Assembly: GCA_024228555.1 (NCBI GenBank)
Contig: JAAETI010000377.1
Span: 36,379-100,378 of the forward strand
Direction: 5' to 3'
Length of the DNA stretch: 64,000 nucleotides
DNA from: a bacterium
Lineage (GTDB): Bacteria > Actinomycetota > Acidimicrobiia > Spongiisociales > UBA5794
Part shown: positions 1 to 64,000 of the stretch, in pieces
Layout of the letters: the number at the start of each line of letters is the position of its first letter
Position numbering within the stretch: position 1 is the first letter of the stretch
Notes under the pieces: generated by a model
Database searches by the model: none
The model's input: only the letters and a program-made list of their open reading frames with translations
What the model was told of the DNA's origin: nothing
Translations under genes and position numbers: made by a program

Positions 1-737
1 TGAATCAGCGGCCTTGTTCTCGGATGAGCCGGGAGGATCACCGGGTAGATCTGGGCGACCCCGGCCAGGCCCTCGAGTATCGATCGGAGTACATCGCGAT
101 CGTCGGTGTTCTCGGCGCGGTGGATCGTTGCGAAGAAGAACTCCCCTGAACTGACCCCGTGGTCGGCCAGTGTCTTGGGGACGTCAACGCCTTGCATCGT
201 CCACCGCAGGGAGTCCCGCATCAAGTCGCCGACGATGGCGACACCCTCGGTGATGCCCTCGTTGCGGAGGTTCTCCGCCGCTGCTTCACCAGGGCAATAC
301 AGCAGGTCGGCGAGGTGATCGGTCACAACCCGGTTTAGCTCCTCGGGCATTCCTCGATTCCATGACCGCAGACCAGCCTCGACGTGGGCAACCGGTATGC
401 CGAGCTTCGCTGCAGAGAGCGCGGCAGCCACGGTGGAGTTGGTGTCACCGTGCGTGATCACAACGTCCGGTTGCTCGCCCAGGTAGACGGTGTCCAGCTC
501 TGCGAGCATCGCCCCGGTCTGCACGCCGTGGGAGCCGGAGCCCACTCCGAGGTGGAACTTCGGTTCGGGGAGCTCGAGCTGCGAGAAGAACAACTCGGAC
601 ATCTCATAGTCGTAGTGCTGGCCGGTATGGATGAGGTCTCCCGTGATGCCAGGACGAGCTGAGATCTCCCGAGCGAGCGGAGCCGTCTGCACGAACTCCG
701 GTCGTGCTCCCACGACCGTCAATGTCTTCAGCGACAT
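1..737 (-). CDS. UDP-N-acetylglucosamine 2-epimerase (non-hydrolysing, WecB/WbpI-like). N-terminal ~245 aa are present; the C-terminus runs off the window edge.
   Basis: Reverse-strand translation from ATG at 737 gives MSLKTLTVVGARPEFVQTAPLAREI...HTGQHYDYEMSELFF...GDTNSTVAAALSAAKLGIPVAHVEAGLRS, the characteristic epimerase_2 N-terminal motifs. Not in the ORF track because it has no stop inside the window. Confidence 0.8.
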   Translation of the reverse strand, partial: MSLKTLTVVGARPEFVQTAPLAREISARPGITGDLIHTGQHYDYEMSELFFSQLELPEPKFHLGVGSGSHGVQTGAMLAELDTVYLGEQPDVVITHGDTNSTVAAALSAAKLGIPVAHVEAGLRSWNRGMPEELNRVVTDHLADLLYCPGEAAAENLRNEGITEGVAIVGDLMRDSLRWTMQGVDVPKTLADHGVSSGEFFFATIHRAENTDDRDVLRSILEGLAGVAQIYPVILPAHPRTRPLI

Positions 738-1723
738 ATGGAGTGTGGAGGGTGCGGTGGGCGCGACTCCGGGCCGAGCAACTCCTCCGCCATCTCGAGA
801 ACTCCAACACCGTCGGAAAGCGGCACAACAGGGGCATCGCTGTCACCGAGTATGAAGTCGCGGAACGCCTCCAGCTCGGACACCAGCGGTTCTCGCTTCT
901 GGAACGCATAGGTCGTGCGATTGCCCTCGGTTACGCCCCGGAGTCTGCTGATGTCGTCCCATTCGGTCGGCACATCGCCGTTCTCGTGAAAGGTCAGGTC
1001 TGCCGAAAGGAGGTCTGCGACAAACGCACCCCTGGTTCCGGTGACGGTGACGCGGCGCTCTTTCACCGGACTCACCCAGTTGACGCTCATTGTGGCAACC
1101 ACACCGGATTCCAGCACGCCAACCACCTCGACGAGGTCCTCGTGCGGTCCATCGACCACCGACTGCGAGATCGAGTGCATTGTCTCGAAGGGTCCACATA
1201 GCCAGCGGATCAGGTCGATGTCGTGTGTCGCGAGATCGAAGACCACACCGACGTCGCTGATGCGAACCGGGAATGGTCCGACCCGCCTCGTTGATATCGA
1301 ATAGACCTTGCCCAGATCGCCGTTCTGCAATCTGCGCCGCATCTCCATCAGGGCGGGGTTAAACCGCTCGACGTGTCCGACTACGGCTATGAGCTGGGCG
1401 TTCTCGAAGGCCTTCGCAAGTTTGCGGGCGGCGAGCACGCTGTCGGCTACCGGCTTTTCGATGAGGGTGTGCACCCCGGCGTCAGCCAGCTCCAGCCCCA
1501 CGGCTTCGTGACGATTGGACGGGACGGCAACCGAAGCAGCATCGATCCCGAGTGCGACGAGCTCTTCAACTGTGTCGACCACTGGAATTCCTACCGCAGC
1601 CCGGCGGGGGTCGCCCGCAGGATCGGCTACTGCCACCAGTTCCACGCTGTCCATCTGACGCCAGATACGGGCATGATGGCGTCCCATCGCTCCCACTCCG
1701 ACTACCCCGACTCGCAATGTCAT
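728..1723 (-). CDS. Gfo/Idh/MocA-family NAD-dependent oxidoreductase (WbpB-like UDP-sugar 3-dehydrogenase candidate)
   Basis: Rossmann N-terminus VGVVGVGAMGRHHARIW and the EKP motif; 10-bp overlap with the epimerase start; position inside the sugar-nucleotide operon. Confidence 0.75.
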   Translation of the reverse strand: MTLRVGVVGVGAMGRHHARIWRQMDSVELVAVADPAGDPRRAAVGIPVVDTVEELVALGIDAASVAVPSNRHEAVGLELADAGVHTLIEKPVADSVLAARKLAKAFENAQLIAVVGHVERFNPALMEMRRRLQNGDLGKVYSISTRRVGPFPVRISDVGVVFDLATHDIDLIRWLCGPFETMHSISQSVVDGPHEDLVEVVGVLESGVVATMSVNWVSPVKERRVTVTGTRGAFVADLLSADLTFHENGDVPTEWDDISRLRGVTEGNRTTYAFQKREPLVSELEAFRDFILGDSDAPVVPLSDGVGVLEMAEELLGPESRPPHPPHSICR

Positions 1724-2796
1724 TTCTTTGCCCCCGTTGTGATCGTGTCGATGACGATATCGATTTCCTCTTGCTGTAGATCTGGTCTGATCGGGATGGA
1801 CAGCACGGTCGCTGCCGCCCGATCGGTCTCCTCCAGTTCGCGTCCGGTCGCATACCGCGCAAATGCCTTCTGGCGATGTGTCGGTATCGGGTAGTAGATG
1901 CCGTAGCCCACGCCGACGTCCTCGCAGGTTGCCACGATCGCGTCACGCTGCTCGGAGCGAATCGTGTACTGGTGATAGACGTGATCGGCGTTCTCAACCA
2001 CCGGTGGTGTGTCGACGATGCCGGCAAGGTGTAGGTCGTAGATCTTGGCGATAGCTCGTCGCTGCTCGTTCCAGCCGGCAATCTTGGTTAGCTGGACTCT
2101 GCCGATGGCGGCGCTGATGTCCGTCATGCGTGCGTTGGTGCCGATCAAGTCGTGGTGGTAGCGCCGTAGCATTCCGTGGTTGCGTTGCAACCGGATCGCT
2201 TCGATCAGGTCCGGATTCGTGCTGGTAACCATGCCGCCTTCGCCGGTGGTCATGTTCTTGGTCGGGTAGAAGCTGTAGGTGCTGAAGTCGGACAGGGCAC
2301 CGACGGGGAGACCATCTCGGACTGCCCCATGCGCCTGTGCTGCATCTTCGATGAGGAACAGATCGTGGGAGTGCGCCAGGTCGGCGAGGACGGCCATCGG
2401 TGCCATCTGGCCATAGAGATGAACAGCAATGATGCCCTTGGTCTTGGGGCCAATCAGCTTGGCCGCCTCGTTGGGATTGATGTTGAAGGATGGTGCGTCG
2501 ATGTCGGCGAAGACGGGAACCCCACCGGCAAGAGCAACCGCATTGGCTGTGGCCGCAAACGTAAAACTGGGCACGATGACCTCGTCCCCATGGGCGACGC
2601 CTGCGGCGCGGAGCGCAACTACGAGTGCCATTGTTCCGTTGGCGACGGCCGCTGCATGACCTACGTTGAACGTTGCGGCGAACTCCTTCTCGAAGGCCGC
2701 GACCTCGGAACCTTGGGCCAACATTCCCGAGCGCATGACGCGGGTTACCGCATCGATCTCTTGATCGTCGATGATCGGTGAGGCGAGGTGGATCAT
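1720..2796 (-). CDS. DegT/DnrJ/EryC1/StrS-family PLP aminotransferase (WbpE-like)
   Basis: Internal start MIHLASPIIDDQEIDAVTRVMRSGMLAQG. The ORF-track extension to 3075 is Arg/Cys-rich nonsense and overlaps the upstream gene. 4-bp ATGA overlap with the acetyltransferase stop. Confidence 0.85.
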   Translation of the reverse strand: MIHLASPIIDDQEIDAVTRVMRSGMLAQGSEVAAFEKEFAATFNVGHAAAVANGTMALVVALRAAGVAHGDEVIVPSFTFAATANAVALAGGVPVFADIDAPSFNINPNEAAKLIGPKTKGIIAVHLYGQMAPMAVLADLAHSHDLFLIEDAAQAHGAVRDGLPVGALSDFSTYSFYPTKNMTTGEGGMVTSTNPDLIEAIRLQRNHGMLRRYHHDLIGTNARMTDISAAIGRVQLTKIAGWNEQRRAIAKIYDLHLAGIVDTPPVVENADHVYHQYTIRSEQRDAIVATCEDVGVGYGIYYPIPTHRQKAFARYATGRELEETDRAAATVLSIPIRPDLQQEEIDIVIDTITTGAKK

Positions 2797-3374
2797 GAGG
2801 GCACCTCGACGAGGCCGCTGTCCCTCTTGGAGTACCGGGTGCCATCGCGGCCTATCCAGAGGTCGCCGCTGTTCACAAGACGCTGGCCGGTCTTGTCGAC
2901 CCAGCCGAGAGAGGTGGCCGGAACGCCTGCCACGAGTTCGTGGTCGAGCACATCCCTTGTGACCACAGCACCGGCGGCAACCATTGCCCACCGACCGATG
3001 GCGACTCCGGCAACGATGATGGCGCCGGCACCGATGCTTGCCCCCGACCGGACGGTGACCCCTGCAGCAGTCCAATCCGAGGCCGACTTGGCACTCAGAT
3101 CGGGATTGACCGCACGGGGCGTCCTGTCGTTGGTGAGTATTGCCCCTGGGCCGATAAACACACCGTCTTCGATGGTTGCCGGCGTGAAGACCTGGGCGGC
3201 GTTCTGGATCTTGCAGTTGTTGCCGATGGTGACACCACTATCGATGAAGGCAGCGCCGCCGATCACGCAATTGTCGCCAATAGTCGCTCCGCGCCGAACG
3301 TGGGCGCGGTGCCATACGTACGTCGATTGCCCAATCTGGGCCCCCGATTCAACAAGAGCGTTGTCGGCGATCAA
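2793..3374 (-). CDS. Hexapeptide-repeat (LbH) N-acetyltransferase (WbpD-like)
   Basis: Repeated [LIV]GxxxxI hexapeptides (IGDNCVIGGAAFIDSGVTIGNNCKI...) and a DHELVAGVPA C-terminal region. Confidence 0.8.
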   Translation of the reverse strand: MIADNALVESGAQIGQSTYVWHRAHVRRGATIGDNCVIGGAAFIDSGVTIGNNCKIQNAAQVFTPATIEDGVFIGPGAILTNDRTPRAVNPDLSAKSASDWTAAGVTVRSGASIGAGAIIVAGVAIGRWAMVAAGAVVTRDVLDHELVAGVPATSLGWVDKTGQRLVNSGDLWIGRDGTRYSKRDSGLVEVPS

Positions 3375-3421
3375 AGCGGTCTCTCCATGTGGGTTGACAT
3401 CGGCTTAAACCTGCTGTCTCC

Positions 3422-4945
3422 TTAGCTGCGTCGTGTGCCGCGATAGATCGTTATCCCCGCAAATTCGGCAGCAGGTACGAGTCCGTCACGGTCCTGCAGG
3501 AACTCAAAGAACGTGTCGCCGGGGTCGCCGTGGAACTCTCGGGTGTGGATGAACAGGTACTCCTCTCCTGCTGCAACCGTGACATCGAGGACACGCCGCT
3601 GCTCCGCAAAGGTTGAGTCGGTGGGCTCAATCGTCGGTATCGGGACGATGCGATTCTCGAGCAGATCGTGGTAGGCAAAGCGACCGTCATCCACGTCGGG
3701 CGGAAGGACTGTCGCGACTTCCGGATTGATGTAGTACTCGACCGGCCGCGCCATGTACCAGACCAATGCAACGGTAGGAGTGTCGGGGTTGCTGGAGATG
3801 TATTCGGCAGCGGCTTTGGCGTCCTCGACGCGGTACTCGTCCATGGTGGCCCGGGTGACTATGGCGATCGAAGCGAGCAGCACGAGGGACCCCGCGGCAA
3901 CGTAGCGGGCCGTGCCCTTGGCGTTGAAGTAGCCGATCGCCAACCACATTCCGAGCGGGAGCACGAGCCAAGACAGGTATCTAGCCCGGAAGGCGACTCC
4001 GATTACGGCCGAGAAAACCGAGAGGAGCGTAATCGGCACGAGCAACGGGACGGCGAGCCGGAAGCGCCATTGCTCGCTCATGGCTTTCCAGCCGTGGTAG
4101 CCCAGGTAGCCGGCGGCGAGTCCGATGATGACTATCCAGGGAAGTGCGCCGCGAACAGCCTCGCCGGTCGGCATGGTGTGGAGTGCACTGGCTGAGGGGC
4201 CGAGCGTAAGGCCGGTAAACAGCGAAAGGCCGGCATATCCGATCGCGGGGAGATCCGCGGTTCTCGAGTAATCGTTGGTGACATCCAGCCAGAAATCCTC
4301 GATAGCGACGAAGGCGAGAGGAATGAGAGCAACCGCCATCCACGCATGGGTGACAATCCAGCGTCGCCACGTCGACCTGCGGGCAATGTTCCACAGCAGC
4401 ACGATTTCAGCACTGACGAGGGCTAGGGCGAACATGTAGTGGCTGTACAGGCCAAGGGTGGCAACGATGCCAAAGAAGACCCAGGAGCCAGCCGAGCCGT
4501 CGTCGAGCGCTTCTGAGGTTGCGAGCAGCAGCAGACTGGCGAGCAGGATGAACAACCCATAAGCGCGCCCTTCCTGTGAGAGCAACACCAGCATTGGGCT
4601 GATCGCTACGGCAAACGCGGTTGCGATCCCGACCGAACGGCTGATCTGCTTTCCCATGCGCCACGCCACCCAGATGGTGACGATGCCAAGAGTTGCCGAC
4701 ATGAGGCGGCCCGCCATGTCGCCGACTCCACCGACGAGAAGTCCTCGGAAGATGATGTGGAACAGAGGTGGGAACCCATCGCCGATGCCGACGATATCCC
4801 CGACCGGGAGGTTGACGATGCTCAGTTCCCAGAGTTCGTCCATCGAGTAGCTCTGCGATCCGAGGGTGACAAGGCGGAGGAGCGCACCAAGCCCAATGAT
4901 CAGCACCACGTTGATCGTGGTTCTGGATCGGATTTCGGTAGTCAT
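3422..4945 (-). CDS. GT-C superfamily polytopic membrane glycosyltransferase (PMT_2 / ArnT / GT39-83-like)
   Basis: About 12 predicted TM segments. The first loop carries YSMDELWEL (DExW-like GT-C motif) and there is a C-terminal soluble domain. Start moved to MTTEIRS (ATG at 4945) because the upstream ORF-track extension is low-complexity. Confidence 0.55.
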   Translation of the reverse strand: MTTEIRSRTTINVVLIIGLGALLRLVTLGSQSYSMDELWELSIVNLPVGDIVGIGDGFPPLFHIIFRGLLVGGVGDMAGRLMSATLGIVTIWVAWRMGKQISRSVGIATAFAVAISPMLVLLSQEGRAYGLFILLASLLLLATSEALDDGSAGSWVFFGIVATLGLYSHYMFALALVSAEIVLLWNIARRSTWRRWIVTHAWMAVALIPLAFVAIEDFWLDVTNDYSRTADLPAIGYAGLSLFTGLTLGPSASALHTMPTGEAVRGALPWIVIIGLAAGYLGYHGWKAMSEQWRFRLAVPLLVPITLLSVFSAVIGVAFRARYLSWLVLPLGMWLAIGYFNAKGTARYVAAGSLVLLASIAIVTRATMDEYRVEDAKAAAEYISSNPDTPTVALVWYMARPVEYYINPEVATVLPPDVDDGRFAYHDLLENRIVPIPTIEPTDSTFAEQRRVLDVTVAAGEEYLFIHTREFHGDPGDTFFEFLQDRDGLVPAAEFAGITIYRGTRRS

Positions 4946-5178
4946 CGTCCGCCCCTGCTGCAACCTCGCCCGAAGGTCCAGTTGCTCATCTGCCGATCGT
5001 CTGTCGGCCCGACAATACGCTACATCGCATTCCGTGGCGCTGCAGCCACAATCAGTGTGCGACACTGCTACTGGCCAATCATGGGGCGGTCCCGCCCCGC
5101 TGTGGCCTACTGCTGCGAAACGCTGGATGAGTTGGTTGGCGAAAGCGTGGCCTGCGCAGATCGGTACGATGGCAGCGG

Positions 5179-5598
5179 TTGCGACGAGGAGTCGAAGTGA
5201 CAGAGCCGGCGGCGGTGGTGGCAGCAATCTTGCTTGGTGCCATCGCGTTGTTTCAGTTGGCGGTAGCGGCGGGAGCTCCGTGGGGGGATATGGCGTGGGG
5301 CGGACGGCACGATCGACGACTTCCTATACGACTGCGAGTGGGCAGTGCGGTGGCTGCGGCGGTGTTGGTGATGGCTGCCACAGTCGTGCTGGCCCAAGGT
5401 GGCGTCATCAGTTGGACGCCCGTTCCCGAGGGTGCGTTGCGAACGGTCACCTGGGTACTGGCCGGGTTCATGGTAATAAATACCATCGGCAATCTTGCCT
5501 CGGCAAGCCGCATGGAGAGGCGCGTGTTTGGTCCGGCGACCGCCGTCCTTGCCGTGCTGATTGCGGTTGTTGCGATCTCCGGAGAAGGTCCGGTGTAG
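5179..5598 (+). CDS. Small hypothetical membrane protein (3-4 TM)
   Basis: Hydrophobic segments ILLGAIALFQLAVAAGAP, AAAVLVMAATVVLA, VTWVLAGFMVINTIG and LAVLIAVVAI; divergent from the GT-C gene. Confidence 0.35.
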   Translation: MRRGVEVTEPAAVVAAILLGAIALFQLAVAAGAPWGDMAWGGRHDRRLPIRLRVGSAVAAAVLVMAATVVLAQGGVISWTPVPEGALRTVTWVLAGFMVINTIGNLASASRMERRVFGPATAVLAVLIAVVAISGEGPV

Positions 5599-5716
5599 CG
5601 CAGGATCGCGCATACCGGTCGCGGTTGCCCCGCCGGTGTCATCCCGTAGAGCGCCGACACGGTTTCGTACTCGTCGAAGAACCGGACGGCCCGCAATCGT
5701 TCACCTGCCCGGTCGT

Positions 5717-6574
5717 CTATTGGCCTTTGAAATCGGGCGGCCGCTTCTCGATGAACGACTTGATTGCTTCACCAAGATCGTCTGAGTAGAGGAATGCTGC
5801 GTTCCACAGTGCAACGGTGTCCAGGTCCTCGTGGACTTTGCGTTTGCGCGATGCGTTGAGTACAGCCTTGCTCCCTTGAACGGCAAGCGGCGAGTTGGCC
5901 GCGATCTGGTTGGCCATATCCAGAGCGGCGGTTTGCACCGTGGTGGCGTCGGCGTAGACCCCGGTTACGTATCCCATCTCGAGCGCCTCGGCAGCGTCCC
6001 AGTCACGGCCGGTGTAGACAAGTTCAGCGACGCGACCCGGATCGATGATGTAGGGCAGACGTTGCAGCGTCCCCACATCCGCAACCATGGCGATCTTGGT
6101 CTCCCTGACCGAAAAGGTGGCATCGGTGGCTGCCAGCCTGATGTCGCATGCGGTTGTTAGGTCGACTCCTGCGCCGATGCAGTGCCCGTGTATGGCGGCG
6201 ATTACCGGTTTGGTGTTGTCTGCGATCGAGGTGAAGGTGCGTTGCATCAGCTTGATCTGGTGATAGGTGTTGAGCCGTTTGCCGACCTCGGACGGTGAAG
6301 CTGTGCCGCCGATCGCGGCGATATCACCGGACATGACGGCAGGGCCGAATGCCATCAGATCGAGACCGACGGTGAACGATGCTCCTTTGGCCGCAATCAC
6401 GATGGCGCGCACATCGGGGTCACTCCCAAGTGCGTCCATGATGGCCGGAAGATCGGTCCAGAACTCAGGCGCCATGGCGTTGCGTTTCTGGGGACGATCG
6501 AGCCAGACAATGGCGACATGATCGCGGTTCTCGACCGAGATGACTTCGGACAGGGGATAGTTGCGCTCGCTCAT
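5717..6574 (-). CDS. Enoyl-CoA hydratase/isomerase (crotonase) family protein
   Basis: Crotonase fold signatures IAAIHGHCIGAGVDL and TFSVRETKIAMVADVGTLQRL. Confidence 0.8.
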   Translation of the reverse strand: MSERNYPLSEVISVENRDHVAIVWLDRPQKRNAMAPEFWTDLPAIMDALGSDPDVRAIVIAAKGASFTVGLDLMAFGPAVMSGDIAAIGGTASPSEVGKRLNTYHQIKLMQRTFTSIADNTKPVIAAIHGHCIGAGVDLTTACDIRLAATDATFSVRETKIAMVADVGTLQRLPYIIDPGRVAELVYTGRDWDAAEALEMGYVTGVYADATTVQTAALDMANQIAANSPLAVQGSKAVLNASRKRKVHEDLDTVALWNAAFLYSDDLGEAIKSFIEKRPPDFKGQ

Positions 6575-6578
6575 GCGG

Positions 6579-7151
6579 TCAGCGTAGAGCTTCTGCGGTG
6601 CGCACCGCTTCAGGGGTGTCCAAGCTCATCCACGAACGGCCGTCCTCACCCCAACTTGCCCACGTGGGTTCAGTGACGTAGTTGGTGTCGACATCGTCGA
6701 GGATTCTGCGCAGTTTCATCCGGCCCGCCGCGATAGCCCGTTCGACGGCCGCGTGGGTTTCTCTGCGATAGAGGGCACAAGTGACCTGGGGATGGCCGGA
6801 ATCGATCGGGACCACAGCATCTCCGGCCTGGCTCAGGATTCCGATGATCGTTGTCGATCGGATTTGAGGCTGATCGACGGCGACGAGGAGCACATCGTTA
6901 TCGGGGCGGTGGCGGAATGCGGTCAGCAATCCCACGGCCGGTCCCCCTCCAATGTCTGCGATATCGGCAATCGCGGGGAAACCACCGGGTGCGTGAGCCC
7001 GTCCCACCACCAGTAGGTCGAGACCGGCGGCAGCCAGCGCCGCGGTCACGTGCTCGATCATGGGTTTGCCACCAAACTCGACCAGGGCTTTGTCAGCACC
7101 CATCCGAGTTGCGCGTCCGCCGGCGAGGATCACTCCAGTAGTACTTCTCAC
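6579..7151 (-). CDS. mobA: Molybdenum cofactor guanylyltransferase MobA-like
   Basis: GVILAGGRATRMGADKAL nucleotide-binding motif. GTG start at 7151 chosen so it does not overlap the divergent lipoprotein gene; a 7253 start is the alternative. Confidence 0.6.
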   Translation of the reverse strand: MRSTTGVILAGGRATRMGADKALVEFGGKPMIEHVTAALAAAGLDLLVVGRAHAPGGFPAIADIADIGGGPAVGLLTAFRHRPDNDVLLVAVDQPQIRSTTIIGILSQAGDAVVPIDSGHPQVTCALYRRETHAAVERAIAAGRMKLRRILDDVDTNYVTEPTWASWGEDGRSWMSLDTPEAVRTAEALR

Positions 7152-7253
7152 GTGCCCTAGGGTATCGGTGTCGCCGTCGGCCGGGCGCTGAGTGATCAAG
7201 ATTGCTGTGATCTCTGTCGATAATGGCGGTACATCCACTTGGGGAGTCGACAC

Positions 7254-8061
7254 CGTGAAACGCTATATCCCACTCTTCCTGTTGCTGACACTCGTCCTGT
7301 CGGCATGCACCATCAGGTTCGACATTGGAGTTGAGGTCAACGAGGACGAGTCAGGTACGTTCTCGCTGTTCGTAGGACTCGATGAAGAGCTTCGCCAATT
7401 GGCCGAGCAAAGTGGTGGCGATGACCTAGATATCACCGAGGGCATCGAAGATGTTCCTGAGGGTTGGGATGTCGAGGAAGTGACCGAGGATGGATTCGAG
7501 GGCGTGCGAGTTACCGCCGACTTCGCATCGTTCGAAGAGCTCGATCGTCGCATTGGCGAACTCGAGGAAACCACTAGCGCAGGCGTGAGCACGGAATTCC
7601 TCACCGACTTTGGTCTTACCCGCGAAGGTGACGAGTTTCGTTTCACCGTCAACGTCACCGGGCTCGGCGATGAGCTAGCCGGCACCCTCGGGGAGCAAGG
7701 TGGCGAGGATCTACTGTCTGGTCTTGATACGTCAAGCCTCATCGAAGATCTGTTCCAGATTCGTTTTCGGCTGACATTGCCGGGCGAGATTGGAGCGAAT
7801 AACGCAGACCTGGTTGAAGGCAACACACTCACCTGGAACGTCGGCCTGTCTGACGACGGAGGCGCCTATGAGGCGGTTTCCACCGTCGGCGGCGGGAACT
7901 CGGCGTTGCTTCTCGGTGCCGCCGCCGTAGCGGCAATCGTCGCAATCGGCGTTGGTGCTACTGCGGTCAAGCGCCGCAAGGTGAATGCGGCCACTGCTAC
8001 GGTGGAAGGTGCGCCGATCTCAACGGACGCCCCGCCGGTGGATCCGCTCATCGACGGGTAG
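7254..8061 (+). CDS. Acidic lipoprotein with a C-proximal TM segment and basic patch
   Basis: GGGGAG SD 8 nt before GTG at 7254. Signal peptide with lipobox (LTLVLSAC), a D/E-rich body, then GGGNSALLLGAAAVAAIVAIGVGATAVKRRK. Confidence 0.5.
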
Positions 8062-8106
8062 ACAAGGGGATAATTCGGGGAAGGGCACACCAGCTGCACC
8101 CTTTCT

Positions 8107-8427
8107 CTAACTGTCGGTCGTGGCGCCGAGTTGCTCGTGCATCACGGCGCGGAGTAGATCCACCGCCTGCACGATCTTTGGCGAGGTCAGCGAGTAGTAG
8201 GCCCACTGCCCATCGCGGCGAGAGGTGACTAAGCCCTTGCCGCGGAGCACGGCGAGGTGTTGCGATACGTTTGCCTGGGGTATCTCGAGAGCATCGACCA
8301 GATCGGTCACGGTGACTTCACCATCCCGAAGTGCGTCAATGATCATCAGCCGCTTCGGATCGGCCAGACCCTTGCAGACGTGTGCATGGAGGCGAATCAT
8401 CTCGCTCTTGACAGAACTCATGACCAC
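8107..8427 (-). CDS. ArsR/SmtB-family transcriptional regulator
   Basis: Winged-HTH region LADPKRLMIIDALRDGEVTVTDLVDALEIPQANVSQHLAVLRGKGLV. Confidence 0.8.
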   Translation of the reverse strand: MVMSSVKSEMIRLHAHVCKGLADPKRLMIIDALRDGEVTVTDLVDALEIPQANVSQHLAVLRGKGLVTSRRDGQWAYYSLTSPKIVQAVDLLRAVMHEQLGATTDS

Positions 8428-8610
8428 ATATTCCCGTGAGACGTCAGGCAGCGCAAATTGCGCTCTTCTGTAGGCACGTGCTCAGCAATTGGGCCACAGA
8501 AGCCTCGCCCTTCACGGTTGGTGGCTGGGTCGAATGGGCCTCATCGTCAAGGTCTGCCTAAGCTCGGCATATCGGTCGGCTGGGCTCGACCGTTCAGAAG
8601 GAGGAGAGGG

Positions 8611-9378
8611 ATGAAGAGATTCAATTACTTGTTTGCCGCGTTGGTCGCTTTCGCCTTGATTGCCACAGCATGTGGCGGCGACGATGACACCAGCGAACTG
8701 GGGCTCGTCAGTGCCGACACTTTGACGGTTTGTTCGGAGATTCCGTATGAGCCTTTCGAGTTTGAGGCCGATGGTGAATACACCGGGTTTGATATCGATG
8801 TCATCAACGCCATCGCTGATGAGCTTGGTCTCGAGCCGAACGTTGTCAGCACCGGTTTCACGGCGATTACCAGCGGTAGCGCTATGGCTGCGAACCAGTG
8901 CGATATTGCGGCATCGGCGATCACGATCACCGCGGACCGGGAAGAGGCCATCGACTTCGCCGACCCGTATTTCGATGCCGATCAGTCATTGCTGGTCAAG
9001 ACCGACTCGGGCTATGCATCGCTGGACGACCTTGTCGGGAAGAACCTTGGAGTCCAATCCGGCACAACGGGCGAGGAATACGCAACTGCGAACAACCCAG
9101 GCGCCGAGATTGTGTCCTATGAGAACGGTGGAGACCTCTTCCTCGCTCTTGAAGCCGGCGCCATCGACGGCATCCTGCAGGACCTGCCGGTGAACGGTTA
9201 CCGCACTATTGCGGACTCGAGTGTCGCCGTTGTTGCCACCTATCCAACGGGTGAGCAGTACGGTTTTGCCGTGGCTGAAGAAGGCAAAGAGGCGTTGCTC
9301 GAAGCAGTCAACGATGCCCTCGCGACGCTGCGTGACAATGGTAAGTACGACGAGATCCACGAGAAGTGGTTCGGCTAA
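8611..9378 (+). CDS. Polar amino-acid ABC transporter substrate-binding lipoprotein
   Basis: GAAGGAGGAG SD before ATG at 8611. Lipobox LIATACGG. PBP type-2 family-3 motifs (GFDIDV..., LQDLPVNGY). Confidence 0.8.
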   Translation: MKRFNYLFAALVAFALIATACGGDDDTSELGLVSADTLTVCSEIPYEPFEFEADGEYTGFDIDVINAIADELGLEPNVVSTGFTAITSGSAMAANQCDIAASAITITADREEAIDFADPYFDADQSLLVKTDSGYASLDDLVGKNLGVQSGTTGEEYATANNPGAEIVSYENGGDLFLALEAGAIDGILQDLPVNGYRTIADSSVAVVATYPTGEQYGFAVAEEGKEALLEAVNDALATLRDNGKYDEIHEKWFG

Positions 9379-9456
9379 GCCACAATTGCGAACGAGCAAA
9401 GCATTGTCTGAGGGAGACCCACTAGGGTCTCCCTCAGCTGCGATTGGTGGATTGAT

Positions 9457-10245
9457 ATGAAGAGAACCACACGTCAGAAACTGATCCGTTATGCGATGTA
9501 CGGGGTGCTGGTCCTGGTGGTCGCAGCATTCAGTTTCGTTGCGGACTGGGACAAGATCGCAACTTCGTTCTTTAATGTCGAAATCGCAAGGGACATGTTC
9601 CCCGAAGTCCTGACCACCGCGGCCCGCAACACAATCGTCTACACCTTCCTGGCGTTCGTGCTCGGCCTGATACTTGCCCTGATCTTGGCGCTGATGAAGC
9701 TGTCGTCGATCAGGCTCTATCGGTGGCTGGCGATCGCCTACATCGAACTGTTCCGCGGGCTCCCGGCTCTGGTGACAATCATCTTCGTCGCCTTTGCGTT
9801 GCCGATCGCCTTCGATGGGTTCAATGTTCCCGGAGGGATTCTCGGACAGGGAAGCCTTGGGCTTGGGATCGTTGCCGGTGCCTATATGGCGGAGACCATC
9901 CGAGCGGGGATTCTGGCTGTTCCCAAGGGACAGATGGAGGCGGCAAGATCTCTCGGCATGAGTTGGGGTACCGCGATGACATACATCATCCTTCCCCAAG
10001 CGTTTCGAATCATTATTCCGCCGCTTACCAACGAACTCGTGCTCCTGATCAAGGACACGTCGCTGTTCTTCGTGCTGGGCACGACGGTTGCCTCGAAGGA
10101 GTTGACCAAGTTCGGGCGAGACTTGATGACCGCAAAGTTCAATGGAACGCCGCTCACAGTCGTTGCACTTGTGTACCTGGCGATAACCCTGCCGCTCACA
10201 TATCTTGTGTCGCGGCTCGAGAAGAAGACGGCAGCCGCACGATGA
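9457..10245 (+). CDS. Amino-acid ABC transporter permease (HisM/GlnP type)
   Basis: EAA-loop region [33 protein letters not shown]. Confidence 0.85.
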
Positions 10246-11000
10246 CGATGCAACCAGATCCCACAGCCCCTCCCATCCAGCTTCTCGACCTGCATAAGAG
10301 CTTTGGCGAACTCGAGGTCTTGCGCGGTATCGACTTCAAGGTGGAGGTCGGCGAGGTCGTATGCCTAATTGGTCCTTCGGGATCGGGTAAATCAACCCTG
10401 CTGCGGTGCGTCAACAAACTCGAAGAGCCGACCGCGGGTCGCATCCTCATCGAAGGAATCGACATAACCGACCCAGAGACCGATGTTGATGCGGTCCGCA
10501 CCCGTATTGGAATGGTGTTCCAACAGTTCAACCTGTTCCCGCACCTCAGTGTGTTGCGGAACCTGCGAATTGCGCAGCGAAAGGTGCTGGGCCGGGACAC
10601 CGAAGAGGCGACCCGCATTGCTTCTGAGATGCTCACTCGAGTGGGACTCATCGACAAGATGGACGAGCACCCGGCGCGCCTGTCGGGTGGTCAACAACAG
10701 CGTGTTGCCATCGCCCGCGCCCTCTGCATGAACCCCGACATGATGCTGTTCGATGAGCCAACCAGCGCCCTCGATCCCGAATTGATCGGCGAAGTCCTCG
10801 ACGTGATGCGGGAACTTGCCGACGATGGCATGACGATGGTCGTAGTGACTCACGAGATGGCTTTTGCCCAGCAAGTTGCGGACCGAGTCATCTTCATGGA
10901 CGGCGGCGTAATTGTCGAGGATGGCCCACCCAGCCAAGTCCTCGTCAACCCCATCCACGAGCGCACGAAGAAGTTCCTGAGAGCCATCGAGGTCGAGTAG
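10242..11000 (+). CDS. Amino-acid ABC transporter ATP-binding protein
   Basis: Walker [10 protein letters not shown], signature [15 protein letters not shown], Walker [16 protein letters not shown] overlap with the permease stop. The ORF-track start at 9723 is rejected. Confidence 0.9.
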
Positions 11001-11013
11001 GCGAACTCTTCAT

Positions 11014-11165
11014 CAGTCCCCCCTTTGGGGGAAGGTACCGCAGCGGCGGAGCCGCTGGGGTAGGGGGAGCTGGCATGGTTGTGGGTTGCGTTCTCACCCC
11101 CCTCGTTCGGCCTTCAGCCGACCGATCCCCCCATCAAGGGGGGATTGCTTCGTCGTCAGTCCCCC
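11014..11165. terminator. Cluster of four GC-rich stem-loops between convergent genes, likely bidirectional terminators
   Basis: CCCCCC-TTT-GGGGG (11018-11031); CAGCGGC-GGA-GCCGCTG (11041-11057); ATCCCCCC-ATCAA-GGGGGGAT (11125-11145); CCCC-TCC-GGGG (~11160). The 10-mer TCAGTCCCCC occurs twice. Confidence 0.4.
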
Positions 11166-11172
11166 TCCGGGG

Positions 11173-12126
11173 CTACCCCAACGTTCCCTCCATATCAGCG
11201 ATGTCGGCAACCGATACGTTGCCGCCGCACAGAAGTAGTACGACGTGGTCGTCGGGGCCAAAGCGATCGGCGACTGATTCGGCGGCGGTGAGGGTGCAAG
11301 ATGCGGCGAGCTCTGGCACGACTTTGGTGCGTTCCATGAGTGTTCGCAGCGACCGATAGGCGGCTTGATCCGATACGACGATCGGTGGCTGCTCCAATTC
11401 TGTGGCGAGGTCGATTGCGGTCTGGGCGGCATAGGGAGATCCAAGGGTCTTGGCGCGTGACGTCGGGGTCATGTGGATTTGCTCACCGGTGAGCAGCGAT
11501 TTGGAGAGCACGTCGGCTCCCTCGGTCTCCACTGCCCACATGCGAGCCTCCGGACGCAGTCCTTTGATCGCTGTGACGACCCCAGAGATGAGGCCACCCC
11601 CACCCACGCTCACAAACACGTCGGTCACATCGGGGACGTTTTCGACGATTTCGAGTCCGACGGTCCCGTTGCCGGCCATCATGTCGGGGTGGTCGAACGG
11701 ATGCATCAAGGTGCGTCCTCTTTCGGCCATCTTCTCTGCGGCGGCAAACAGCGTGTCGATGGTTGGCTCGTACTCGATGACCGCTCCGTAGCCCCTGGTG
11801 GCTACCACGTAGTTTGCAGGAGTTGTCTGTGGCATCAGCACCAAGGTGTCGACTCCCAAGGTCTGTCCCGCATAGGCCATGCCTTGCGCAAAGTTCCCGC
11901 CGCTCACCCCGACGACGCCGGCTGCCCTCTGCTGATCGGTCAGCGACAGCATTGCATTGAAGGCACCCCGTGGTTTGAACGATCCAGTCTTCTGGAACAG
12001 CTCATACTTCAAGTAGATGTTGGTCCCCAGCATCCGGCTCAGCGTTTCGCTGCGCTCCAGCGGGGTCCGGCGCACGTACCGGGTGATCCGGATCCGCGCC
12101 TCGTTGATGTCGGTCAGGTTGAGCAT
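11173..12126 (-). CDS. PLP-dependent threonine/serine dehydratase (threonine ammonia-lyase family)
   Basis: PLP lysine motif GSFKPRGA and a Gly-rich loop GVSGGNFAQG. Start moved to MLNLTDINEA (ATG at 12126). Confidence 0.75.
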   Translation of the reverse strand: MLNLTDINEARIRITRYVRRTPLERSETLSRMLGTNIYLKYELFQKTGSFKPRGAFNAMLSLTDQQRAAGVVGVSGGNFAQGMAYAGQTLGVDTLVLMPQTTPANYVVATRGYGAVIEYEPTIDTLFAAAEKMAERGRTLMHPFDHPDMMAGNGTVGLEIVENVPDVTDVFVSVGGGGLISGVVTAIKGLRPEARMWAVETEGADVLSKSLLTGEQIHMTPTSRAKTLGSPYAAQTAIDLATELEQPPIVVSDQAAYRSLRTLMERTKVVPELAASCTLTAAESVADRFGPDDHVVLLLCGGNVSVADIADMEGTLG

Positions 12127-12229
12127 GACTGCCTTGATGGGGCTGCTGATGTTACGCCGTTTCCGAGGCGGACATGGGGGTAGAGGAGGACGGCCGTTTC
12201 TTGTCACACCCATGAGATATGTTGGTCCT

Positions 12230-12367
12230 ATGAAGAAGTCACCAGCCAAAATCATCAGCATCGAAGAACTGCTCGACGTGGCGGGATTCGACTACACCAC
12301 AGTCGAACGCTGCCCACACCCGGCATGCGAGATCTGTACGGAAGGTGTCTTGGCGGTTGCTGCCTAG
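12230..12367 (+). CDS. Small hypothetical Cys-containing protein (45 aa; C-x4-C-x2-C)
   Basis: MKKSPAKIISIEELLDVAGFDYTTVERCPHPACEICTEGVLAVAA. No good SD; lies between the dehydratase and the DsbA-like remnant. Confidence 0.2.
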   Translation: MKKSPAKIISIEELLDVAGFDYTTVERCPHPACEICTEGVLAVAA

Positions 12368-12445
12368 ACAGTTCGAGTACTCACATGGAACCTTCGGCTC
12401 CGTGATGGTGCTGCCTCGGAAGACAGCCCTGCCCAGGGACCAGTG

Positions 12446-13089
12446 ATGCCCCAAACCAGAAGTCATCTGCGTCGGCGACCCAATGTGCTCATGGTGTTGG
12501 GGTATTGCGCAGGCCATACATCGGATCGCTGATCGTGACGATGTTGAACTCAGGGTGATCGTTGGCGGACTCCGACCGGGACCGAACGCACAACCTCTTG
12601 ACGATCAGCTGAGACAGCAATTGGCCCGTCACTGGGACAAAGTCGCAAGCGTTTCGGGCCAGCCGTTCGACAAGGCAGCTCTGGAGCGCCCCGCTTGGGT
12701 GTATGACACAGAGCTCACCGCCAACGCGGTGACCACGATGCGCCGCCTGTCACCCTTCGATACGGTGACCCGCTTCACTCACTTGCAGACGTCGTTCTAT
12801 GCGGACACTGTCGACATCACCGATCAATACACAGGCTTGATTGCAGGATATGACGTCGATCCCGGACGGTTCATGGCCGAGCTGGAATCCGACGAGGCCA
12901 AGACTTTCGCTTGGTAGGAGTTCGCTGAGGCCCGCGAACTCGGGGTTGCCGGCCCCCACGGTCCTGCTCCGGATCGATGACAAGGTCCCTGTTCTGGCCA
13001 GCACTTGCTCGATTGAGGGGATCTGCCGACCGGCAACAGAATCCTCAAGCCTCCCCATTCACTTTCCGATTCGATTCAGGTGCAAGTAA
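12446..13089 (+). pseudogene. DsbA/FrnE-like thiol-disulfide oxidoreductase, disrupted (two homopolymer frameshifts and an in-frame TAG)
   Basis: ATG at 12446 followed by CCCC. With CCC it would read MPKPEVICVGDPMCSWCWG, a canonical DsbA N-terminus with CxxC. In-frame TAG at 12915. The conserved C-terminus (EFAEARELGVAG | PTVLLRIDDKVPVLAS) is split across frames at the C-run near 12950. Confidence 0.55.
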
Positions 13090-13124
13090 CGTACTGGTAA
13101 TCGCTGACAGGAGGGTGCGTTAAC

Positions 13125-14528
13125 GTGGCTCGGAGACGTTCACGGCGGCGCAAGAGTTCATATTCAGAGAGCGACGAGCAGACTTCGTCTGACATTGCGG
13201 CAGACGAGCTGTCACCGCGAGCCCGCAGGCTCGTCGAGAGCGGTGTGATTGACCTCGAAACCATTTCCGGCTCCGGCCCCGACGGCAGCGTCACCAGCGG
13301 TGACATCTTGCACGCTGCTCGCGTGATGGAGATGGAGCAATCTGTTCCCAGAATTGAGCGCACCAGCCAAGCCGTCTCTGGGCACGGGGAATCTGATGAC
13401 CCGGCAGCGGACGATGATCTCGAAGCTGCTGCACCCGCAGAGTCAGGAAGCCTTGTCGATGTCCCGGAACTAGTCACTCCAAGTGCCGATTCTGGAACAT
13501 CTACGACTGCACAGGTCGGTGGCGAGCCGATCACGGTGGCCCTCGATCCATGGGACGACTACAACGGATCGTCAGAGGGTCTCTCGGAGGGTGCTCTTCC
13601 CGGTGCCGAGCAATCCTGGGGCGAGGCCGAGGCCAACATCGCCGCGATCGCCGACGAAGCGGCCGCCAACGATGGTGAATCTGATGACGCGGATGCAGAT
13701 GAATCCGCAGAGGAGACAGCCTATGTTGATGCAGATCGGCCGGAGCAGCCTGCGGCGGTCACCTCCGATGAGGCAGTTGATGGCGAGCCCGTGGAAATTG
13801 TGGCTGAGCCACCCGTGGAGCCCGAACCAGCCGCAGTAGACGGGACTCCATTGATCGACTCTGTCCCCGAGGCCGGCGAGGGTGGCGCGGACGAGGCATC
13901 AGATAGGTCAATTGCCGATCTCGTTGCTGCCGCCAATGAGGCCATCGCAACGACATCCACACCCGAAATACCGTCACCCGAGGTATCCATCCCCGAGGGC
14001 GGTACAACACGACACGAAAGCGACGTCGCATCCCCAGTGGTTGCCGAATCGCAGGGAGAGGTAATGATGGACTTCGGTACTCTCGAACTGGTTGATCCGG
14101 ACAGTGTATGGGCTGAGGGTGTCGAGGACTTTGCTCCTTGGTTCCTGGCACATTCAGAGCAATTGGGTGACGTTCTCGGTTTCGATGCCGGGCTTTCTGA
14201 CGCCCGCCAATTCACGACGAAGAGCGCAACCGGTGTGCTGGGTCGCGACGACGGCGGCGAAGACGTGGTCGTCGTTTCCTCAAAGAACGCTACTGCCGAC
14301 GACTCCGATCTGGGTCGGGCACTGGGTATGGCAGCTTCCTCAGGAGCCGGCTCAGTCGCCTTGGTTTCTGCCGCCCTCAATGAGGATCAGTTGAAGGCTC
14401 TTGCCTGGCTGAACAACCAGACCAGGAGCGGGGTCAAGTGGTACGGTATCGAGATGCAGGTCGTCAGGATTGCAGACTCACCGGCAGCAATGATGTTCAA
14501 GCTGGTGGCGTCGCCACCGCAGGACTGA
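13125..14528 (+). CDS. Hypothetical acidic protein: N-terminal E3-binding (peripheral-subunit-binding)-like domain, a long D/E/A-rich linker, and a C-terminal degenerate PD-(D/E)xK / NucS(DUF91)-like domain
   Basis: LSPRARRLVESGVIDLETISGSGPDGSVTSGDILHAA resembles PSBD. C-terminal GVLGRDDGGEDVVVVSSK...LGRALGMAAS...VKWYGIEMQVV resembles NucS-like endonuclease fold motifs, with E replaced by S in the ExK position. Confidence 0.45.
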   Translation: MARRRSRRRKSSYSESDEQTSSDIAADELSPRARRLVESGVIDLETISGSGPDGSVTSGDILHAARVMEMEQSVPRIERTSQAVSGHGESDDPAADDDLEAAAPAESGSLVDVPELVTPSADSGTSTTAQVGGEPITVALDPWDDYNGSSEGLSEGALPGAEQSWGEAEANIAAIADEAAANDGESDDADADESAEETAYVDADRPEQPAAVTSDEAVDGEPVEIVAEPPVEPEPAAVDGTPLIDSVPEAGEGGADEASDRSIADLVAAANEAIATTSTPEIPSPEVSIPEGGTTRHESDVASPVVAESQGEVMMDFGTLELVDPDSVWAEGVEDFAPWFLAHSEQLGDVLGFDAGLSDARQFTTKSATGVLGRDDGGEDVVVVSSKNATADDSDLGRALGMAASSGAGSVALVSAALNEDQLKALAWLNNQTRSGVKWYGIEMQVVRIADSPAAMMFKLVASPPQD

Positions 14529-14556
14529 CCTCCGCAGGCTCCGAGACGGCCGACCG

Positions 14557-15240
14557 TTAGACGATCTTGCGGTCCTCATCATCGGCAGACTTGGATCGGA
14601 GATCTGACATCTGAGACAGCACGCTGGTCGCACCTTCGCCGATGCGAGGTAGCTTGCGTCCACCCCGCTTGGCGTAGATGCTGGCGCCGACGTCGGAGTC
14701 GGCGGACACACGCTGCGCGTCTTCGCGGAGTTGCTTGGCTTCAGCTTCAGCCTCAGCACGAAGGCGTTCGGCTTCGCTCATGGCTTTTTGTGTCTCAGAT
14801 TGGGCAATCTCGTGTGACTCGGCCTTTTCGCCTTCGGCCATTCCCAGGAGCCGCATCGCTTCCTCTCGGATTTGGCGGGCCTCATTGTCAGCCTGTGCGA
14901 TGATCTGAGCCGCATCCGCCTGGGCGTTGGCAATCAGACCGGGAGCATCGGTTGTGATGATCTCTGGCGGTGGGGCGGGTGCAAGGGCTGGAGGAGCTGC
15001 GACCGCGGATTCTGCCGCCAGCTGCTCGGCCTCGAGCAGCTTTGCCCAGCGTGCCGCCATCTCTTCTTCACGAGAGGCGATGCGCTTGACCCGTGCCCTG
15101 GCATCCTCGAGCTCATGCACGGCCTCCGCACGGACTTTCTTGGCAAGTTCACGCGCCGATTTCAGCTGCGAAGCAGCTTCAACCCTCATCGCGTGAGCGG
15201 ATTTCTGGATTTCGGTGTCGCTCTCGGCTTCGACGTTCAT
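14557..15240 (-). CDS. Coiled-coil protein, Ala/Glu/Arg/Gln-rich (ATP-synthase-b-like / DivIVA-like heptads)
   Basis: Long heptad stretches (AEAEAEAKQLREDAQ, QIIAQADNEARQIREEAMRLL); no enzymatic motifs. Confidence 0.45.
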   Translation of the reverse strand: MNVEAESDTEIQKSAHAMRVEAASQLKSARELAKKVRAEAVHELEDARARVKRIASREEEMAARWAKLLEAEQLAAESAVAAPPALAPAPPPEIITTDAPGLIANAQADAAQIIAQADNEARQIREEAMRLLGMAEGEKAESHEIAQSETQKAMSEAERLRAEAEAEAKQLREDAQRVSADSDVGASIYAKRGGRKLPRIGEGATSVLSQMSDLRSKSADDEDRKIV

Positions 15241-15345
15241 CCCGTGGCTTTCGATTGTGCGCGAGTTCGGTGTTACCCGAGTGCCTTCTATATGGCTATC
15301 GGCAGCATCGCGGCGCGCTTAACGACCAGGCTTGTTACCGCTGGA

Positions 15346-15367
15346 TTAACTAGTGCTAACTAGTCAC
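15346..15367. promoter_or_regulatory. Candidate operator: two palindromic ACTAGT hexamers 4 bp apart, upstream of the coiled-coil gene
   Basis: TTAACTAGTGCTAACTAGTCAC sits in an AT-richer 135-bp gap between the rhomboid stop and the coiled-coil gene start. Confidence 0.35.
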
Positions 15368-15375
15368 GGGCCCGT

Positions 15376-16215
15376 CTAGAGGACGGCGAGAAGCGTCATT
15401 AGGAGCACGAGCATGGCAAAACCGGATATTGCGCGCATCTGGCGAGCGTTACTGCGTCCGGCGGCCGTCCGCTCCCACAAGAAGGCGACGACTGCACCGG
15501 TGACTAAACCACCGAGATGTGCCCGCCAGTCGATGTTCGGCATAAACAGGGGTAGCGCCATGTTGATGAGCAGAATCCCACCAAGCTGGTTGAACATCGC
15601 GCTGCCCGCAGCCGATCCACGTTGCCGATAAGCCGCATACATCCAGGCGCCGAATAGGCCGAACAAGGCGCCGGATGCACCGATGCTGAAGGTATTGGCT
15701 GGGCCAAACAAATACGTTGCCAGACTTCCTCCGGCGGCGCTTGCCAGGTAGATCCCCGAGAACGCCACCGAACCCACCTGGCGTTCGAGCCGCGGCCCAA
15801 AGATGTATAGGAAATACATGTTGAACAACAGGTGCATGAAGCCGCCGTGGAGGAACGCCGCGGTCAGTCCTCGCCACCACTCGCCATCCTCGATAGCCGA
15901 ACTGAGCGCCCCGTAGTTGACGATCAAGTCATGCTCGAGCTCGCTCGAACTCAACCCAATCAGGAAGATCACCACGTTGATCGCGATCAACGAGAATACA
16001 ACGGGGCTGGTCTGGAACGATGGCCCGGAGACGATAGAGCGCGCACTTACGACCCTCTGGCCACCCGCAGCGCGGATGCATTCAGGGCACTTCTGGCCTA
16101 CCGGCGCATCATGAGAACACTCCGGGCAGATCGGACGGCCGCACTCGCTGCAGGCAAGATACGTGACGCGGTCGGAGTGTCGATAACAGACAGGTGTTGT
16201 TGTGGGCTCGCTCAT
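15376..16215 (-). CDS. Rhomboid-family intramembrane serine protease with an N-terminal zinc-ribbon
   Basis: CYRHSDRVTYLACSECGRPICPECSH (4-Cys ribbon); rhomboid motifs GASGALFGLFGA (Ser in GxSG) and the conserved His in HLGGLVTG. Confidence 0.8.
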   Translation of the reverse strand: MSEPTTTPVCYRHSDRVTYLACSECGRPICPECSHDAPVGQKCPECIRAAGGQRVVSARSIVSGPSFQTSPVVFSLIAINVVIFLIGLSSSELEHDLIVNYGALSSAIEDGEWWRGLTAAFLHGGFMHLLFNMYFLYIFGPRLERQVGSVAFSGIYLASAAGGSLATYLFGPANTFSIGASGALFGLFGAWMYAAYRQRGSAAGSAMFNQLGGILLINMALPLFMPNIDWRAHLGGLVTGAVVAFLWERTAAGRSNARQMRAISGFAMLVLLMTLLAVL

Positions 16216-16316
16216 GAGGGATATAACCTACTTCATAGGGTCGTCTAGTCCCGAAGCGAGATGACCCACCTGCAGTCGATATCGCCGAGCATTCGACACT
16301 AGAAGTGGAGATCAGA

Positions 16317-16778
16317 ATGAGTGATGACGCTCACGAGCCGCAGACTCACCGTCAACTCGCGGTCAGTCTCTTCAATCGAACCTGGGAGCTACTCGACAAG
16401 GAGGTGCGCACCGAAGCGGAGCAGGCCGAGATGCTCACGGCGGCGTTTGCCTCTCGCTATCACTGGCTGCAGATCGGTGAGCCAAGGAACTTCTCCGTCA
16501 GTGACTGGCAAGTATCCCGGGTCGCCGCAGTTCTTGGATACCCCGAACTGGCCGTTGAGTACGGCAAGAGGTCGTTGCATGTTGCCTCCCTTGCTGGACT
16601 CGCTCCGTTCTATGTTGGGTACGCCCACGAGGCGCTTGCCCGTGCGGCGCGGCTTGCGGGGAATCGGGACGATGTGAAGAACCACCTCGAGGCCGCCACC
16701 GACATGCTCGGTCTGGTTGAGGATGCCGGCGAGCGGGAGCTGCTAGCGGGCGACCTCTCCGAGATAGGTGGCTCGTGA
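16317..16778 (+). CDS. Hypothetical protein, translationally coupled to the trHb gene
   Basis: GGAG SD 6 nt before ATG at 16317. Its stop TGA overlaps the GTG start of the globin (GTGA). Confidence 0.5.
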   Translation: MSDDAHEPQTHRQLAVSLFNRTWELLDKEVRTEAEQAEMLTAAFASRYHWLQIGEPRNFSVSDWQVSRVAAVLGYPELAVEYGKRSLHVASLAGLAPFYVGYAHEALARAARLAGNRDDVKNHLEAATDMLGLVEDAGERELLAGDLSEIGGS

Positions 16779-17203
16779 CGATGTTTCCCAACCGTGCGTC
16801 CGAGAACGCACACCCATGGGGTGACCAGGTCACCCCCTACGAGGAACTCGGCGGTGAACCCGTTCTCCATGAATTGGTCGAGCGCTTCTATGACCTCATG
16901 GACGAGACCTCCCCTGGGCTGCGCGCCATGCATCCTGCCGACGACAGCAACTCGCGGCGCAACCTCTTCGAGTTCCTCAGCGGTTGGATAGGCGGTCCCA
17001 ACCTCTACATGGAGCGCAAGGGCCATCCGATGCTCCGGATGCGGCACGCCCCCTTCGCCATCGGTAGCGAGGAAGCTGTCGAGTGGATGCGGTGTATGCG
17101 TGGTGCTCTCGACGATGTTGGCGTCGCCCAACCGCTTCGGGGCTACCTCGAAACCCGTCTCGACCAGACCGCCCATCATGTGCGCAACACCGACCTCGGT
17201 TAG
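16775..17203 (+). CDS. glbO: Group II truncated hemoglobin (trHbO/GlbO-like)
   Basis: FYDLMDETSPGLRAMHP...GGPNLYMERKGHPMLRMRHAPFAIGSEEAVEWMRCM closely matches the trHbO signature, including RGHPxLRMRHxPF. Confidence 0.75.
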   Translation: MTMFPNRASENAHPWGDQVTPYEELGGEPVLHELVERFYDLMDETSPGLRAMHPADDSNSRRNLFEFLSGWIGGPNLYMERKGHPMLRMRHAPFAIGSEEAVEWMRCMRGALDDVGVAQPLRGYLETRLDQTAHHVRNTDLG

Positions 17204-17229
17204 CCCCCGGCGTTTGCGATACTTGCCTG

Positions 17230-19152
17230 ATGGTTGCTCGGCTTCATCTTCTCCTGTTCATATCGTTGCTGCTTGTCGGTTCTCTTGCCGCTCCCGCGGT
17301 CGCCGAGCTGGGACCGGGAGGTTCGTTCGTTGACGATGACGGGAACGTGCACGAGGGGTTCATCGAAGCAATCGCCGCCGAGGGCATAACCAGGGGCTGC
17401 AATCCGCCCGTCAACGACAAGTACTGTCCGGCCGCGGCAGTGACCCGTGGCGAGATGGCTGCCTTCTTGGTTAGAGCCCTTGCCCTGCCCGTCACTCGTA
17501 CGGACTACTTCAACGATGACAGTTCTTCGGTGTTCCAAGCTGATATCAATGCCCTTGCCGAGGCCGGGATCACCCGCGGCTGCAACCCGCCGAGCAATGA
17601 CCGGTTCTGTCCTGCCGACGCAGTGTCCCGAGGTCAGATGGCCGCCTTTCTGGTCCGGGCGTTCGCCTACACCGATCCGGGTCAAGGGGATTGGTTCACC
17701 GATGACGACGGTTCGGTGTTCGAGGCCGATATCGACAGGCTGCGGCAGGCAGGGGTGACCAACGGCTGCAACCCGCCTGCCAATACGCTCTACTGCCCAA
17801 ACGCCGATGTGCGCCGCGATGAGATGGCCTCATTCCTCGGACGAGTACTCGGGCTGTCGCCCGTATTCCCGCCGGCAGTCGGTGAGTCTTGTGTACGTCC
17901 CGGGACGGGACAAGTGCCGGCTCGGCAGATCACGGTCACTCCCGGCCAGTCCCCGACTCTCGGCGAGGCCTTCGCCGATGCTCGGGCCGGTGACCATATC
18001 CTGCTCGAGTCCGGTACTCACCTCCAGACCGGCAATCTTGTCATCAATCGCTCCGGTACTGCGGCTAGTTGGATTCAGATCAAGGCTGCGCCCGGGGCCG
18101 ATCCGATCATCGACCTCAACAGCTCCGGGGAGTTTCGGGTCAGCGGTTCGTATGTCTCACTGCAGGATGTCGACATCCGCAACGGTGGTGGCAACAACCT
18201 CCACATCGCCCCCGATACGACTGACGTCCACCACATTCATGTCGCCGACACGGTCATCCACGACCTCGCCTGGGGACCGGGTGCCGCGATCAAGATCAAT
18301 CGGAACAACCCGGCAGGAGCTGCCGTCGGCACGATCTGTCTGGAGAACAACGATGTCAGCGAGGCTCTCTCCAATGCGACTATCGACGGAGTTGGCGTCG
18401 ACGGTGCTGTGGTCATTGGCAACGACATTCACGACAACGCCGTTGGGAGTCATGGGATCTTCTTCAAGGGTGGTTCCGCCGACATCCTGATCGAAGGCAA
18501 CGTGATCAGAGGTATCCGCGGCAACGCCGCTCTACAGCTTGGCGGAAGCACGGGGGCGTCGTTTTGGAATCCGCTCTACCCGGCGTGGGAAGGTGTCGAC
18601 CAGGTCGCCAGGAACAACGTCATTGCTGACTTTGACGACTCCGCCGTAGAGATCCGGGGTGTCGATGGCGCGGTGGTCTACAACAACACGATTGTCACTC
18701 AGAGCAACTTCGCCATCTTTCGGCTCCAGGTTGGCGACAACGCATCCGGTGGTTCGAGCGGCAACGGTGATGTCCATATCAGCAGCAATCTGGTGATCGG
18801 CACTGGCGGTGATCCGCAGTATGCCCGCAACGATGGAGGTAGCGCTGCGGTGGTGTTTGGACCGCAGCTCTGGGCGGGGACCTTTCACAACTCGGGTGCG
18901 GCGACTCCGGGCATCCCCACGTTCCCCCAGGCGGGTGATGTTGTGGTTGGCGCAGGCGCTCTCGGTACCGTTGTGACCAACCCGACGGTGACGGGTCTCA
19001 CCGGTATTGCCGATGCGGTCGTGCGCTACACACCCATCGCAGGCGGACCGGCGCAGGGAGCGGCGGAGGTGCTTGAAGGGGTGGTCGCCGACATGCTTGG
19101 TGCAACCCGGTCAATCTCGGCACCGACGATGGGTGCAATCGAAGACGCTTGA
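17230..19152 (+). CDS. Secreted cell-surface protein: three SLH-like repeats followed by a right-handed parallel beta-helix (pectate-lyase-fold) domain
   Basis: Signal peptide MVARLHLLLFISLLLVGSLAAPAVA. Three ~55-aa repeats F.DD...V....I..L...GIT.GCNPP.ND..CP...V.RG.MAAFLVRA. Beta-helix repeats follow (NNDVS..., GNDIHDN, GNVIRG, NNVIAD, NNTIV). Start set at ATG 17230. Confidence 0.6.
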   Translation: MVARLHLLLFISLLLVGSLAAPAVAELGPGGSFVDDDGNVHEGFIEAIAAEGITRGCNPPVNDKYCPAAAVTRGEMAAFLVRALALPVTRTDYFNDDSSSVFQADINALAEAGITRGCNPPSNDRFCPADAVSRGQMAAFLVRAFAYTDPGQGDWFTDDDGSVFEADIDRLRQAGVTNGCNPPANTLYCPNADVRRDEMASFLGRVLGLSPVFPPAVGESCVRPGTGQVPARQITVTPGQSPTLGEAFADARAGDHILLESGTHLQTGNLVINRSGTAASWIQIKAAPGADPIIDLNSSGEFRVSGSYVSLQDVDIRNGGGNNLHIAPDTTDVHHIHVADTVIHDLAWGPGAAIKINRNNPAGAAVGTICLENNDVSEALSNATIDGVGVDGAVVIGNDIHDNAVGSHGIFFKGGSADILIEGNVIRGIRGNAALQLGGSTGASFWNPLYPAWEGVDQVARNNVIADFDDSAVEIRGVDGAVVYNNTIVTQSNFAIFRLQVGDNASGGSSGNGDVHISSNLVIGTGGDPQYARNDGGSAAVVFGPQLWAGTFHNSGAATPGIPTFPQAGDVVVGAGALGTVVTNPTVTGLTGIADAVVRYTPIAGGPAQGAAEVLEGVVADMLGATRSISAPTMGAIEDA

Positions 19153-19171
19153 GGCTGCCCATAATGTGTCC

Positions 19172-19990
19172 ATGACCGGACCCCCAATCACACGCCGCCG
19201 ATTTCTCGCAGCTTTTTTTGCGGCGATCGGAGCCGGCGTTGCCGGTGCCACGGTGTGGCTGACGCGGTCCGATGGTGGGACGGCGATGGGCACGACAACA
19301 ACAATCCCACCTCCTGCGACCACGGTGCCGTCGGCGACCACGTCAACCGCGGCCCCAACCACCACGACCTCACCTGCTGTCACGACCACATCACCTGCCG
19401 TGCAACTCATCGACATCGTGTGTCGCGACTCCTGGGGTGCCGTCCCCGCCAGCGGCGATTACACCCCGCACACCATCGATCAGATCACCGTCCATCACAC
19501 CGCGGTGGTGCTCGGCGCAAACTCGGATGCTCCGGGACGGGCCCGCCAGCACCAGCAGTACCACCAGAGCCTCGACTGGCCCGATCTTGCCTACCACTAC
19601 CTCATCGATGCCAACGGACACGTCTACGAGGGGAGACCGGTTGCCTACGTCGGCGACACGGCAACCGACTACGACCCGACCGGTCACTTTCTAGTGTGTT
19701 GCGAGGGCAATTTCAACGAGCAGGAAGTCACCGCGGCGCAGTACGCCAGCTTGGTGAAGCTCGTGGCGTGGGGAGCCATCGAGTTTGAGGTGGACCCTGC
19801 CGTCATTGGGGCGCACCGGGATCTCGCAACGACCACCTGTCCGGGAGACAATCTGTATCCGTTGGTTGCCGAAGGGATTCTGGCCGGCGACGTTGCTGTG
19901 TCGATCACAAATCACGAATTGGGCCTGAACGTGGTGTGCGGGTCGGCGGGGAACGAGTTGATTGCAGCCATCGAAGACGGTTCTGCGTAG
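19172..19990 (+). CDS. Tat-secreted N-acetylmuramoyl-L-alanine amidase (PGRP / Amidase_2 domain)
   Basis: Twin-arginine motif TRRRFLAAFF, a Thr/Pro-rich linker, and Amidase_2 motifs (ITVHHTA, AYHYLIDANGHVYEGR, TTCPGDNLY). Confidence 0.7.
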   Translation: MTGPPITRRRFLAAFFAAIGAGVAGATVWLTRSDGGTAMGTTTTIPPPATTVPSATTSTAAPTTTTSPAVTTTSPAVQLIDIVCRDSWGAVPASGDYTPHTIDQITVHHTAVVLGANSDAPGRARQHQQYHQSLDWPDLAYHYLIDANGHVYEGRPVAYVGDTATDYDPTGHFLVCCEGNFNEQEVTAAQYASLVKLVAWGAIEFEVDPAVIGAHRDLATTTCPGDNLYPLVAEGILAGDVAVSITNHELGLNVVCGSAGNELIAAIEDGSA

Positions 19991-20114
19991 CTTCCTGCTG
20001 GTCTTGGGAACCAAACATCGCTGCCGGGCGTCATAGGTGAGAGGAGGCGGTTGATCGCGCCTCGCTGCCTGGCCAGAAGCCAGGTACGCTTGGAGGACAC
20101 ATACCGGAGGTGAA

Positions 20115-21269
20115 GTGGTGAAGCGGGTTTATGTGATGCTGGGGGTTTTGGGGCTCGTCCTAGGAGCTTGTGGGGGCACGAGTACAGACACGACGGTTGC
20201 GGCGACCGCACAGGACAGCCAAGACACCGCGGTCACGACGTCCACAGCAGCCGGCGATAGCAGCGGAGTTGACCTCGGCGAGGATGGCGAGCTCACCCTC
20301 GAGGACTTTATCCCGGGTTTCAACACTGACTTCGAAGAGATCGATTGGCGTGCTCAGGAGTTGGAGATTCAGCAAGCGGTCTCCGTTTGCATGGCAGCCG
20401 AAGGCTTCGAATATGTTCCATTTGTCCCCTCAGATGTCGGTGGCGGGTTCATCGAGGAGGAGTGGGACGAAGAGACGTACGTCAAGGAGTACGGGTTCGG
20501 TGTCGCCAGCTGGATAACCGACGAGAGAAACTTCGGCATCAGCGAAGAAGGTGACGACTTCGAAGACCCCTACGCCAATGATCCAAACCAGGCGATCGTC
20601 GAAGCGATGGACGAGTCTGAGCGTGAGGAATACTTCCGGGTCCTTCACGGCAGCGAGCCGGACATCATCGAGGAGACGCCCTGGGAAGAGATCGAAGCAA
20701 TGACCCAGGAGGAGCAAGAGGCATTCTGGGATGAGGCGTACGCCGATTGGGAACCAGACGGTTGTTTCAACGAGGCCTACGACGTCGCGTACAGCCAGGA
20801 ATCAGCCGAGGCCTTCTATGAGGAATTCAGCGACGATCTAGATGCTATCTACGAGCAAGTTGAGTCCGACCTGCGCATCATGGCGGCTCAGGCCGAGTGG
20901 TCGAGCTGCATGGCCGACAAGGGCCACACCTATGCCACCCAGGAAGAGATGTATGAGTACTTCTGGGGGGACGAGTTCGACGAGAGCGAGTTCTCCAAGC
21001 AGGTGAACGAGTTGATCACCTGGCCCGAGTACGACCCAACAGTCGAACTCACCGAGGAAGAGGAGAACGACCCTTCCCTGTGGATGCCGCAGTACGACAT
21101 CGAGCTACTGCAGCCGTACATCGACGAGGAGATCGCCGTAGCTACCGCTAACTATGAGTGCTCCGAGGACTCGTTCGAACTGTGGGAAGAGGTCTACAAC
21201 GATTTGCAGCAGGACTTCCTCGACGAGAACATGGATCGATTGCTCGCTTTCCTCGAGGCTAACTCATAG
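20115..21269 (+). CDS. Highly acidic, Trp/Tyr/Phe-rich lipoprotein (hypothetical)
   Basis: Signal and lipobox LVLGACGG. Body is >30% D+E with recurring aromatic-acidic patterns (FWDEAYADWEP, YEYFWGDEFDESEF, FELWEEVYNDL). Confidence 0.5.
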   Translation: MVKRVYVMLGVLGLVLGACGGTSTDTTVAATAQDSQDTAVTTSTAAGDSSGVDLGEDGELTLEDFIPGFNTDFEEIDWRAQELEIQQAVSVCMAAEGFEYVPFVPSDVGGGFIEEEWDEETYVKEYGFGVASWITDERNFGISEEGDDFEDPYANDPNQAIVEAMDESEREEYFRVLHGSEPDIIEETPWEEIEAMTQEEQEAFWDEAYADWEPDGCFNEAYDVAYSQESAEAFYEEFSDDLDAIYEQVESDLRIMAAQAEWSSCMADKGHTYATQEEMYEYFWGDEFDESEFSKQVNELITWPEYDPTVELTEEEENDPSLWMPQYDIELLQPYIDEEIAVATANYECSEDSFELWEEVYNDLQQDFLDENMDRLLAFLEANS

Positions 21270-21304
21270 GAACGAGAGCTGATCTTTAGTACAGAGGTGA
21301 GATC

Positions 21305-22864
21305 TTGAGCCGTCGGATACTTCTCGTCGTCACCCTGATTGCCGTCGTCGTGGCCGCAGCCGTGGGTTGGGTCGCAGGTACCCGAATCAAGTCCCCCGAG
21401 CAGGTTGCCGCCGAAGCCGAACCCCCCGAACCGTCGCTGATCTCGGTACCTGTGGTGAGCATGGTCATCGCCAACGACGTCGTAACCAGGGGTACGGTCC
21501 GGTTCGACGAGCCGGAAGCTGTATTCACCCCGACGCTTGCGGTCCCAGAGCTGTCCCCTGTTGTGACATGGGTACCTTCCGTTGGAGAGGAACTCGAGGA
21601 AGGTTCCGTTCTCTTCGAGCTGGCCGGCCGGCCCACCTTCGCCCTGCGCGGTGAGCTTCCGCTGTTCCGTACGGTGACCCCAGGGGACAAAGGCGAGGAC
21701 ATCGCACAGCTACAGACTGCGCTTACCCGTCTCGGCTTCGATCCCGGCATAGTCGACGGCGTCTACGGGCCCGATACCGAGGGTGCGGTTCGTGCGTTCT
21801 ATCAGTCAAACGGTTATCAGCCGATCGGCACCGACCCCGCATTGCTCGACCAGGTCGAAGCCGCAGAGGCGACGGTCGACGGTGCTCGCGACATCTACAA
21901 CGAGGCCAACACGCAACGTGCCGCGGCCGAAAAGGCGCAGCGTGCAGTGACTGCGGCGGCGGCAGACCTGGCAAAAGCAGAAGACGAGCTCGAGTTGGCG
22001 CAGACGAGGCTGGCCGAGGCGGAAGCGGGTACGCACCCCGACACCGGTTCGGCTCCGACCGAGGCTGAGATGACGCAGCTGCAGAGTGCAGTCATCGCAG
22101 GAGAGGATTGGGTTTCGGGGAGCGAGGCGATGTTGCAGACCGCCCTTGGTGCAGCCGATGCCGCGGGTCCTCCTCGTGACATCAGTGGTGAGCGCAGAGC
22201 ACTCGACGCAGCGTTGGCAGATCTGGCCGAGGCAAGATCCCTGGTTGGGTCCCCGGTACCAGACGGTGAGTTCCTGTTCTTCAAGGTCTTCCCGATCAGG
22301 ATCGATGCCGTCTTGTCGCAGCGTGGCGACCTTGCAAGCGGCGAGCTGATGCAGGTGTCGGGCTCCCGGCTTGCCATCGACTCATCCGTTGGTATCGAGG
22401 AGGCGGACTTCATTGAGGAGGGCGACACCGTTCTCATCGAGCTGACTCGGCTGGGTATCGAGCTCAATGGGACGGTTTCAGTGAAGGCTGGTCGGCCGGG
22501 AACCAATGGTGTTGACATCGACGAGGTCTATCTGGAGATACTGCCCGACGAGGTCCGTGCCGATCTCAACAACACCAACGTCAAGCTCACGATCCCCGTA
22601 GCTACTCGAGCGACAGAAGGCGATGTGCTTGCAGTCCCGGCCGCGGCGCTGTCGGCGACCGGATCCGGCGACACCATCGTCACCGTCGAGATGGCAGATG
22701 GGACGATCCGCGTCGTGACAGTGCTCCCAGGTCTATCCGCACCGGGTGGCATGGTTGAGGTGACCGCGATCGACGGTGACCTCGCCGAGGGCGATCGAGT
22801 TGTGATTGGGCTGCAGCAGGGAACAAGGTCCGAGAGCGCGGCCGACGAGTCGGAAGAAGAATGA
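21305..22864 (+). CDS. Membrane-fusion (HlyD/MacA-like periplasmic adaptor) protein with an inserted peptidoglycan-binding (PG_binding_1) domain
   Basis: N-terminal TM, then GDKGEDIAQLQTALTRLGFDPGIVDGVYGPDTEGAVRAFYQSNG (PGBD), a coiled-coil region, and a beta-barrel C-terminus. 4-bp overlap with the downstream ABC ATPase. Confidence 0.65.
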   Translation: MSRRILLVVTLIAVVVAAAVGWVAGTRIKSPEQVAAEAEPPEPSLISVPVVSMVIANDVVTRGTVRFDEPEAVFTPTLAVPELSPVVTWVPSVGEELEEGSVLFELAGRPTFALRGELPLFRTVTPGDKGEDIAQLQTALTRLGFDPGIVDGVYGPDTEGAVRAFYQSNGYQPIGTDPALLDQVEAAEATVDGARDIYNEANTQRAAAEKAQRAVTAAAADLAKAEDELELAQTRLAEAEAGTHPDTGSAPTEAEMTQLQSAVIAGEDWVSGSEAMLQTALGAADAAGPPRDISGERRALDAALADLAEARSLVGSPVPDGEFLFFKVFPIRIDAVLSQRGDLASGELMQVSGSRLAIDSSVGIEEADFIEEGDTVLIELTRLGIELNGTVSVKAGRPGTNGVDIDEVYLEILPDEVRADLNNTNVKLTIPVATRATEGDVLAVPAAALSATGSGDTIVTVEMADGTIRVVTVLPGLSAPGGMVEVTAIDGDLAEGDRVVIGLQQGTRSESAADESEEE

Positions 22865-23541
22865 GCGCGGTTGTCGAGCTTGCCGGGGTGGGCCGCACTT
22901 TCGCAGGCTCCCCGCCTGTGGAGGCCGTCAGGGATGCCGACCTTGTTGTTGAAGAGGGTGGCTACGTGGCCATCGTCGGTCCCTCCGGTTCGGGTAAGTC
23001 CACGCTGCTTCACATCCTTGGATGTCTCGATACGCCAACGTCTGGGTCATATCGCCTGCGCGGCATCGATGTCGGGGGGCTCAGTGACGGTGATAGGACG
23101 TCGCTGCGTGGTGCAGAGGTGGGCTTTGTCTTCCAAGCGTTTCATCTGCTGCCTTACCGGTCGGTGATCGAGAATGTGATGACAGGCCTCGTGTACAACC
23201 GGACCCCGCGCCGGGTGCGCCGGGAGCGGTCGCGCCAGGCTCTCGAGCGTGTTGGTCTTAGTCATCGCCTCGATTTCACACCACGGCAGCTGTCGGGCGG
23301 CGAGCGGCAGCGTGTTGCTGTGGCCCGGGCCATTGCTGCGCAACCAAGCTTGCTGCTCTGCGACGAACCGACTGGGAATCTCGACACCAGGACAACGTCG
23401 GCAATTCTGGATCTCTTCGATGAACTACGCACAGACGGTCTCACTCTGATGGTGATTACCCATGAGGAACGGGTGAGTCAGCGAGCCGAGAGGCGAATCG
23501 AGATGATCGATGGCTTTCTCGGCGAGGCGGAGTCTTCATGA
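22861..23541 (+). CDS. ABC transporter ATP-binding protein (MacB/LolD/FtsE type)
   Basis: Walker [10 protein letters not shown], signature LSGGERQRVAVARA, Walker B LLLCDEPTGNLD. Confidence 0.9.
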   Translation: MSAVVELAGVGRTFAGSPPVEAVRDADLVVEEGGYVAIVGPSGSGKSTLLHILGCLDTPTSGSYRLRGIDVGGLSDGDRTSLRGAEVGFVFQAFHLLPYRSVIENVMTGLVYNRTPRRVRRERSRQALERVGLSHRLDFTPRQLSGGERQRVAVARAIAAQPSLLLCDEPTGNLDTRTTSAILDLFDELRTDGLTLMVITHEERVSQRAERRIEMIDGFLGEAESS

Positions 23542-24791
23542 GTGCCGTGCAACCTCTCGAGCACAGGATCGTGAAGTCACGCTTTGCACTGAGCGACCTC
23601 GTAGCCGAGGCCTTCTCCGGCATGCTCGCCAGACCAGGTCGCACGATGCTCACCATCCTGGGAACGGTTCTTGGCGTGGTTGCCGTGGTAGCCACATTGG
23701 GCATTGCCAAGACCTCAGGTAATCAGATTGTCAGCCGCACCGATGAGCTGTCTGCGACCTCGGTTTCCGTTTCCAACCGCAGCGAAGGAGGGTTTCGCTC
23801 GCCGAGCAACAATGTCTCGTCGATTCCCTGGGACGCCGAGGATCGGCTGACCAGACTCAACGGCGTTGTGGCTGCCGGAACCATGACGCGGGTCGACACG
23901 TCCGGGTCGCTCGTCAGCTCCGTTCCCATCAACGATCCGTTGGGACAGAGCGAATTCGCCATCGATGTTGTCGCAACCTCGCCGGGTCTCTTCGAAGCAG
24001 TTCTCAGCGAGCTGTCTACCGGGCGCTATTTTGACGAAGGGCACAGCATCCGCAACGAGCCGGTTGCGGTGATCGGTTCTGGTGCTGCCACACGACTCAA
24101 CGTGACGCGGGTCGACCAGCAACCTGCCATCTTTGTGGGGGACACGACTCTTGTTGTTATCGGCATCCTTGACGACGTGGCCCGCGAGCCCTCACTTATC
24201 AATAGCGTCATCATCCCCAACGGCACCGCCAACGCTCTGTTCGGGACGGGGGCCCCGGCAGAGGTCCATATTCTCACCGAGCTGGGAGCAGCGCAGCTCA
24301 TCGGCGACCAAGCGGCCGTCGCTCTGTCTCCGAACGAGCCAGAGACACTTCGAGTGTCCGTTCCTCCAGAACCTCGCATTCTGAAGTCTGGACTTCAGGA
24401 CGACGTGAATTCTCAGTTCCTCATTCTCGGTGGGATTTCGTTGCTGGTAGGTGCGATCGGTATCGCCAACGTGACGCTGGTCTCGGTGCTGGAGAGAGTC
24501 GGTGAGATCGGGCTGCGGAGGGCAACAGGGGCGCGGCGGCGTCACATCGCGGCCCAGTTTCTTGCGGAGTCGGCGGCGATGGGATTGGTTGGCGGGATCA
24601 TCGGAGCAAGTCTCGGGGTGCTGGTGATCGTTGCGGTCTCTGCACAACGGCAATGGACTCCGGTTCTTGACCTATATGTGCCACTTCTTGCAGTGCCGGG
24701 CGGCGCCGTGATCGGACTGATCGCGGGGCTCTATCCTTCATGGCGGGCCAGCTCGTTGGAGCCGGTCGATGCACTGCGCGGGGGGACCTAA
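23538..24791 (+). CDS. FtsX-like ABC transporter permease (MacB-type, with large periplasmic domain)
   Basis: N-terminal TM, a ~250-aa extracytoplasmic domain, and a C-terminal 3-TM FtsX region (LILGGISLLVGAIGIANV...). Confidence 0.8.
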   Translation: MSAVQPLEHRIVKSRFALSDLVAEAFSGMLARPGRTMLTILGTVLGVVAVVATLGIAKTSGNQIVSRTDELSATSVSVSNRSEGGFRSPSNNVSSIPWDAEDRLTRLNGVVAAGTMTRVDTSGSLVSSVPINDPLGQSEFAIDVVATSPGLFEAVLSELSTGRYFDEGHSIRNEPVAVIGSGAATRLNVTRVDQQPAIFVGDTTLVVIGILDDVAREPSLINSVIIPNGTANALFGTGAPAEVHILTELGAAQLIGDQAAVALSPNEPETLRVSVPPEPRILKSGLQDDVNSQFLILGGISLLVGAIGIANVTLVSVLERVGEIGLRRATGARRRHIAAQFLAESAAMGLVGGIIGASLGVLVIVAVSAQRQWTPVLDLYVPLLAVPGGAVIGLIAGLYPSWRASSLEPVDALRGGT

Positions 24792-24926
24792 ATCAAATGC
24801 TGTTGTCAGCCGATAAAGTAGTTGTGCCAACTGTCGGAGACAGCATCAACCAAGGGGCATCAAGTGGATTCCTACGATGAGTTCGGCTCGGTGAGACCGG
24901 TCTCCGGTCAGGGTGAGAAGTCCTAC

Positions 24927-26555
24927 ATGGACCCGATCCAGGCAACAGCCGGCGGTCCCCGCAAGGCGCTCGTCGGTGGCCTAGTCCTGGCAGTTCTGAT
25001 TGTTGCTGCGGTAGCGGCGACAGTTGTGTGGAGAGGTCGCACCGGTGACCCATTCGCCTCCGCCCGCTCTGTCCCTGCAGAGATAGATTTCGTGATGACA
25101 TTCGATGCGCTGGCACTCAGCGATAGTGAGCGCCTGCAGGCATTCGTGGATGCCTTCGCAGTTCCTATGCTTGATGCGGAGCTAATCGATAGCTACCCCG
25201 GCGATCTGGTCGCTGCCATCGATGAGACGATGGCCGAGGAGACCGGATTCACGCTCACCGACGACATCGTCCCCTGGATTGGACGATCGGTCTCAATTGC
25301 AGGGAAGGTGCCTGAGCTCGACTTCGAATACGGCTCCGGCGTTGAGATCTCCTTCATTCTGAGTGCCGACGTACGCGACCGTGCTGCCGCCGAAGCCTTC
25401 GTCGACAAGGTCGTTCGCAGGCTTGGCGACGAGCAGGTCACCGTTACCGCATCCGAGATCGCAGGCCAGCCTGGCTATCTGTTCACCCAGCCTGACGCTG
25501 AGCCGGAGATTGCACTGGTGTTGCTGGACGATGCGTTGCTCGTCGGGACCGATGACAGCGTCGCCGGTGCTATTGCCGCCAGAGACGCGGGTCTTTCGAT
25601 CGCCGAGGATGCCGGATTCGTCGAGGTGATGTCGCGGCTCCCCGAAGAACGCATGGTGGCGTATTACGTGGCGCCGAGTGCGATGAACGCGTTGCTCGAC
25701 CTCAGCGCCGCCGTGAGCGCCGCTGGCTTTGCAGGCGAAATTCCGGAGCTGCCAGAAACTCCAGAGGCCACCCCAATGGCCGCCGCGGTAAGTCTCGTGG
25801 ATGAGGGCGTGCTGTTCAGCTATGTGTCGCTTGGGACAATCGATGTCGGCGATGTCCTGGCTCCCGACAATGCGGTGCTGGGGAGCCTGCCTGACAGCAC
25901 GCTTGGGTTCCTGTCGATAGCGGGCTCGTTTGGCTCAGAGGGAATGTCACTCGATGAGCAGATGATGTCCGACCTGGGCTACCCGCTCGGCATGCTTTCC
26001 CAGGAGACCGGCATCGATATGGTCGCGGTTCTCGAGTCGCTGTCTGGCGGTCTGACAATCGCAGTCAACGAAACGAGAAGCAGCTCGATTGCCGCGGCAA
26101 CAGACGTGCCTGTCGGTGTACTGGCTGCGGTCGACCTCAACGATTCGGAGCCCATTAGCGGACTCCTGGACATGCTGGAGGAGATGGCCGGCCAACAGGG
26201 TGTCGAACTCAGCGACGATGCTGGCGTGACCACCATTTCCGTAGATGGGGATGAGTACGCCGCCTACTCGCTGGCCGATGACCTCCTGGTGATCGGAAGC
26301 GGATCAGACCTCGTACGGGACGTTGCTTCCAACGAGTCTGGGGGATTGCTCAGCTCGCAGCTCTATGTCGAGCTCGACGCGGGTGTTGCCGGTGACGGGT
26401 TAGTGATGTTTGTGGACATCGATGGGATCGTTTCCCTCGTGCCGTTGACTTCCGATGAGGCTGCGGTGATTGCACCAATCCGCGGTATGGGTGTCGGCGG
26501 CGAGGTCGACGGCGACGCCGTGACCATGGAAGTCCTGCTGCTAGTCGACTACTAG
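24927..26555 (+). CDS. Membrane-anchored hypothetical protein (DUF3352-like, from memory; low certainty)
   Basis: Single N-terminal TM (LVGGLVLAVLIVAAVAATVVW) and a large acidic extracytoplasmic domain. ATG at 24927 has a GGTGAG SD-like sequence; 24822 is the alternative start. Confidence 0.45.
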   Translation: MDPIQATAGGPRKALVGGLVLAVLIVAAVAATVVWRGRTGDPFASARSVPAEIDFVMTFDALALSDSERLQAFVDAFAVPMLDAELIDSYPGDLVAAIDETMAEETGFTLTDDIVPWIGRSVSIAGKVPELDFEYGSGVEISFILSADVRDRAAAEAFVDKVVRRLGDEQVTVTASEIAGQPGYLFTQPDAEPEIALVLLDDALLVGTDDSVAGAIAARDAGLSIAEDAGFVEVMSRLPEERMVAYYVAPSAMNALLDLSAAVSAAGFAGEIPELPETPEATPMAAAVSLVDEGVLFSYVSLGTIDVGDVLAPDNAVLGSLPDSTLGFLSIAGSFGSEGMSLDEQMMSDLGYPLGMLSQETGIDMVAVLESLSGGLTIAVNETRSSSIAAATDVPVGVLAAVDLNDSEPISGLLDMLEEMAGQQGVELSDDAGVTTISVDGDEYAAYSLADDLLVIGSGSDLVRDVASNESGGLLSSQLYVELDAGVAGDGLVMFVDIDGIVSLVPLTSDEAAVIAPIRGMGVGGEVDGDAVTMEVLLLVDY

Positions 26556-26569
26556 CTACTAGCCGTCAC

Positions 26570-27868
26570 CTAGTGAGACAGTGCGGAGAGACGCTCGAAC
26601 ACGATTCCGCTGTGACGAAGGAAGTGTTCTGCGCTGAAGCAGCGGGACAGTACCTTCGGTGCGAGTTTCACCTCGGGGTCGGCGCTGAGCAGGTCGTGGA
26701 GGGCCAGTCCCTCATCCCATGCCTGCATTGCGTTGCGTTGGACAATCCGATAGGCCTGGTCGCGGGTTAGGCCTTGCTCTTCGATAAGAGCGAGGAGAAC
26801 AGCCTGAGAGAACACGAGACCGCGGGTTGACGCCAGGTTCTCGAGCATACGATCCGTGTCGACGACGAGGTTGGCAACGAGCCTGGTCATCCGCACCAGG
26901 GCGAAGTCGAGGATGAGGCAGGCATCGGGAAGGGCCACACGTTCCGCTGAGGAATGGGAGATGTCACGCTCATGCCAGAGCGCGACGTTCTCGAAGCCCG
27001 TGCCCGCATAACCTCGCAGTAGCCGGGCCAGACCTGTGATGTTCTCGGATGCAATCGGGTTGCGCTTGTGGGGCATAGCCGAGGAACCCTTCTGGCCTTT
27101 GCCGAAGGACTCGCGAGCCTCCCCAACCTCGGAACGTTGCAGATGGCGGATCTCCGTTGCGAAACGCTCCAGCGATGCGCCGATCAGCGCCAGCATTGCC
27201 AGGAACTCCGCATGGCGATCACGATGCGTGATCTGCGAAGACGCCGGTTCGATACCGATGCCCATTCGTCCGCAGACATATGCTTCGATCGAAGGAGGGG
27301 TGTGGGCGTAGGTGCCTACCGCACCGGAGATCTTGCCGACCGCAACTGTGTCGCGGGCCGCCGCCAGCCTGGTGCGATCCCTGTCGATTTCGAATGCCCA
27401 TGTGGCGAGCTTCAATCCGAATGTCGTCGGTTCGGCCCAGATGCCGTGGGTGCGCCCGATCATGACGGTGTTGCGGTGTTCGACGGCCTTCTGCGCAACA
27501 ACATCGAAGAACTCGTCGAGCCGTTCCTGGAGCAGCTCCGCCGCTTGTTTGAGGATCAGTCCTTGGGCCGTGTCGAGCATGTCGGACGAGGTGAGTCCGT
27601 AGTGCACCCACTCGCCACCGGTGGTCACCGACTCGGCCAGCACGTCGACGAAGGCTGCAACGTCGTGGCTGGTGATCTCCTCACGGGTCTTCCAGACCTC
27701 GGGGTCTATTTCGGGAGCAGCCCTGACCGCAATGGCGGCTGCCTCCGGGGCGATGCCCTCCTCGACCCACGCTTCGACGACAAGCGTCTCGAGTTCCTTC
27801 CAGACTTCGAGCTTGTGCTGCTCGCTCCAGATCTTCGCCATCTCCGGGAGCGTGTAACGCGGGATCAT
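26570..27868 (-). CDS. purB: Adenylosuccinate lyase
   Basis: MIPRYTLPEMAKIWSE... N-terminus and fumarate-lyase signature GSSAMPHKRNP. Confidence 0.9.
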   Translation of the reverse strand: MIPRYTLPEMAKIWSEQHKLEVWKELETLVVEAWVEEGIAPEAAAIAVRAAPEIDPEVWKTREEITSHDVAAFVDVLAESVTTGGEWVHYGLTSSDMLDTAQGLILKQAAELLQERLDEFFDVVAQKAVEHRNTVMIGRTHGIWAEPTTFGLKLATWAFEIDRDRTRLAAARDTVAVGKISGAVGTYAHTPPSIEAYVCGRMGIGIEPASSQITHRDRHAEFLAMLALIGASLERFATEIRHLQRSEVGEARESFGKGQKGSSAMPHKRNPIASENITGLARLLRGYAGTGFENVALWHERDISHSSAERVALPDACLILDFALVRMTRLVANLVVDTDRMLENLASTRGLVFSQAVLLALIEEQGLTRDQAYRIVQRNAMQAWDEGLALHDLLSADPEVKLAPKVLSRCFSAEHFLRHSGIVFERLSALSH

Positions 27869-29124
27869 GACTGAGCAACATCGCGACGGAAGTGGATTCC
27901 GCCGAAGTGGATATGTGAGGCGGCTTCGTAGGCGAGAGCTCTGGCCTCGGGCACGGTCTGACCTGTGGCGACAATGTTGAGAACCCGGCCCCCAGCAGTG
28001 ATCAAGCCGTCAGGTGTCCGTTTCGTGTTGGCATGGAACACCTGCACGTTGGGAATGGAATTGACCTCGTTGACGCCGCTGATTGCCCTGCCTACCTCCG
28101 GGTTGTCGGGATAGCCCGCGGCCGTCAGCACAACATCGACAGCCGCCCGGTCGTACCACTGCAGTGGACCGTCGGGCATGTATCCCTCTGCCGCTGATAC
28201 CAAGAGCTCGAGCAGATCCTCGTTCAGCCGGGAAAGCAACACCTGGGTTTCCGGATCACCGAGTCGACAGTTGAACTCGAGGACCTTGGGGCCTTCGTCG
28301 GTCAGCACCAGACCGGCGTATAGGAACCCTCGGTATTCAATGCCGTCTTCGGCGAGGGTTGCCAGCACCGGGTCGATCACCTGTGTGATGGTGCGATCGA
28401 CCAAGTCGTCGGGGAGATCCGTAACGGGGGAGTAGCACCCCATGCCGCCGGTGTTTGGTCCACGGCCGCCATCGAGATGCCGCTTGTAGTCGCGAGCCGG
28501 CTCGAGGGCTACGGCACGGGTTCCGTCGCAGATGGCAAATACCGAGACTTCTTGCCCGGCGAGGTGGTCTTCGATCACAACGGTGGAGCCAGCTTCGCCA
28601 AACTCGCCGCTGATGCAGAGTCGGGCCCAACCCTGTGCGGCAATGAGGTCCTCGGTAACAAGCACACCCTTGCCGTAAGCCAGTCCGTCGGCCTTCACAA
28701 CATATGGCGGCTTCACGGTTTCCAGATAATCGATGGCTTCATCGACATCGGTGAACGCTCGTGAGTTAGCCGTAGGTACCCCGGCGCGTCGCATGATTTC
28801 CTTGGCAAAGGCCTTCGAGGATTCAAGGCGTGCACCGGTCTTGGTCGGCCCATAGGCGCGAACGCCTGCCTCAGTAAGCGCATCGACGACGCCTGCCGCC
28901 AGTGGTGCCTCCGGTCCGATGACAACGAGGTCAATGGCGTTGGCCAGCGCAAGGTCGACGATTGCTTCCGTGTCCTTGATATCGATACCTGGGATGCATG
29001 CGCCCAGCTGGGCGAACCCGGGGTTGCCTGGGACTGCGATGAGGTCGGTGATGGTGTGGCTTTGCGCGAGCTTCCAGCCAAGGGCGTGTTCCCGGCCACC
29101 CCCGCCGACGAGTAGGACCCTCAT
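27865..29124 (-). CDS. purD: Phosphoribosylamine--glycine ligase
   Basis: MRVLLVGGGGREHALGWKL; ATP-grasp motifs; 4-bp overlaps with both neighbours. Confidence 0.9.
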   Translation of the reverse strand: MRVLLVGGGGREHALGWKLAQSHTITDLIAVPGNPGFAQLGACIPGIDIKDTEAIVDLALANAIDLVVIGPEAPLAAGVVDALTEAGVRAYGPTKTGARLESSKAFAKEIMRRAGVPTANSRAFTDVDEAIDYLETVKPPYVVKADGLAYGKGVLVTEDLIAAQGWARLCISGEFGEAGSTVVIEDHLAGQEVSVFAICDGTRAVALEPARDYKRHLDGGRGPNTGGMGCYSPVTDLPDDLVDRTITQVIDPVLATLAEDGIEYRGFLYAGLVLTDEGPKVLEFNCRLGDPETQVLLSRLNEDLLELLVSAAEGYMPDGPLQWYDRAAVDVVLTAAGYPDNPEVGRAISGVNEVNSIPNVQVFHANTKRTPDGLITAGGRVLNIVATGQTVPEARALAYEAASHIHFGGIHFRRDVAQS

Positions 29125-30398
29125 GTGGTCCGCATCACAGTCGCATCGCGAGCCGGTCCCACTCCGATCATCGATATTGGAATGCCGATTGTGTCCTCCA
29201 CGTACTCAATGTAGTGCTGCGCTTCCTTGGGCAGGTCTGAGAACTTGCGAACGTTCGAGATGTCGGTGTTCCACCCGGGGAGTTCTTCGTAGACGGGGCG
29301 GCAGTTGTAGAGAACCCGTTGTTGGCGCGGGAACTCTGTGTACCGGTCGCCGAGAGAGTCGTAGCCAACCGCAACCCTCAGGTTCTCGAAGTGGGAGAGG
29401 ATGTCGAGCTTGGTCATCGCGAGTTCGGTGAGACCGTTGACCCGCACTGCATATCTGAGAGCCACGAGGTCCAGCCAGCCGCAACGGCGTCGCCGCCCAG
29501 TGACAGTCCCGAACTCTCCACCGATATCAACCATCTTGGCGCCAATGTCATCAAAGAGCTCCGTGGGGAAGGGACCGGTACCGACCCTGGTGATGTAGGC
29601 CTTGGCGACGCCGACGATCCGATCGATCGTGGTGGGTCCGACCCCGCTTCCGGTCGTCGCCCCACCCGCGGTTGGGTTGGAGGAAGTCACAAACGGATAC
29701 GTCCCGTGATCGATATCCAGAAGCGTGCCCTGGGCGCCTTCGAAGATGATGTTCTTGCCTGCCTGTTGGGCTTCCCACAGCAGTAGCGAGGTGTCGGTCA
29801 CGTAGTCCCCGATACTGTCGGCATAACCGAGGTATTCGTCGGCAATTGGCTCAATGTCCATGGGCAAGGAGTTGTAGACCTTGGTGAGGATCTTGTTCTT
29901 GTCCTTGAGAGCGACCTCGAGCTTCTGACGGAAGATCTTCGGATCGAACAGGTCTTGAACCCGAATCCCGTGTCTAGAGAACTTGTCCATGTAGGCGGGA
30001 CCGATGCCACGCTTGGTGGTTCCGATCTGCTGCTGGCCCAAGAACCGCTCCATTACCGCATCCAGTTTGCGGTGATAGGGCATGATCAGGTGGGCGTTGG
30101 CGGAGATCTTGAGGCGCGTCGGGTCGATGTTGCGATCCGCCAGCTCGGCCATCTCCGTAACGAGGACCGAGGGATCGATCACGCATCCGTTTCCGATGAC
30201 AGGGGTCACTTGCGGGTACAGCACACCGCTTGGGATCAGGGTCAGAGCGAAGCGTTCGGTGCCAACGATGATGGTGTGACCAGCGTTGTTGCCACCCTGG
30301 TAGCGCACTACGACGTCGGCCGACTCGGAGAGGTGATCGGTCACCTTCCCCTTGCCCTCGTCGCCCCATTGGGCCCCAATTAGAACGGTTGTAGGCAC
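29121..30398 (-). CDS. purA: Adenylosuccinate synthetase
   Basis: GGAGGG SD 5 nt before GTG at 30398. N-terminus VPTTVLIGAQWGDEGKGK is canonical. The ORF-track extension to 30671 is rejected. Confidence 0.9.
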   Translation of the reverse strand: MPTTVLIGAQWGDEGKGKVTDHLSESADVVVRYQGGNNAGHTIIVGTERFALTLIPSGVLYPQVTPVIGNGCVIDPSVLVTEMAELADRNIDPTRLKISANAHLIMPYHRKLDAVMERFLGQQQIGTTKRGIGPAYMDKFSRHGIRVQDLFDPKIFRQKLEVALKDKNKILTKVYNSLPMDIEPIADEYLGYADSIGDYVTDTSLLLWEAQQAGKNIIFEGAQGTLLDIDHGTYPFVTSSNPTAGGATTGSGVGPTTIDRIVGVAKAYITRVGTGPFPTELFDDIGAKMVDIGGEFGTVTGRRRRCGWLDLVALRYAVRVNGLTELAMTKLDILSHFENLRVAVGYDSLGDRYTEFPRQQRVLYNCRPVYEELPGWNTDISNVRKFSDLPKEAQHYIEYVEDTIGIPISMIGVGPARDATVMRTT

Positions 30399-30531
30399 AG
30401 GATCCCTCCAAAAGCTGTGGTGACCGGTCGGGCGGATTGTACCGGGACTCCTGCCAAAGAATGCGGTGGCTTCTACTCGCCGCGGGTCATCGACAAAATG
30501 ACGGCGGCGGTAGGCGATACAATCGAAAACG

Positions 30532-31137
30532 ATGCCGAAGATCAATGCCGCGACGATCAACGAACACAAAGAGCAAACACGGACCGCGTTGCTTGATGCC
30601 GGGGCCGCGGCTTTTGTTCGATCCGGGCTGGCGGAAACATCGATCGGAACGCTTGCCGATGATGCCGGCATCGCAAGGACGACGGTTTATGAGTACTTCC
30701 CGAACAAGGAAGCGGTGCTAGCTGCCCTAATCGAGGAGCGGGTACCTCCGGTTGTAGAACGCGCGATCAGCGACCTGCCCGAGGTCGGGCCCGCAGAGCG
30801 TCTTTCCGAGATCCTGCGCCGCGGATTCCAGCTCGTTGCTGAGTTCCCCGTCGAAGCGATGCTGATGTTTCGGGTGAGTCGTGAGCTACCGAAGCCTGAA
30901 CGTGACCAATCTTGGTCTGTTTTTGACGTAATCCGTGAGGAAATGATGAGCCTTTGTGCCGCAGGCATCGCCAGGGGCGTATTTGCGGCCATGGATCCGA
31001 CCACCTTGGGAACCATCGTTGCTGATCACTTCGTTGGAGGTATTGACGAACTAGCGGCTAGAACCGATGAGGATGCAGAAGACATCATCGAGACGAGAAT
31101 CAGCTTTCTGTACCACGGGCTCGGCCCAGCGGACTAG
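30532..31137 (+). CDS. TetR/AcrR-family transcriptional regulator
   Basis: HTH region TSIGTLADDAGIARTTVYEYFPNKEAVL. Confidence 0.8.
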   Translation: MPKINAATINEHKEQTRTALLDAGAAAFVRSGLAETSIGTLADDAGIARTTVYEYFPNKEAVLAALIEERVPPVVERAISDLPEVGPAERLSEILRRGFQLVAEFPVEAMLMFRVSRELPKPERDQSWSVFDVIREEMMSLCAAGIARGVFAAMDPTTLGTIVADHFVGGIDELAARTDEDAEDIIETRISFLYHGLGPAD

Positions 31138-31214
31138 CCATTGGTAGGCTGCATCCGTTAACCTCGCACGCCGAGTATGTTTCTAGCGCTCATAATCCCG
31201 GGAGCGGATCACTC

Positions 31215-31739
31215 TTGAAGGAACAAAGCCCAGTACGCAGAGCAACCCGTCAGCCGACGGGTGCGCTTACCGTCCTTGCCGAATCAAAAGAGCCAGCCAT
31301 TAGGACTGAGGCTCTTCATTTCACGTCCACCGAACCGATGGAGTTCTGGGATGTTACGGATCTAACCCGTGAAGTCGTTGGGCGGTCCGGGGTGCGGCAT
31401 GGTCAGGTGACCGTATACAGCCCGCATACGACAACGACTGTCGTGGTCAACGAGTCCGAGACTGGTTTCCTCAACGACTTTCGTCGCCTAATGGGAAATC
31501 TGGTGCCCGAGGATGCCTACTACGAGCACGATGATCACTCGGTCCGGACTGAGAACCTGCAAGAGGACGAGTTCATCAACGGCCATGCCCATTGTCGGCA
31601 GATGATGGTTGGGCAACCTTCGGTGACGGTTCCTGTCGTTGACGGAGAGGTGTTGCTTGGTCAGTGGCAGCGGATCCTCTTTGGTGAACTCGATCAGGCT
31701 CGCGACCGCCGCGTCTTCTTCCACGCCCAGGGCATCTAG
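31215..31739 (+). CDS. YjbQ/UPF0047-family protein (secondary thiamine-phosphate synthase-like)
   Basis: GHAHCRQMMVGQPSVTVPVVDGEVLLGQWQRILFGELD matches the YjbQ C-terminal signature. The N-terminal start is uncertain and may be shorter. Confidence 0.6.
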   Translation: MKEQSPVRRATRQPTGALTVLAESKEPAIRTEALHFTSTEPMEFWDVTDLTREVVGRSGVRHGQVTVYSPHTTTTVVVNESETGFLNDFRRLMGNLVPEDAYYEHDDHSVRTENLQEDEFINGHAHCRQMMVGQPSVTVPVVDGEVLLGQWQRILFGELDQARDRRVFFHAQGI

Positions 31740-31895
31740 CTCGCAAACTCCTGTGGACAGCCGTCCGAGATTCGTCTTCTCATGGGTTTTATTGTCAGGA
31801 ACTGGTGGCGCGCTTTGGATCGCCCGGCTACATTCGCAGCACGCACTCACCCGAGTGCGCTTCGCAAACACGAAACTAGAGGGAGGGAAATCCTC

Positions 31896-33023
31896 ATGAT
31901 CAAACGATTGATGCTGCTCCTTGCAGTGCTCGCGCTTGTGGCTGCGGCGTGTGGCGGTACTTCAGATACCGAAGAGACCACGACGACGGCGGCCACGGAC
32001 GACGGAACAACCGAAACTACAGCGGGATCCACAGACGATGGTGGTGGCGACGCCGGACAAGGATCTGAGGGTGGCACCCTCGCAACTGTCCAAGCTCGCG
32101 GCAAGCTCATCTGTGGCGTCAGCGGCTCTGCCGTTGCATTCTCGGAGACACAGTCTGATGGCAGCGCCACCGGCTTTGATGCCGACTACTGCCGGGCAGT
32201 AGCGGCAGCCGTTCTTGGCGATGCCAATGCAGTCGAGTTCAGGGCCTTGACGGCCGCAGAACGCTTCGAAGCGCTCAAGAACAACGAAATCGACGTGCTG
32301 ATTCGTAACACCACATGGACCCAAAGCCGTGACACGGACATCGGTATGGACTTCGCTCCGACCACGTTCTACGACGGCCAGCAGGTCATGGGACGGCGTG
32401 ACAAGGGCTTCACCGAGGACTCAACGTTGGCTGATGTCGATGGCGCCATCTTGTGCACCAACGCAGGAACCACAACCGAGAAGAACATCACCGAGGGTGC
32501 AGCACTCTCTGGTGCAACCATCACTCTGGAAACGGTAGAGACCTTCCCAGAGGCAATGGAGAAGTTCATCGCAGGTACGTGTGACCTGACGACAACCGAC
32601 GGTTCCGGCCTGGTTGGTAACAAGGCGACACAGGACACGAACGACGAGTGGGTCATCTTCCCACGTGCACCGATCTCCAAAGAGCCGTTGGGTCCGGTTT
32701 ACCGGCAGAACGACTCCCAGTGGGGCGACATCATCAACTGGACCGTCTATGCAACCATCATCGCTGATGAGAATGACGTGACCTCAGCTAACGCTAGCCA
32801 GGACGATGAGCGTCCAGAGATCAGCCGTCTGTTCGGCGGAGAGGGCGAACTGCAGACCAAGATGGGTCTCGAGGCAGATGCTTTCTTCCAGGTAATCACC
32901 CAGGTTGGCAACTACGACGAGATCTTCTCCCGCAACTTGAACCCCGTTGGGTTGTTCCGTGAAGGAACGTTCAACGCACCGTTCAACGAGGGTGGCATGA
33001 TCTTCGCACCGCCGGCTCGCTAG
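31896..33023 (+). CDS. General L-amino-acid ABC transporter substrate-binding lipoprotein (AapJ-like)
   Basis: GAGGGAGGG SD before ATG at 31896. Lipobox LVAAACGG and a Thr/Gly/Asp-rich linker. PBP family-3 fold. Confidence 0.8.
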   Translation: MIKRLMLLLAVLALVAAACGGTSDTEETTTTAATDDGTTETTAGSTDDGGGDAGQGSEGGTLATVQARGKLICGVSGSAVAFSETQSDGSATGFDADYCRAVAAAVLGDANAVEFRALTAAERFEALKNNEIDVLIRNTTWTQSRDTDIGMDFAPTTFYDGQQVMGRRDKGFTEDSTLADVDGAILCTNAGTTTEKNITEGAALSGATITLETVETFPEAMEKFIAGTCDLTTTDGSGLVGNKATQDTNDEWVIFPRAPISKEPLGPVYRQNDSQWGDIINWTVYATIIADENDVTSANASQDDERPEISRLFGGEGELQTKMGLEADAFFQVITQVGNYDEIFSRNLNPVGLFREGTFNAPFNEGGMIFAPPAR

Positions 33024-33046
33024 AGAATCAAGCTCAGTAGCTTGAG

Positions 33047-33076
33047 AAGGGGCGCCTCCGGGCGCCCCTTCTTTTT
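33047..33076 (+). terminator. Rho-independent terminator after the binding-protein gene
   Basis: AAGGGGCGCC-TCCG-GGCGCCCCTT is a perfect 10-bp stem, followed by CTTTTT. Confidence 0.75.
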
Positions 33077-33157
33077 GTGCTCGAAGAGCCCAGCTGGAGG
33101 GGGCCGAGATCACTTCCAGTGGCGCGGCGACCTTCGCCGTGGCTAGGGTCCTTTGCG

Positions 33158-34744
33158 ATGGAGAGGGAGAACAAGGCCCCTGACGCTGCGGGCGATTCGG
33201 CTGTTTCGACTCGTGTGCACGCCAGGCCGCCTATCTGGCGCAACATATCGGTAATCAAGTGGGTAGCTCAGCTTGCCGCGCTTGTTGCGGTATTGGCCCT
33301 GTTCTGGCTTCTCGGCAGCGAAGCAGCGAAGAACTTCTCCGCGAGCGGTATCTCGTTTGGATGGGACTGGTTGTCAGACCCGTTCGGGGTGAACATCCGC
33401 GAAGGAATTGACGTCAACCCTGACAGCGGTGCCCGTGCTCTCGTGGTTGGTGCCGTCAACACGTTGCGAGTCGCAATATCTGGGATCTTCGCCGCAACCA
33501 TCCTCGGCACCGTCGTCGGCGTCGCCCGGCTCTCGCGCAACTGGATTGTGAACAGGCTCGCCACCGTCTACATCGAGATCATCCGCAACATCCCGCTTCT
33601 CGTCCAGATTTTCTTCTGGTCCGCCTTGACCATCGGGTTGTCGGATCTGGTGGAAGATGACGTAGGAACACATCTGTTCAAGGCCTCCAACAAGGGCTTC
33701 GGTCTCGCCTGGCTGTTCCCCTCGACCGGGTTCTGGCCGTGGCTGCTCATCGTCATCGTTGGCTTGGTCGCTGCCAAGTTCGTCGCCGCTTGGCGGACCC
33801 GGCTCATGGAGGAGACAGGGAAGGAGGCCTACTCGCTGACGTACGCGTTCGGTACGGTCGCCTTGTTTGGCCTCGTTGGCTGGTTCATCCACCCGATTCT
33901 TGGGTTCCTGTCTGGTGTGTGGGACGCCATCGGCGACTTCATCGGAGGGCTTCCATCATCCACGGTTTCGGTTGTTATCGCCGCCGCCGGACTCTTGGGA
34001 GCTGCCTGGTGGATACGCCAGTTCTTCGAAAGCAGAAGGACGCCCGCCGGCTTTGGCAAGATGACCGACGACGACATCTTCCGAATCGTATTCGCCGGTC
34101 TCGTTGGGTTGGGCGTAGCACTTGTCGGCTTTGCGCTGGGCGGAGCCTCGATAGAGACACCGGGGGGCGATGTGCTCACGGTCGCCGAACTCATCCGCAA
34201 TGGCTTCTCGAATGGGTTCCACTGGTTTGCGGACAAGTTCACCGGCGATTCCGGAGGACCTATATCGTTCTCGCAAGCCAATGTTGAGGTTCGTGGCGCT
34301 GGGTTCACCCAGTTTGGCACGGATGGAATCATCATCACTCCACCCTTCTTCGCCGTGTGGGTCGGGGTCACGCTGTATACCGCCGCCTTTATCGCTGAGA
34401 TCGTCCGCGGCGGCATTCTTGCGGTTTCCAAGGGTCAGACTGAAGCAGCCCAGGCAGTCGGGCTCAAACGATCGCAGTATTTGCGGCTCATCATCCTGCC
34501 GCAGGCGTTCCGCATCATCCTCCCTCCAATGGGGAATCAGTACCTGAACCTCGCCAAGAACACATCACTGGGTCTTGCCGTGGCTTTTGCCGACATCGTG
34601 GCGGTCGGGTTTACAGCTATCAACCAAACCGGCCAGTCATTGCCGGTGGTGCTCGTCTGGATGGCGTTCTTCGTGACGATGAGCCTGATCATTTCCGGCA
34701 TCGTCAACTACTACAACCGCAAACTGAAGCTCGTGGAGCGATGA
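33158..34744 (+). CDS. Amino-acid ABC transporter permease (AapQ-like, enlarged)
   Basis: C-terminal conserved permease core with EAA loop ([29 protein letters not shown]) and an extended multi-TM N-terminal half. Confidence 0.8.
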   Translation: MERENKAPDAAGDSAVSTRVHARPPIWRNISVIKWVAQLAALVAVLALFWLLGSEAAKNFSASGISFGWDWLSDPFGVNIREGIDVNPDSGARALVVGAVNTLRVAISGIFAATILGTVVGVARLSRNWIVNRLATVYIEIIRNIPLLVQIFFWSALTIGLSDLVEDDVGTHLFKASNKGFGLAWLFPSTGFWPWLLIVIVGLVAAKFVAAWRTRLMEETGKEAYSLTYAFGTVALFGLVGWFIHPILGFLSGVWDAIGDFIGGLPSSTVSVVIAAAGLLGAAWWIRQFFESRRTPAGFGKMTDDDIFRIVFAGLVGLGVALVGFALGGASIETPGGDVLTVAELIRNGFSNGFHWFADKFTGDSGGPISFSQANVEVRGAGFTQFGTDGIIITPPFFAVWVGVTLYTAAFIAEIVRGGILAVSKGQTEAAQAVGLKRSQYLRLIILPQAFRIILPPMGNQYLNLAKNTSLGLAVAFADIVAVGFTAINQTGQSLPVVLVWMAFFVTMSLIISGIVNYYNRKLKLVER

Positions 34745-34745
34745 G

Positions 34746-36632
34746 ATGACATCGAATATCGTCACCGACAATGTGAGCGAGCTGGCCCCCGAGCCACCGC
34801 CGCACGGTCCCGTTGTCTGGGCCAGGACGAACCTGTTCTACTCCGCGTTCAGCACCATCCTGACGGTCGTGTTCGGAGCCATCGGTCTACTGGCCGCCAA
34901 AGGGTTGCTCGCCTTCATGTTCGACCCAGAGCGCCGATGGGATGCCGTAACCAAGAACATGCGGCTGCTGATGACTCAGGCCTATCCGGCCGGAGAGAAC
35001 CTCACGCTGACCGATGCTATGGGCGAGCCAATCAACCAGTTCCATCGGATCTGGATAACCGTCGGCATCGTTGCTTTCCTGCTAGCAGTGACCTTTGCTG
35101 TGTTCCGAATTGGCGGCAAGATCGCTCCGCGCTCATTGGGTCGAATCCTCGAAGGGATAGGGGCGGCTGCAATCGGGGTGGCAATCCTCGGGCCATTCGA
35201 CACGACAGCTCGCATCATCTGGCTGGTCTTCGGAGGTGTGGTTGCCGCGGTGGGCTACTACCTGGCCAACCAGCTTGGAGAACGCGGCAAGGAGGAGTTC
35301 ATACCGGCGGTCTCGCTCATCGCTGTTGGACTCGGTCTCATCGTTGCCCTGGCTTGGATGCTGCAATTGCCTTTCCCTGTCAAGGTCGATGCCGATACCG
35401 CAACCGACCTAACGCCTACCGCCCCCGGCCAGTTCATTGAGTATCAGGACATTGCGACGAGCACCTTGGTGCCTTGGACCCTGATATTCATCGGGATCAT
35501 TCTCTTCTACCTGCTGGGCATGGCAATCCGGGATCGTGGGCCCCATGAGGGTGGCGTCATCCGCAACGTCCTGGTAGGGATGTGGATCGCCGCCTTCCCG
35601 TTCCTCGTGCTGGTTGTTCTGCGCGATCCGGCGATCAACTACGACAAGGTTTGGCCGTGGTACATCGGGTTGGCTCTGGCGTTCATTGTTGTCGGAGGCT
35701 TCCTGCTCAACTATCTGGCCAGCAAGGCCGCCGGTGAGGCTGGGCGCGCCATCGCCGCGCTGCTGGTGGTAGTGGCCATCGGTAGCTTCTTTGTGTCAAC
35801 TGAGTACATCGTGAGATTCCTGCTCATGTCGCTAGCGCTGTTTGCGTTGGCTGCTCCGACGTTCGGTGGAGAGGGGTCGTCGCGCACGAGATTCCTCTTG
35901 GCGTGGGCTTCATTTGTCGTGATCTTGGTGTACACCATCACCTTGACGACCACCGAGTCGACGGTTGAGGTACCGGGCAACTTCTTCATCGGAGGCCTCT
36001 TCCTAACGTTCATCATCGCCATCACCGCTGTCGTCGCCTCGTTCCCGATCGGCGTGGTTTTGGCCCTGGCGAGAACTTCGACCATGCCGATCTTCCGGCT
36101 CATGGCGACGGCATACATCGAATTGGTGCGAGGCGTGCCGCTGATCACCTGGCTGTTGGTTGCTTTCCTGATGTTGCCCGTAGCCCTCCCCGAAGGTGTC
36201 GAGCTTGGTGGCGTCGTGCGGGCCATCATCATGATTGCGTTCTTCTCGGCGGCCTATTTGGCTGAGAACGTCCGTGGTGGTCTCCAGGCCATTGCCAAGG
36301 GGCAGTACGAGGCCGCACAAGCACTTGGCCTGTCAACGGTGCAGATGACAGTATTCATCACGCTGCCGCAGGCACTCCGTGCTGTCATCCCGGCTTTGGT
36401 CGGTCAGATCATCGCTCTCTTCAAGGACACCTCGCTGGTGACCATCGTGGGTCTGTTCGACATTCTCCATATCGCCCGTCAGGTGATCCCTGCGCAGACG
36501 CAGCCACTCAATTTCCTTGGATCAATCAAAGAGACGCTGATCTTCACGGCCGTCGTCTACTGGATATTCACTTTCACTTTCTCCCGGATCAGCCTGAGGC
36601 TCGAGAAGAGACTCGGCGTGGGTGAGCGCTAA
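34746..36632 (+). CDS. Amino-acid ABC transporter permease (AapM-like, enlarged)
   Basis: EAA loop [30 protein letters not shown]. About 400 aa of extra N-terminal TM helices. Confidence 0.8.
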
Positions 36633-36646
36633 CCGATGGAGGCCTC

Positions 36647-37393
36647 ATGAAAACCGAAAACGCCAAGGACATCATCGTTTGTGATGGCGTCAAGAAGTGG
36701 TTTGGGGATTTCCAAGCCCTCAAAGGTGTGACCACCACCGTCAAGGAACAGGAAGTCGTCGTCATCATCGGTCCTTCCGGGTCCGGCAAGTCCACGCTGA
36801 TCCGCTGTATCAACCGGCTCGAGGCCCATCAAGAGGGCTCGATCATTGTCGACGGTATCGAGCTCACCAACGACCTCCGCAACATCGAGAAGATCCGCTC
36901 CGAGGTGGGCATGGTCTTCCAGCAGTTCAACCTGTTCCCACATCTGACCGTCCTCGACAACATCACGCTCGCTCCTCTGTGGGTTCGCAAGAATCCCCGT
37001 GCCGACGCCGAGCAGGTCGGCATGGAGCTGCTGGAGCGGGTGGGAATCCCCGAGCAAGCCAAGAAGTACCCAGGGCAACTCTCCGGTGGTCAGCAGCAGC
37101 GTGTTGCTATCGCACGGGCTCTTGCGATGAAGCCAAAGGTGATGCTCTTCGACGAGCCGACTTCGGCCCTCGACCCCGAGATGATCAAAGAAGTGCTCGA
37201 CGTAATGAAGGAATTGGCCCTGTCGGGCATGACAATGATCGTCGTCACCCACGAGATGGGCTTCGCCCGCGAGGTCGCCGACCGCGTCCTGTTCTTCGAC
37301 TACGGCACCATCGTCGAAGACGGTACCCCCGAGCACTTCTTCACCAACCCCCAGCACGACCGCACCAAGCTATTCCTGAGTCAGATCCTCTGA
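36647..37393 (+). CDS. Amino-acid ABC transporter ATP-binding protein (AapP-like)
   Basis: Walker [10 protein letters not shown], signature [15 protein letters not shown], Walker [12 protein letters not shown]. Confidence 0.9.
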
Positions 37394-37396
37394 CTT

Positions 37397-37428
37397 TCGG
37401 GCGAATCAGGATTCGCCCGAGTTTCTTC
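37397..37428 (+). terminator. Rho-independent terminator after the AapP-like gene
   Basis: TCGGGCGAATC-AGG-ATTCGCCCGA is followed by GTTTCTTC, 4 nt after the stop. Confidence 0.65.
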
Positions 37429-37516
37429 GCCGTGGCCCTTCGGGCACGGCTCCGTAATCGAGCGGCTTTCGCCGCGCTCTTTCTGGGACGCTCAGGCGAA
37501 GCCTTCCCGTCCCAAG

Positions 37517-37605
37517 TTGAGGGGGCCGGCACAAAGGCCGCCCCCTCAAACTCCTCCACAAATGGAAGAGCGGTCTTCTCTTGCAGCTCTCCCCTTGTGG
37601 GAGAG
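37517..37605. terminator. Two further GC-rich hairpins in the convergent intergenic region
   Basis: TTGAGGGGG(CCGGC-ACAAAG-GCCG)CCCCCTCAA at 37517-37549. GCTCTCCCC-TTGT-GGGAGAGC at 37585-37605. Neither has a U-tract. Confidence 0.4.
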
Positions 37606-37672
37606 CAGGGCTAGGCCACGCCGAAGACGTGGACTAGACCGAGAGGGGGAGAACGTGAGCGGACGCCCCGGG

Positions 37673-38146
37673 CTATCTACCGATCGCGGCGATGGTGGCG
37701 TTTGTCAGGCTTACGTAGGCCGTCGTCGGGAGCACCACCTGCGCGCCGGTGGTGCCTGCGGAGACGGCGATTTCTTCGAAGAGCTCGGCGATTTCGTCTA
37801 GGTAGACGGGGAATGGCTTCTTGGCGCCGATGGCGGTGACTGCGCCGCGTTGGTAGCCGGTGAGTGGAAGGACCTCTTTGAGTGAGGCGAGGCGGATCTT
37901 GCGTTCGCCGTGGGCGGATGCGAGTGCTTTGAGGTCGAGTTCGGTGTTGGCGGGGATTACGGCGAAGCAGGGGCCGTTGCGTTCGCCGACGGCAACCAGA
38001 GTCTTGAAGACCTGGTCCGCGGGCATGCCGACCAGTTCGGCAACCCGTTCCGCAGTGAACTCGTCCATCGACAATGAGTACTCACGCACCTCAAAACCAA
38101 TACCAGCCTGCTCGATGATGCGAAGCGCGTTTGTCTTGGCTGCCAC
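37673..38146 (-). CDS. ybaK: Cys-tRNA(Pro)/Cys-tRNA(Cys) deacylase YbaK
   Basis: GGAGAGAGAG SD 4 nt before GTG at 38146. N-terminus VAAKTNALRIIEQAGIGFEVREY is typical. The ORF-track start at 38194 lies inside a palindrome. Confidence 0.7.
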   Translation of the reverse strand: MAAKTNALRIIEQAGIGFEVREYSLSMDEFTAERVAELVGMPADQVFKTLVAVGERNGPCFAVIPANTELDLKALASAHGERKIRLASLKEVLPLTGYQRGAVTAIGAKKPFPVYLDEIAELFEEIAVSAGTTGAQVVLPTTAYVSLTNATIAAIGR

Positions 38147-38159
38147 GCCGCTCTCTCTC

Positions 38160-38210
38160 CGTTCTTGCGTACGCAGATGCCGCATGTGCGGCATCTGCCA
38201 CGCAAGAACG
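38160..38210. repeat. ~50-bp near-perfect palindrome
   Basis: CGTTCTTGCGTAC-GCAGATGCCGCA-TG-TGCGGCATCTGC-CACGCAAGAACG. Inner arms are 12/12 bp perfect and outer arms 11/11. It lies between the M20 amidohydrolase stop and the ybaK start. Confidence 0.7.
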
Positions 38211-38230
38211 ATAGAGGGTCCGAGTCGCGT

Positions 38231-39472
38231 CTACTTGTCGATGGTGCGGAGCTCGTTCCAGCGATTGTCGGTGACGACATCGATGACTGTGTGTGCCATT
38301 GCCAGGGCACCGTCGCGGATCGCCGTATCACCAGGCGGCAGGATCGTCGCCGCAGCGAACTCCTTCTGATGGTTGACCCACGGATCACAGTCGATGCCGA
38401 TCATGGGATGGATCGAAGGCACCTCGTGGCTGACATTGCCCATGTCGGTCGAGCCCGCCGCCCCCGGGTCACGGTCGGCGCCACGACCCATCGGTCGACC
38501 CAGGGTGCTCGAGTTCGCAAGGTAGAGATCAACGAGCAGCGGATCAGAGATGAGATCGGTGTACGTGTGGCCGAGCTTCTTCAGCTCGTAGGTGCACCCA
38601 GTCGCAGTTGCGGCTGCGGCAAAGCAAGCCACAACCTTGTCGTACAACTCGGTCAGCCGTTCCTTTGTGCCGGCACGTACGTACCAGGACATCGAGGTGA
38701 AGGCTGGGATGACGTTGGGGGCCCCACCGCCGTAGGTGATCACGCCATGGACCTTATCGGTCGGGTACATCGCCTGACGGAGAGTGGAAACGTTGACGTA
38801 GGCTTGCACCGCGGCATCAAGAGCGTTGACGGCTAGTTGTGGCGCAAACGCCGCATGCGATTCCTTGCCGTGGAATTCGACATCGATATGAGCCACACCG
38901 AGGAACGCCGGGTCAACGACGTCGGTTGGGGAGGGATGGATCATCATTGAGAGAGCGGCGCCTTCGAACGCTCCATTGTTGATCAGATCGACCTTGCCGC
39001 CATACGCCTCCTCGGCGGGGGTGCCCTGGACGCGGACGCGGAAACCCATGTCCTTGGCAGCATCGGCAAGTGCGACACCGGCGCCGAGCGCAGCGGTGGC
39101 AATGATGTTGTGACCGCAGGCGTGGCCGACCTCGGGCAGCGCATCGTATTCAGCGCAAATGACGACTTCGGGTCCTTCGTTGCCTACTCTTGCGGAAAAC
39201 GCGGTCTCCAGCCCGAACGACGGATACTCGACCTCGAAGCCTTGCGCACGCAAGAACTCGACCAGTCGTGCCGATGTGTTGCGCTCCTCGAAGGCAATCT
39301 CGGGGTTGTGATACATCCAGTGTGAAATCTCTTGGAGTTCGGATTCCACCTCAGCAAATCGTTCCGCTGCGGACTGCTTGCGATCCACTTCAACCTCCGG
39401 TTGCTCGAATATGGATCCAGAGTAATCGCCCGTAACATATGCGAATCTACGTATGCGCATCGGACTATTCAC
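38231..39472 (-). CDS. M20-family amidohydrolase (M20D: aminoacylase / hippurate hydrolase / AbgB-like)
   Basis: Metal-binding motifs GHACGHN, EEAYGGK and HGKESHAA. The start may be a downstream Met (e.g. 39460), given the divergent neighbour at 39484. Confidence 0.75.
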   Translation of the reverse strand: MNSPMRIRRFAYVTGDYSGSIFEQPEVEVDRKQSAAERFAEVESELQEISHWMYHNPEIAFEERNTSARLVEFLRAQGFEVEYPSFGLETAFSARVGNEGPEVVICAEYDALPEVGHACGHNIIATAALGAGVALADAAKDMGFRVRVQGTPAEEAYGGKVDLINNGAFEGAALSMMIHPSPTDVVDPAFLGVAHIDVEFHGKESHAAFAPQLAVNALDAAVQAYVNVSTLRQAMYPTDKVHGVITYGGGAPNVIPAFTSMSWYVRAGTKERLTELYDKVVACFAAAATATGCTYELKKLGHTYTDLISDPLLVDLYLANSSTLGRPMGRGADRDPGAAGSTDMGNVSHEVPSIHPMIGIDCDPWVNHQKEFAAATILPPGDTAIRDGALAMAHTVIDVVTDNRWNELRTIDK

Positions 39473-39483
39473 AGGAGCATGAA

Positions 39484-39846
39484 GTGGGCAAGTACAAGGA
39501 CATCCTCAAGTCTCTCAACGCTGGAACGGCCGGGGTGCGAGCACAGATCCCAGCTGTCTATGAGGGTTTCGGCGCCATGTACAAAGCGGCGTATGCAGAT
39601 GGTGCCCTGTCGGCAAGGACCAAGGAACTGATGGCCGTTGGCATTGCTGTCCACGAGGGCTGCGATGGCTGTATCGCCTCGCATGTACGCAGTGCAGTAC
39701 GCAAAGGGGCGACCGCAGAGGAAATGGCGGAGACCATCGGTGTCGCCATCCAAATGGGTGGCGGACCATCGTCGATATATGCGTCACACGCCTGGGATGC
39801 GTACGAGGAGTTCGCAGAGGCAGCAGCCGCCAGAACCGCCAGCTAG
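39484..39846 (+). CDS. Carboxymuconolactone decarboxylase-family (AhpD-like) protein
   Basis: AGGAG SD 6 nt before GTG at 39484. AhpD-like CxxC motif HEGCDGCIASH. Confidence 0.7.
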   Translation: MGKYKDILKSLNAGTAGVRAQIPAVYEGFGAMYKAAYADGALSARTKELMAVGIAVHEGCDGCIASHVRSAVRKGATAEEMAETIGVAIQMGGGPSSIYASHAWDAYEEFAEAAAARTAS

Positions 39847-39891
39847 CTGTGCCGTCCAGCTAGAGGGGTCCCCTCGGTAGGCTGTGGCATC

Positions 39892-40800
39892 GTGATCGCC
39901 TCTATCTCCTATCCACCCATCCCGATCTTCGAGTTGGGGACCCTCAATCTTTCCCTGCATGGACTCTTCGCAGGACTGGGCTTTGTCGCGGGGGCCTTTT
40001 TGATGTTGCGTGAGGTGGGCAGACGCGGTTTTGACACAGACAAAGTGATGTCGGTGCTCACCTGGGCGTTGGTTGCCTCGATGCTCGGGGCCCGGCTGTT
40101 CACAGTCCCCGCTCACATGTTCGAGGACGGGTACGGGCTCTCCGATGCGATCAATATCGCAGGCGACTACTCGATCCTTGGCGGTTACGCAGGTGGGATA
40201 CTCGGGGGGCTGTTCCGCATGCGGATGCTGAAGTTGCCGGCATTGGCACTCTTGGACACCGCGGCACCCGGTCTGGCGCTTGGTGCTGTCATCGGACGTA
40301 TCGGTGACCTTGCCATCGTCGAACATCTGGGTAGCGAGACAACATTCTTCCTCGGATACACCCTCAAGCCCGGCTACGACATCTCACCACAGCACGACGT
40401 CCTGGAACGGCTTTGCGATCTGGAAGGAGTGTGTGGCACCTATCACCACACCGGTCTATACGACATGATCGGAGCGGCGGTCCTTCTCGGGTTTCTGTTC
40501 TATCTGCGCAAGAACTGGGCCGGTCCGCACTACGGCCAGATGTTCTCGATCTGGGTCATCTGGTATGGATTCCAACGCTTCCTCATCGATTTTGCTCGCC
40601 TGGAGGCAGCGCGCAACGGAACTGTGGCCGATTCTGTGATGGGTCCTTTCACCGGAAGTCAGTGGGGAGCTTTGGCCGCCGGGATCTTCGGTATTGTCTT
40701 GTTCTCCTGGTTCCGGAATACAAGCGATGTCGTGAGTGCTGAACGTGACATCGAATACGGCGCCAAACCGACAGAGCAAGCCGAAGAGGTCTCACAATGA
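39892..40800 (+). CDS. lgt: Prolipoprotein diacylglyceryl transferase paralog 1 (divergent)
   Basis: Lgt fold with 7 TM. The signature is only partial (GRIGDLAIVEHLG), and there is an extended C-terminus. Confidence 0.7.
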   Translation: MIASISYPPIPIFELGTLNLSLHGLFAGLGFVAGAFLMLREVGRRGFDTDKVMSVLTWALVASMLGARLFTVPAHMFEDGYGLSDAINIAGDYSILGGYAGGILGGLFRMRMLKLPALALLDTAAPGLALGAVIGRIGDLAIVEHLGSETTFFLGYTLKPGYDISPQHDVLERLCDLEGVCGTYHHTGLYDMIGAAVLLGFLFYLRKNWAGPHYGQMFSIWVIWYGFQRFLIDFARLEAARNGTVADSVMGPFTGSQWGALAAGIFGIVLFSWFRNTSDVVSAERDIEYGAKPTEQAEEVSQ

Positions 40801-41639
40801 TGATGATGATGACGGTGTGGGCATCGATCCCTTCCCCTCCCAGCAACACAATTGATTTGGGCCCCTTGACGATCCATTTCTACGGGATCCTCATTGGTCT
40901 CGGTGTTGTGGTTGCCGCCATCGTGACCCAACGTCGCTACGAACGCTTTGGTGGCGACCCCACCATTCTCGACAGCGTAATTCTGTGGACTGTCGTCATT
41001 GGTTTTGCCGGCGCCCGCCTTGCCTACGTTTCGACGCATACCGCTCGGTACGTTGACCGCTGGTACGCCGTCTTCTTCATCTGGGAAGGCGGGCTTGCCC
41101 TCTACGGTGGGCTGACCGCTGGCGCTCTTGCCGCCATCTACACACTCCGCAAGCGAAACGGCAGCTTCCCGATGTTCACCGATGCGGTTGCGGTCGGGTT
41201 GCCGCTGGCGCAGGCGATTGGTCGCTTTGGCAACTACTTCAACCAGGAGCTGTTCGGGACGCCGTCTACGTTGCCGTGGGCAGTCGAGATTGACCCGAGT
41301 AATCGTCCCGCCGAGTACGCCAACTTCGAGACCTTCCATCCGACCTTCCTCTATGAGGCCATGTGGAACGTCTTCATAACTGTCCCCGTGATTCTCTATC
41401 TCGAGAAGAAGGGGAAGCTGGTGCGAGGGGCATCGTTCCCTGTCTACATGATCGTCTATGGAACCGTGCGGTTCCTCACCGAGTTGTTGCGAACCGACAC
41501 GACCTTCCGGCTTCTGGGGATTTCTCGCAACGGTTACGTGTCGCTGGGCGCCATCATCGGGGGAGCGGTGTTGCTCTTCATCATCCAGAAGCGAGGCATC
41601 CCCCGCGACGTCGACGAGGACGTCGAAGTCCCGGCATAA
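40797..41639 (+). CDS. lgt: Prolipoprotein diacylglyceryl transferase paralog 2 (canonical)
   Basis: Canonical Lgt signature AIGRFGNYFNQELFG. Begins with (ATG)5 and overlaps the stop of paralog 1. Confidence 0.8.
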   Translation: MMMMMTVWASIPSPPSNTIDLGPLTIHFYGILIGLGVVVAAIVTQRRYERFGGDPTILDSVILWTVVIGFAGARLAYVSTHTARYVDRWYAVFFIWEGGLALYGGLTAGALAAIYTLRKRNGSFPMFTDAVAVGLPLAQAIGRFGNYFNQELFGTPSTLPWAVEIDPSNRPAEYANFETFHPTFLYEAMWNVFITVPVILYLEKKGKLVRGASFPVYMIVYGTVRFLTELLRTDTTFRLLGISRNGYVSLGAIIGGAVLLFIIQKRGIPRDVDEDVEVPA

Positions 41640-41750
41640 CGGCGATCAGCGCGCTCGGTATTGCTACATATGCCTGTAATCCACTTGGGCTTTTGCGATG
41701 ATGCGATGGTCGTGGGTGATCTGGGTGGGTGGTTCGCGACCGGAGACCGG

Positions 41751-42698
41751 CTAGATCTGTTCGCCGGTTGGTGGTTCCCGGCCTGTGTCGATGACCCATC
41801 CCTCGTAGCCATATTGGTCGGAGAGATGTTCTCGGAAGTCTTCCAGTTTTTGCGTGTCCGTCCAGTCAACCCAGAGCCACACCGCGTTCCAAGCAGCCGT
41901 CACCCGGTTGTTTAGCAAGCCCCATTCTTCCTTGAGAAAGTCCCAGTCGCTGTATACGGCATCGTGGATTTCGTAGAGCTCTGCGAGGGAGTACTCCACT
42001 TGCACTAATCGGTATTCGTCGGAACTGAGATCGAATCCGATACTCGCCAAGGCTGTCTCATGTTTTGCCAGATCTCCTGCGAAGCCCCAGACCATGGCAC
42101 ACTCTTCTCCCCATTGGCCGGCAAAGTCAGGCTGCACCTCAACGTAGTGATAGGCATCCCACCAAGACGGATCCTTCGAGTGGTATGGGCAAGGATTCTC
42201 AGGAGCAACCCATGGCTCGAACTCGGTCGCGGGGTATGGCTGCATCCATACGATTCCACCCGCGAGCACGGCAAGTCCGAGCACCGGTATCGACACTTTG
42301 CTTCGAGGAAACGCGATAACAACAAGCCCCGACGCAAGCAACACAAGCCCCCATGCTGCCCTGCCGATCTGGATCGATGCGATTCCCCCTACAAGGGAGG
42401 CAAGTCCGAGGGCACGGATTGACACTCTGCTCAGTGGATACCTGATGGCTACGAGTCCCAGTGCAACGAACAGGAGCCCCAATGTGGTCTCCTCGACGAT
42501 CCCGTCGTCGTTGGCGGTCATTGCGTTGCTTAGGTACTTGCCGACGCCGGTGAGTAATCCCAATCCAACCAACAGGACGCCGAAGCCACGCCGAGTGGCG
42601 CGTGTGAGCCCCTCCCGCCTCGATGGCTCCAGGGTCTCGGGGCAAGTGGTATCCGCCGATCGTGCCTCGGGCACTCCTCTCGCCACGTTGTCACTCAC
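41751..42698 (-). CDS. Hypothetical membrane protein with internally duplicated TM hairpins and a C-terminal W/Y/E-rich soluble domain
   Basis: Repeats VSIRALGLASLVGGIASIQIG and VSIPVLGLAVLAGGIVWMQ. No recognised family. Confidence 0.4.
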   Translation of the reverse strand: MSDNVARGVPEARSADTTCPETLEPSRREGLTRATRRGFGVLLVGLGLLTGVGKYLSNAMTANDDGIVEETTLGLLFVALGLVAIRYPLSRVSIRALGLASLVGGIASIQIGRAAWGLVLLASGLVVIAFPRSKVSIPVLGLAVLAGGIVWMQPYPATEFEPWVAPENPCPYHSKDPSWWDAYHYVEVQPDFAGQWGEECAMVWGFAGDLAKHETALASIGFDLSSDEYRLVQVEYSLAELYEIHDAVYSDWDFLKEEWGLLNNRVTAAWNAVWLWVDWTDTQKLEDFREHLSDQYGYEGWVIDTGREPPTGEQI

Positions 42699-43133
42699 TC
42701 TGCACCGCCAGATGATGGTATCGCTAACGAATCGGCAGAGGCCTGGTCTGGCTCTAGTCTGGCCGGCCTACAGTTGTCTCATATAGTTGTCGGCGCCGTC
42801 CCACCAAGTGACGGAGGGCCCAACAGTCGCAAGCCCGCCGATCAGCAAATCGGGTGCCATAACGATCATTTAGCCGAAGGCACTAGAACGGCACGGATGA
42901 GTGCGGGGTCTCGGATAGGCAGAGTCGTGCTCTCAGCAGATACAGCGACGGTCCTCGACGGGGGCGAAGACGTCGTGATACGTTTGCGATGTGGCGAGAC
43001 ATCGACGTGATCATTCGAGGCGACGTCTCACGAGGCGAGAGCGCCGCCTTTTGCGAGAGGAGCGACGCCTTCGTGTGCTGAGAGCGGCGTCGCGAGCTCC
43101 GCGGATTGGCCCCTGATTCCACACCGGATCGAC

Positions 43134-43158
43134 GATTCTGTCGCAATAACGAGCAGGT
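43134..43158 (+). repeat. Copy 1 of a dispersed direct repeat (core TCTGTCGCA-N2-AACGAGC)
   Basis: ATTCTGTCGCAATAACGAGCAGG. Compare copies at 44429 and 45246. Confidence 0.55.
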
Positions 43159-43199
43159 CCCTGAACCGAGCAGAGCGGCAGATCGGCGTGCCGATCCGG

Positions 43200-43445
43200 T
43201 CAGCGTGGTGTCGGCCCGGTAAGGAGTTTCACCTCACCATTCCTGCCGTCAACTATGACACTGACGTTTCCCCCGCGATGATTGGCGTAGGTCCACACTG
43301 CCCAGTCTCCATAGTGCCGGTAGACCTTGGTCGGTTCCTGCCAAGGGACTCCGCGGGCATCGCAGGTTGCCCGAGCGATGTCGAGCGCTTGGTCTCGACC
43401 GATCTCCCAACCTCGCTGGAAGAGCCAACGGCTCAACCGACTCAT
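43200..43445 (-). CDS. Small hypothetical protein, PepSY-like (weak)
   Basis: MSRLSRWLFQRGWEIGRDQALDIARATCDARGV...VIVDGRNGEV. Start placed at the internal Met; the upstream ORF-track extension is low-complexity. Confidence 0.3.
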   Translation of the reverse strand: MSRLSRWLFQRGWEIGRDQALDIARATCDARGVPWQEPTKVYRHYGDWAVWTYANHRGGNVSVIVDGRNGEVKLLTGPTPR

Positions 43446-43519
43446 CCAGCCACTGTAGACCGGAGGCCGGACCAGATCCGGTTGCCGACAGCGCACGGCA
43501 GCCGTGGCATGATGTGCCG

Positions 43520-44338
43520 ATGAACGATCTGACCTACGGGGCGATCCACGCGGCCCTCGTCGATGCCGTTCCTGAGTTCCGGCCGGAGCTTGAAGAGCAC
43601 CTGAGCGATCATGATGGCGAGGTCCTACCGCATCTACTCTTCGGCGATTTGACGCGGTTTGTGCTTGCTGCACGGGACAGAGGCGATCACGCCCTCGTTG
43701 AACGCTGCTTGGCGTTTCTGGAATCAGTCGTCAGATCACCCAGGCATAGGCTTTTGAACCTGGTGGCGGTGTCCTTCGTCGAGAATGTTGGACCCTGGCA
43801 ACCAGGTATGGCCTCGTTCATCGAGGGCTGGCCCGAAGAACTCAAACGCATCGCGACACAACAGGGGTGGGGTAGCTCACTCGACGGATACGTGCCGAGT
43901 CCGCCCGATATTGACGTATACATTCGCCTTGAAGGCCGAGACCGGGCCGTGATCGAGTCCTTCCTGGATACTTACATCACAAGCTGGAGAAGCGATGAAA
44001 CGTGGCACGACGCCGAGCCGGTTACTGATGCCTTTGCGCGGGCGTATGCCGATGCCACCTGCTCGTTCGCCCGCTACGGGGAACCAACCTCGCCTGACAT
44101 CAGCGGAGTCATCATCGCATTCGGGAGAGACGGATCGACCGTCCTTGGATTGTCCATCCATGGCGAATTCAACCCCTTCGCAGAGGAGCGAGCCATGGGT
44201 CTACTCGACGACCTCATGAACAGCTACGGCGGTTCTGAAGGGGCAGTGGTGTGGGAGCAGCCACCTCCGCTCGATCGCGACGAGTGGGTCGGGCTCGACA
44301 GACTGGGAGCCATCGTGCTGGAGCACCGCCGAACCTGA
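43520..44338 (+). CDS. Hypothetical two-domain protein (no recognised family)
   Basis: Starts at MNDLTYGAIHAALVDAVPEF. Coding-like composition. Flanked by repeat copies 1 and 2. Confidence 0.45.
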   Translation: MNDLTYGAIHAALVDAVPEFRPELEEHLSDHDGEVLPHLLFGDLTRFVLAARDRGDHALVERCLAFLESVVRSPRHRLLNLVAVSFVENVGPWQPGMASFIEGWPEELKRIATQQGWGSSLDGYVPSPPDIDVYIRLEGRDRAVIESFLDTYITSWRSDETWHDAEPVTDAFARAYADATCSFARYGEPTSPDISGVIIAFGRDGSTVLGLSIHGEFNPFAEERAMGLLDDLMNSYGGSEGAVVWEQPPPLDRDEWVGLDRLGAIVLEHRRT

Positions 44339-44428
44339 CGACCTGGTCTTGACGAGCACCGCTTTCTGCACAGCAACACTCAGTCCGCCGCCATGATGCT
44401 GCCCAGCAGATAACCACGCAGACCACCA

Positions 44429-44480
44429 ATTCTGTCGCAGGAACGAGCGATTCGTAGAGTGCTCAGTAGCGGCACGTCCG
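44429..44480 (+). repeat. Copy 2 of the dispersed direct repeat (~50 bp shared with copy 3)
   Basis: AATTCTGTCGCAGGAACGAGCGATTCGTAGAGTGCTCAGTAGCGGCACGTCC. Confidence 0.6.
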
Positions 44481-44512
44481 CGGGCGGGATGTCCAGTATT
44501 CGTCATGTCGTT

Positions 44513-44587
44513 GCTTGATCAAGCTAGGGGCGGGCTGGAATTCGAACCCCTTCCCCCTGATCTGTCGATCGGGTATGCTGACATACC
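44513..44587 (+). promoter_or_regulatory. vapB promoter/operator region with two perfect palindromes
   Basis: GCTTGATCAAGC (44513-44524) and GGTATG-CTGA-CATACC (44572-44587). The second abuts the vapB ATG at 44588. Confidence 0.5.
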
Positions 44588-44809
44588 ATGAAGCGGACTA
44601 CAGTGAAACTCCCCGACGAACTCGATGCCAAGCTACGTCACGAGGCTGAGCGGCGTGGGACAACGGTCTCTAGCCTGACCCGTGAAGCCATCGAGCACCA
44701 CCTCGGCAGCCAACAGCGTCACCTCCAAGCAGCCGGCGCAGGTCGCAGTGGACGCGAGGATATCTCCGAGCGCATTGAGGAGATCCTGGCATCCGAGGTG
44801 GCGAGATAG
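44588..44809 (+). CDS. vapB: Ribbon-helix-helix (CopG/VapB-type) antitoxin
   Basis: MKRTTVKLPDELDAKLRHEAERRGTTVSSLTREAIEHHL is the RHH signature. Confidence 0.7.
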   Translation: MKRTTVKLPDELDAKLRHEAERRGTTVSSLTREAIEHHLGSQQRHLQAAGAGRSGREDISERIEEILASEVAR

Positions 44810-45219
44810 CCACGCTGGTCGACGCTGGACCACTGTATGCCTACGTCGACGCCGACGATCGCCACCACGGCGAGTCGCTTGACCTGCTGCTCACCCACCC
44901 AGGCCCGCTGATCATCCCAACCCTCGTCATTACCGAGGTCGTCTATCTCGTTGGAAGTCGACTCGGTGCAGATGCCGAGGTCCGTTTCCTCGGGGATCTC
45001 GCTGCCGGACAGTTTGCTATCGAGCCGGTGATGGCCGGGGACTGGGTCCGTATCGCGGAGTTGGTGAGCCGGTACCGGGACCTCCCCCTCGGGTCCGTTG
45101 ACGCGTCAGTAGTTGCTGCAGCGGAGCGTCTCGTCATCACTGAGATCGCAACACTCGACCGCAGGCACTTCTCGATCGTGCGTCCCGCCCATACCCACAG
45201 CTTCGAGCTATTGCCCTGA
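44806..45219 (+). CDS. vapC: PIN-domain toxin (VapC-like) with no canonical start codon in frame
   Basis: IATLVDAGPLYAYVDADD...LIIPTLVITEVVYL...DASVVAAAERLVITEIATLDRRHFS carries the PIN acidic residues. The frame opens at 44779 but the first ATG/GTG/TTG is at 45028, so it may use ATA (44806) or CTG (44815), or it is a pseudogene. Confidence 0.5.
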   Translation: MATLVDAGPLYAYVDADDRHHGESLDLLLTHPGPLIIPTLVITEVVYLVGSRLGADAEVRFLGDLAAGQFAIEPVMAGDWVRIAELVSRYRDLPLGSVDASVVAAAERLVITEIATLDRRHFSIVRPAHTHSFELLP

Positions 45220-45245
45220 AGTAACGTCTAGCCCACAGATCGGCA

Positions 45246-45297
45246 AATCTGTCGCAGCAACGAGCGCTTCCGAGAGTGCCCGGAAACGGCACGTAGC
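45246..45297 (+). repeat. Copy 3 of the dispersed direct repeat
   Basis: AAATCTGTCGCAGCAACGAGCGCTTCCGAGAGTGCCCGGAAACGGCACGTAGCG. Confidence 0.6.
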
Positions 45298-45353
45298 GGT
45301 GCTGCGACTACTGGCAGCGGCGAAGGTCTACCACGTAGGGGTTCCATGTCGAT

Positions 45354-45374
45354 GTATTACGTATTACGATATTG
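45354..45374 (+). promoter_or_regulatory. Tandem heptamer repeat (GTATTAC x2, then GATATTG) at the brnT start
   Basis: GTATTACGTATTACGATATTG immediately precedes and overlaps the TTG start. Confidence 0.3.
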
Positions 45375-45641
45375 AGATGTGGAAATCTATTGGACAGCAC
45401 ACAACCACGGCATCGACGCACCGCCATTCTCCATGCGATCAGCAACGCCATTACCATCATCGACCTTGAGCCCGAAGCCGACCCGCCCAGAGTGCTCGCC
45501 ATTGGAGCGGACCACGCCGGGAACCTCCTTGAGATCATCCGGCTTGAACTCGCCGACAGGGCTGAGCTGGTGATCCACGCGATGCCGCTGCGTCCCTCCT
45601 TCTACGACCTGCTCCCGTTCCCCGGTGAGGAGTCACTATGA
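45372..45641 (+). CDS. brnT: BrnT-like (DUF497) ribonuclease toxin; N-terminus ambiguous
   Basis: C-terminal RVLAIGADHAGNLLEIIRLELADRAELVIHAMPLRPSFYDLL matches the DUF497 core. An N-terminal-like IYW...HGID segment appears in a different frame (GTG at 45379). Confidence 0.5.
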   Translation: MRCGNLLDSTQPRHRRTAILHAISNAITIIDLEPEADPPRVLAIGADHAGNLLEIIRLELADRAELVIHAMPLRPSFYDLLPFPGEESL

Positions 45642-45919
45642 CCGACAAGAACCTCCACCGTACCCAAAGTGGCCGCACCCTCAGCGAGGGTGAACTTGAT
45701 CGACTTGCCGTCGAGGTAGAGGAAGCCGAATACGACATCGATGCTCTCAAGACCCGGCGTCGCGGGCGTCCCCCGATGGGATCGGGACCGGCAGACGTCG
45801 TGCCGGTTCGGATCGATCCTGAGCTGAAAGCAGCGATCGAAGCACGAGCTGAAACGGACCACACCACCACCAGCGAAGTCATCCGTGAGGCAATCCGCCG
45901 CTTCCTGCATGTCGCTTGA
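45638..45919 (+). CDS. brnA: BrnA-like RHH antitoxin
   Basis: RRGRPPMGSGPADVVPVRIDPELKAAIEARAETDHTTTSEVIREAIRRFL. ATGA overlap with brnT. Confidence 0.6.
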   Translation: MTDKNLHRTQSGRTLSEGELDRLAVEVEEAEYDIDALKTRRRGRPPMGSGPADVVPVRIDPELKAAIEARAETDHTTTSEVIREAIRRFLHVA

Positions 45920-46252
45920 GCTCAACCAGCCCGATCGCCAATTTCGTGGTCGAGCGGCCACAGGATCGTGAGCCCAGGAAACAGCAGGGCCAACGAATCG
46001 TTGCTGGCCTCCGGGTCGATGAATGTCCCCGCGTGAGGATGACTCAGCGGAACGCCAGCTCCTCCCAGATCCCCGGGACAAGAGCGAGGAGCAAGACGAT
46101 CTATTGCTCCTCGCGGATCAGCACACCGAGATCGGCGATTCGGAAAACGCGCTAGTTCCGGAGCCGTGCTGGGCTCGGGTCAAGAGGGGTTGGGAGACTT
46201 AGCAGTCATCTCACTTTCGCCTCATCCAAATTCCCGGCCGTGGCGGTGCTCG

Positions 46253-47851
46253 CTAGTTGCCCAACCGTGCGTAGGTGGCCGTCATGGCGCCATCAGTGAT
46301 GGTGCGGGTGTCGTCGGTGTTGACGTTGAGGGTGACGATACGACCGTCCGGCTGAGGGCACAGCAGTCGCCCATCATGGAACTCGGTGTGACCACAGGGC
46401 TCGCCGATCTGATGACCGTCGTCGGGTATTGCAACCTCCCGCTCGTAGCTATCGATGGTCTCCCCGCTCAAGGGGTCAAGCAGCTCGGTGGCGATGTATT
46501 GGAAGTAGGGGTCGGAACCGGCATCGGGCTGCAAGAGACGGAACGTATCGATGCGGATGAGGTCCTGGCCGTCCAGATGGACCATTGCATCAGGAACGAC
46601 CATACGAGTCCAGAGCTCAGCGCCGTCGAGGTCGCGGGCCTCTATCGAGTCCGATGCTGTGCGGAGTGTCACATACGCGGCACCCAGTCGTCCCGAGGAC
46701 GCTTGTGGGCCGACGACCACCCGGTCGCCGCTGTCGAGATCCAGCGTGGCTGATCCGTCGGGCCCGCTGACAAGTGCCAGACTCCGGTCATCCACGATTC
46801 CGACGTCCAAGATGTCTTCCCCATTTTGCAGCGGAACCTCGGTGCCATCCACCAAGACCCGGTCTGGCTGATTGGTGGTCTGAGTGATGAACCTGCCGTC
46901 GACGTAGAAGGCCCGAGCAGTCGGTTCTGTGGAAATGACTTGAGAGGTGCCGTTGGCATCGTGGAGCACCACCCCATCGGGTCCGGCGCTAACTATCCAG
47001 GGCGCACTGGGTGGCCGCACTTTGAGCGTGAAGCAAAATGGGTCCGGTTCCCAGAACGGAGAACACAGGGCGTAGTCGCCATCTGAGATGATGTCGGGGA
47101 TCAGGACTGTGTCCGGGCCGGGCCCGGTGACGACAACTGCCGGATCCACGGTGGCCTCATGCCAGGGCTGCCACGATGCTGGGGAAGTGTCCGTTTGGGC
47201 GGTGAGCAGGTGCGAAGCGAACCGTCCCAGGCCGTCCGGCCATCCAACGATGAGGTACTGATTGGTGCGCTGCCGCCCCTCGGGTACCTCAAACGACAAC
47301 AGCTGCCCGGCTGCTGCGAGTGGCAACTCGCCGAGATCCTCTGGTGATTGCGGTCTGGTGAACACGAGCTCGGTATTGTCGCCGCCAAGCACGAGATCGG
47401 GAGACTCGGATTCGATCCGGTAGAGCCTGAGGAACGCCTCGTCGAACAGGATGGATGTCTCTGACAATGTCCCACAGCCGATGGCGGTTACCACCGGTTC
47501 ACCGACGTTGAACGCACCCTCACCCGTCTCGAGTTCGGCGTAGGCGCGGTTGCAGTTCATTGGGTAGTCGATGCGCCCCGGAGTGATCACCATCACAAAC
47601 CCGCCGGTCGTGGCATCGGCGAACTGGTTGCCATCGAGCGTCCCGGACACGAGCCGCCAATTGCCGTTGATACCTGACGTATCGGCGACGGTACTGGTCA
47701 CGCCGGTGTTTGGCGGCGATGAGGTCTCGGGAGGCGCCACCACTCCGGCCGGCTCGTCGGTTGAACCACGCAAAGCGAGCAGAACTCCGCCAACGAGTAC
47801 GAGTACCGCGGCAAAGGTGACGGCTCCGATGAGGGCAGGGCGACGGCTCAT
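46253..47851 (-). CDS. Membrane-anchored protein with a META/HslJ-like (DUF306) domain and a large beta-rich C-terminal domain
   Basis: N-terminal TM. NGNWRLVSGTLDG...MNCNRAYAELETGEG...TAIGCGTL resembles the META domain pattern (GCN..y......T.maC). Confidence 0.45.
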   Translation of the reverse strand: MSRRPALIGAVTFAAVLVLVGGVLLALRGSTDEPAGVVAPPETSSPPNTGVTSTVADTSGINGNWRLVSGTLDGNQFADATTGGFVMVITPGRIDYPMNCNRAYAELETGEGAFNVGEPVVTAIGCGTLSETSILFDEAFLRLYRIESESPDLVLGGDNTELVFTRPQSPEDLGELPLAAAGQLLSFEVPEGRQRTNQYLIVGWPDGLGRFASHLLTAQTDTSPASWQPWHEATVDPAVVVTGPGPDTVLIPDIISDGDYALCSPFWEPDPFCFTLKVRPPSAPWIVSAGPDGVVLHDANGTSQVISTEPTARAFYVDGRFITQTTNQPDRVLVDGTEVPLQNGEDILDVGIVDDRSLALVSGPDGSATLDLDSGDRVVVGPQASSGRLGAAYVTLRTASDSIEARDLDGAELWTRMVVPDAMVHLDGQDLIRIDTFRLLQPDAGSDPYFQYIATELLDPLSGETIDSYEREVAIPDDGHQIGEPCGHTEFHDGRLLCPQPDGRIVTLNVNTDDTRTITDGAMTATYARLGN

Positions 47852-48356
47852 GCGACGCTCGGAGGTCGGCTACCGCTACGGAATGCAGGCCAAAGCATGA
47901 CCATGAGTATGTCTCTTCCCGCCGTCAATGCGAATCCGTTTTCACTCACATACCGATCAGACGTTTCAGGTGTCGGCTTTGGTTCCGGCTGTCAGGTGCT
48001 TCTGGCTACAGACTGCCTGCTACGGATCGGATGGTGTGATTGCATCAGCCTCGGTCAGCAACTCTGCAAGTACGACGAGGATGATGGCATCGAGATAGCG
48101 AAACCCGATGCTGGCAGAACCCATCTTGACCTTGCCGAGCCGGTCGGCGTATTGCTGCCCCAGGTAGGCGCCGGTTTGGCATCGCCTGTGTGATCAACTC
48201 GTCGACGGTCTGCATGACGGCCCGGTCAGTCTCGTCGAGTGGATCGATGTGGTCGCTGGGGTCGGTGTCGACAATTTCGATGTGCTCGGCCCTACTTCGA
48301 ACGCAAGAGAGGCGACGCCGGTGGCACCGCCTCTCTAGGTTCGATTGTCTGGATGC

Positions 48357-49280
48357 CTACTGGGTCGGGCTCTCGCCGTCCTTGTTGAACATCTCGCCGA
48401 TCGCTCCAATGGATCCGAGGATTCCGCTCATCTCCATCGGGAGGAAGATCTTCGTGGCGTTGCCGTTGGCGACACCTTGGAGAGCGTCCAAGTACTTGAT
48501 GGCGATGAGGTCGTCCGTCGGATCTCCGTTGTGGATAGCGTGGAAGACCCGCTCGATAGCCTGTCCTTCACCTTCGGCGACGGTCAGCTTCTGGAACTTC
48601 TCAGCTTCGGCGACCTGCTTGATAGCTTCGGCCTGACCTTCAGCTTCGAGGATCCGAGATGCCTTGACACCTTCTGCCTGAAGAATCTTGGAGCGCTTGT
48701 CACCCTCGGCCTCAGTAACGATGGCACGACGGTCACGTTCCGCCTTCATCTGGCGGTGCATGGCCTGGGTTACGTCTGCCGGCGGATCGATCCTCTGGAT
48801 CTCAACACGCACGACCTTGGTACCCCAAACGTCTGTCGCTTCGTCAAGGATCTCACGCAGCTGGGCGTTGATCCTCTCACGAGAGGTGAGTGCATCGTCC
48901 AAGTCGAGGTCACCGACTACGTTACGCAGGTTGGTCTGTGCCAACTTGGTAGCAGCCAGGACAAAGTTCTGGACGTTGTAGACCAGCTTGACCGGGTCGG
49001 TGGCTTGGTAATAGACGACGGCATCGACGGTTACGACGACGTTGTCCTTGGTGATGACCTCTTGCGGGGGAACGTCTACGACGATCTCACGCATGTCGAC
49101 ACGGCGAATTCTCTCGATGAACGGAACAATGAGCTGGAGACCTGGGTCGAGCGTCTCCTTGTACTTGCCGAACCGCTCAACAAGCCCTTGTTCGTGCTGT
49201 CGCACGATCTTGAGCCCGAGCACGACGTAGGCGACGATCAGCGCAATAAAGGCGATGACTATGAAGCCAGCTTGCTGCAT
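48357..49280 (-). CDS. SPFH/band-7 (stomatin/QmcA-like) protein
   Basis: N-terminal TM. SPFH core (KIVRQHEQGLVERFGKY...KDNVVVTVDAVVYYQ), then a coiled-coil tail. Confidence 0.85.
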   Translation of the reverse strand: MQQAGFIVIAFIALIVAYVVLGLKIVRQHEQGLVERFGKYKETLDPGLQLIVPFIERIRRVDMREIVVDVPPQEVITKDNVVVTVDAVVYYQATDPVKLVYNVQNFVLAATKLAQTNLRNVVGDLDLDDALTSRERINAQLREILDEATDVWGTKVVRVEIQRIDPPADVTQAMHRQMKAERDRRAIVTEAEGDKRSKILQAEGVKASRILEAEGQAEAIKQVAEAEKFQKLTVAEGEGQAIERVFHAIHNGDPTDDLIAIKYLDALQGVANGNATKIFLPMEMSGILGSIGAIGEMFNKDGESPTQ

Positions 49281-49306
49281 GTTTTACCCTTTCCCTTGTT
49301 TCGTAA

Positions 49307-50104
49307 TTAGATCTCTGTCGGTTCTACAACCATGCGGGCACCGCGTACATCGACGACGGTGATCTTCGTGCCGACCTCGATTACCTGGTCATAGTCGGCC
49401 ATGGCTCTCCACTGCTCTGTCTCGACCCGAACCCGTCCCGTTCCGCCGGTGCGGTCGATCTTCTCGGTGACAATGCCTTTTGCATCCACGTACCTCTTGG
49501 CACCGACCGGGTGCAGGACTTCCTTGTCTTTCTTGGCGAAGCGTTTGATCCCAATGAGGGCCAGGATGCTGAAGACCGCAAAGGAGACTAGTTGGACGAT
49601 CGGGTGTGCCCCGACCAGAGCCAACAGTGCTGTGAGGACAGCCGCTGCAGCGAACGGAAGCAGGAAGAACCCTGCTGTCAACATTTCTCCGATGCCCAGC
49701 ACGACGGCTGCGCCTACCCATAGCCACAGCCAAAACTCTGTACTTTCCACTGCTTCCTCCTTTGTCATAAAACCTATTGCGACTGTCGCCAGACCTACCG
49801 CGAAGAGCCCTGCCGCTATGAGCCGGCTCTTGGTTTGACTCTGGCGACGTTGGATCCGCTGCCAGGACTCTACGGCTTCCGGTGAACGGAACTCTGACGC
49901 CCAGGTCTCGGCGAATGAAGCGAGATCAGTACCAACGACGGCCTGGGGATCTTTCCCCGCGGCAACTGCTTCATAAAGATGCGATTCGAGCTCGAGCTTC
50001 ATTGCGGTTGAGACGGACCGCGGCACCTTGGTTTCTAGCCAATAGCGCTCACAATCGGACGTTATCTGATTGATGCTCAGGCGGTCAGTCACTCGAGTCT
50101 CCAT
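49307..50104 (-). CDS. Fusion protein: PadR-associated N-terminal domain (DUF1700/HAAS-like) plus NfeD-like membrane/OB-fold domain
   Basis: The N-terminus (SINQITSDCERYWLETKVPRS...LESHLYEAVAAGKDPQ) is typical of genes downstream of padR. Middle has multiple TM. C-terminal OB-fold GRVRVETEQWRAMADYDQVIEVGTKITVVDVRGARMVVEP is NfeD-like. Confidence 0.55.
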   Translation of the reverse strand: METRVTDRLSINQITSDCERYWLETKVPRSVSTAMKLELESHLYEAVAAGKDPQAVVGTDLASFAETWASEFRSPEAVESWQRIQRRQSQTKSRLIAAGLFAVGLATVAIGFMTKEEAVESTEFWLWLWVGAAVVLGIGEMLTAGFFLLPFAAAAVLTALLALVGAHPIVQLVSFAVFSILALIGIKRFAKKDKEVLHPVGAKRYVDAKGIVTEKIDRTGGTGRVRVETEQWRAMADYDQVIEVGTKITVVDVRGARMVVEPTEI

Positions 50105-50417
50105 TCAACACCTCTTCTACGCCGACCGACAATCGCCTCCATTCGGCTTGCCAGTCAGATAATTGATTTCGGCCTTTCTCAGCGATCCGGTAGTACTTCC
50201 TTGGGGGACCGCCGGTCGACTCGACAAAATATCCCTCGATGAACTCCTGCTTCTGCAATCGGCTGAGCAGTGGATAGATGCTCCCCTCGCTTACGAGCTC
50301 GAGGCCGTTGCTTTGCAGCTTGTCGACCATCTCATACCCGTAGCTCGGTTCTTGATCTATCAATGCCAGCAGGCACATATCGAGAACACCTTTGAGTAGC
50401 TGGGAGCTGTGCCCCAC
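50085..50417 (-). CDS. PadR-family transcriptional regulator
   Basis: LKGVLDMCLLALIDQEPSYGYEMVDKL...GSIYPLLSRLQKQEFIEGYF is canonical PadR. Confidence 0.8.
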   Translation of the reverse strand: MGHSSQLLKGVLDMCLLALIDQEPSYGYEMVDKLQSNGLELVSEGSIYPLLSRLQKQEFIEGYFVESTGGPPRKYYRIAEKGRNQLSDWQAEWRRLSVGVEEVLNGDSSD

Positions 50418-50580
50418 TCGCGTCCTCCGAGTTTGTCTTACTATCTTGCTCTACCCGTTACCTTGCGGTCCAGAGTACCTTGTGTAACACACTACCATGG
50501 AAAGCAGGGTAGGTCAATGGGGTTTGTGAAACCTTTATCGTTGTGGAGGGTCAAAATGGAGCAAGACTCGAGAAACGAGA

Positions 50581-51216
50581 ATGGCAGTGGCTGAATCATC
50601 CAAGAGGGCCGGCTCAATAGTCATCGCGGCCGTATTGATCGCAGGTCTCTTCTTCCTGGGCGCCAACCTTGCCGGTTGGTCACCGCTGAAGGGTCTTGGG
50701 GGAGAGCCGTATACGCAGGTTGGGCCCACTGTTGTCGACAGCGTTAGAGACGTCGCCAAGCTGACCACGGTTGAGATGGTGGAATACACCACGGTCGAGA
50801 AGGGCAATGACTTTGGCTGGCTGAACTGGGCACGTGGCGACCGGATCTTCTTGTTTGCCGTCGCCCGGATTGGTGCGGGCGTCGACATGCAGCGGGTGTC
50901 CACGTCGAACTTCGAAGTCGATGAGGACACCGGACGCGTAACGGTTCAGCTACCTCTCCCCGAGATCATCTTTGTAGAAGTCGACAACGACGGCACCCAG
51001 GTATACGACCGCGACACCGGGCTGTTCACCAAGGGAGACTCCCAACTGGAATCTGATGCGAGACAGGTCGCAGAAGAGGTGCTGGTCAACGCGGCCCTCG
51101 ACCACGGCATCATGGACAAAGCGCAGAGCAACGCCGAAGAGACCATCTCTAGTTTCCTCAAGGGCGTCGGCTACACCGAGGTCGTGTTCATCGACCCGGA
51201 CCCGGTTGACGGTTAG
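50581..51216 (+). CDS. Membrane-anchored hypothetical protein (DUF4230-like, low certainty)
   Basis: N-terminal TM (IVIAAVLIAGLFFLGANLAGW); no catalytic motifs. Confidence 0.4.
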   Translation: MAVAESSKRAGSIVIAAVLIAGLFFLGANLAGWSPLKGLGGEPYTQVGPTVVDSVRDVAKLTTVEMVEYTTVEKGNDFGWLNWARGDRIFLFAVARIGAGVDMQRVSTSNFEVDEDTGRVTVQLPLPEIIFVEVDNDGTQVYDRDTGLFTKGDSQLESDARQVAEEVLVNAALDHGIMDKAQSNAEETISSFLKGVGYTEVVFIDPDPVDG

Positions 51217-51218
51217 AC

Positions 51219-51403
51219 GGGAACCTCGAAGACTCGGTTCCTTGGGAGAATGGGAACCTCGAAGACTCGGTTCCTTGGGAGAATCCGTTGGATTCTCCAT
51301 CTCGAACAGCAGCTTGTGTGTCTGGCTTCCCGCTAGAGGGGAACCTCGAGGACTCGGTTCCTTGGGAGAATCCGTTGGATTCTCCACCTCGAACAGCAGC
51401 TTG
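51219..51403. repeat. Composite tandem palindromic repeat array (minisatellite): 33-bp unit A x3 and 32-bp unit B x2
   Basis: Unit A = GGGAACCTCGAAGACTCGGTTCCTTGGGAGAAT at 51219, 51252 and 51339 (one A>G variant); it contains the GGAACC/GGTTCC inverted repeat. Unit B = CCGTTGGATTCTCCA(T/C)CTCGAACAGCAGCTTG at 51285 and 51372. The A|B junction forms a GGAGAATCC-GTT-GGATTCTCC hairpin. Confidence 0.85.
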
Positions 51404-51419
51404 CTCTACCTAACAGTCA

Positions 51420-51980
51420 CTAGACCAAGGCGGCGAACGCTTGCCTGATCATGTCGGGCAGCGACTCGTCAGGGTCGGCATCGTGCCAGTGCTCGATTGC
51501 GGCGTCGAGTGTGGCCATGCAGACACCGGCGAGAGTGTCGTCGACGATGCTTGGTGTCTTGCGTCCGGCAACGAGAGCAAATCCGGCAGCCAACGCGTCG
51601 CGGTCCTTGAGATCCTGTTCAATCGCTGCGGCATGAACAGGCGGGTTGGCATAGATGAAGCCGACTCGGCGTCGTAGCGCCCTGCTTGTTTCCTCGTCGG
51701 AAAAGGCCTCCATCAATGAATCGCGAAACGCAATGAGCGGTGGCTGCTTGCCGATGCGTTCCGCTAGCTCGTCCGTGATGTTCCGGTCTGCCCCGTCCCA
51801 GATGACCAGATTCTCCTTGGTGCCAAAATAGCGATAGATGGTGGAGGCCGAAACACCTCCGGCTGCAGCGACATCATCAATGGTGACGGTGTCGAAAGCC
51901 GCAGCCTCAAAGAGATCGAGAGCGGTTGACTGTAGTTCTCGCATCGTCCGGGCTCTGTTGCGTTGTCGTAGGGAACCCAT
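51420..51980 (-). CDS. TetR-family transcriptional regulator
   Basis: HTH region VTIDDVAAAGGVSASTIYRYFGTKENL. Divergent from the membrane protein at 52052. Confidence 0.75.
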   Translation of the reverse strand: MGSLRQRNRARTMRELQSTALDLFEAAAFDTVTIDDVAAAGGVSASTIYRYFGTKENLVIWDGADRNITDELAERIGKQPPLIAFRDSLMEAFSDEETSRALRRRVGFIYANPPVHAAAIEQDLKDRDALAAGFALVAGRKTPSIVDDTLAGVCMATLDAAIEHWHDADPDESLPDMIRQAFAALV

Positions 51981-52051
51981 CCGCTAATGATAGCAGCTCA
52001 CAAAATGACAGTGACTTGCAGATGGGTAGTGAGTTGCCGTATCATGTGCCA

Positions 52052-53152
52052 ATGACGGTAAGAACGCAACCCAAGACGCAGGGTCGGATTCTCGGGCTCG
52101 ATATCGCCAGGGCCTTTGCCATTGTTGGGATGGTGATCGTCAACTTCAACGTGGTGATGAGCGGCGATGTGGTCGCTCCCCCTTGGCTGGATTTCGTGGT
52201 CACGGCGCTCGAGGGGCGTGCAGCGGCGACATTTGTCGTGCTTGCCGGTATCGGGGCAAGCCTTGGCTCGCGGCGGGCTCGTGAAGGTGACGACCCGGCC
52301 GCAAAGGCATCCGCACGGACCGTCCTCGCCAAGCGTGCTTTGTTCCTCTTTGTCGCAGGCTGGCTCTTTTTCCCGATCTGGCCTGCCGACATCCTGCACT
52401 TCTACGGGCTATATCTGGCGATCGGCTCGCTGCTTCTCTTTGCCCCCGATCGCACTCTGCTACGGGCCGGGCTGCTGGCGACCGCTGTCTCGTTTGCGTT
52501 CATCGTGGGGTTCGATTTCTTCGCAAACTGGAACATTGGTGACCTCTCGTACCGGGGCATCGCAACGCCGGTCGGGTTCCTCCGCAATCTCTTCATCGAC
52601 GGGATCCATCCCGTCCTACCGTGGATCGTCTTCTACCTGTTTGGTATGTGGCTGGGCCGTACCGACCTGCGTGATCCGCGATGGCGCCGCCGGATCGTCT
52701 TGTGGTCCGCTGTTGCGCTGGTAGCTGTCGAGACCGCAGCACTGCAGATCTTGGGGCCAAAGGGCTCAGTGCCCGCCGGTGTCACCGACGACAGCTGGCG
52801 ATGGCTGTTCTCCGTCGAGATGTTGCCGCCGATGCCCGCCTATCTCGTGGCCGGGATCGCAACCGCATGTCTGTGGATAGTCGGTTCGATGTGGCTGGGT
52901 GAGCGCTTATCTCGTCGCAGTCTCGAGCCGCTCGTAGCAACGGGTCAGCTGGCGCTCACTCTCTATGTCGCCCACGTCGTCGTCGGTCTCGGCGTGCTCG
53001 AGGCACTGGGCCGGATCGAAGGCCAGACCTTGCCGTTCATCGTCGTCGCGAGCCTTGTCTTCAGCGTGGCCGCCGGAGCCGCATCCTGGTGGTGGCGACG
53101 CCATCATGACCGCGGTCCGCTTGAGGGCCTGATGAGACGGATTGCCGGCTAG
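52052..53152 (+). CDS. Multi-pass membrane protein (DUF418/DUF1624, acyltransferase-3/YeiB-like)
   Basis: [22 protein letters not shown]-terminal motif typical of DUF1624/HGSNAT-like proteins; about 9 TM. Start set at ATG 52052. Confidence 0.55.
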
Positions 53153-55725
53153 CCAGCCTCGAACCCGAGTGATTCGCCGTCGACAACCACCGTGATGGTG
53201 TCGCCGTCGGTGAAGCGGCCCTCGAGCAATTGCAGCGCCAGCTTGTCGGCGATCTCTTTCTGCATGAGCCGCTTGAGGGGACGGGCGCCAAAACTAGGGT
53301 CGTAGCCATGCTCTGAGAGCCAGGCCGCAGCTTCGGGAGACAACTCGAGCTCGATGCGTCGGCCCGCCAGTCGCTGGCCGAGCACCTCAAACTGGATGTC
53401 GACGATCTGGCGCAGGTCATCCTTCGAGAGACGGGAGAACACGACGATGTCATCGACACGATTGAGGAACTCCGGCCGGAAATGAGTGCGCACCTCCTCC
53501 AGGACCCGTGTCTCGACGGTCTCGTCGGGAAGATCGGGATCGATGAACTCCGACCCCAGGTTCGACGTCATGATCAGCACCGTATTCGTGAAGTCGACAG
53601 TCCGACCCTGGCCGTCGGTGAGCCGACCATCGTCCATGAGCTGCAAGAGGGTGTTGAACACGTCGGGGTGTGCCTTCTCGACTTCATCAAGGAGAACGAC
53701 CGCATAAGGGCGGCGCCGCACTGCTTCGGTGAGTTGACCACCTTCGTCGTACCCAACATATCCCGGAGGGGCGCCGATGAGGCGGCTCACCGAGTGCTTC
53801 TCCATGTACTCCGACATGTCGATGCGGACCATGGCGCGCTCGTCGTCAAAAAGGAAGTCGGCAAGGGCTCGCGCCAGCTCGGTTTTCCCAACTCCGGTCG
53901 GGCCCAAGAAGATGAACGATCCTATTGGACGGTTCGGATCCGAAAGACCGGCTCGACCGCGTCGTATTGCATTGGCTACAACGGTGACCGCCTCGTCCTG
54001 CCCGACGACCCTTTGGTGTAGATGCTCCTCGAGACGAATTAGCTTCTCAACTTCACCCTCCATCAGACGGGTAACGGGAACACCGGTCCATCGGCTGACG
54101 ACCTGGGCTACGTCTTCCTCGTCTACCTCTTCTTTGAGCATCCGCAGATTTGACTGCAGCTTCATCAGCTCGTCTTGGCGCCCTTCCAGCTGTTGCTGCA
54201 GTTCCGGCAGTTTGCCGTAGCGAAGCTCGGCAGCTGCCTGCAGATCGCCGGAACGTTCAGTGCGCTCGGCTTGGGCGCGAGCTTCCTCGATGTCCTGTTT
54301 GGCGGTCTGGATGGCGTCGATGTGGTCCTTTTCGAGTTGCCAGTGCGCGGTGAGGCGGTCGAGTTCCTCGCCAAGACCAGCGAGTTCCTCATCGATCCCG
54401 GCCAAGCGAACTTGCGATGCATCGTCGTCTTCCTTGCTCAATGCATTGCGCTCGACCTCGAGCTGACGTCGTCTTCGCTCGAGCTCGTCGATCTCTTCCG
54501 GCATCGAGTCGATCTCGATGCGGAGTCGTGATGCCGACTCGTCGATGAGGTCGATGGCCTTGTCGGGAAGATGGCGAGCGGTGATGTAGCGATCGGACAG
54601 TACTGCGGCGGCGACAATCGCCGAGTCGGTGATACGCACCCCATGATGAACTTCGTAGCGCTCCTTGAGGCCGCGCAAGATGCCGATGGTGTCTTCGGCG
54701 GTGGGTGGCTCAACCACGACTGGGGCGAAGCGGCGCTCCAGGGCGGGGTCCTTCTCCACGTACTTGCGGTACTCGTCGAGAGTGGTTGCACCGATCAGGT
54801 GTAGTTCGCCTCTTGCCAACATTGGCTTGAGCATGTTGGAAGCATCCATCGAACCCTCAGCCGCACCTGCACCAACAATCGTGTGCATCTCGTCGATGAA
54901 GGTGATGACACGGCCTTCAGCGGCTTTGATCTCGTCGAGGGTTGCCTTGAGGCGTTCCTCAAACTCGCCCCGATATTTGGCGCCTGCCACCATCGCCCCC
55001 AGGTCGAGCGCGATGATCCGCTTGTCCTTGAGTCCCTCGGGGACGTCGCCGTCGACGATGCGTTGTGCAAGGCCTTCAGCGATCGCGGTCTTGCCGACAC
55101 CGGGTTCGCCAATGAGTACCGGGTTGTTCTTGGTGCGGCGGTTTAGCACTTGGATAACCCGGCGGATCTCCTCATCACGACCGATTACGGGATCGAGTTT
55201 CCCTTCGGCTGCGAGTTTCACGAGGTCACGCCCAAACTTCTCGAGTGGATCGAGGGTGTCCTCGGGGTTCTGGCTGGTGACGGTCTGTGCGCCGCGCACC
55301 GTTTCCAGCGCAGCCATGATGGCGTCTCGGGTGAGACCGGCGTTGCGCATTGCGTCGCCCGCGGGGTCGGCGGCGGTGGCGAGAGCCAGCAGGAGATGTT
55401 CGATCGAAACGAACTGGTCACCCATGCCGGTCTTGATCGACTCTGCAGTGTTGAGAATTGTCAGGGCGGCGGGGGAGAAGGCGATTTCGCCGGCATCACC
55501 GTATACCTGGGGGATGGCGCTCAGTCCGCTATCGACGGGACTGCGCAGCGATGCTGGGTTGATGTCCATATGTCCCAAGAGCGGATACAGGATCGTGTCG
55601 GTTTGACCAAGGAGAGCATCCAGCAGATGGAAGGGTTGGACGGTCTGGTGGTTGCGGGTTTCGGCGCTTTGCCGGGCGCCTAGAACCGCCTGTTGTGACT
55701 TTTGGGTGAGTGCGTTGATATCCAT
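53149..55725 (-). CDS. clpB: ATP-dependent chaperone ClpB
   Basis: Two AAA+ modules ([21 protein letters not shown]) and the middle coiled-coil domain; 858 aa. Confidence 0.95.
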
Positions 55726-55799
55726 GGAAGAATGGTTCCCCTGGGTATGTTGTTATCTACACGGAGATACTATCACATCCATACAAGAAATCTAAGTCT

Positions 55800-56273
55800 A
55801 TGACTATCAAGTTCGGCGAGAGCTTCTACAAACGAGGCGGATGGTGGGTTGTCGCCCAATTCGCTCTGTTTGGCCTGATATTGCTTGCTCTGCGGTGGAA
55901 CGAGGACCCTGCAGTCTGGCTGCAGGTGTTGGGTTGGGTTGCCGTTGCGGTCGCCGTGGTGCTCGGTGGCAGCGCGGCCTGGTTGATTCGTCGCAAGATC
56001 ACCGCGATGCCGGCTCCCGTTGATGATGCGGTCCTGTTTGAGATCGGGCCCTTTGCGATAGTGCGTCACCCGATCTATGCCGCCGTAATCACCGGCTTTG
56101 TCGGACTCTCGATCAAGGGTGGCAACCTTGCCGCGCTGGCCTTGTCGCTGCTATTGATCCCCTTCTTCTATGCCAAGACCGTGCATGAGGAGAAGTTGCT
56201 TGCAGCCCGATTCGCCCAGTACGACCAATATCGGGAACGAGTGCCTTCCCGCATTCTGCCCTGGGTCCTGTAG
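55800..56273 (+). CDS. Isoprenylcysteine carboxyl methyltransferase (ICMT/PEMT)-family membrane methyltransferase
   Basis: 4 TM and the C-terminal motif AIVRHPIYAAVITGFVGL...EEKLL. Confidence 0.7.
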   Translation: MTIKFGESFYKRGGWWVVAQFALFGLILLALRWNEDPAVWLQVLGWVAVAVAVVLGGSAAWLIRRKITAMPAPVDDAVLFEIGPFAIVRHPIYAAVITGFVGLSIKGGNLAALALSLLLIPFFYAKTVHEEKLLAARFAQYDQYRERVPSRILPWVL

Positions 56274-56368
56274 ATCTGAGGTATTCTCTCACCTGTCGGA
56301 ACCTTCCAGGTGGGTTCTGGGTCATAGCCCCGAGTACATTTCCGAATGTTCAAAACAAGGAGTGGGAA

Positions 56369-56755
56369 TTGAAGAAGATCTTCAGGGAATTCAAGGACTT
56401 TGCGTTCGGCGGCGACATCATCCAACTGGCTGTTGCCTTTGTCATGGCGGCCGCCTTTGGCGCCCTCGTTGCGGCTCTGGTCGATGCGATCATCATGCCC
56501 ATCGTCGGCATCATCTTTGGCAAACCGACGTTCGATAGCCTTACGTTCTCGATCAACAACTCGATCGTGTTCTACGGTTCGTTCATCACCGCAGTGGTCA
56601 AGTTTCTCGCTGTGGCCCTCGGCGTATTCTTCTTCATCGTCAAGCCCTACAAGGCCTATCAGGCTTCGCAGGCTGCTGCGGAAGAAGAAGCACCAGCCGA
56701 GCCGTCAGACGACATCAAGCTGCTGACAGAGATCCGCGACGCTCTCAACAGGTAA
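56369..56755 (+). CDS. mscL: Large-conductance mechanosensitive channel MscL
   Basis: AAGGAG SD 5 nt before TTG at 56369. KEFKDFAFGGDIIQLAVAFVMAAAFGALV is the MscL N-terminus. Confidence 0.85.
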   Translation: MKKIFREFKDFAFGGDIIQLAVAFVMAAAFGALVAALVDAIIMPIVGIIFGKPTFDSLTFSINNSIVFYGSFITAVVKFLAVALGVFFFIVKPYKAYQASQAAAEEEAPAEPSDDIKLLTEIRDALNR

Positions 56756-56866
56756 CCGACGAGCAACCACGAAGCGGGACCCGGCAACTGCCGGGTCCCG
56801 CTTTTCTTGGAATGAATCAACCCGGTGTAGTCGTTGAAGCACCGTAGGTCGGACAGGGAGCAGAAG

Positions 56867-57151
56867 ATGGCCAGAGCAACATGGAACGGCGTCGTTATCG
56901 CCGAGAGTGACAACACAGTCGTCGTCGAAGGGAACCACTACTTCCCAAAGGACAGCCTCGTGCAAGAGCACTTTGCGGAGAGCTCATCACAAACACGTTG
57001 CCCGTGGAAGGGTCTGGCCAGCTACTACGACGTTGTCGTTGACGGGCAGACCAACAGTGGTGCCGCCTGGTACTACCCAGATCCGAAGCCGGCCGCCGCC
57101 GATATCAAAAACCACGTCGCGTTCTGGCGGGGCGTCTCGGTCGAGGGCTAG
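56867..57151 (+). CDS. DUF427-domain protein
   Basis: AGGGAG SD before ATG at 56867. WNGVVIAESDNTVVVEGNHYFPKDS...CPWKGLASYYDV is the DUF427 signature. Confidence 0.6.
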   Translation: MARATWNGVVIAESDNTVVVEGNHYFPKDSLVQEHFAESSSQTRCPWKGLASYYDVVVDGQTNSGAAWYYPDPKPAAADIKNHVAFWRGVSVEG

Positions 57152-57153
57152 AG

Positions 57154-58116
57154 CTAGGTACGCAGCCCTGCGGTTGCGTTGACCAACTCACGGTGCAACT
57201 GGCGAACCTCGAATTGCGACCAGTCCTCGGATTCGGCACGCAGGAACGACGTCAGATCGGGACGGTTGTCGAACACCCCGGTGGGGATGGCAAAGCGCTC
57301 TTCGCCCTTGTCGATGAAGACAAAGCTCCCACCGCCAAGTGCCAGCAGCCACATCAGGTCGTCGATGCCGTACTCGCGGCGCATCACGGCCTCGGGAACT
57401 CCATGGTGCAAGATGGATGCGTCGCCATCGCGGCCGGGGACGGCTCGCTCCCGGTTCTTGCGGCGACTGTCCTCGGGCTCTACCCACACGTAGAGGATCG
57501 AGGCCTTCTCAAGGATCTCGTCGCTGAGCAGAGACAGAGCGTGCTGGTAGCCGTAGGGGGCCGGCAGTGGGAGCTCTGATCCTTCCGGTCCACCTCTGGC
57601 GAACTCAATGACGACGGTTTTTCCGTCGAGGTCCTCAGGAATAGCGGCGAGCTTGTCATTGAAGACTTCCTGGGCCTCATGCTCGAGTGCGCTCAGTAGT
57701 CGCTTCTTCGTCATGGGGCGGAGATCGGCGATAGCTGGGGCGAGACCGGCCAAAGCACGAGCTCGATCGATCCGGTCGAACAGCCACTCTGCTGCAGTGC
57801 CCGTGACCAGCTCACTAGGTGGGTCAGTCAGCTCGGCGTAGTCGAAGTTGACCAGATGGATGAGTGTGGACCAGTCGCCAGAGTCGAGAAACGGCTCCTC
57901 GCTCGCGTTGAAGAAGACCGGGTTATCTCCCGCCTCTTGGACCTCCTCGGCGATCCGTCGCATCATGTGGACATATGGGTAGTCATCAAGCTGGACCGTT
58001 GGCCCGATGTGCAGGTCGTGAAGCGCCGCAGCAGGATCGAGTTTCTCCATATAGCGGCGAAGCTCTGACTTCCCGGATGCGGGGAGCGCCAGTAGCAGCA
58101 GGGTTTTGATGGCCAT
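57154..58116 (-). CDS. P-loop kinase-like hypothetical protein (variant Walker A)
   Basis: MAIKTLLLLALPASGKSE has a Walker-A-like ASGKS with Ala replacing the first Gly. The ORF-track start at 58251 is rejected because it is Arg-rich low-complexity. Confidence 0.4.
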   Translation of the reverse strand: MAIKTLLLLALPASGKSELRRYMEKLDPAAALHDLHIGPTVQLDDYPYVHMMRRIAEEVQEAGDNPVFFNASEEPFLDSGDWSTLIHLVNFDYAELTDPPSELVTGTAAEWLFDRIDRARALAGLAPAIADLRPMTKKRLLSALEHEAQEVFNDKLAAIPEDLDGKTVVIEFARGGPEGSELPLPAPYGYQHALSLLSDEILEKASILYVWVEPEDSRRKNRERAVPGRDGDASILHHGVPEAVMRREYGIDDLMWLLALGGGSFVFIDKGEERFAIPTGVFDNRPDLTSFLRAESEDWSQFEVRQLHRELVNATAGLRT

Positions 58117-58268
58117 GGCATGACAATAACCAACCCGCCGCTCGCCTTCGCCACCACCGCGCTTTCGATGGTTGCGACGTCGCGGGCGGACTCGGTCTAT
58201 GAACCATTTCTGGATACTCTCCCGGCAACTGCCTTGGCCAGTGCGGGCCAATCAGGAGTGATGAGACT

Positions 58269-58949
58269 ATGGAAGGGATCGCATCGGGTAACGTCCTGGT
58301 CATGCTCCCTCTACGAATTGTCGAAACCGACAGACCTGAATTTGATGAACCGGTTGTGGAACTGTGGCGTGACGACGAGTTCGTCGGCATGGTGTTCTGG
58401 GACGGCGAAGAGTCCATCGTGCAGATCTATCCCGGTGGCGCCGGTGATGTCCACGACATCGAGATCGGCGATCTGCTTCGGGTTCTTGACCTGGCGGCTC
58501 GGATCGTTACCCCGTTGGATCAGCAGCCCGACGATGACGGCGGCGAGTATCTGCAGGCCTTCAACGAAGGTGTTCCCGATGGCGAGTGGGACGAGGAGGA
58601 CCCAGCAACGAGTGCGCTGACCGCGGAGTTCGACTCCAGCGTGGTGTTCCGGGCGGAGGACGGCGAAGGGTTCTTCAATCGTGACACGGCTCTTGAAATT
58701 GTCGAGAGATGCGAACAGCTTGGTCTGGCAGTTATCGAAGTCGACGGGTTCGATCTCGAGGGTGCGGTTCTGATCCCGCGTGCCGAGCTGGGGCTTGTCA
58801 TCTCTGCCCCCGGCGACATCGGATGGGGAGTGCGAGCCGCTGCAGCCAATGCGCAGGTCCGCTCAGCTCTCGAAGCGTGGCCGTCACGGCCGAGCCTCGT
58901 TGCCGCCCTGTTGATTCAGCAATCAGATGGTGAATCCTTCGTCGCCTGA
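58269..58949 (+). CDS. Hypothetical acidic protein
   Basis: Coding-like composition; no motifs recognised. Confidence 0.35.
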   Translation: MEGIASGNVLVMLPLRIVETDRPEFDEPVVELWRDDEFVGMVFWDGEESIVQIYPGGAGDVHDIEIGDLLRVLDLAARIVTPLDQQPDDDGGEYLQAFNEGVPDGEWDEEDPATSALTAEFDSSVVFRAEDGEGFFNRDTALEIVERCEQLGLAVIEVDGFDLEGAVLIPRAELGLVISAPGDIGWGVRAAAANAQVRSALEAWPSRPSLVAALLIQQSDGESFVA

Positions 58950-58965
58950 TCGGGGAGTGTGGGGC

Positions 58966-59361
58966 CTAGGGGGTACCCATGAAGGCGAGTCCGACACCTG
59001 CGCCCATGTACAGAAGCCCGGCCAGCATCGGCAGATTGGAAACCGCTGTCTCCACACGTGACGACTCCCAGTCGTAGCCGTTGCGGAGGACGTGGGCGAA
59101 CGAGAAGATGATGGGTCCGATCACCAACATGAATAGGCCGAATCCGATGAGGAAATTCCCGCTCATTGTCGTCGGGCTGACCGGGGAGCATTCACTACCG
59201 CGGGTGATCTGACCGCTCATGCCGACAGTCGGCCTTGCATTGATGCGATTGCAGAGATCGAGCCAATGCGGCTCAAAGAGCAATCCAGCGACAGCTGCCG
59301 CACCGAGTCCTGTGACGAACAGCAGGGGCCGTCGGATCAGCGGACGTCGTAGCAGAGCCAT
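58966..59361 (-). CDS. Hypothetical small membrane protein
   Basis: 3-4 TM segments; no motifs. Confidence 0.35.
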   Translation of the reverse strand: MALLRRPLIRRPLLFVTGLGAAAVAGLLFEPHWLDLCNRINARPTVGMSGQITRGSECSPVSPTTMSGNFLIGFGLFMLVIGPIIFSFAHVLRNGYDWESSRVETAVSNLPMLAGLLYMGAGVGLAFMGTP

Positions 59362-59406
59362 AGTTCAATAGTACGGGATGCCCTCAATACCGGGAAGGGG
59401 CTGCAG

Positions 59407-59811
59407 CTATGCCTGTCCGAATGGGCCCTTGCGGACTATGTCGGGCAGATTGCGGCGTCGATTCACATTCACCTTGAACACCGGGGTGCCGCGTTGAGGA
59501 TCGGCGCCGGTGCGTGACTGCGCTTCGCCGAGAAGTCGGCGCAGGCGGTCGACCTGGGTACGGAGCCGGGTGTTTTCCGCCTGCAGCATCAGGATGCGAC
59601 GCACGCCTTCCAGGTTGACCCCTTCGGCGGTCAACTCCTGGATGAGGCCAAGACGCTCGAGGTCCTCGTCGGAGTAGCGGCGGGTTCCACCCGGAGTGCG
59701 GAACGGCGCGATGAGTCCCTTCCGTTCATAGATACGAAGCGTCTGGGGATGGACTCCTGCGAGTTCCGCTGCAACGGAGATTATGTAGACGGCGGTGTTT
59801 CTCTTTGTCAT
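59407..59811 (-). CDS. hspR: MerR-family heat-shock repressor HspR
   Basis: MTKRNTAVYIISVAAELAGVHPQTLRIYERKGLIAP; final gene of the dnaK operon; start at ATG 59811, 2 bp after the dnaJ stop. Confidence 0.8.
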   Translation of the reverse strand: MTKRNTAVYIISVAAELAGVHPQTLRIYERKGLIAPFRTPGGTRRYSDEDLERLGLIQELTAEGVNLEGVRRILMLQAENTRLRTQVDRLRRLLGEAQSRTGADPQRGTPVFKVNVNRRRNLPDIVRKGPFGQA

Positions 59812-59812
59812 G

Positions 59813-60730
59813 TCACACCCCCAGGTGCGATCGCGGATCGTCATGAGGGTTCTCCAAGCGGAACTGCTGGAGCAGTTCCTTGCCCTCGTCCGTCAGTTCT
59901 TCGGGAACGGTAATCGACACGGTGACCAGAAGGTCGCCACGATTTCCTTTGGCATCTTCCACCCCGTGGTTGCGAACCCGGAATGTCTTGCTTGTCTGGG
60001 TACCGGCCGGGATCCGTAGCCGAACCTTCCCTTCCAGTGTCGGCACGTCGATCTCGGCGCCGAGGGCAGCCTCGATGAATGTGATCGGCACCTCGAGGGT
60101 GAGGTTCTTGCCGGTGCGGCCAAACACAGGATGATCCGCCACGCGCACGGTTACATACAGATCTCCTGCATTTCCCCCACCGCGTCCTGGAGCGCCGCGT
60201 CCCCTAACCCGAATTCGGGCACCATCGGAGACACCCTTGGGAATCTTGACCTTCACGGTTTGGCCGTTGACGTTGAGCTGGCGAGTAGTGCCGGAGACCG
60301 CGTCGTGGAAGCTGAGATTCATTTCTGCTGTCAGGTCATCGCCACCGCGGGGACGAGAGCCTGCCTGGCGCCCAAGCAAGTCACCGAGTCCGCCTATCAG
60401 GTCGAATGGCGATCCGCCCCCACGTGCGCCACCCATGAGATCTTCGACTCGCACATACTGCTGGGCACCACCCGGTCCTCCGACGAAATAGCCCATCTCG
60501 CGGGCGTGGTCGTACTCCTTTCTGGTCTCCGCATCACCAAGGACCTCGTAGGCCTCGTTGGCCTCCTTGAAGCGTGTCTCGGCGTTGGCCTCCCCGGCGT
60601 TCTTGTCGGGATGGAACTCCTGCGCAAGCTTGCGATAGGCCTGTTTGATGTCCTTGGCGGACGCGTCGGAACCCACGCCGAGAACGGCGTAGTAGTCCGA
60701 TTCAAGCCATTCTTTTCGCATAGTGTTCAA
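59813..60730 (-). CDS. dnaJ: J-domain co-chaperone (DnaJ/CbpA-like) lacking the Cys-rich zinc-finger domain
   Basis: J-domain (DYYAVLGV...HPDKN) and a G/F-rich region, but there are no CxxCxGxG repeats and the protein is only 305 aa. Confidence 0.85.
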
Positions 60731-61343
60731 GCATGCCCCACTGCGACCAGTGCCGCTCTGACTACGCGGCCACGCAATGTGTAGCCGCGTCGCATTTCTG
60801 TAACCATAAGTTCGCCTTCTCCGTCGCCCGTCGGGCCGGCAACCGCCTCGTGAACGGCGGGATCGAAGGCAACTCCGGCCGCCGCAATCGGCTCGAAACC
60901 GTCGACGGCCAGCGCCTCCATCATGAGACGATGAGTGTCGCGCATTCCGGAGAGAAGCTTCTCCTCTCCCTCCGATTGCGGCTGGAAGGCCAGGGCGGCG
61001 TCGAAGCTGTCGAGTGTCGGCAGCAACCGTTCGATGAGGCGTTGTGACGCCCGATCGACGATGTCGTCACGTTCGCGTATCGAGCGCTTGCGAAAGTTGT
61101 CGAACTCCGCAGCCACTCGCTGCACCGTCTCGAGATAGCCGTTGGCCTCGGCCTTGGCCTGGCCGAGCGCCGTCAACAGAATCGGCACCGCTTCCGCCGG
61201 GTCCTCCGGCAGCTCCACCACGGTGGCGGTCGGGAGATCAACTGGCTCTGGTGCGGCCTCTTCGATGTGTTCCTCGTCGACGACGAGCTCCGGGACAACA
61301 GTGTCCTCGGAGTTCTCGTCGTCTTGGATCATCTGCTCGTCCA

Positions 61344-61344
<1 letters not shown>
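60727..61344 (-). CDS. grpE: Nucleotide exchange factor GrpE
   Basis: [20 protein letters not shown] and a C-terminal beta domain. Confidence 0.9.
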
Positions 61345-63170
<1,826 letters not shown>

Positions 63171-63392
63171 TTTGTCTCTCCTCTGTCTGTTTTACCCGCG
63201 GTGCGGGGTTTCAGCGTGTTCTTGAAATCATGTTGAGTATACACCGAATGTATAACTTGAGTCTAATGTTGTCATATTCCCGGTTTGTGGTGAGAAGGCA
63301 TACTCTGGGTGGCGGTTATAGCCTCCCAAGGCTATTTTTGGAGGCCAGGCTGCATCCATCGGCCTGTAGCCTTGATTCGGTAGGAGTGAGAC
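63171..63392 (-). promoter_or_regulatory. dnaK operon leader/promoter with a candidate HspR-operator-like element
   Basis: AT-richer segment TTGAGTATACACCGAATGTATAACTTGAGT (63225-63255) contains the GTATACA/TGTATAA near-palindrome and a direct repeat of TTGAGT. GGAGAG SD before the dnaK ATG. Confidence 0.35.
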
Positions 63393-64000
63393 TTGGCGCG
63401 GGAAGAGAATGCCTATGGCGGGGCGGTTCCCAGAACAGTGTTCTGGCTGCTCGCTATATGGGTCCTGGTGGTGTTGGCCGCTCTCGTGTGGGGGATCGAA
63501 CACGCTGAGACCACCCTCCGCACCGATGCAAGGGACAGCCTCAACGAGGATGGGCACAACGTCGCGGTCGACTTCTCAGGACGTGATGCGCGGTTGATTG
63601 GATCTGTAGCGTCGGAAGAACATGCGACCGAGATCGCCGAATCGATCGATGCTCTACCAGGGGTCAGGAGAGTTGAGATCGATCTCGATGTCATCGAACC
63701 GCCACCGCCGGTGGTGCAACCTCCCGAAGTCACGTTCCGCATCGTCGGCGATGCAGTCTCGATCCGCGGGGCCGTGCCGACTGCCGATGTCGAGGCAACG
63801 CTCGTCGAAGCCGCCGAGAAGCAGTATGGCGCCGATCGCGTCATCAACGCCCTCGTGGTCTCTGAGGGTGTTCCTGAGGCGGCATGGCTGGGCCGCATTC
63901 GCGATGTCTTCCCCCAGATCGGCAAACTCCGGTCCGGCGGTTTCACTGCGACCGATGATGGTTTCACCATTTCGGGCGATGTGATCTCCGAGGCCGTCCG
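63393..64000 (+). CDS. Membrane-anchored BON/OmpA-like domain protein (5' part; continues beyond window)
   Basis: AGGAG SD 6 nt before TTG at 63393. TM (VFWLLAIWVLVVLAALVW), then BON-like repeats (VDFSGRDARLIGSVASEEHATEIAESIDALPGVRRVEIDL). Not in the ORF track because there is no stop in the window. Confidence 0.5.
   Translation, partial: MAREENAYGGAVPRTVFWLLAIWVLVVLAALVWGIEHAETTLRTDARDSLNEDGHNVAVDFSGRDARLIGSVASEEHATEIAESIDALPGVRRVEIDLDVIEPPPPVVQPPEVTFRIVGDAVSIRGAVPTADVEATLVEAAEKQYGADRVINALVVSEGVPEAAWLGRIRDVFPQIGKLRSGGFTATDDGFTISGDVISEAV

What the first reader, a model, noticed from the sequence alone, without database searches (positions are those of the whole stretch)
51217..51419. Composite tandem palindromic minisatellite between convergent genes
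There are two perfect tandem copies of a 33-bp unit (GGGAACCTCGAAGACTCGGTTCCTTGGGAGAAT), a third copy with one A>G change, and two copies of a 32-bp unit (CCGTTGGATTCTCCAYCTCGAACAGCAGCTTG). The arrangement is A-A-B-spacer-A'-B'. Each A has an internal GGAACC/GGTTCC inverted repeat, and each A|B junction forms a 9-bp-stem hairpin. The array is MIRU/REP-like (VNTR potential, stacked bidirectional terminators, possible protein binding). It is neither CRISPR-like (no uniform spacers, no cas) nor coding.
Basis: seen in the sequence. Interest (0 to 1): 0.6.

Follow-up and report, generated by a model that had tools for sequence, protein, structure and literature searches.

The report
Amplified double-hairpin gene-end repeat
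The tandem repeat is real: it is a locally amplified copy of a small two-hairpin element that, in related uncultured marine actinobacteria, sits right at the 3' end of tRNA genes, most likely marks or protects transcript ends, and changes copy number between near-identical strains.

Summary
A copies lie at 51219-51251, 51252-51284 and 51339-51371; B copies lie at 51285-51316 and 51372-51403. The array sits between a DUF4230 gene (+) and a convergent TetR gene (-).

A and B are not two independent repeats. A is hairpin H1 (GGGAACC-N10-GGTTCCT), a TG linker and the 5' arm of hairpin H2. B is the 3' arm of H2 plus a locus-specific tail.

H1-H2 is a ~50-nt module with no Rfam match. It recurs in metagenome contigs of ~60% GC, immediately after five different tRNA genes (Lys, Tyr, Leu, Pro, Ala), always in the sense orientation and often in tandem. 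Both stems covary: 98% of cells are paired, six pairs change on both sides, and 0 of 500 shuffles reach this.

A MAG 99.5-99.9% identical over 15.9 kb lacks exactly one 87-bp period, so the array behaves as a VNTR. At the orthologous tRNA-Pro locus, one relative has a canonical-looking terminator hairpin where this element sits.

Best reading: a lineage-specific, REP/TRIT-like structure at transcript 3' ends, acting as a terminator or exonuclease barrier and amplified by slippage. The function is inferred, not shown. A selfish mini-element or a hairpin recognised by a sequence-specific factor cannot be excluded.

Verdict: a new member of a known kind, of moderate interest.

The parts
50581..51216 (+). 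Upstream gene, a DUF4230 protein. Its TAG stop is 2 nt before the first repeat.
   Evidence: ORF list, translation, Pfam PF14014 E=9e-29, orthologues.
51217..51218 (+). 'AC' dinucleotide preceding the first unit. The same AC (discriminator A + C74) precedes the element after every tRNA gene that carries it.
51219..51251 (+). Unit A1: hairpin H1 (51219-51242, GGGAACC / 10-nt loop / GGTTCCT), TG linker, and an orphan 5' arm of H2 (51245-51251). This is a truncated module.
   Evidence: CM R1 partial hit 51217-51246, 38.6 bits.
51252..51298 (+). Complete module 1. H1 is 51252-51275. H2 is 51278-51298 (GGAGAATCC GTT GGATTCTCC), spanning the A2|B junction.
   Evidence: CM R1 hit 51250-51300, 50.9 bits, E=4e-10.
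51299..51338 (+). Locus-specific tail of B (ATCTCGAACAGCAGCTTG, 51299-51316) plus a 22-nt spacer ending in CTAGAG. Together with A2 and the H2 arm of B it forms the 87-bp period (51252-51338) that is absent in the sister MAG.
51339..51385 (+). Complete module 2 (A' + B'). H1 is 51339-51362, with the loop variant GAGGAC. H2 is 51365-51385.
   Evidence: CM R1 hit 51337-51387, 50.2 bits.
51386..51419 (+). Tail of B' (ACCTCGAACAGCAGCTTG) plus 16 nt up to the TetR stop. With the stop codon the region ends ...CACTAGAC, repeating the TAGAC found left of the array (51214-51218).
51420..51980 (-). Convergent downstream gene, a TetR-family regulator with an MftR-like C-terminal domain.
   Evidence: L018 annotation.

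Best explanation
The array is a local amplification of a lineage-specific, ~50-nt two-hairpin RNA-structure module.

The module has three parts. H1 is GGGAACC, a conserved 10-nt loop (TCGAAGACTC), then GGTTCCT. A TG linker follows. H2 is GGAG, a variable stem-loop, then CTCC.

In related uncultured actinobacteria (Acidimicrobiia-like, ~60% GC, at least partly from marine sediment) the module sits at the extreme 3' end of transcription units. Most often it directly follows the discriminator base plus C of a tRNA gene.

It is transcribed as the 3' trailer of the upstream gene and folds into two adjacent hairpins. These most likely define or protect the transcript's 3' end. They would do so either as a U-tract-less terminator or pause hairpin, or as a barrier to 3'->5' exonucleases after downstream termination. 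Between the convergent DUF4230 and TetR genes the palindromic hairpins can form on both transcripts.

The tandem structure (A-A-B-spacer-A'-B') arose by slipped-strand or unequal recombination between the repeated GGGAAC.../GGGAG... segments, and it is still changing between strains.

Shown: the repeat, its family, the tRNA-end association, strand bias, covarying stems, copy-number change, and positional equivalence to a terminator hairpin. Inferred: the molecular function, and the slippage mechanism.
For: Family and location.
- A degenerate H1 pattern found the module right after tRNA-Lys(ttt), Tyr(gta), Leu(cag), Pro(tgg) and Ala(cgc) genes on independent metagenome or MAG contigs.
- The junction is identical each time: acceptor arm, A, C, then GGGAACC.
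- It is often tandem: 4 units in L003, about 2.5 in L005/L027, 2 in L029.
- All ~7 independent contexts, including the window, have the module on the sense strand of the upstream gene.

Structure.
- On the CM-based alignment of 20 distinct copies, 98.2% of cells pair.
- Six of 15 pairs change on both sides (22 cells). 0 of 500 shuffles reach this, and slid controls reach at most 65% paired.
- Orthologous loci show compensatory changes: tRNA-Ala H2 is TTGC/GCAA versus TTAC/GTAA; tRNA-Leu H2 is TTAC/GTAA versus CTGC/GCAG, and H1 is GGAACC/GGTTCC versus GCAACC/GGTTGC.
- G.U pairs (the invariant closing pair of H1, and H2 in L028 and L005b) are valid only on the sense strand.

Terminator slot.
- At the orthologous tRNA-Pro locus, L033 has ...ACCA followed by a GC-rich hairpin and a T-rich tail.
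- L031 has a different hairpin there, and L007/L009 have this module.
- In every case a convergent methyltransferase gene follows.
- Canonical U-tract terminators are not enriched in the window (12 found versus 13.2 expected), as in other actinobacteria.

Dynamics.
- L018 is collinear with the window over 15.9 kb at 99.5-99.9% identity.
- It differs at this locus only by the absence of one 87-bp period.

Precedent. Conserved-sequence hairpins at gene ends are known in mycobacteria as TRIT (PMC3152330). 3' hairpins without a U-tract have been proposed as stabilisers or 3'-end definers (PMC3993855).
Against: - There is no U-tract after either hairpin.
- H1 is a weak hairpin (7 bp, 10-nt loop).
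- Mycobacterial RNAP needs a U-tract to terminate in vitro (PMC3993855).
- TRITs overlap poorly with mapped 3' ends (bioRxiv 10.1101/2022.06.01.494293).
- H1, including its loop, is much more conserved in sequence than a simple hairpin function requires.
- Two CM-detected relatives lie in 16S-23S spacers antisense to the rRNA (L008, L014). That does not fit a purely sense-RNA role.
- No expression data exist.
- Folding energies are only 1.4-3.7 SD better than shuffles.
- The covariation alignment was fitted to the model (caveat).
Confidence: 0.55

Rival explanations
1. A selfish, non-autonomous mobile mini-element (REP/MITE-like). It inserts at a preferred target, the A^CCA end of tRNA genes and look-alike sites, and any effect on transcripts is incidental. 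The array reflects repeated insertion or amplification.
For: - It is present at non-homologous sites and absent from orthologous ones. tRNA-Pro lacks it in L031 and L033 but has it in L007/L009. DUF4230 loci L019, L020, L023 and L025 lack it.
- Removing the element restores ...ACCA at tRNA-Pro (L007: CTCC-AC|CATCG) and tRNA-Tyr (L004: CTCC-GC|CAAAG).
- The window array is bounded by TAGAC...TAGAC followed by CAAGG.
- Both orientations occur in rRNA spacers.
- It is carried next to the att core of an integrase island (L013, L015), which offers a route for spread.
- Contigs often break at it (L001, L006, L007, L030).
Against: - There are no terminal inverted repeats.
- There is no clean empty site with conserved flanks. 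The downstream sequence differs wherever the element is absent.
- The 'AC' or 'TAGAC' duplications are short and could be chance.
- Density is low: one locus in 64 kb and no diverged copies.
- No transposase or RAYT was seen nearby.
- Compensatory changes at orthologous loci show long-term maintenance of the structure.
Confidence: 0.2
2. A hairpin recognised by a sequence-specific factor. H1 would be the binding or cleavage site for a lineage-specific RNA-binding protein or RNase. Examples are a tRNA 3'-maturation signal for CCA-less precursors (RNase Z or another endonuclease), or a termination factor that reads the hairpin. Alternatively, the released trailer itself could be a small RNA.
For: - H1 is nearly invariant in sequence, loop included, across loci whose H2 has diverged completely.
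- The element begins at a fixed position, 1 nt after the discriminator, in all five tRNA families.
- All element-bearing tRNA genes lack a full encoded CCA.
- The authors of the TRIT paper proposed a dsRNA-binding factor for a comparable motif (PMC3152330).
- An unexplained palindrome about 10 bp after half of the tRNA genes in M. kandleri is a loose analogue (PMC5217627).
Against: - The window copy follows a protein-coding gene, not a tRNA.
- H1 can be replaced by quite different hairpins at the orthologous tRNA-Leu locus: L028 has GAGAACGCC/GGCGTTCC and L029 has a perfect 11-bp stem.
- Other CCA-less tRNAs lack the element (L031 tRNA-Pro, L009 tRNA-Gly).
- No candidate protein was identified.
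Confidence: 0.12
3. A DNA-level site: a recombination or attachment-site component (an integrase arm-type or accessory site), or an operator for a dimeric DNA-binding protein such as the adjacent TetR.
For: - H1 is an inverted repeat (GGGAACC N10 GGTTCCC/T) of the size bound by HTH dimers.
- In L013 and L015 the element lies between a tRNA-Ala att core and a tyrosine-integrase gene.
- L004 shows element pieces interleaved with tRNA 3' fragments.
- The window array marks the edge of a TetR+acyltransferase segment that is absent in L019, L020, L023 and L025.
- Both orientations occur in rRNA spacers.
Against: - Most copies (tRNA-Leu/add, tRNA-Pro/methyltransferase, tRNA-Lys/VapBC, the window) have no integrase nearby.
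- Covariation that preserves pairing, and G.U pairs that are strand-specific, point to a folded single strand rather than duplex recognition.
- The array lies at the 3' end of TetR, not in its divergent promoter.
- The same TetR+acyltransferase pair in L028/L029 is not flanked by the element.
Confidence: 0.06

Closest known systems
TRIT (Tuberculosis Rho-independent terminator motif) of Mycobacterium (Gardner et al. 2011, PMC3152330)
   Same: It is a conserved-sequence, structured palindromic motif in an actinobacterial lineage that is poor in canonical U-tract terminators. It lies tightly at gene termini, often between convergent genes, is usable on both strands, and is lineage-restricted. 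A sequence-specific factor has been suspected. Its function is not demonstrated.
   Different: The sequence here is unrelated, and no Rfam or other model match was found. TRIT is one long hairpin starting about 8 nt inside the coding region, with 147 dispersed single copies. The present element is two hairpins with a hypervariable second stem. It starts 2 nt after the stop codon, or 1 nt after the tRNA discriminator. It is mainly tRNA-associated, low in density, and prone to tandem amplification.
REP / BIME elements of enterobacteria and pseudomonads (established knowledge; Stern et al. 1984, cited in PMC3993855)
   Same: They are short extragenic imperfect palindromes at 3' ends of genes and between convergent genes. 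They are transcribed, stabilise upstream mRNA against 3' exonucleases, and occur in clusters.
   Different: REPs carry a conserved GTAG head. They occur in hundreds of copies. They cluster in alternating orientation (BIMEs) and are mobilised by RAYT transposases. Here the copies are direct tandem repeats, no GTAG is present, only one locus occurs in 64 kb, and no RAYT was seen.
MIRU-VNTR loci of Mycobacterium tuberculosis (established knowledge)
   Same: They are intergenic minisatellites of tens of bp, dispersed at multiple loci, with copy number varying between closely related strains. The unit lengths here (33, 87) are multiples of three.
   Different: MIRUs lie between co-directional genes of operons and carry short ORFs that overlap the flanking stop and start codons. 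They are not defined by hairpins. Here the genes are convergent, the units are hairpin modules, and the family is mostly attached to tRNA genes.
Terminator abutting a tRNA 3' end, e.g. E. coli leuX (Mohanty & Kushner 2010, cited in PMC3993855)
   Same: A hairpin directly follows the tRNA and must be removed to mature the 3' end. This shows that a structured trailer flush with a tRNA is workable.
   Different: leuX has a canonical Rho-independent terminator after an encoded CCA, and it is a unique sequence. Here the same conserved module is shared by at least five tRNA genes that lack a full CCA, and it has no U-tract.
Pneumococcal BOX elements (boxA-boxB(n)-boxC) (established knowledge)
   Same: They are modular composite intergenic repeats with a variable number of internal sub-units. 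They form stable secondary structure and affect neighbouring gene expression.
   Different: The sequence and host are unrelated. BOX elements are about 100-300 bp with three module types, number more than 100 copies per genome, and are not tied to tRNA 3' ends.
Palindrome CGTTA-N9-TAACG about 10 bp downstream of half of the tRNA genes in Methanopyrus kandleri (PMC5217627)
   Same: It is a conserved spaced palindrome at a fixed distance after many, but not all, tRNA genes of one lineage. Its function is unknown, and a role in 3' maturation has been speculated.
   Different: The host is an archaeon and the sequence is different. It is a single palindrome, and neither tandem arrays nor copies after protein genes have been reported.

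Membership tests
REP/BIME | Short (20-40 nt) imperfect palindrome in extragenic DNA, typically at gene 3' ends | tested here: met
   H1 (24 nt) and H2 (19-21 nt) hairpins between convergent genes and after tRNA genes.
REP/BIME | Conserved 5' GTAG tetranucleotide and an associated RAYT transposase | tested here: not met
   Units are preceded by AC / TAGAC / TAGAG, not GTAG. No transposase-like gene appeared in the gene lists of the window neighbourhood or related loci. A whole genome was not available.
REP/BIME | High copy number (hundreds per genome), clusters in alternating orientation | tested here: not met
   Only one locus occurs in 64 kb, and there are no diverged copies by nhmmer or CM. 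Copies within arrays are direct, not inverted.
MIRU-VNTR | Intergenic tandem repeat of 40-100 bp with copy-number polymorphism between strains | tested here: met
   33-bp and 87-bp periods. A sister MAG at 99.5-99.9% identity lacks exactly one 87-bp period.
MIRU-VNTR | Located between co-directional genes of an operon, with small ORFs overlapping the flanking stop and start codons; mycobacterial sequence family | tested here: not met
   The flanking genes are convergent. Other copies follow tRNA genes. The sequence is unrelated and the host is Acidimicrobiia-like.
Canonical intrinsic (Rho-independent) terminator | GC-rich hairpin immediately followed by a 7-9 nt U-tract | tested here: not met
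   Hairpins are present, but H1 is followed by UUGGGAG and H2 by AUCUCGAAC. The consensus scan reports no terminator in the array.
TRIT-like conserved-sequence terminal hairpin | Conserved sequence plus structure, tightly positioned at gene termini, lineage-restricted, bidirectional | tested here: met
   The fixed start is 2 nt after the stop codon or 1 nt after the discriminator. Only one hit was found in 185,579 species-representative genomes, and few hits in metagenomes. Hairpins form on both strands. This describes how it resembles TRIT. Sequence homology to TRIT itself could not be tested, because no TRIT model is held in the tools and Rfam gave no hit.
CRISPR array | Uniform direct repeats separated by unique spacers of similar length; cas genes or a leader nearby | tested here: not met
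   A1 and A2 are contiguous, the 'spacers' are repeated (B, B'), and there are no cas genes in the neighbourhood.
MITE | Terminal inverted repeats and a target-site duplication; filled and empty sites | tested here: inconclusive
   No TIRs are present: the 5' end is GGGAACC and the 3' end is ...CTCC. Possible short duplications (AC...AC; TAGAC...TAGAC) and restoration of ACCA occur at 3 sites. No clean empty site was found at orthologous loci.
Known RNA families (Rfam 15) | Match to a curated covariance model | tested here: not met
   No hit reached gathering score in the window or L001. Only chance-level hits with E>=0.65 occurred around the array. In the tRNA-linked loci only tRNA or tmRNA-like hits were found.

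The most novel reading that the evidence does not exclude
The conserved H1 hairpin is not a generic stem-loop. It would be the recognition site of a lineage-specific system acting at the exact 3' end of tRNAs. One possibility is a mini-element that integrates between the discriminator base and CCA: removing it restores ACCA at tRNA-Pro and tRNA-Tyr, and leaves an A^CCA site in the window. The other is a dedicated hairpin-reading factor for termination or 3' maturation of CCA-less tRNA precursors, with the window array being an 'escaped' copy after a protein gene.
Probability: 0.15. Interest if true: 0.65.

Novelty: new member of a known kind. Interest (0 to 1): 0.38.

Why it matters
If the reading is right, this is an undescribed, structure-conserved module at transcript 3' ends in an uncultured actinobacterial lineage that lacks canonical terminators. 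It would be a counterpart of mycobacterial TRIT, with an unusually strict attachment to tRNA 3' ends.

Practical uses:
- It gives annotators a landmark for transcript ends and tRNA trailers in these MAGs.
- It explains contig breaks at tRNA loci.
- It provides a strain-resolving VNTR marker.

The near-invariant H1 loop raises a testable question about sequence-specific factors in termination or tRNA 3' processing. Otherwise it is an ordinary kind of intergenic repeat, with no sign of a new biological system.

Tried and rejected
- **Known RNA family.** Rfam at E<=10 around the array, and at gathering score over the whole window and L001, gave nothing meaningful.
- **tRNA or tmRNA in the window.** None found.
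- **Other copies in the window.** Pattern search with up to 3 mismatches, nhmmer with --max, and a covariance model all found only the three copies of the array.
- **Phage or plasmid origin.** There was no blastn match in 50,697 phage or 72,556 plasmid records, and no pattern hit in IMG/VR.
- **Coding repeat.** Rejected. H1 reads through as GNLEDSVPWE in one frame and the unit lengths (33, 87) are multiples of 3. However, the element directly follows tRNA genes without a start or RBS. H2 length varies by non-multiples of 3 (units of 51, 65 and 68 nt). Substitutions are compensatory in the stems.
- **CRISPR, type III ToxI-like arrays and integron attC.** Rejected on architecture. There are no unique spacers, no cas or toxN genes, and the convergent neighbour and the RRRAAC...GTTYYY polarity do not fit the attC core sites.
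- **ECF-sigma promoter (GGAAC...GTT).** Rejected because the spacing is 12 nt rather than 16-17.
- **TetR+acyltransferase as a mobile cassette bounded by the element.** Rejected. The same gene pair in L028/L029 has no element beside it, and its absence in L027 is an internal deletion.
- **Clean empty site.** I looked at orthologous DUF4230 and tRNA-Pro loci. None was found because the flanks are not conserved.
- **Fixed-column MAFFT alignments.** They mis-register the variable H2, so covariation was counted on a CM-guided alignment instead.
- **The window's own contig.** Look-up of the exact DUF4230 protein and of P0001 returned nothing.

Full report
**1.

Reading 50900-51700 shows the described arrangement.
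- GGGAACCTCGAAGACTCGGTTCCTTGGGAGAAT occurs twice in tandem (51219-51251, 51252-51284).
- CCGTTGGATTCTCCATCTCGAACAGCAGCTTG follows (51285-51316), then a 22-nt spacer.
- A third A copy with one A>G change follows (51339-51371), then a second B with T>C (51372-51403).

TRF reports a 33-bp period (2.0 copies, 100%) and an 87-bp period (1.9 copies, 89%). Pattern searches allowing 3 mismatches find exactly these copies and none in 100 shuffles.

The array fills the gap between a DUF4230 gene (50581-51216, +) and a convergent TetR-family gene (51420-51980, -).

Each A forms a 7-bp hairpin with a 10-nt loop (H1). Each A|B junction forms a 9-bp hairpin, GGAGAATCC-GTT-GGATTCTCC (H2). Energies are only 1.4-3.7 SD below shuffles, so energy alone is weak evidence.

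**2. What the units really are**

A and B are not independent repeats.
- A is H1, a TG linker and the 5' arm of H2.
- B is the 3' arm of H2 plus an 18-nt tail.
- The first A copy is therefore a truncated module (H1 plus an orphan half of H2).

The natural unit is a ~50-nt two-hairpin module. It has no match in Rfam. No tRNA or other RNA gene lies in the window.

**3. The module is a dispersed family tied to tRNA 3' ends**

The H1 22-mer occurs once among 185,579 species-representative genomes (L001, an actinobacterial MAG). A looser pattern (GGAACC-N10-GGTTCCTTGGGAG) found 16 metagenome contigs.

Nine loci in total carry the H1 core (eight of these metagenome contigs plus L001); on eight of them the module begins at the same position after a tRNA gene or tRNA 3' remnant: acceptor 3' strand, discriminator A, C, then GGGAACC...
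- The tRNAs are Lys(ttt) in L003, Tyr(gta) in L004, Leu(cag) in L005, Pro(tgg) in L007/L009 and Ala(cgc) in L001/L013/L015.
- Tandem arrays recur. L003 has four units of two sub-types (68, 51, 51 and ~66 nt). L005 has two and a half.
- In the window the first unit is likewise preceded by AC (TAG-AC-GGGAACC).
- Neighbouring tRNAs on the same contigs (Lys-ctt, Leu-tag, Gly, Arg) lack the element.

nhmmer and a covariance model built from seven copies (R1) recover every known copy at 36-80 bits. They find nothing else in the 64-kb window. This is therefore a low-density family, not a genome-saturating REP.

All loci have ~59-63% GC, like the window. The source names given to homologues of the flanking proteins point to Acidimicrobiia/Actinomycetota MAGs.

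**4. The structure is under selection, and the sense strand is the folded one**

H1 is nearly invariant, loop included. H2 keeps only its GGAG...CTCC base. Its interior is TTGC/GCAA, TTAC/GTAA, CTGC/GCAG, AATCC/GGATT, or it carries a nested GGGAACGC-TKC-GCGTTCC hairpin.

Orthologous loci fetched through flanking proteins show compensatory change directly.
- tRNA-Ala: G-C changes to A-T in H2 (L001/L015 versus L013).
- tRNA-Leu(cag)/adenosine-deaminase spacer (L027-L030): H1 is GCAACC/GGTTGC in one lineage, a perfect 11-bp stem in another, and is replaced by GAGAACGCC/GGCGTTCC in a third. H2 stems differ but stay paired.

On the CM-guided alignment of 20 distinct copies:
- 98.2% of cells pair.
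- 6 of 15 pairs change on both sides (22 cells).
- No shuffle of 500 reaches any of the five measures.
- Sliding the partners drops pairing to 65% or less.
- Caveat: the alignment was fitted to the model.

Two observations point to function in the transcript of the upstream gene. The invariant G.U closing pair of H1, and the G.U pairs in some H2 stems, are valid only on the tRNA-sense strand. In addition, all ~7 independent gene contexts have the module in sense.

One complication remains. Two CM hits (34-36 bits) lie in 16S-23S spacers antisense to the rRNA. L014 also has a sense-oriented unit with a different H1.

**5. It sits where terminators sit**

At the orthologous tRNA-Pro(tgg) locus, always followed by a convergent methyltransferase gene:
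- L033 has ...GACCA followed by a GC-rich hairpin with a T-rich tail.
- L031 has another hairpin.
- L007/L009 have this module.

Other convergent arrangements occur: tRNA then integrase (L013), tRNA then adenosine deaminase (L005, L027-L030), and DUF4230 then TetR (the window). This fits a role at transcript ends.

U-tract terminators are not enriched in the window (12 found versus 13.2 expected), as is typical of actinobacteria.

The literature urges caution on mechanism.
- Mycobacterial RNAP needs a U-tract in vitro. U-tract-less 3' hairpins were proposed to stabilise RNAs or define 3' ends after downstream termination (PMC3993855).
- The conserved TRIT hairpins (PMC3152330) overlap little with mapped 3' ends (bioRxiv 10.1101/2022.06.01.494293).

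I therefore describe the function as 3'-end formation or protection, and I mark it as inferred.

**6. The array is dynamic**

A MAG contig (L018, GCA_024223445.1) is collinear with window 45349-61339 at 99.5-99.9% identity. It has only two indels.
- One is the absence of exactly one 87-bp period (A-B-spacer), giving A-A'-B'.
- The other is an unrelated 30-bp indel.

More distant orthologous loci (82-95% DUF4230 identity) lack the array. They also lack the TetR+acyltransferase pair, with DUF4230 running straight into ClpB or LysE.

Partial duplications of the H1 5' arm (L001, L005) and the shared GGGAAC/GGGAG motifs suggest slipped-strand or unequal recombination as the amplifying mechanism. 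This is an inference.

**7. Rivals**

(a) *A selfish mini-element targeting tRNA ends.*
- For: removing the element restores ACCA at tRNA-Pro and tRNA-Tyr. The window array is bounded by TAGAC...TAGAC followed by CAAGG. The element also rides next to the att core of an integrase island (L013 has a full integrase; L015 has a tRNA-Ala 3' half plus the element).
- Against: there are no terminal inverted repeats, no clean empty site and no transposase.

(b) *A hairpin read by a sequence-specific factor, or a tRNA-maturation signal.*
- For: the near-invariance of H1 and the fixed junction.
- Against: H1 replacement at tRNA-Leu, and the copy after a protein gene.

(c) *A DNA-level recombination or operator site.*
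- For: some integrase contexts.
- Against: strand-specific covariation, and most contexts.

(d) *Coding, CRISPR, ToxI, attC and ECF-promoter readings* were rejected on architecture.

**8. Comparison and verdict**

The closest analogue in behaviour is mycobacterial TRIT. REP/BIME, MIRU-VNTR and BOX each share some properties but fail defining features (see the membership table). The tRNA-end association and the single two-hairpin module are the main additions.

This is a new sequence family of a known kind: a structured intergenic repeat at gene 3' ends with VNTR behaviour. Interest is moderate. The open point worth an experiment is why H1 is so conserved and why the element is flush with the tRNA discriminator.

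Noticed in passing
window 56362-56391 versus L018:10921-10926: This is the only other indel between the window and the 99.5-99.9% identical MAG contig L018. It is a 30-bp segment flanked by CAAGGA direct repeats, at the apparent start of mscL (GGAG..TTG AAG AAG ATC TTC AGG GAA TTC AAG GAC). Its loss in L018 removes that start and RBS, so the mscL N-terminus differs between the strains.
   Followed up: partly
L015:2735-2830; L013 (integrase L013:2347-3516, tRNA-Ala 3620-3694); L001:3433-3477: tRNA-Ala(cgc) is an integration hotspot. L013 has the full tRNA, the element and a convergent tyrosine integrase. L015 has only the 3' half of the tRNA (from the anticodon loop on) followed by the element and an integrase remnant, which looks like an att-site duplicate. 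L001 has RHH/MazF-like toxin-antitoxin genes downstream.
   Followed up: partly
L004:300-545 (minus strand): Downstream of tRNA-Tyr and its element lies a second H1 copy with compensatory GCAACC/GGTTGC arms. It is followed by a ~30-nt fragment resembling the 3' end of tRNA-Ala (GAGGTTCAAATCCCCTTACCTCCAC) and then GGGAG.... The region looks like a patchwork of element pieces and tRNA 3' fragments, possibly old recombination scars.
   Followed up: no
L008:2750-2796; L014:2413-2462 and 2472-2518: Related double hairpins (GGAACC-stem-GGTTCC TT GGGAG-stem-CTCC) lie inside 16S-23S spacers. In L008 the unit is 15 nt after the 16S 3' end and antisense to the rRNA. In L014 there is one unit in each orientation, and the sense unit has a different H1 (GCTGCCC/GGGCAGC). 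The H1 stems of L008 and L014 differ by compensatory changes but keep the same CGAG loop.
   Followed up: partly
L008:139-2428: The 23S rRNA match spans the whole Rfam LSU model (positions 1-2925) in only about 2290 nt. This suggests a markedly shortened 23S gene or a mis-assembly in this contig.
   Followed up: no
window 51214-51216/51420-51422 and 53149-53152; L019:5633-5636; L020:6615-6618: Convergent genes in this lineage repeatedly share a 4-nt CTAG overlap, in which TAG on each strand serves as both stop codons: acyltransferase/ClpB in the window, DUF4230/ClpB in L019, and DUF4230/LysE in L020. The DUF4230-ClpB junction is a variable spot. It holds TetR+acyltransferase (window, L018), LysE (L020-L022) or nothing (L019, L023-L026).
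   Followed up: partly
L027:4451-5054 versus L028:2972-4677 and L029:1167-2872: A homologous TetR+acyltransferase (HGSNAT/DUF418) divergent gene pair lies at a different locus in the tRNA-Leu/adenosine-deaminase lineage, next to an SRP-RNA-like sequence. In L027 it is reduced to a 72-aa fusion remnant by an internal deletion.
   Followed up: partly
window 10358-10965, 22965-23388, 36757-37364: There are three diverged (61-84% identity) direct repeats containing a Walker-A-like GGTCC.TCCGG.TC.GG.AA.TC.AC motif. They are most simply paralogous ABC-transporter ATPase genes, not a repeat element.
   Followed up: no
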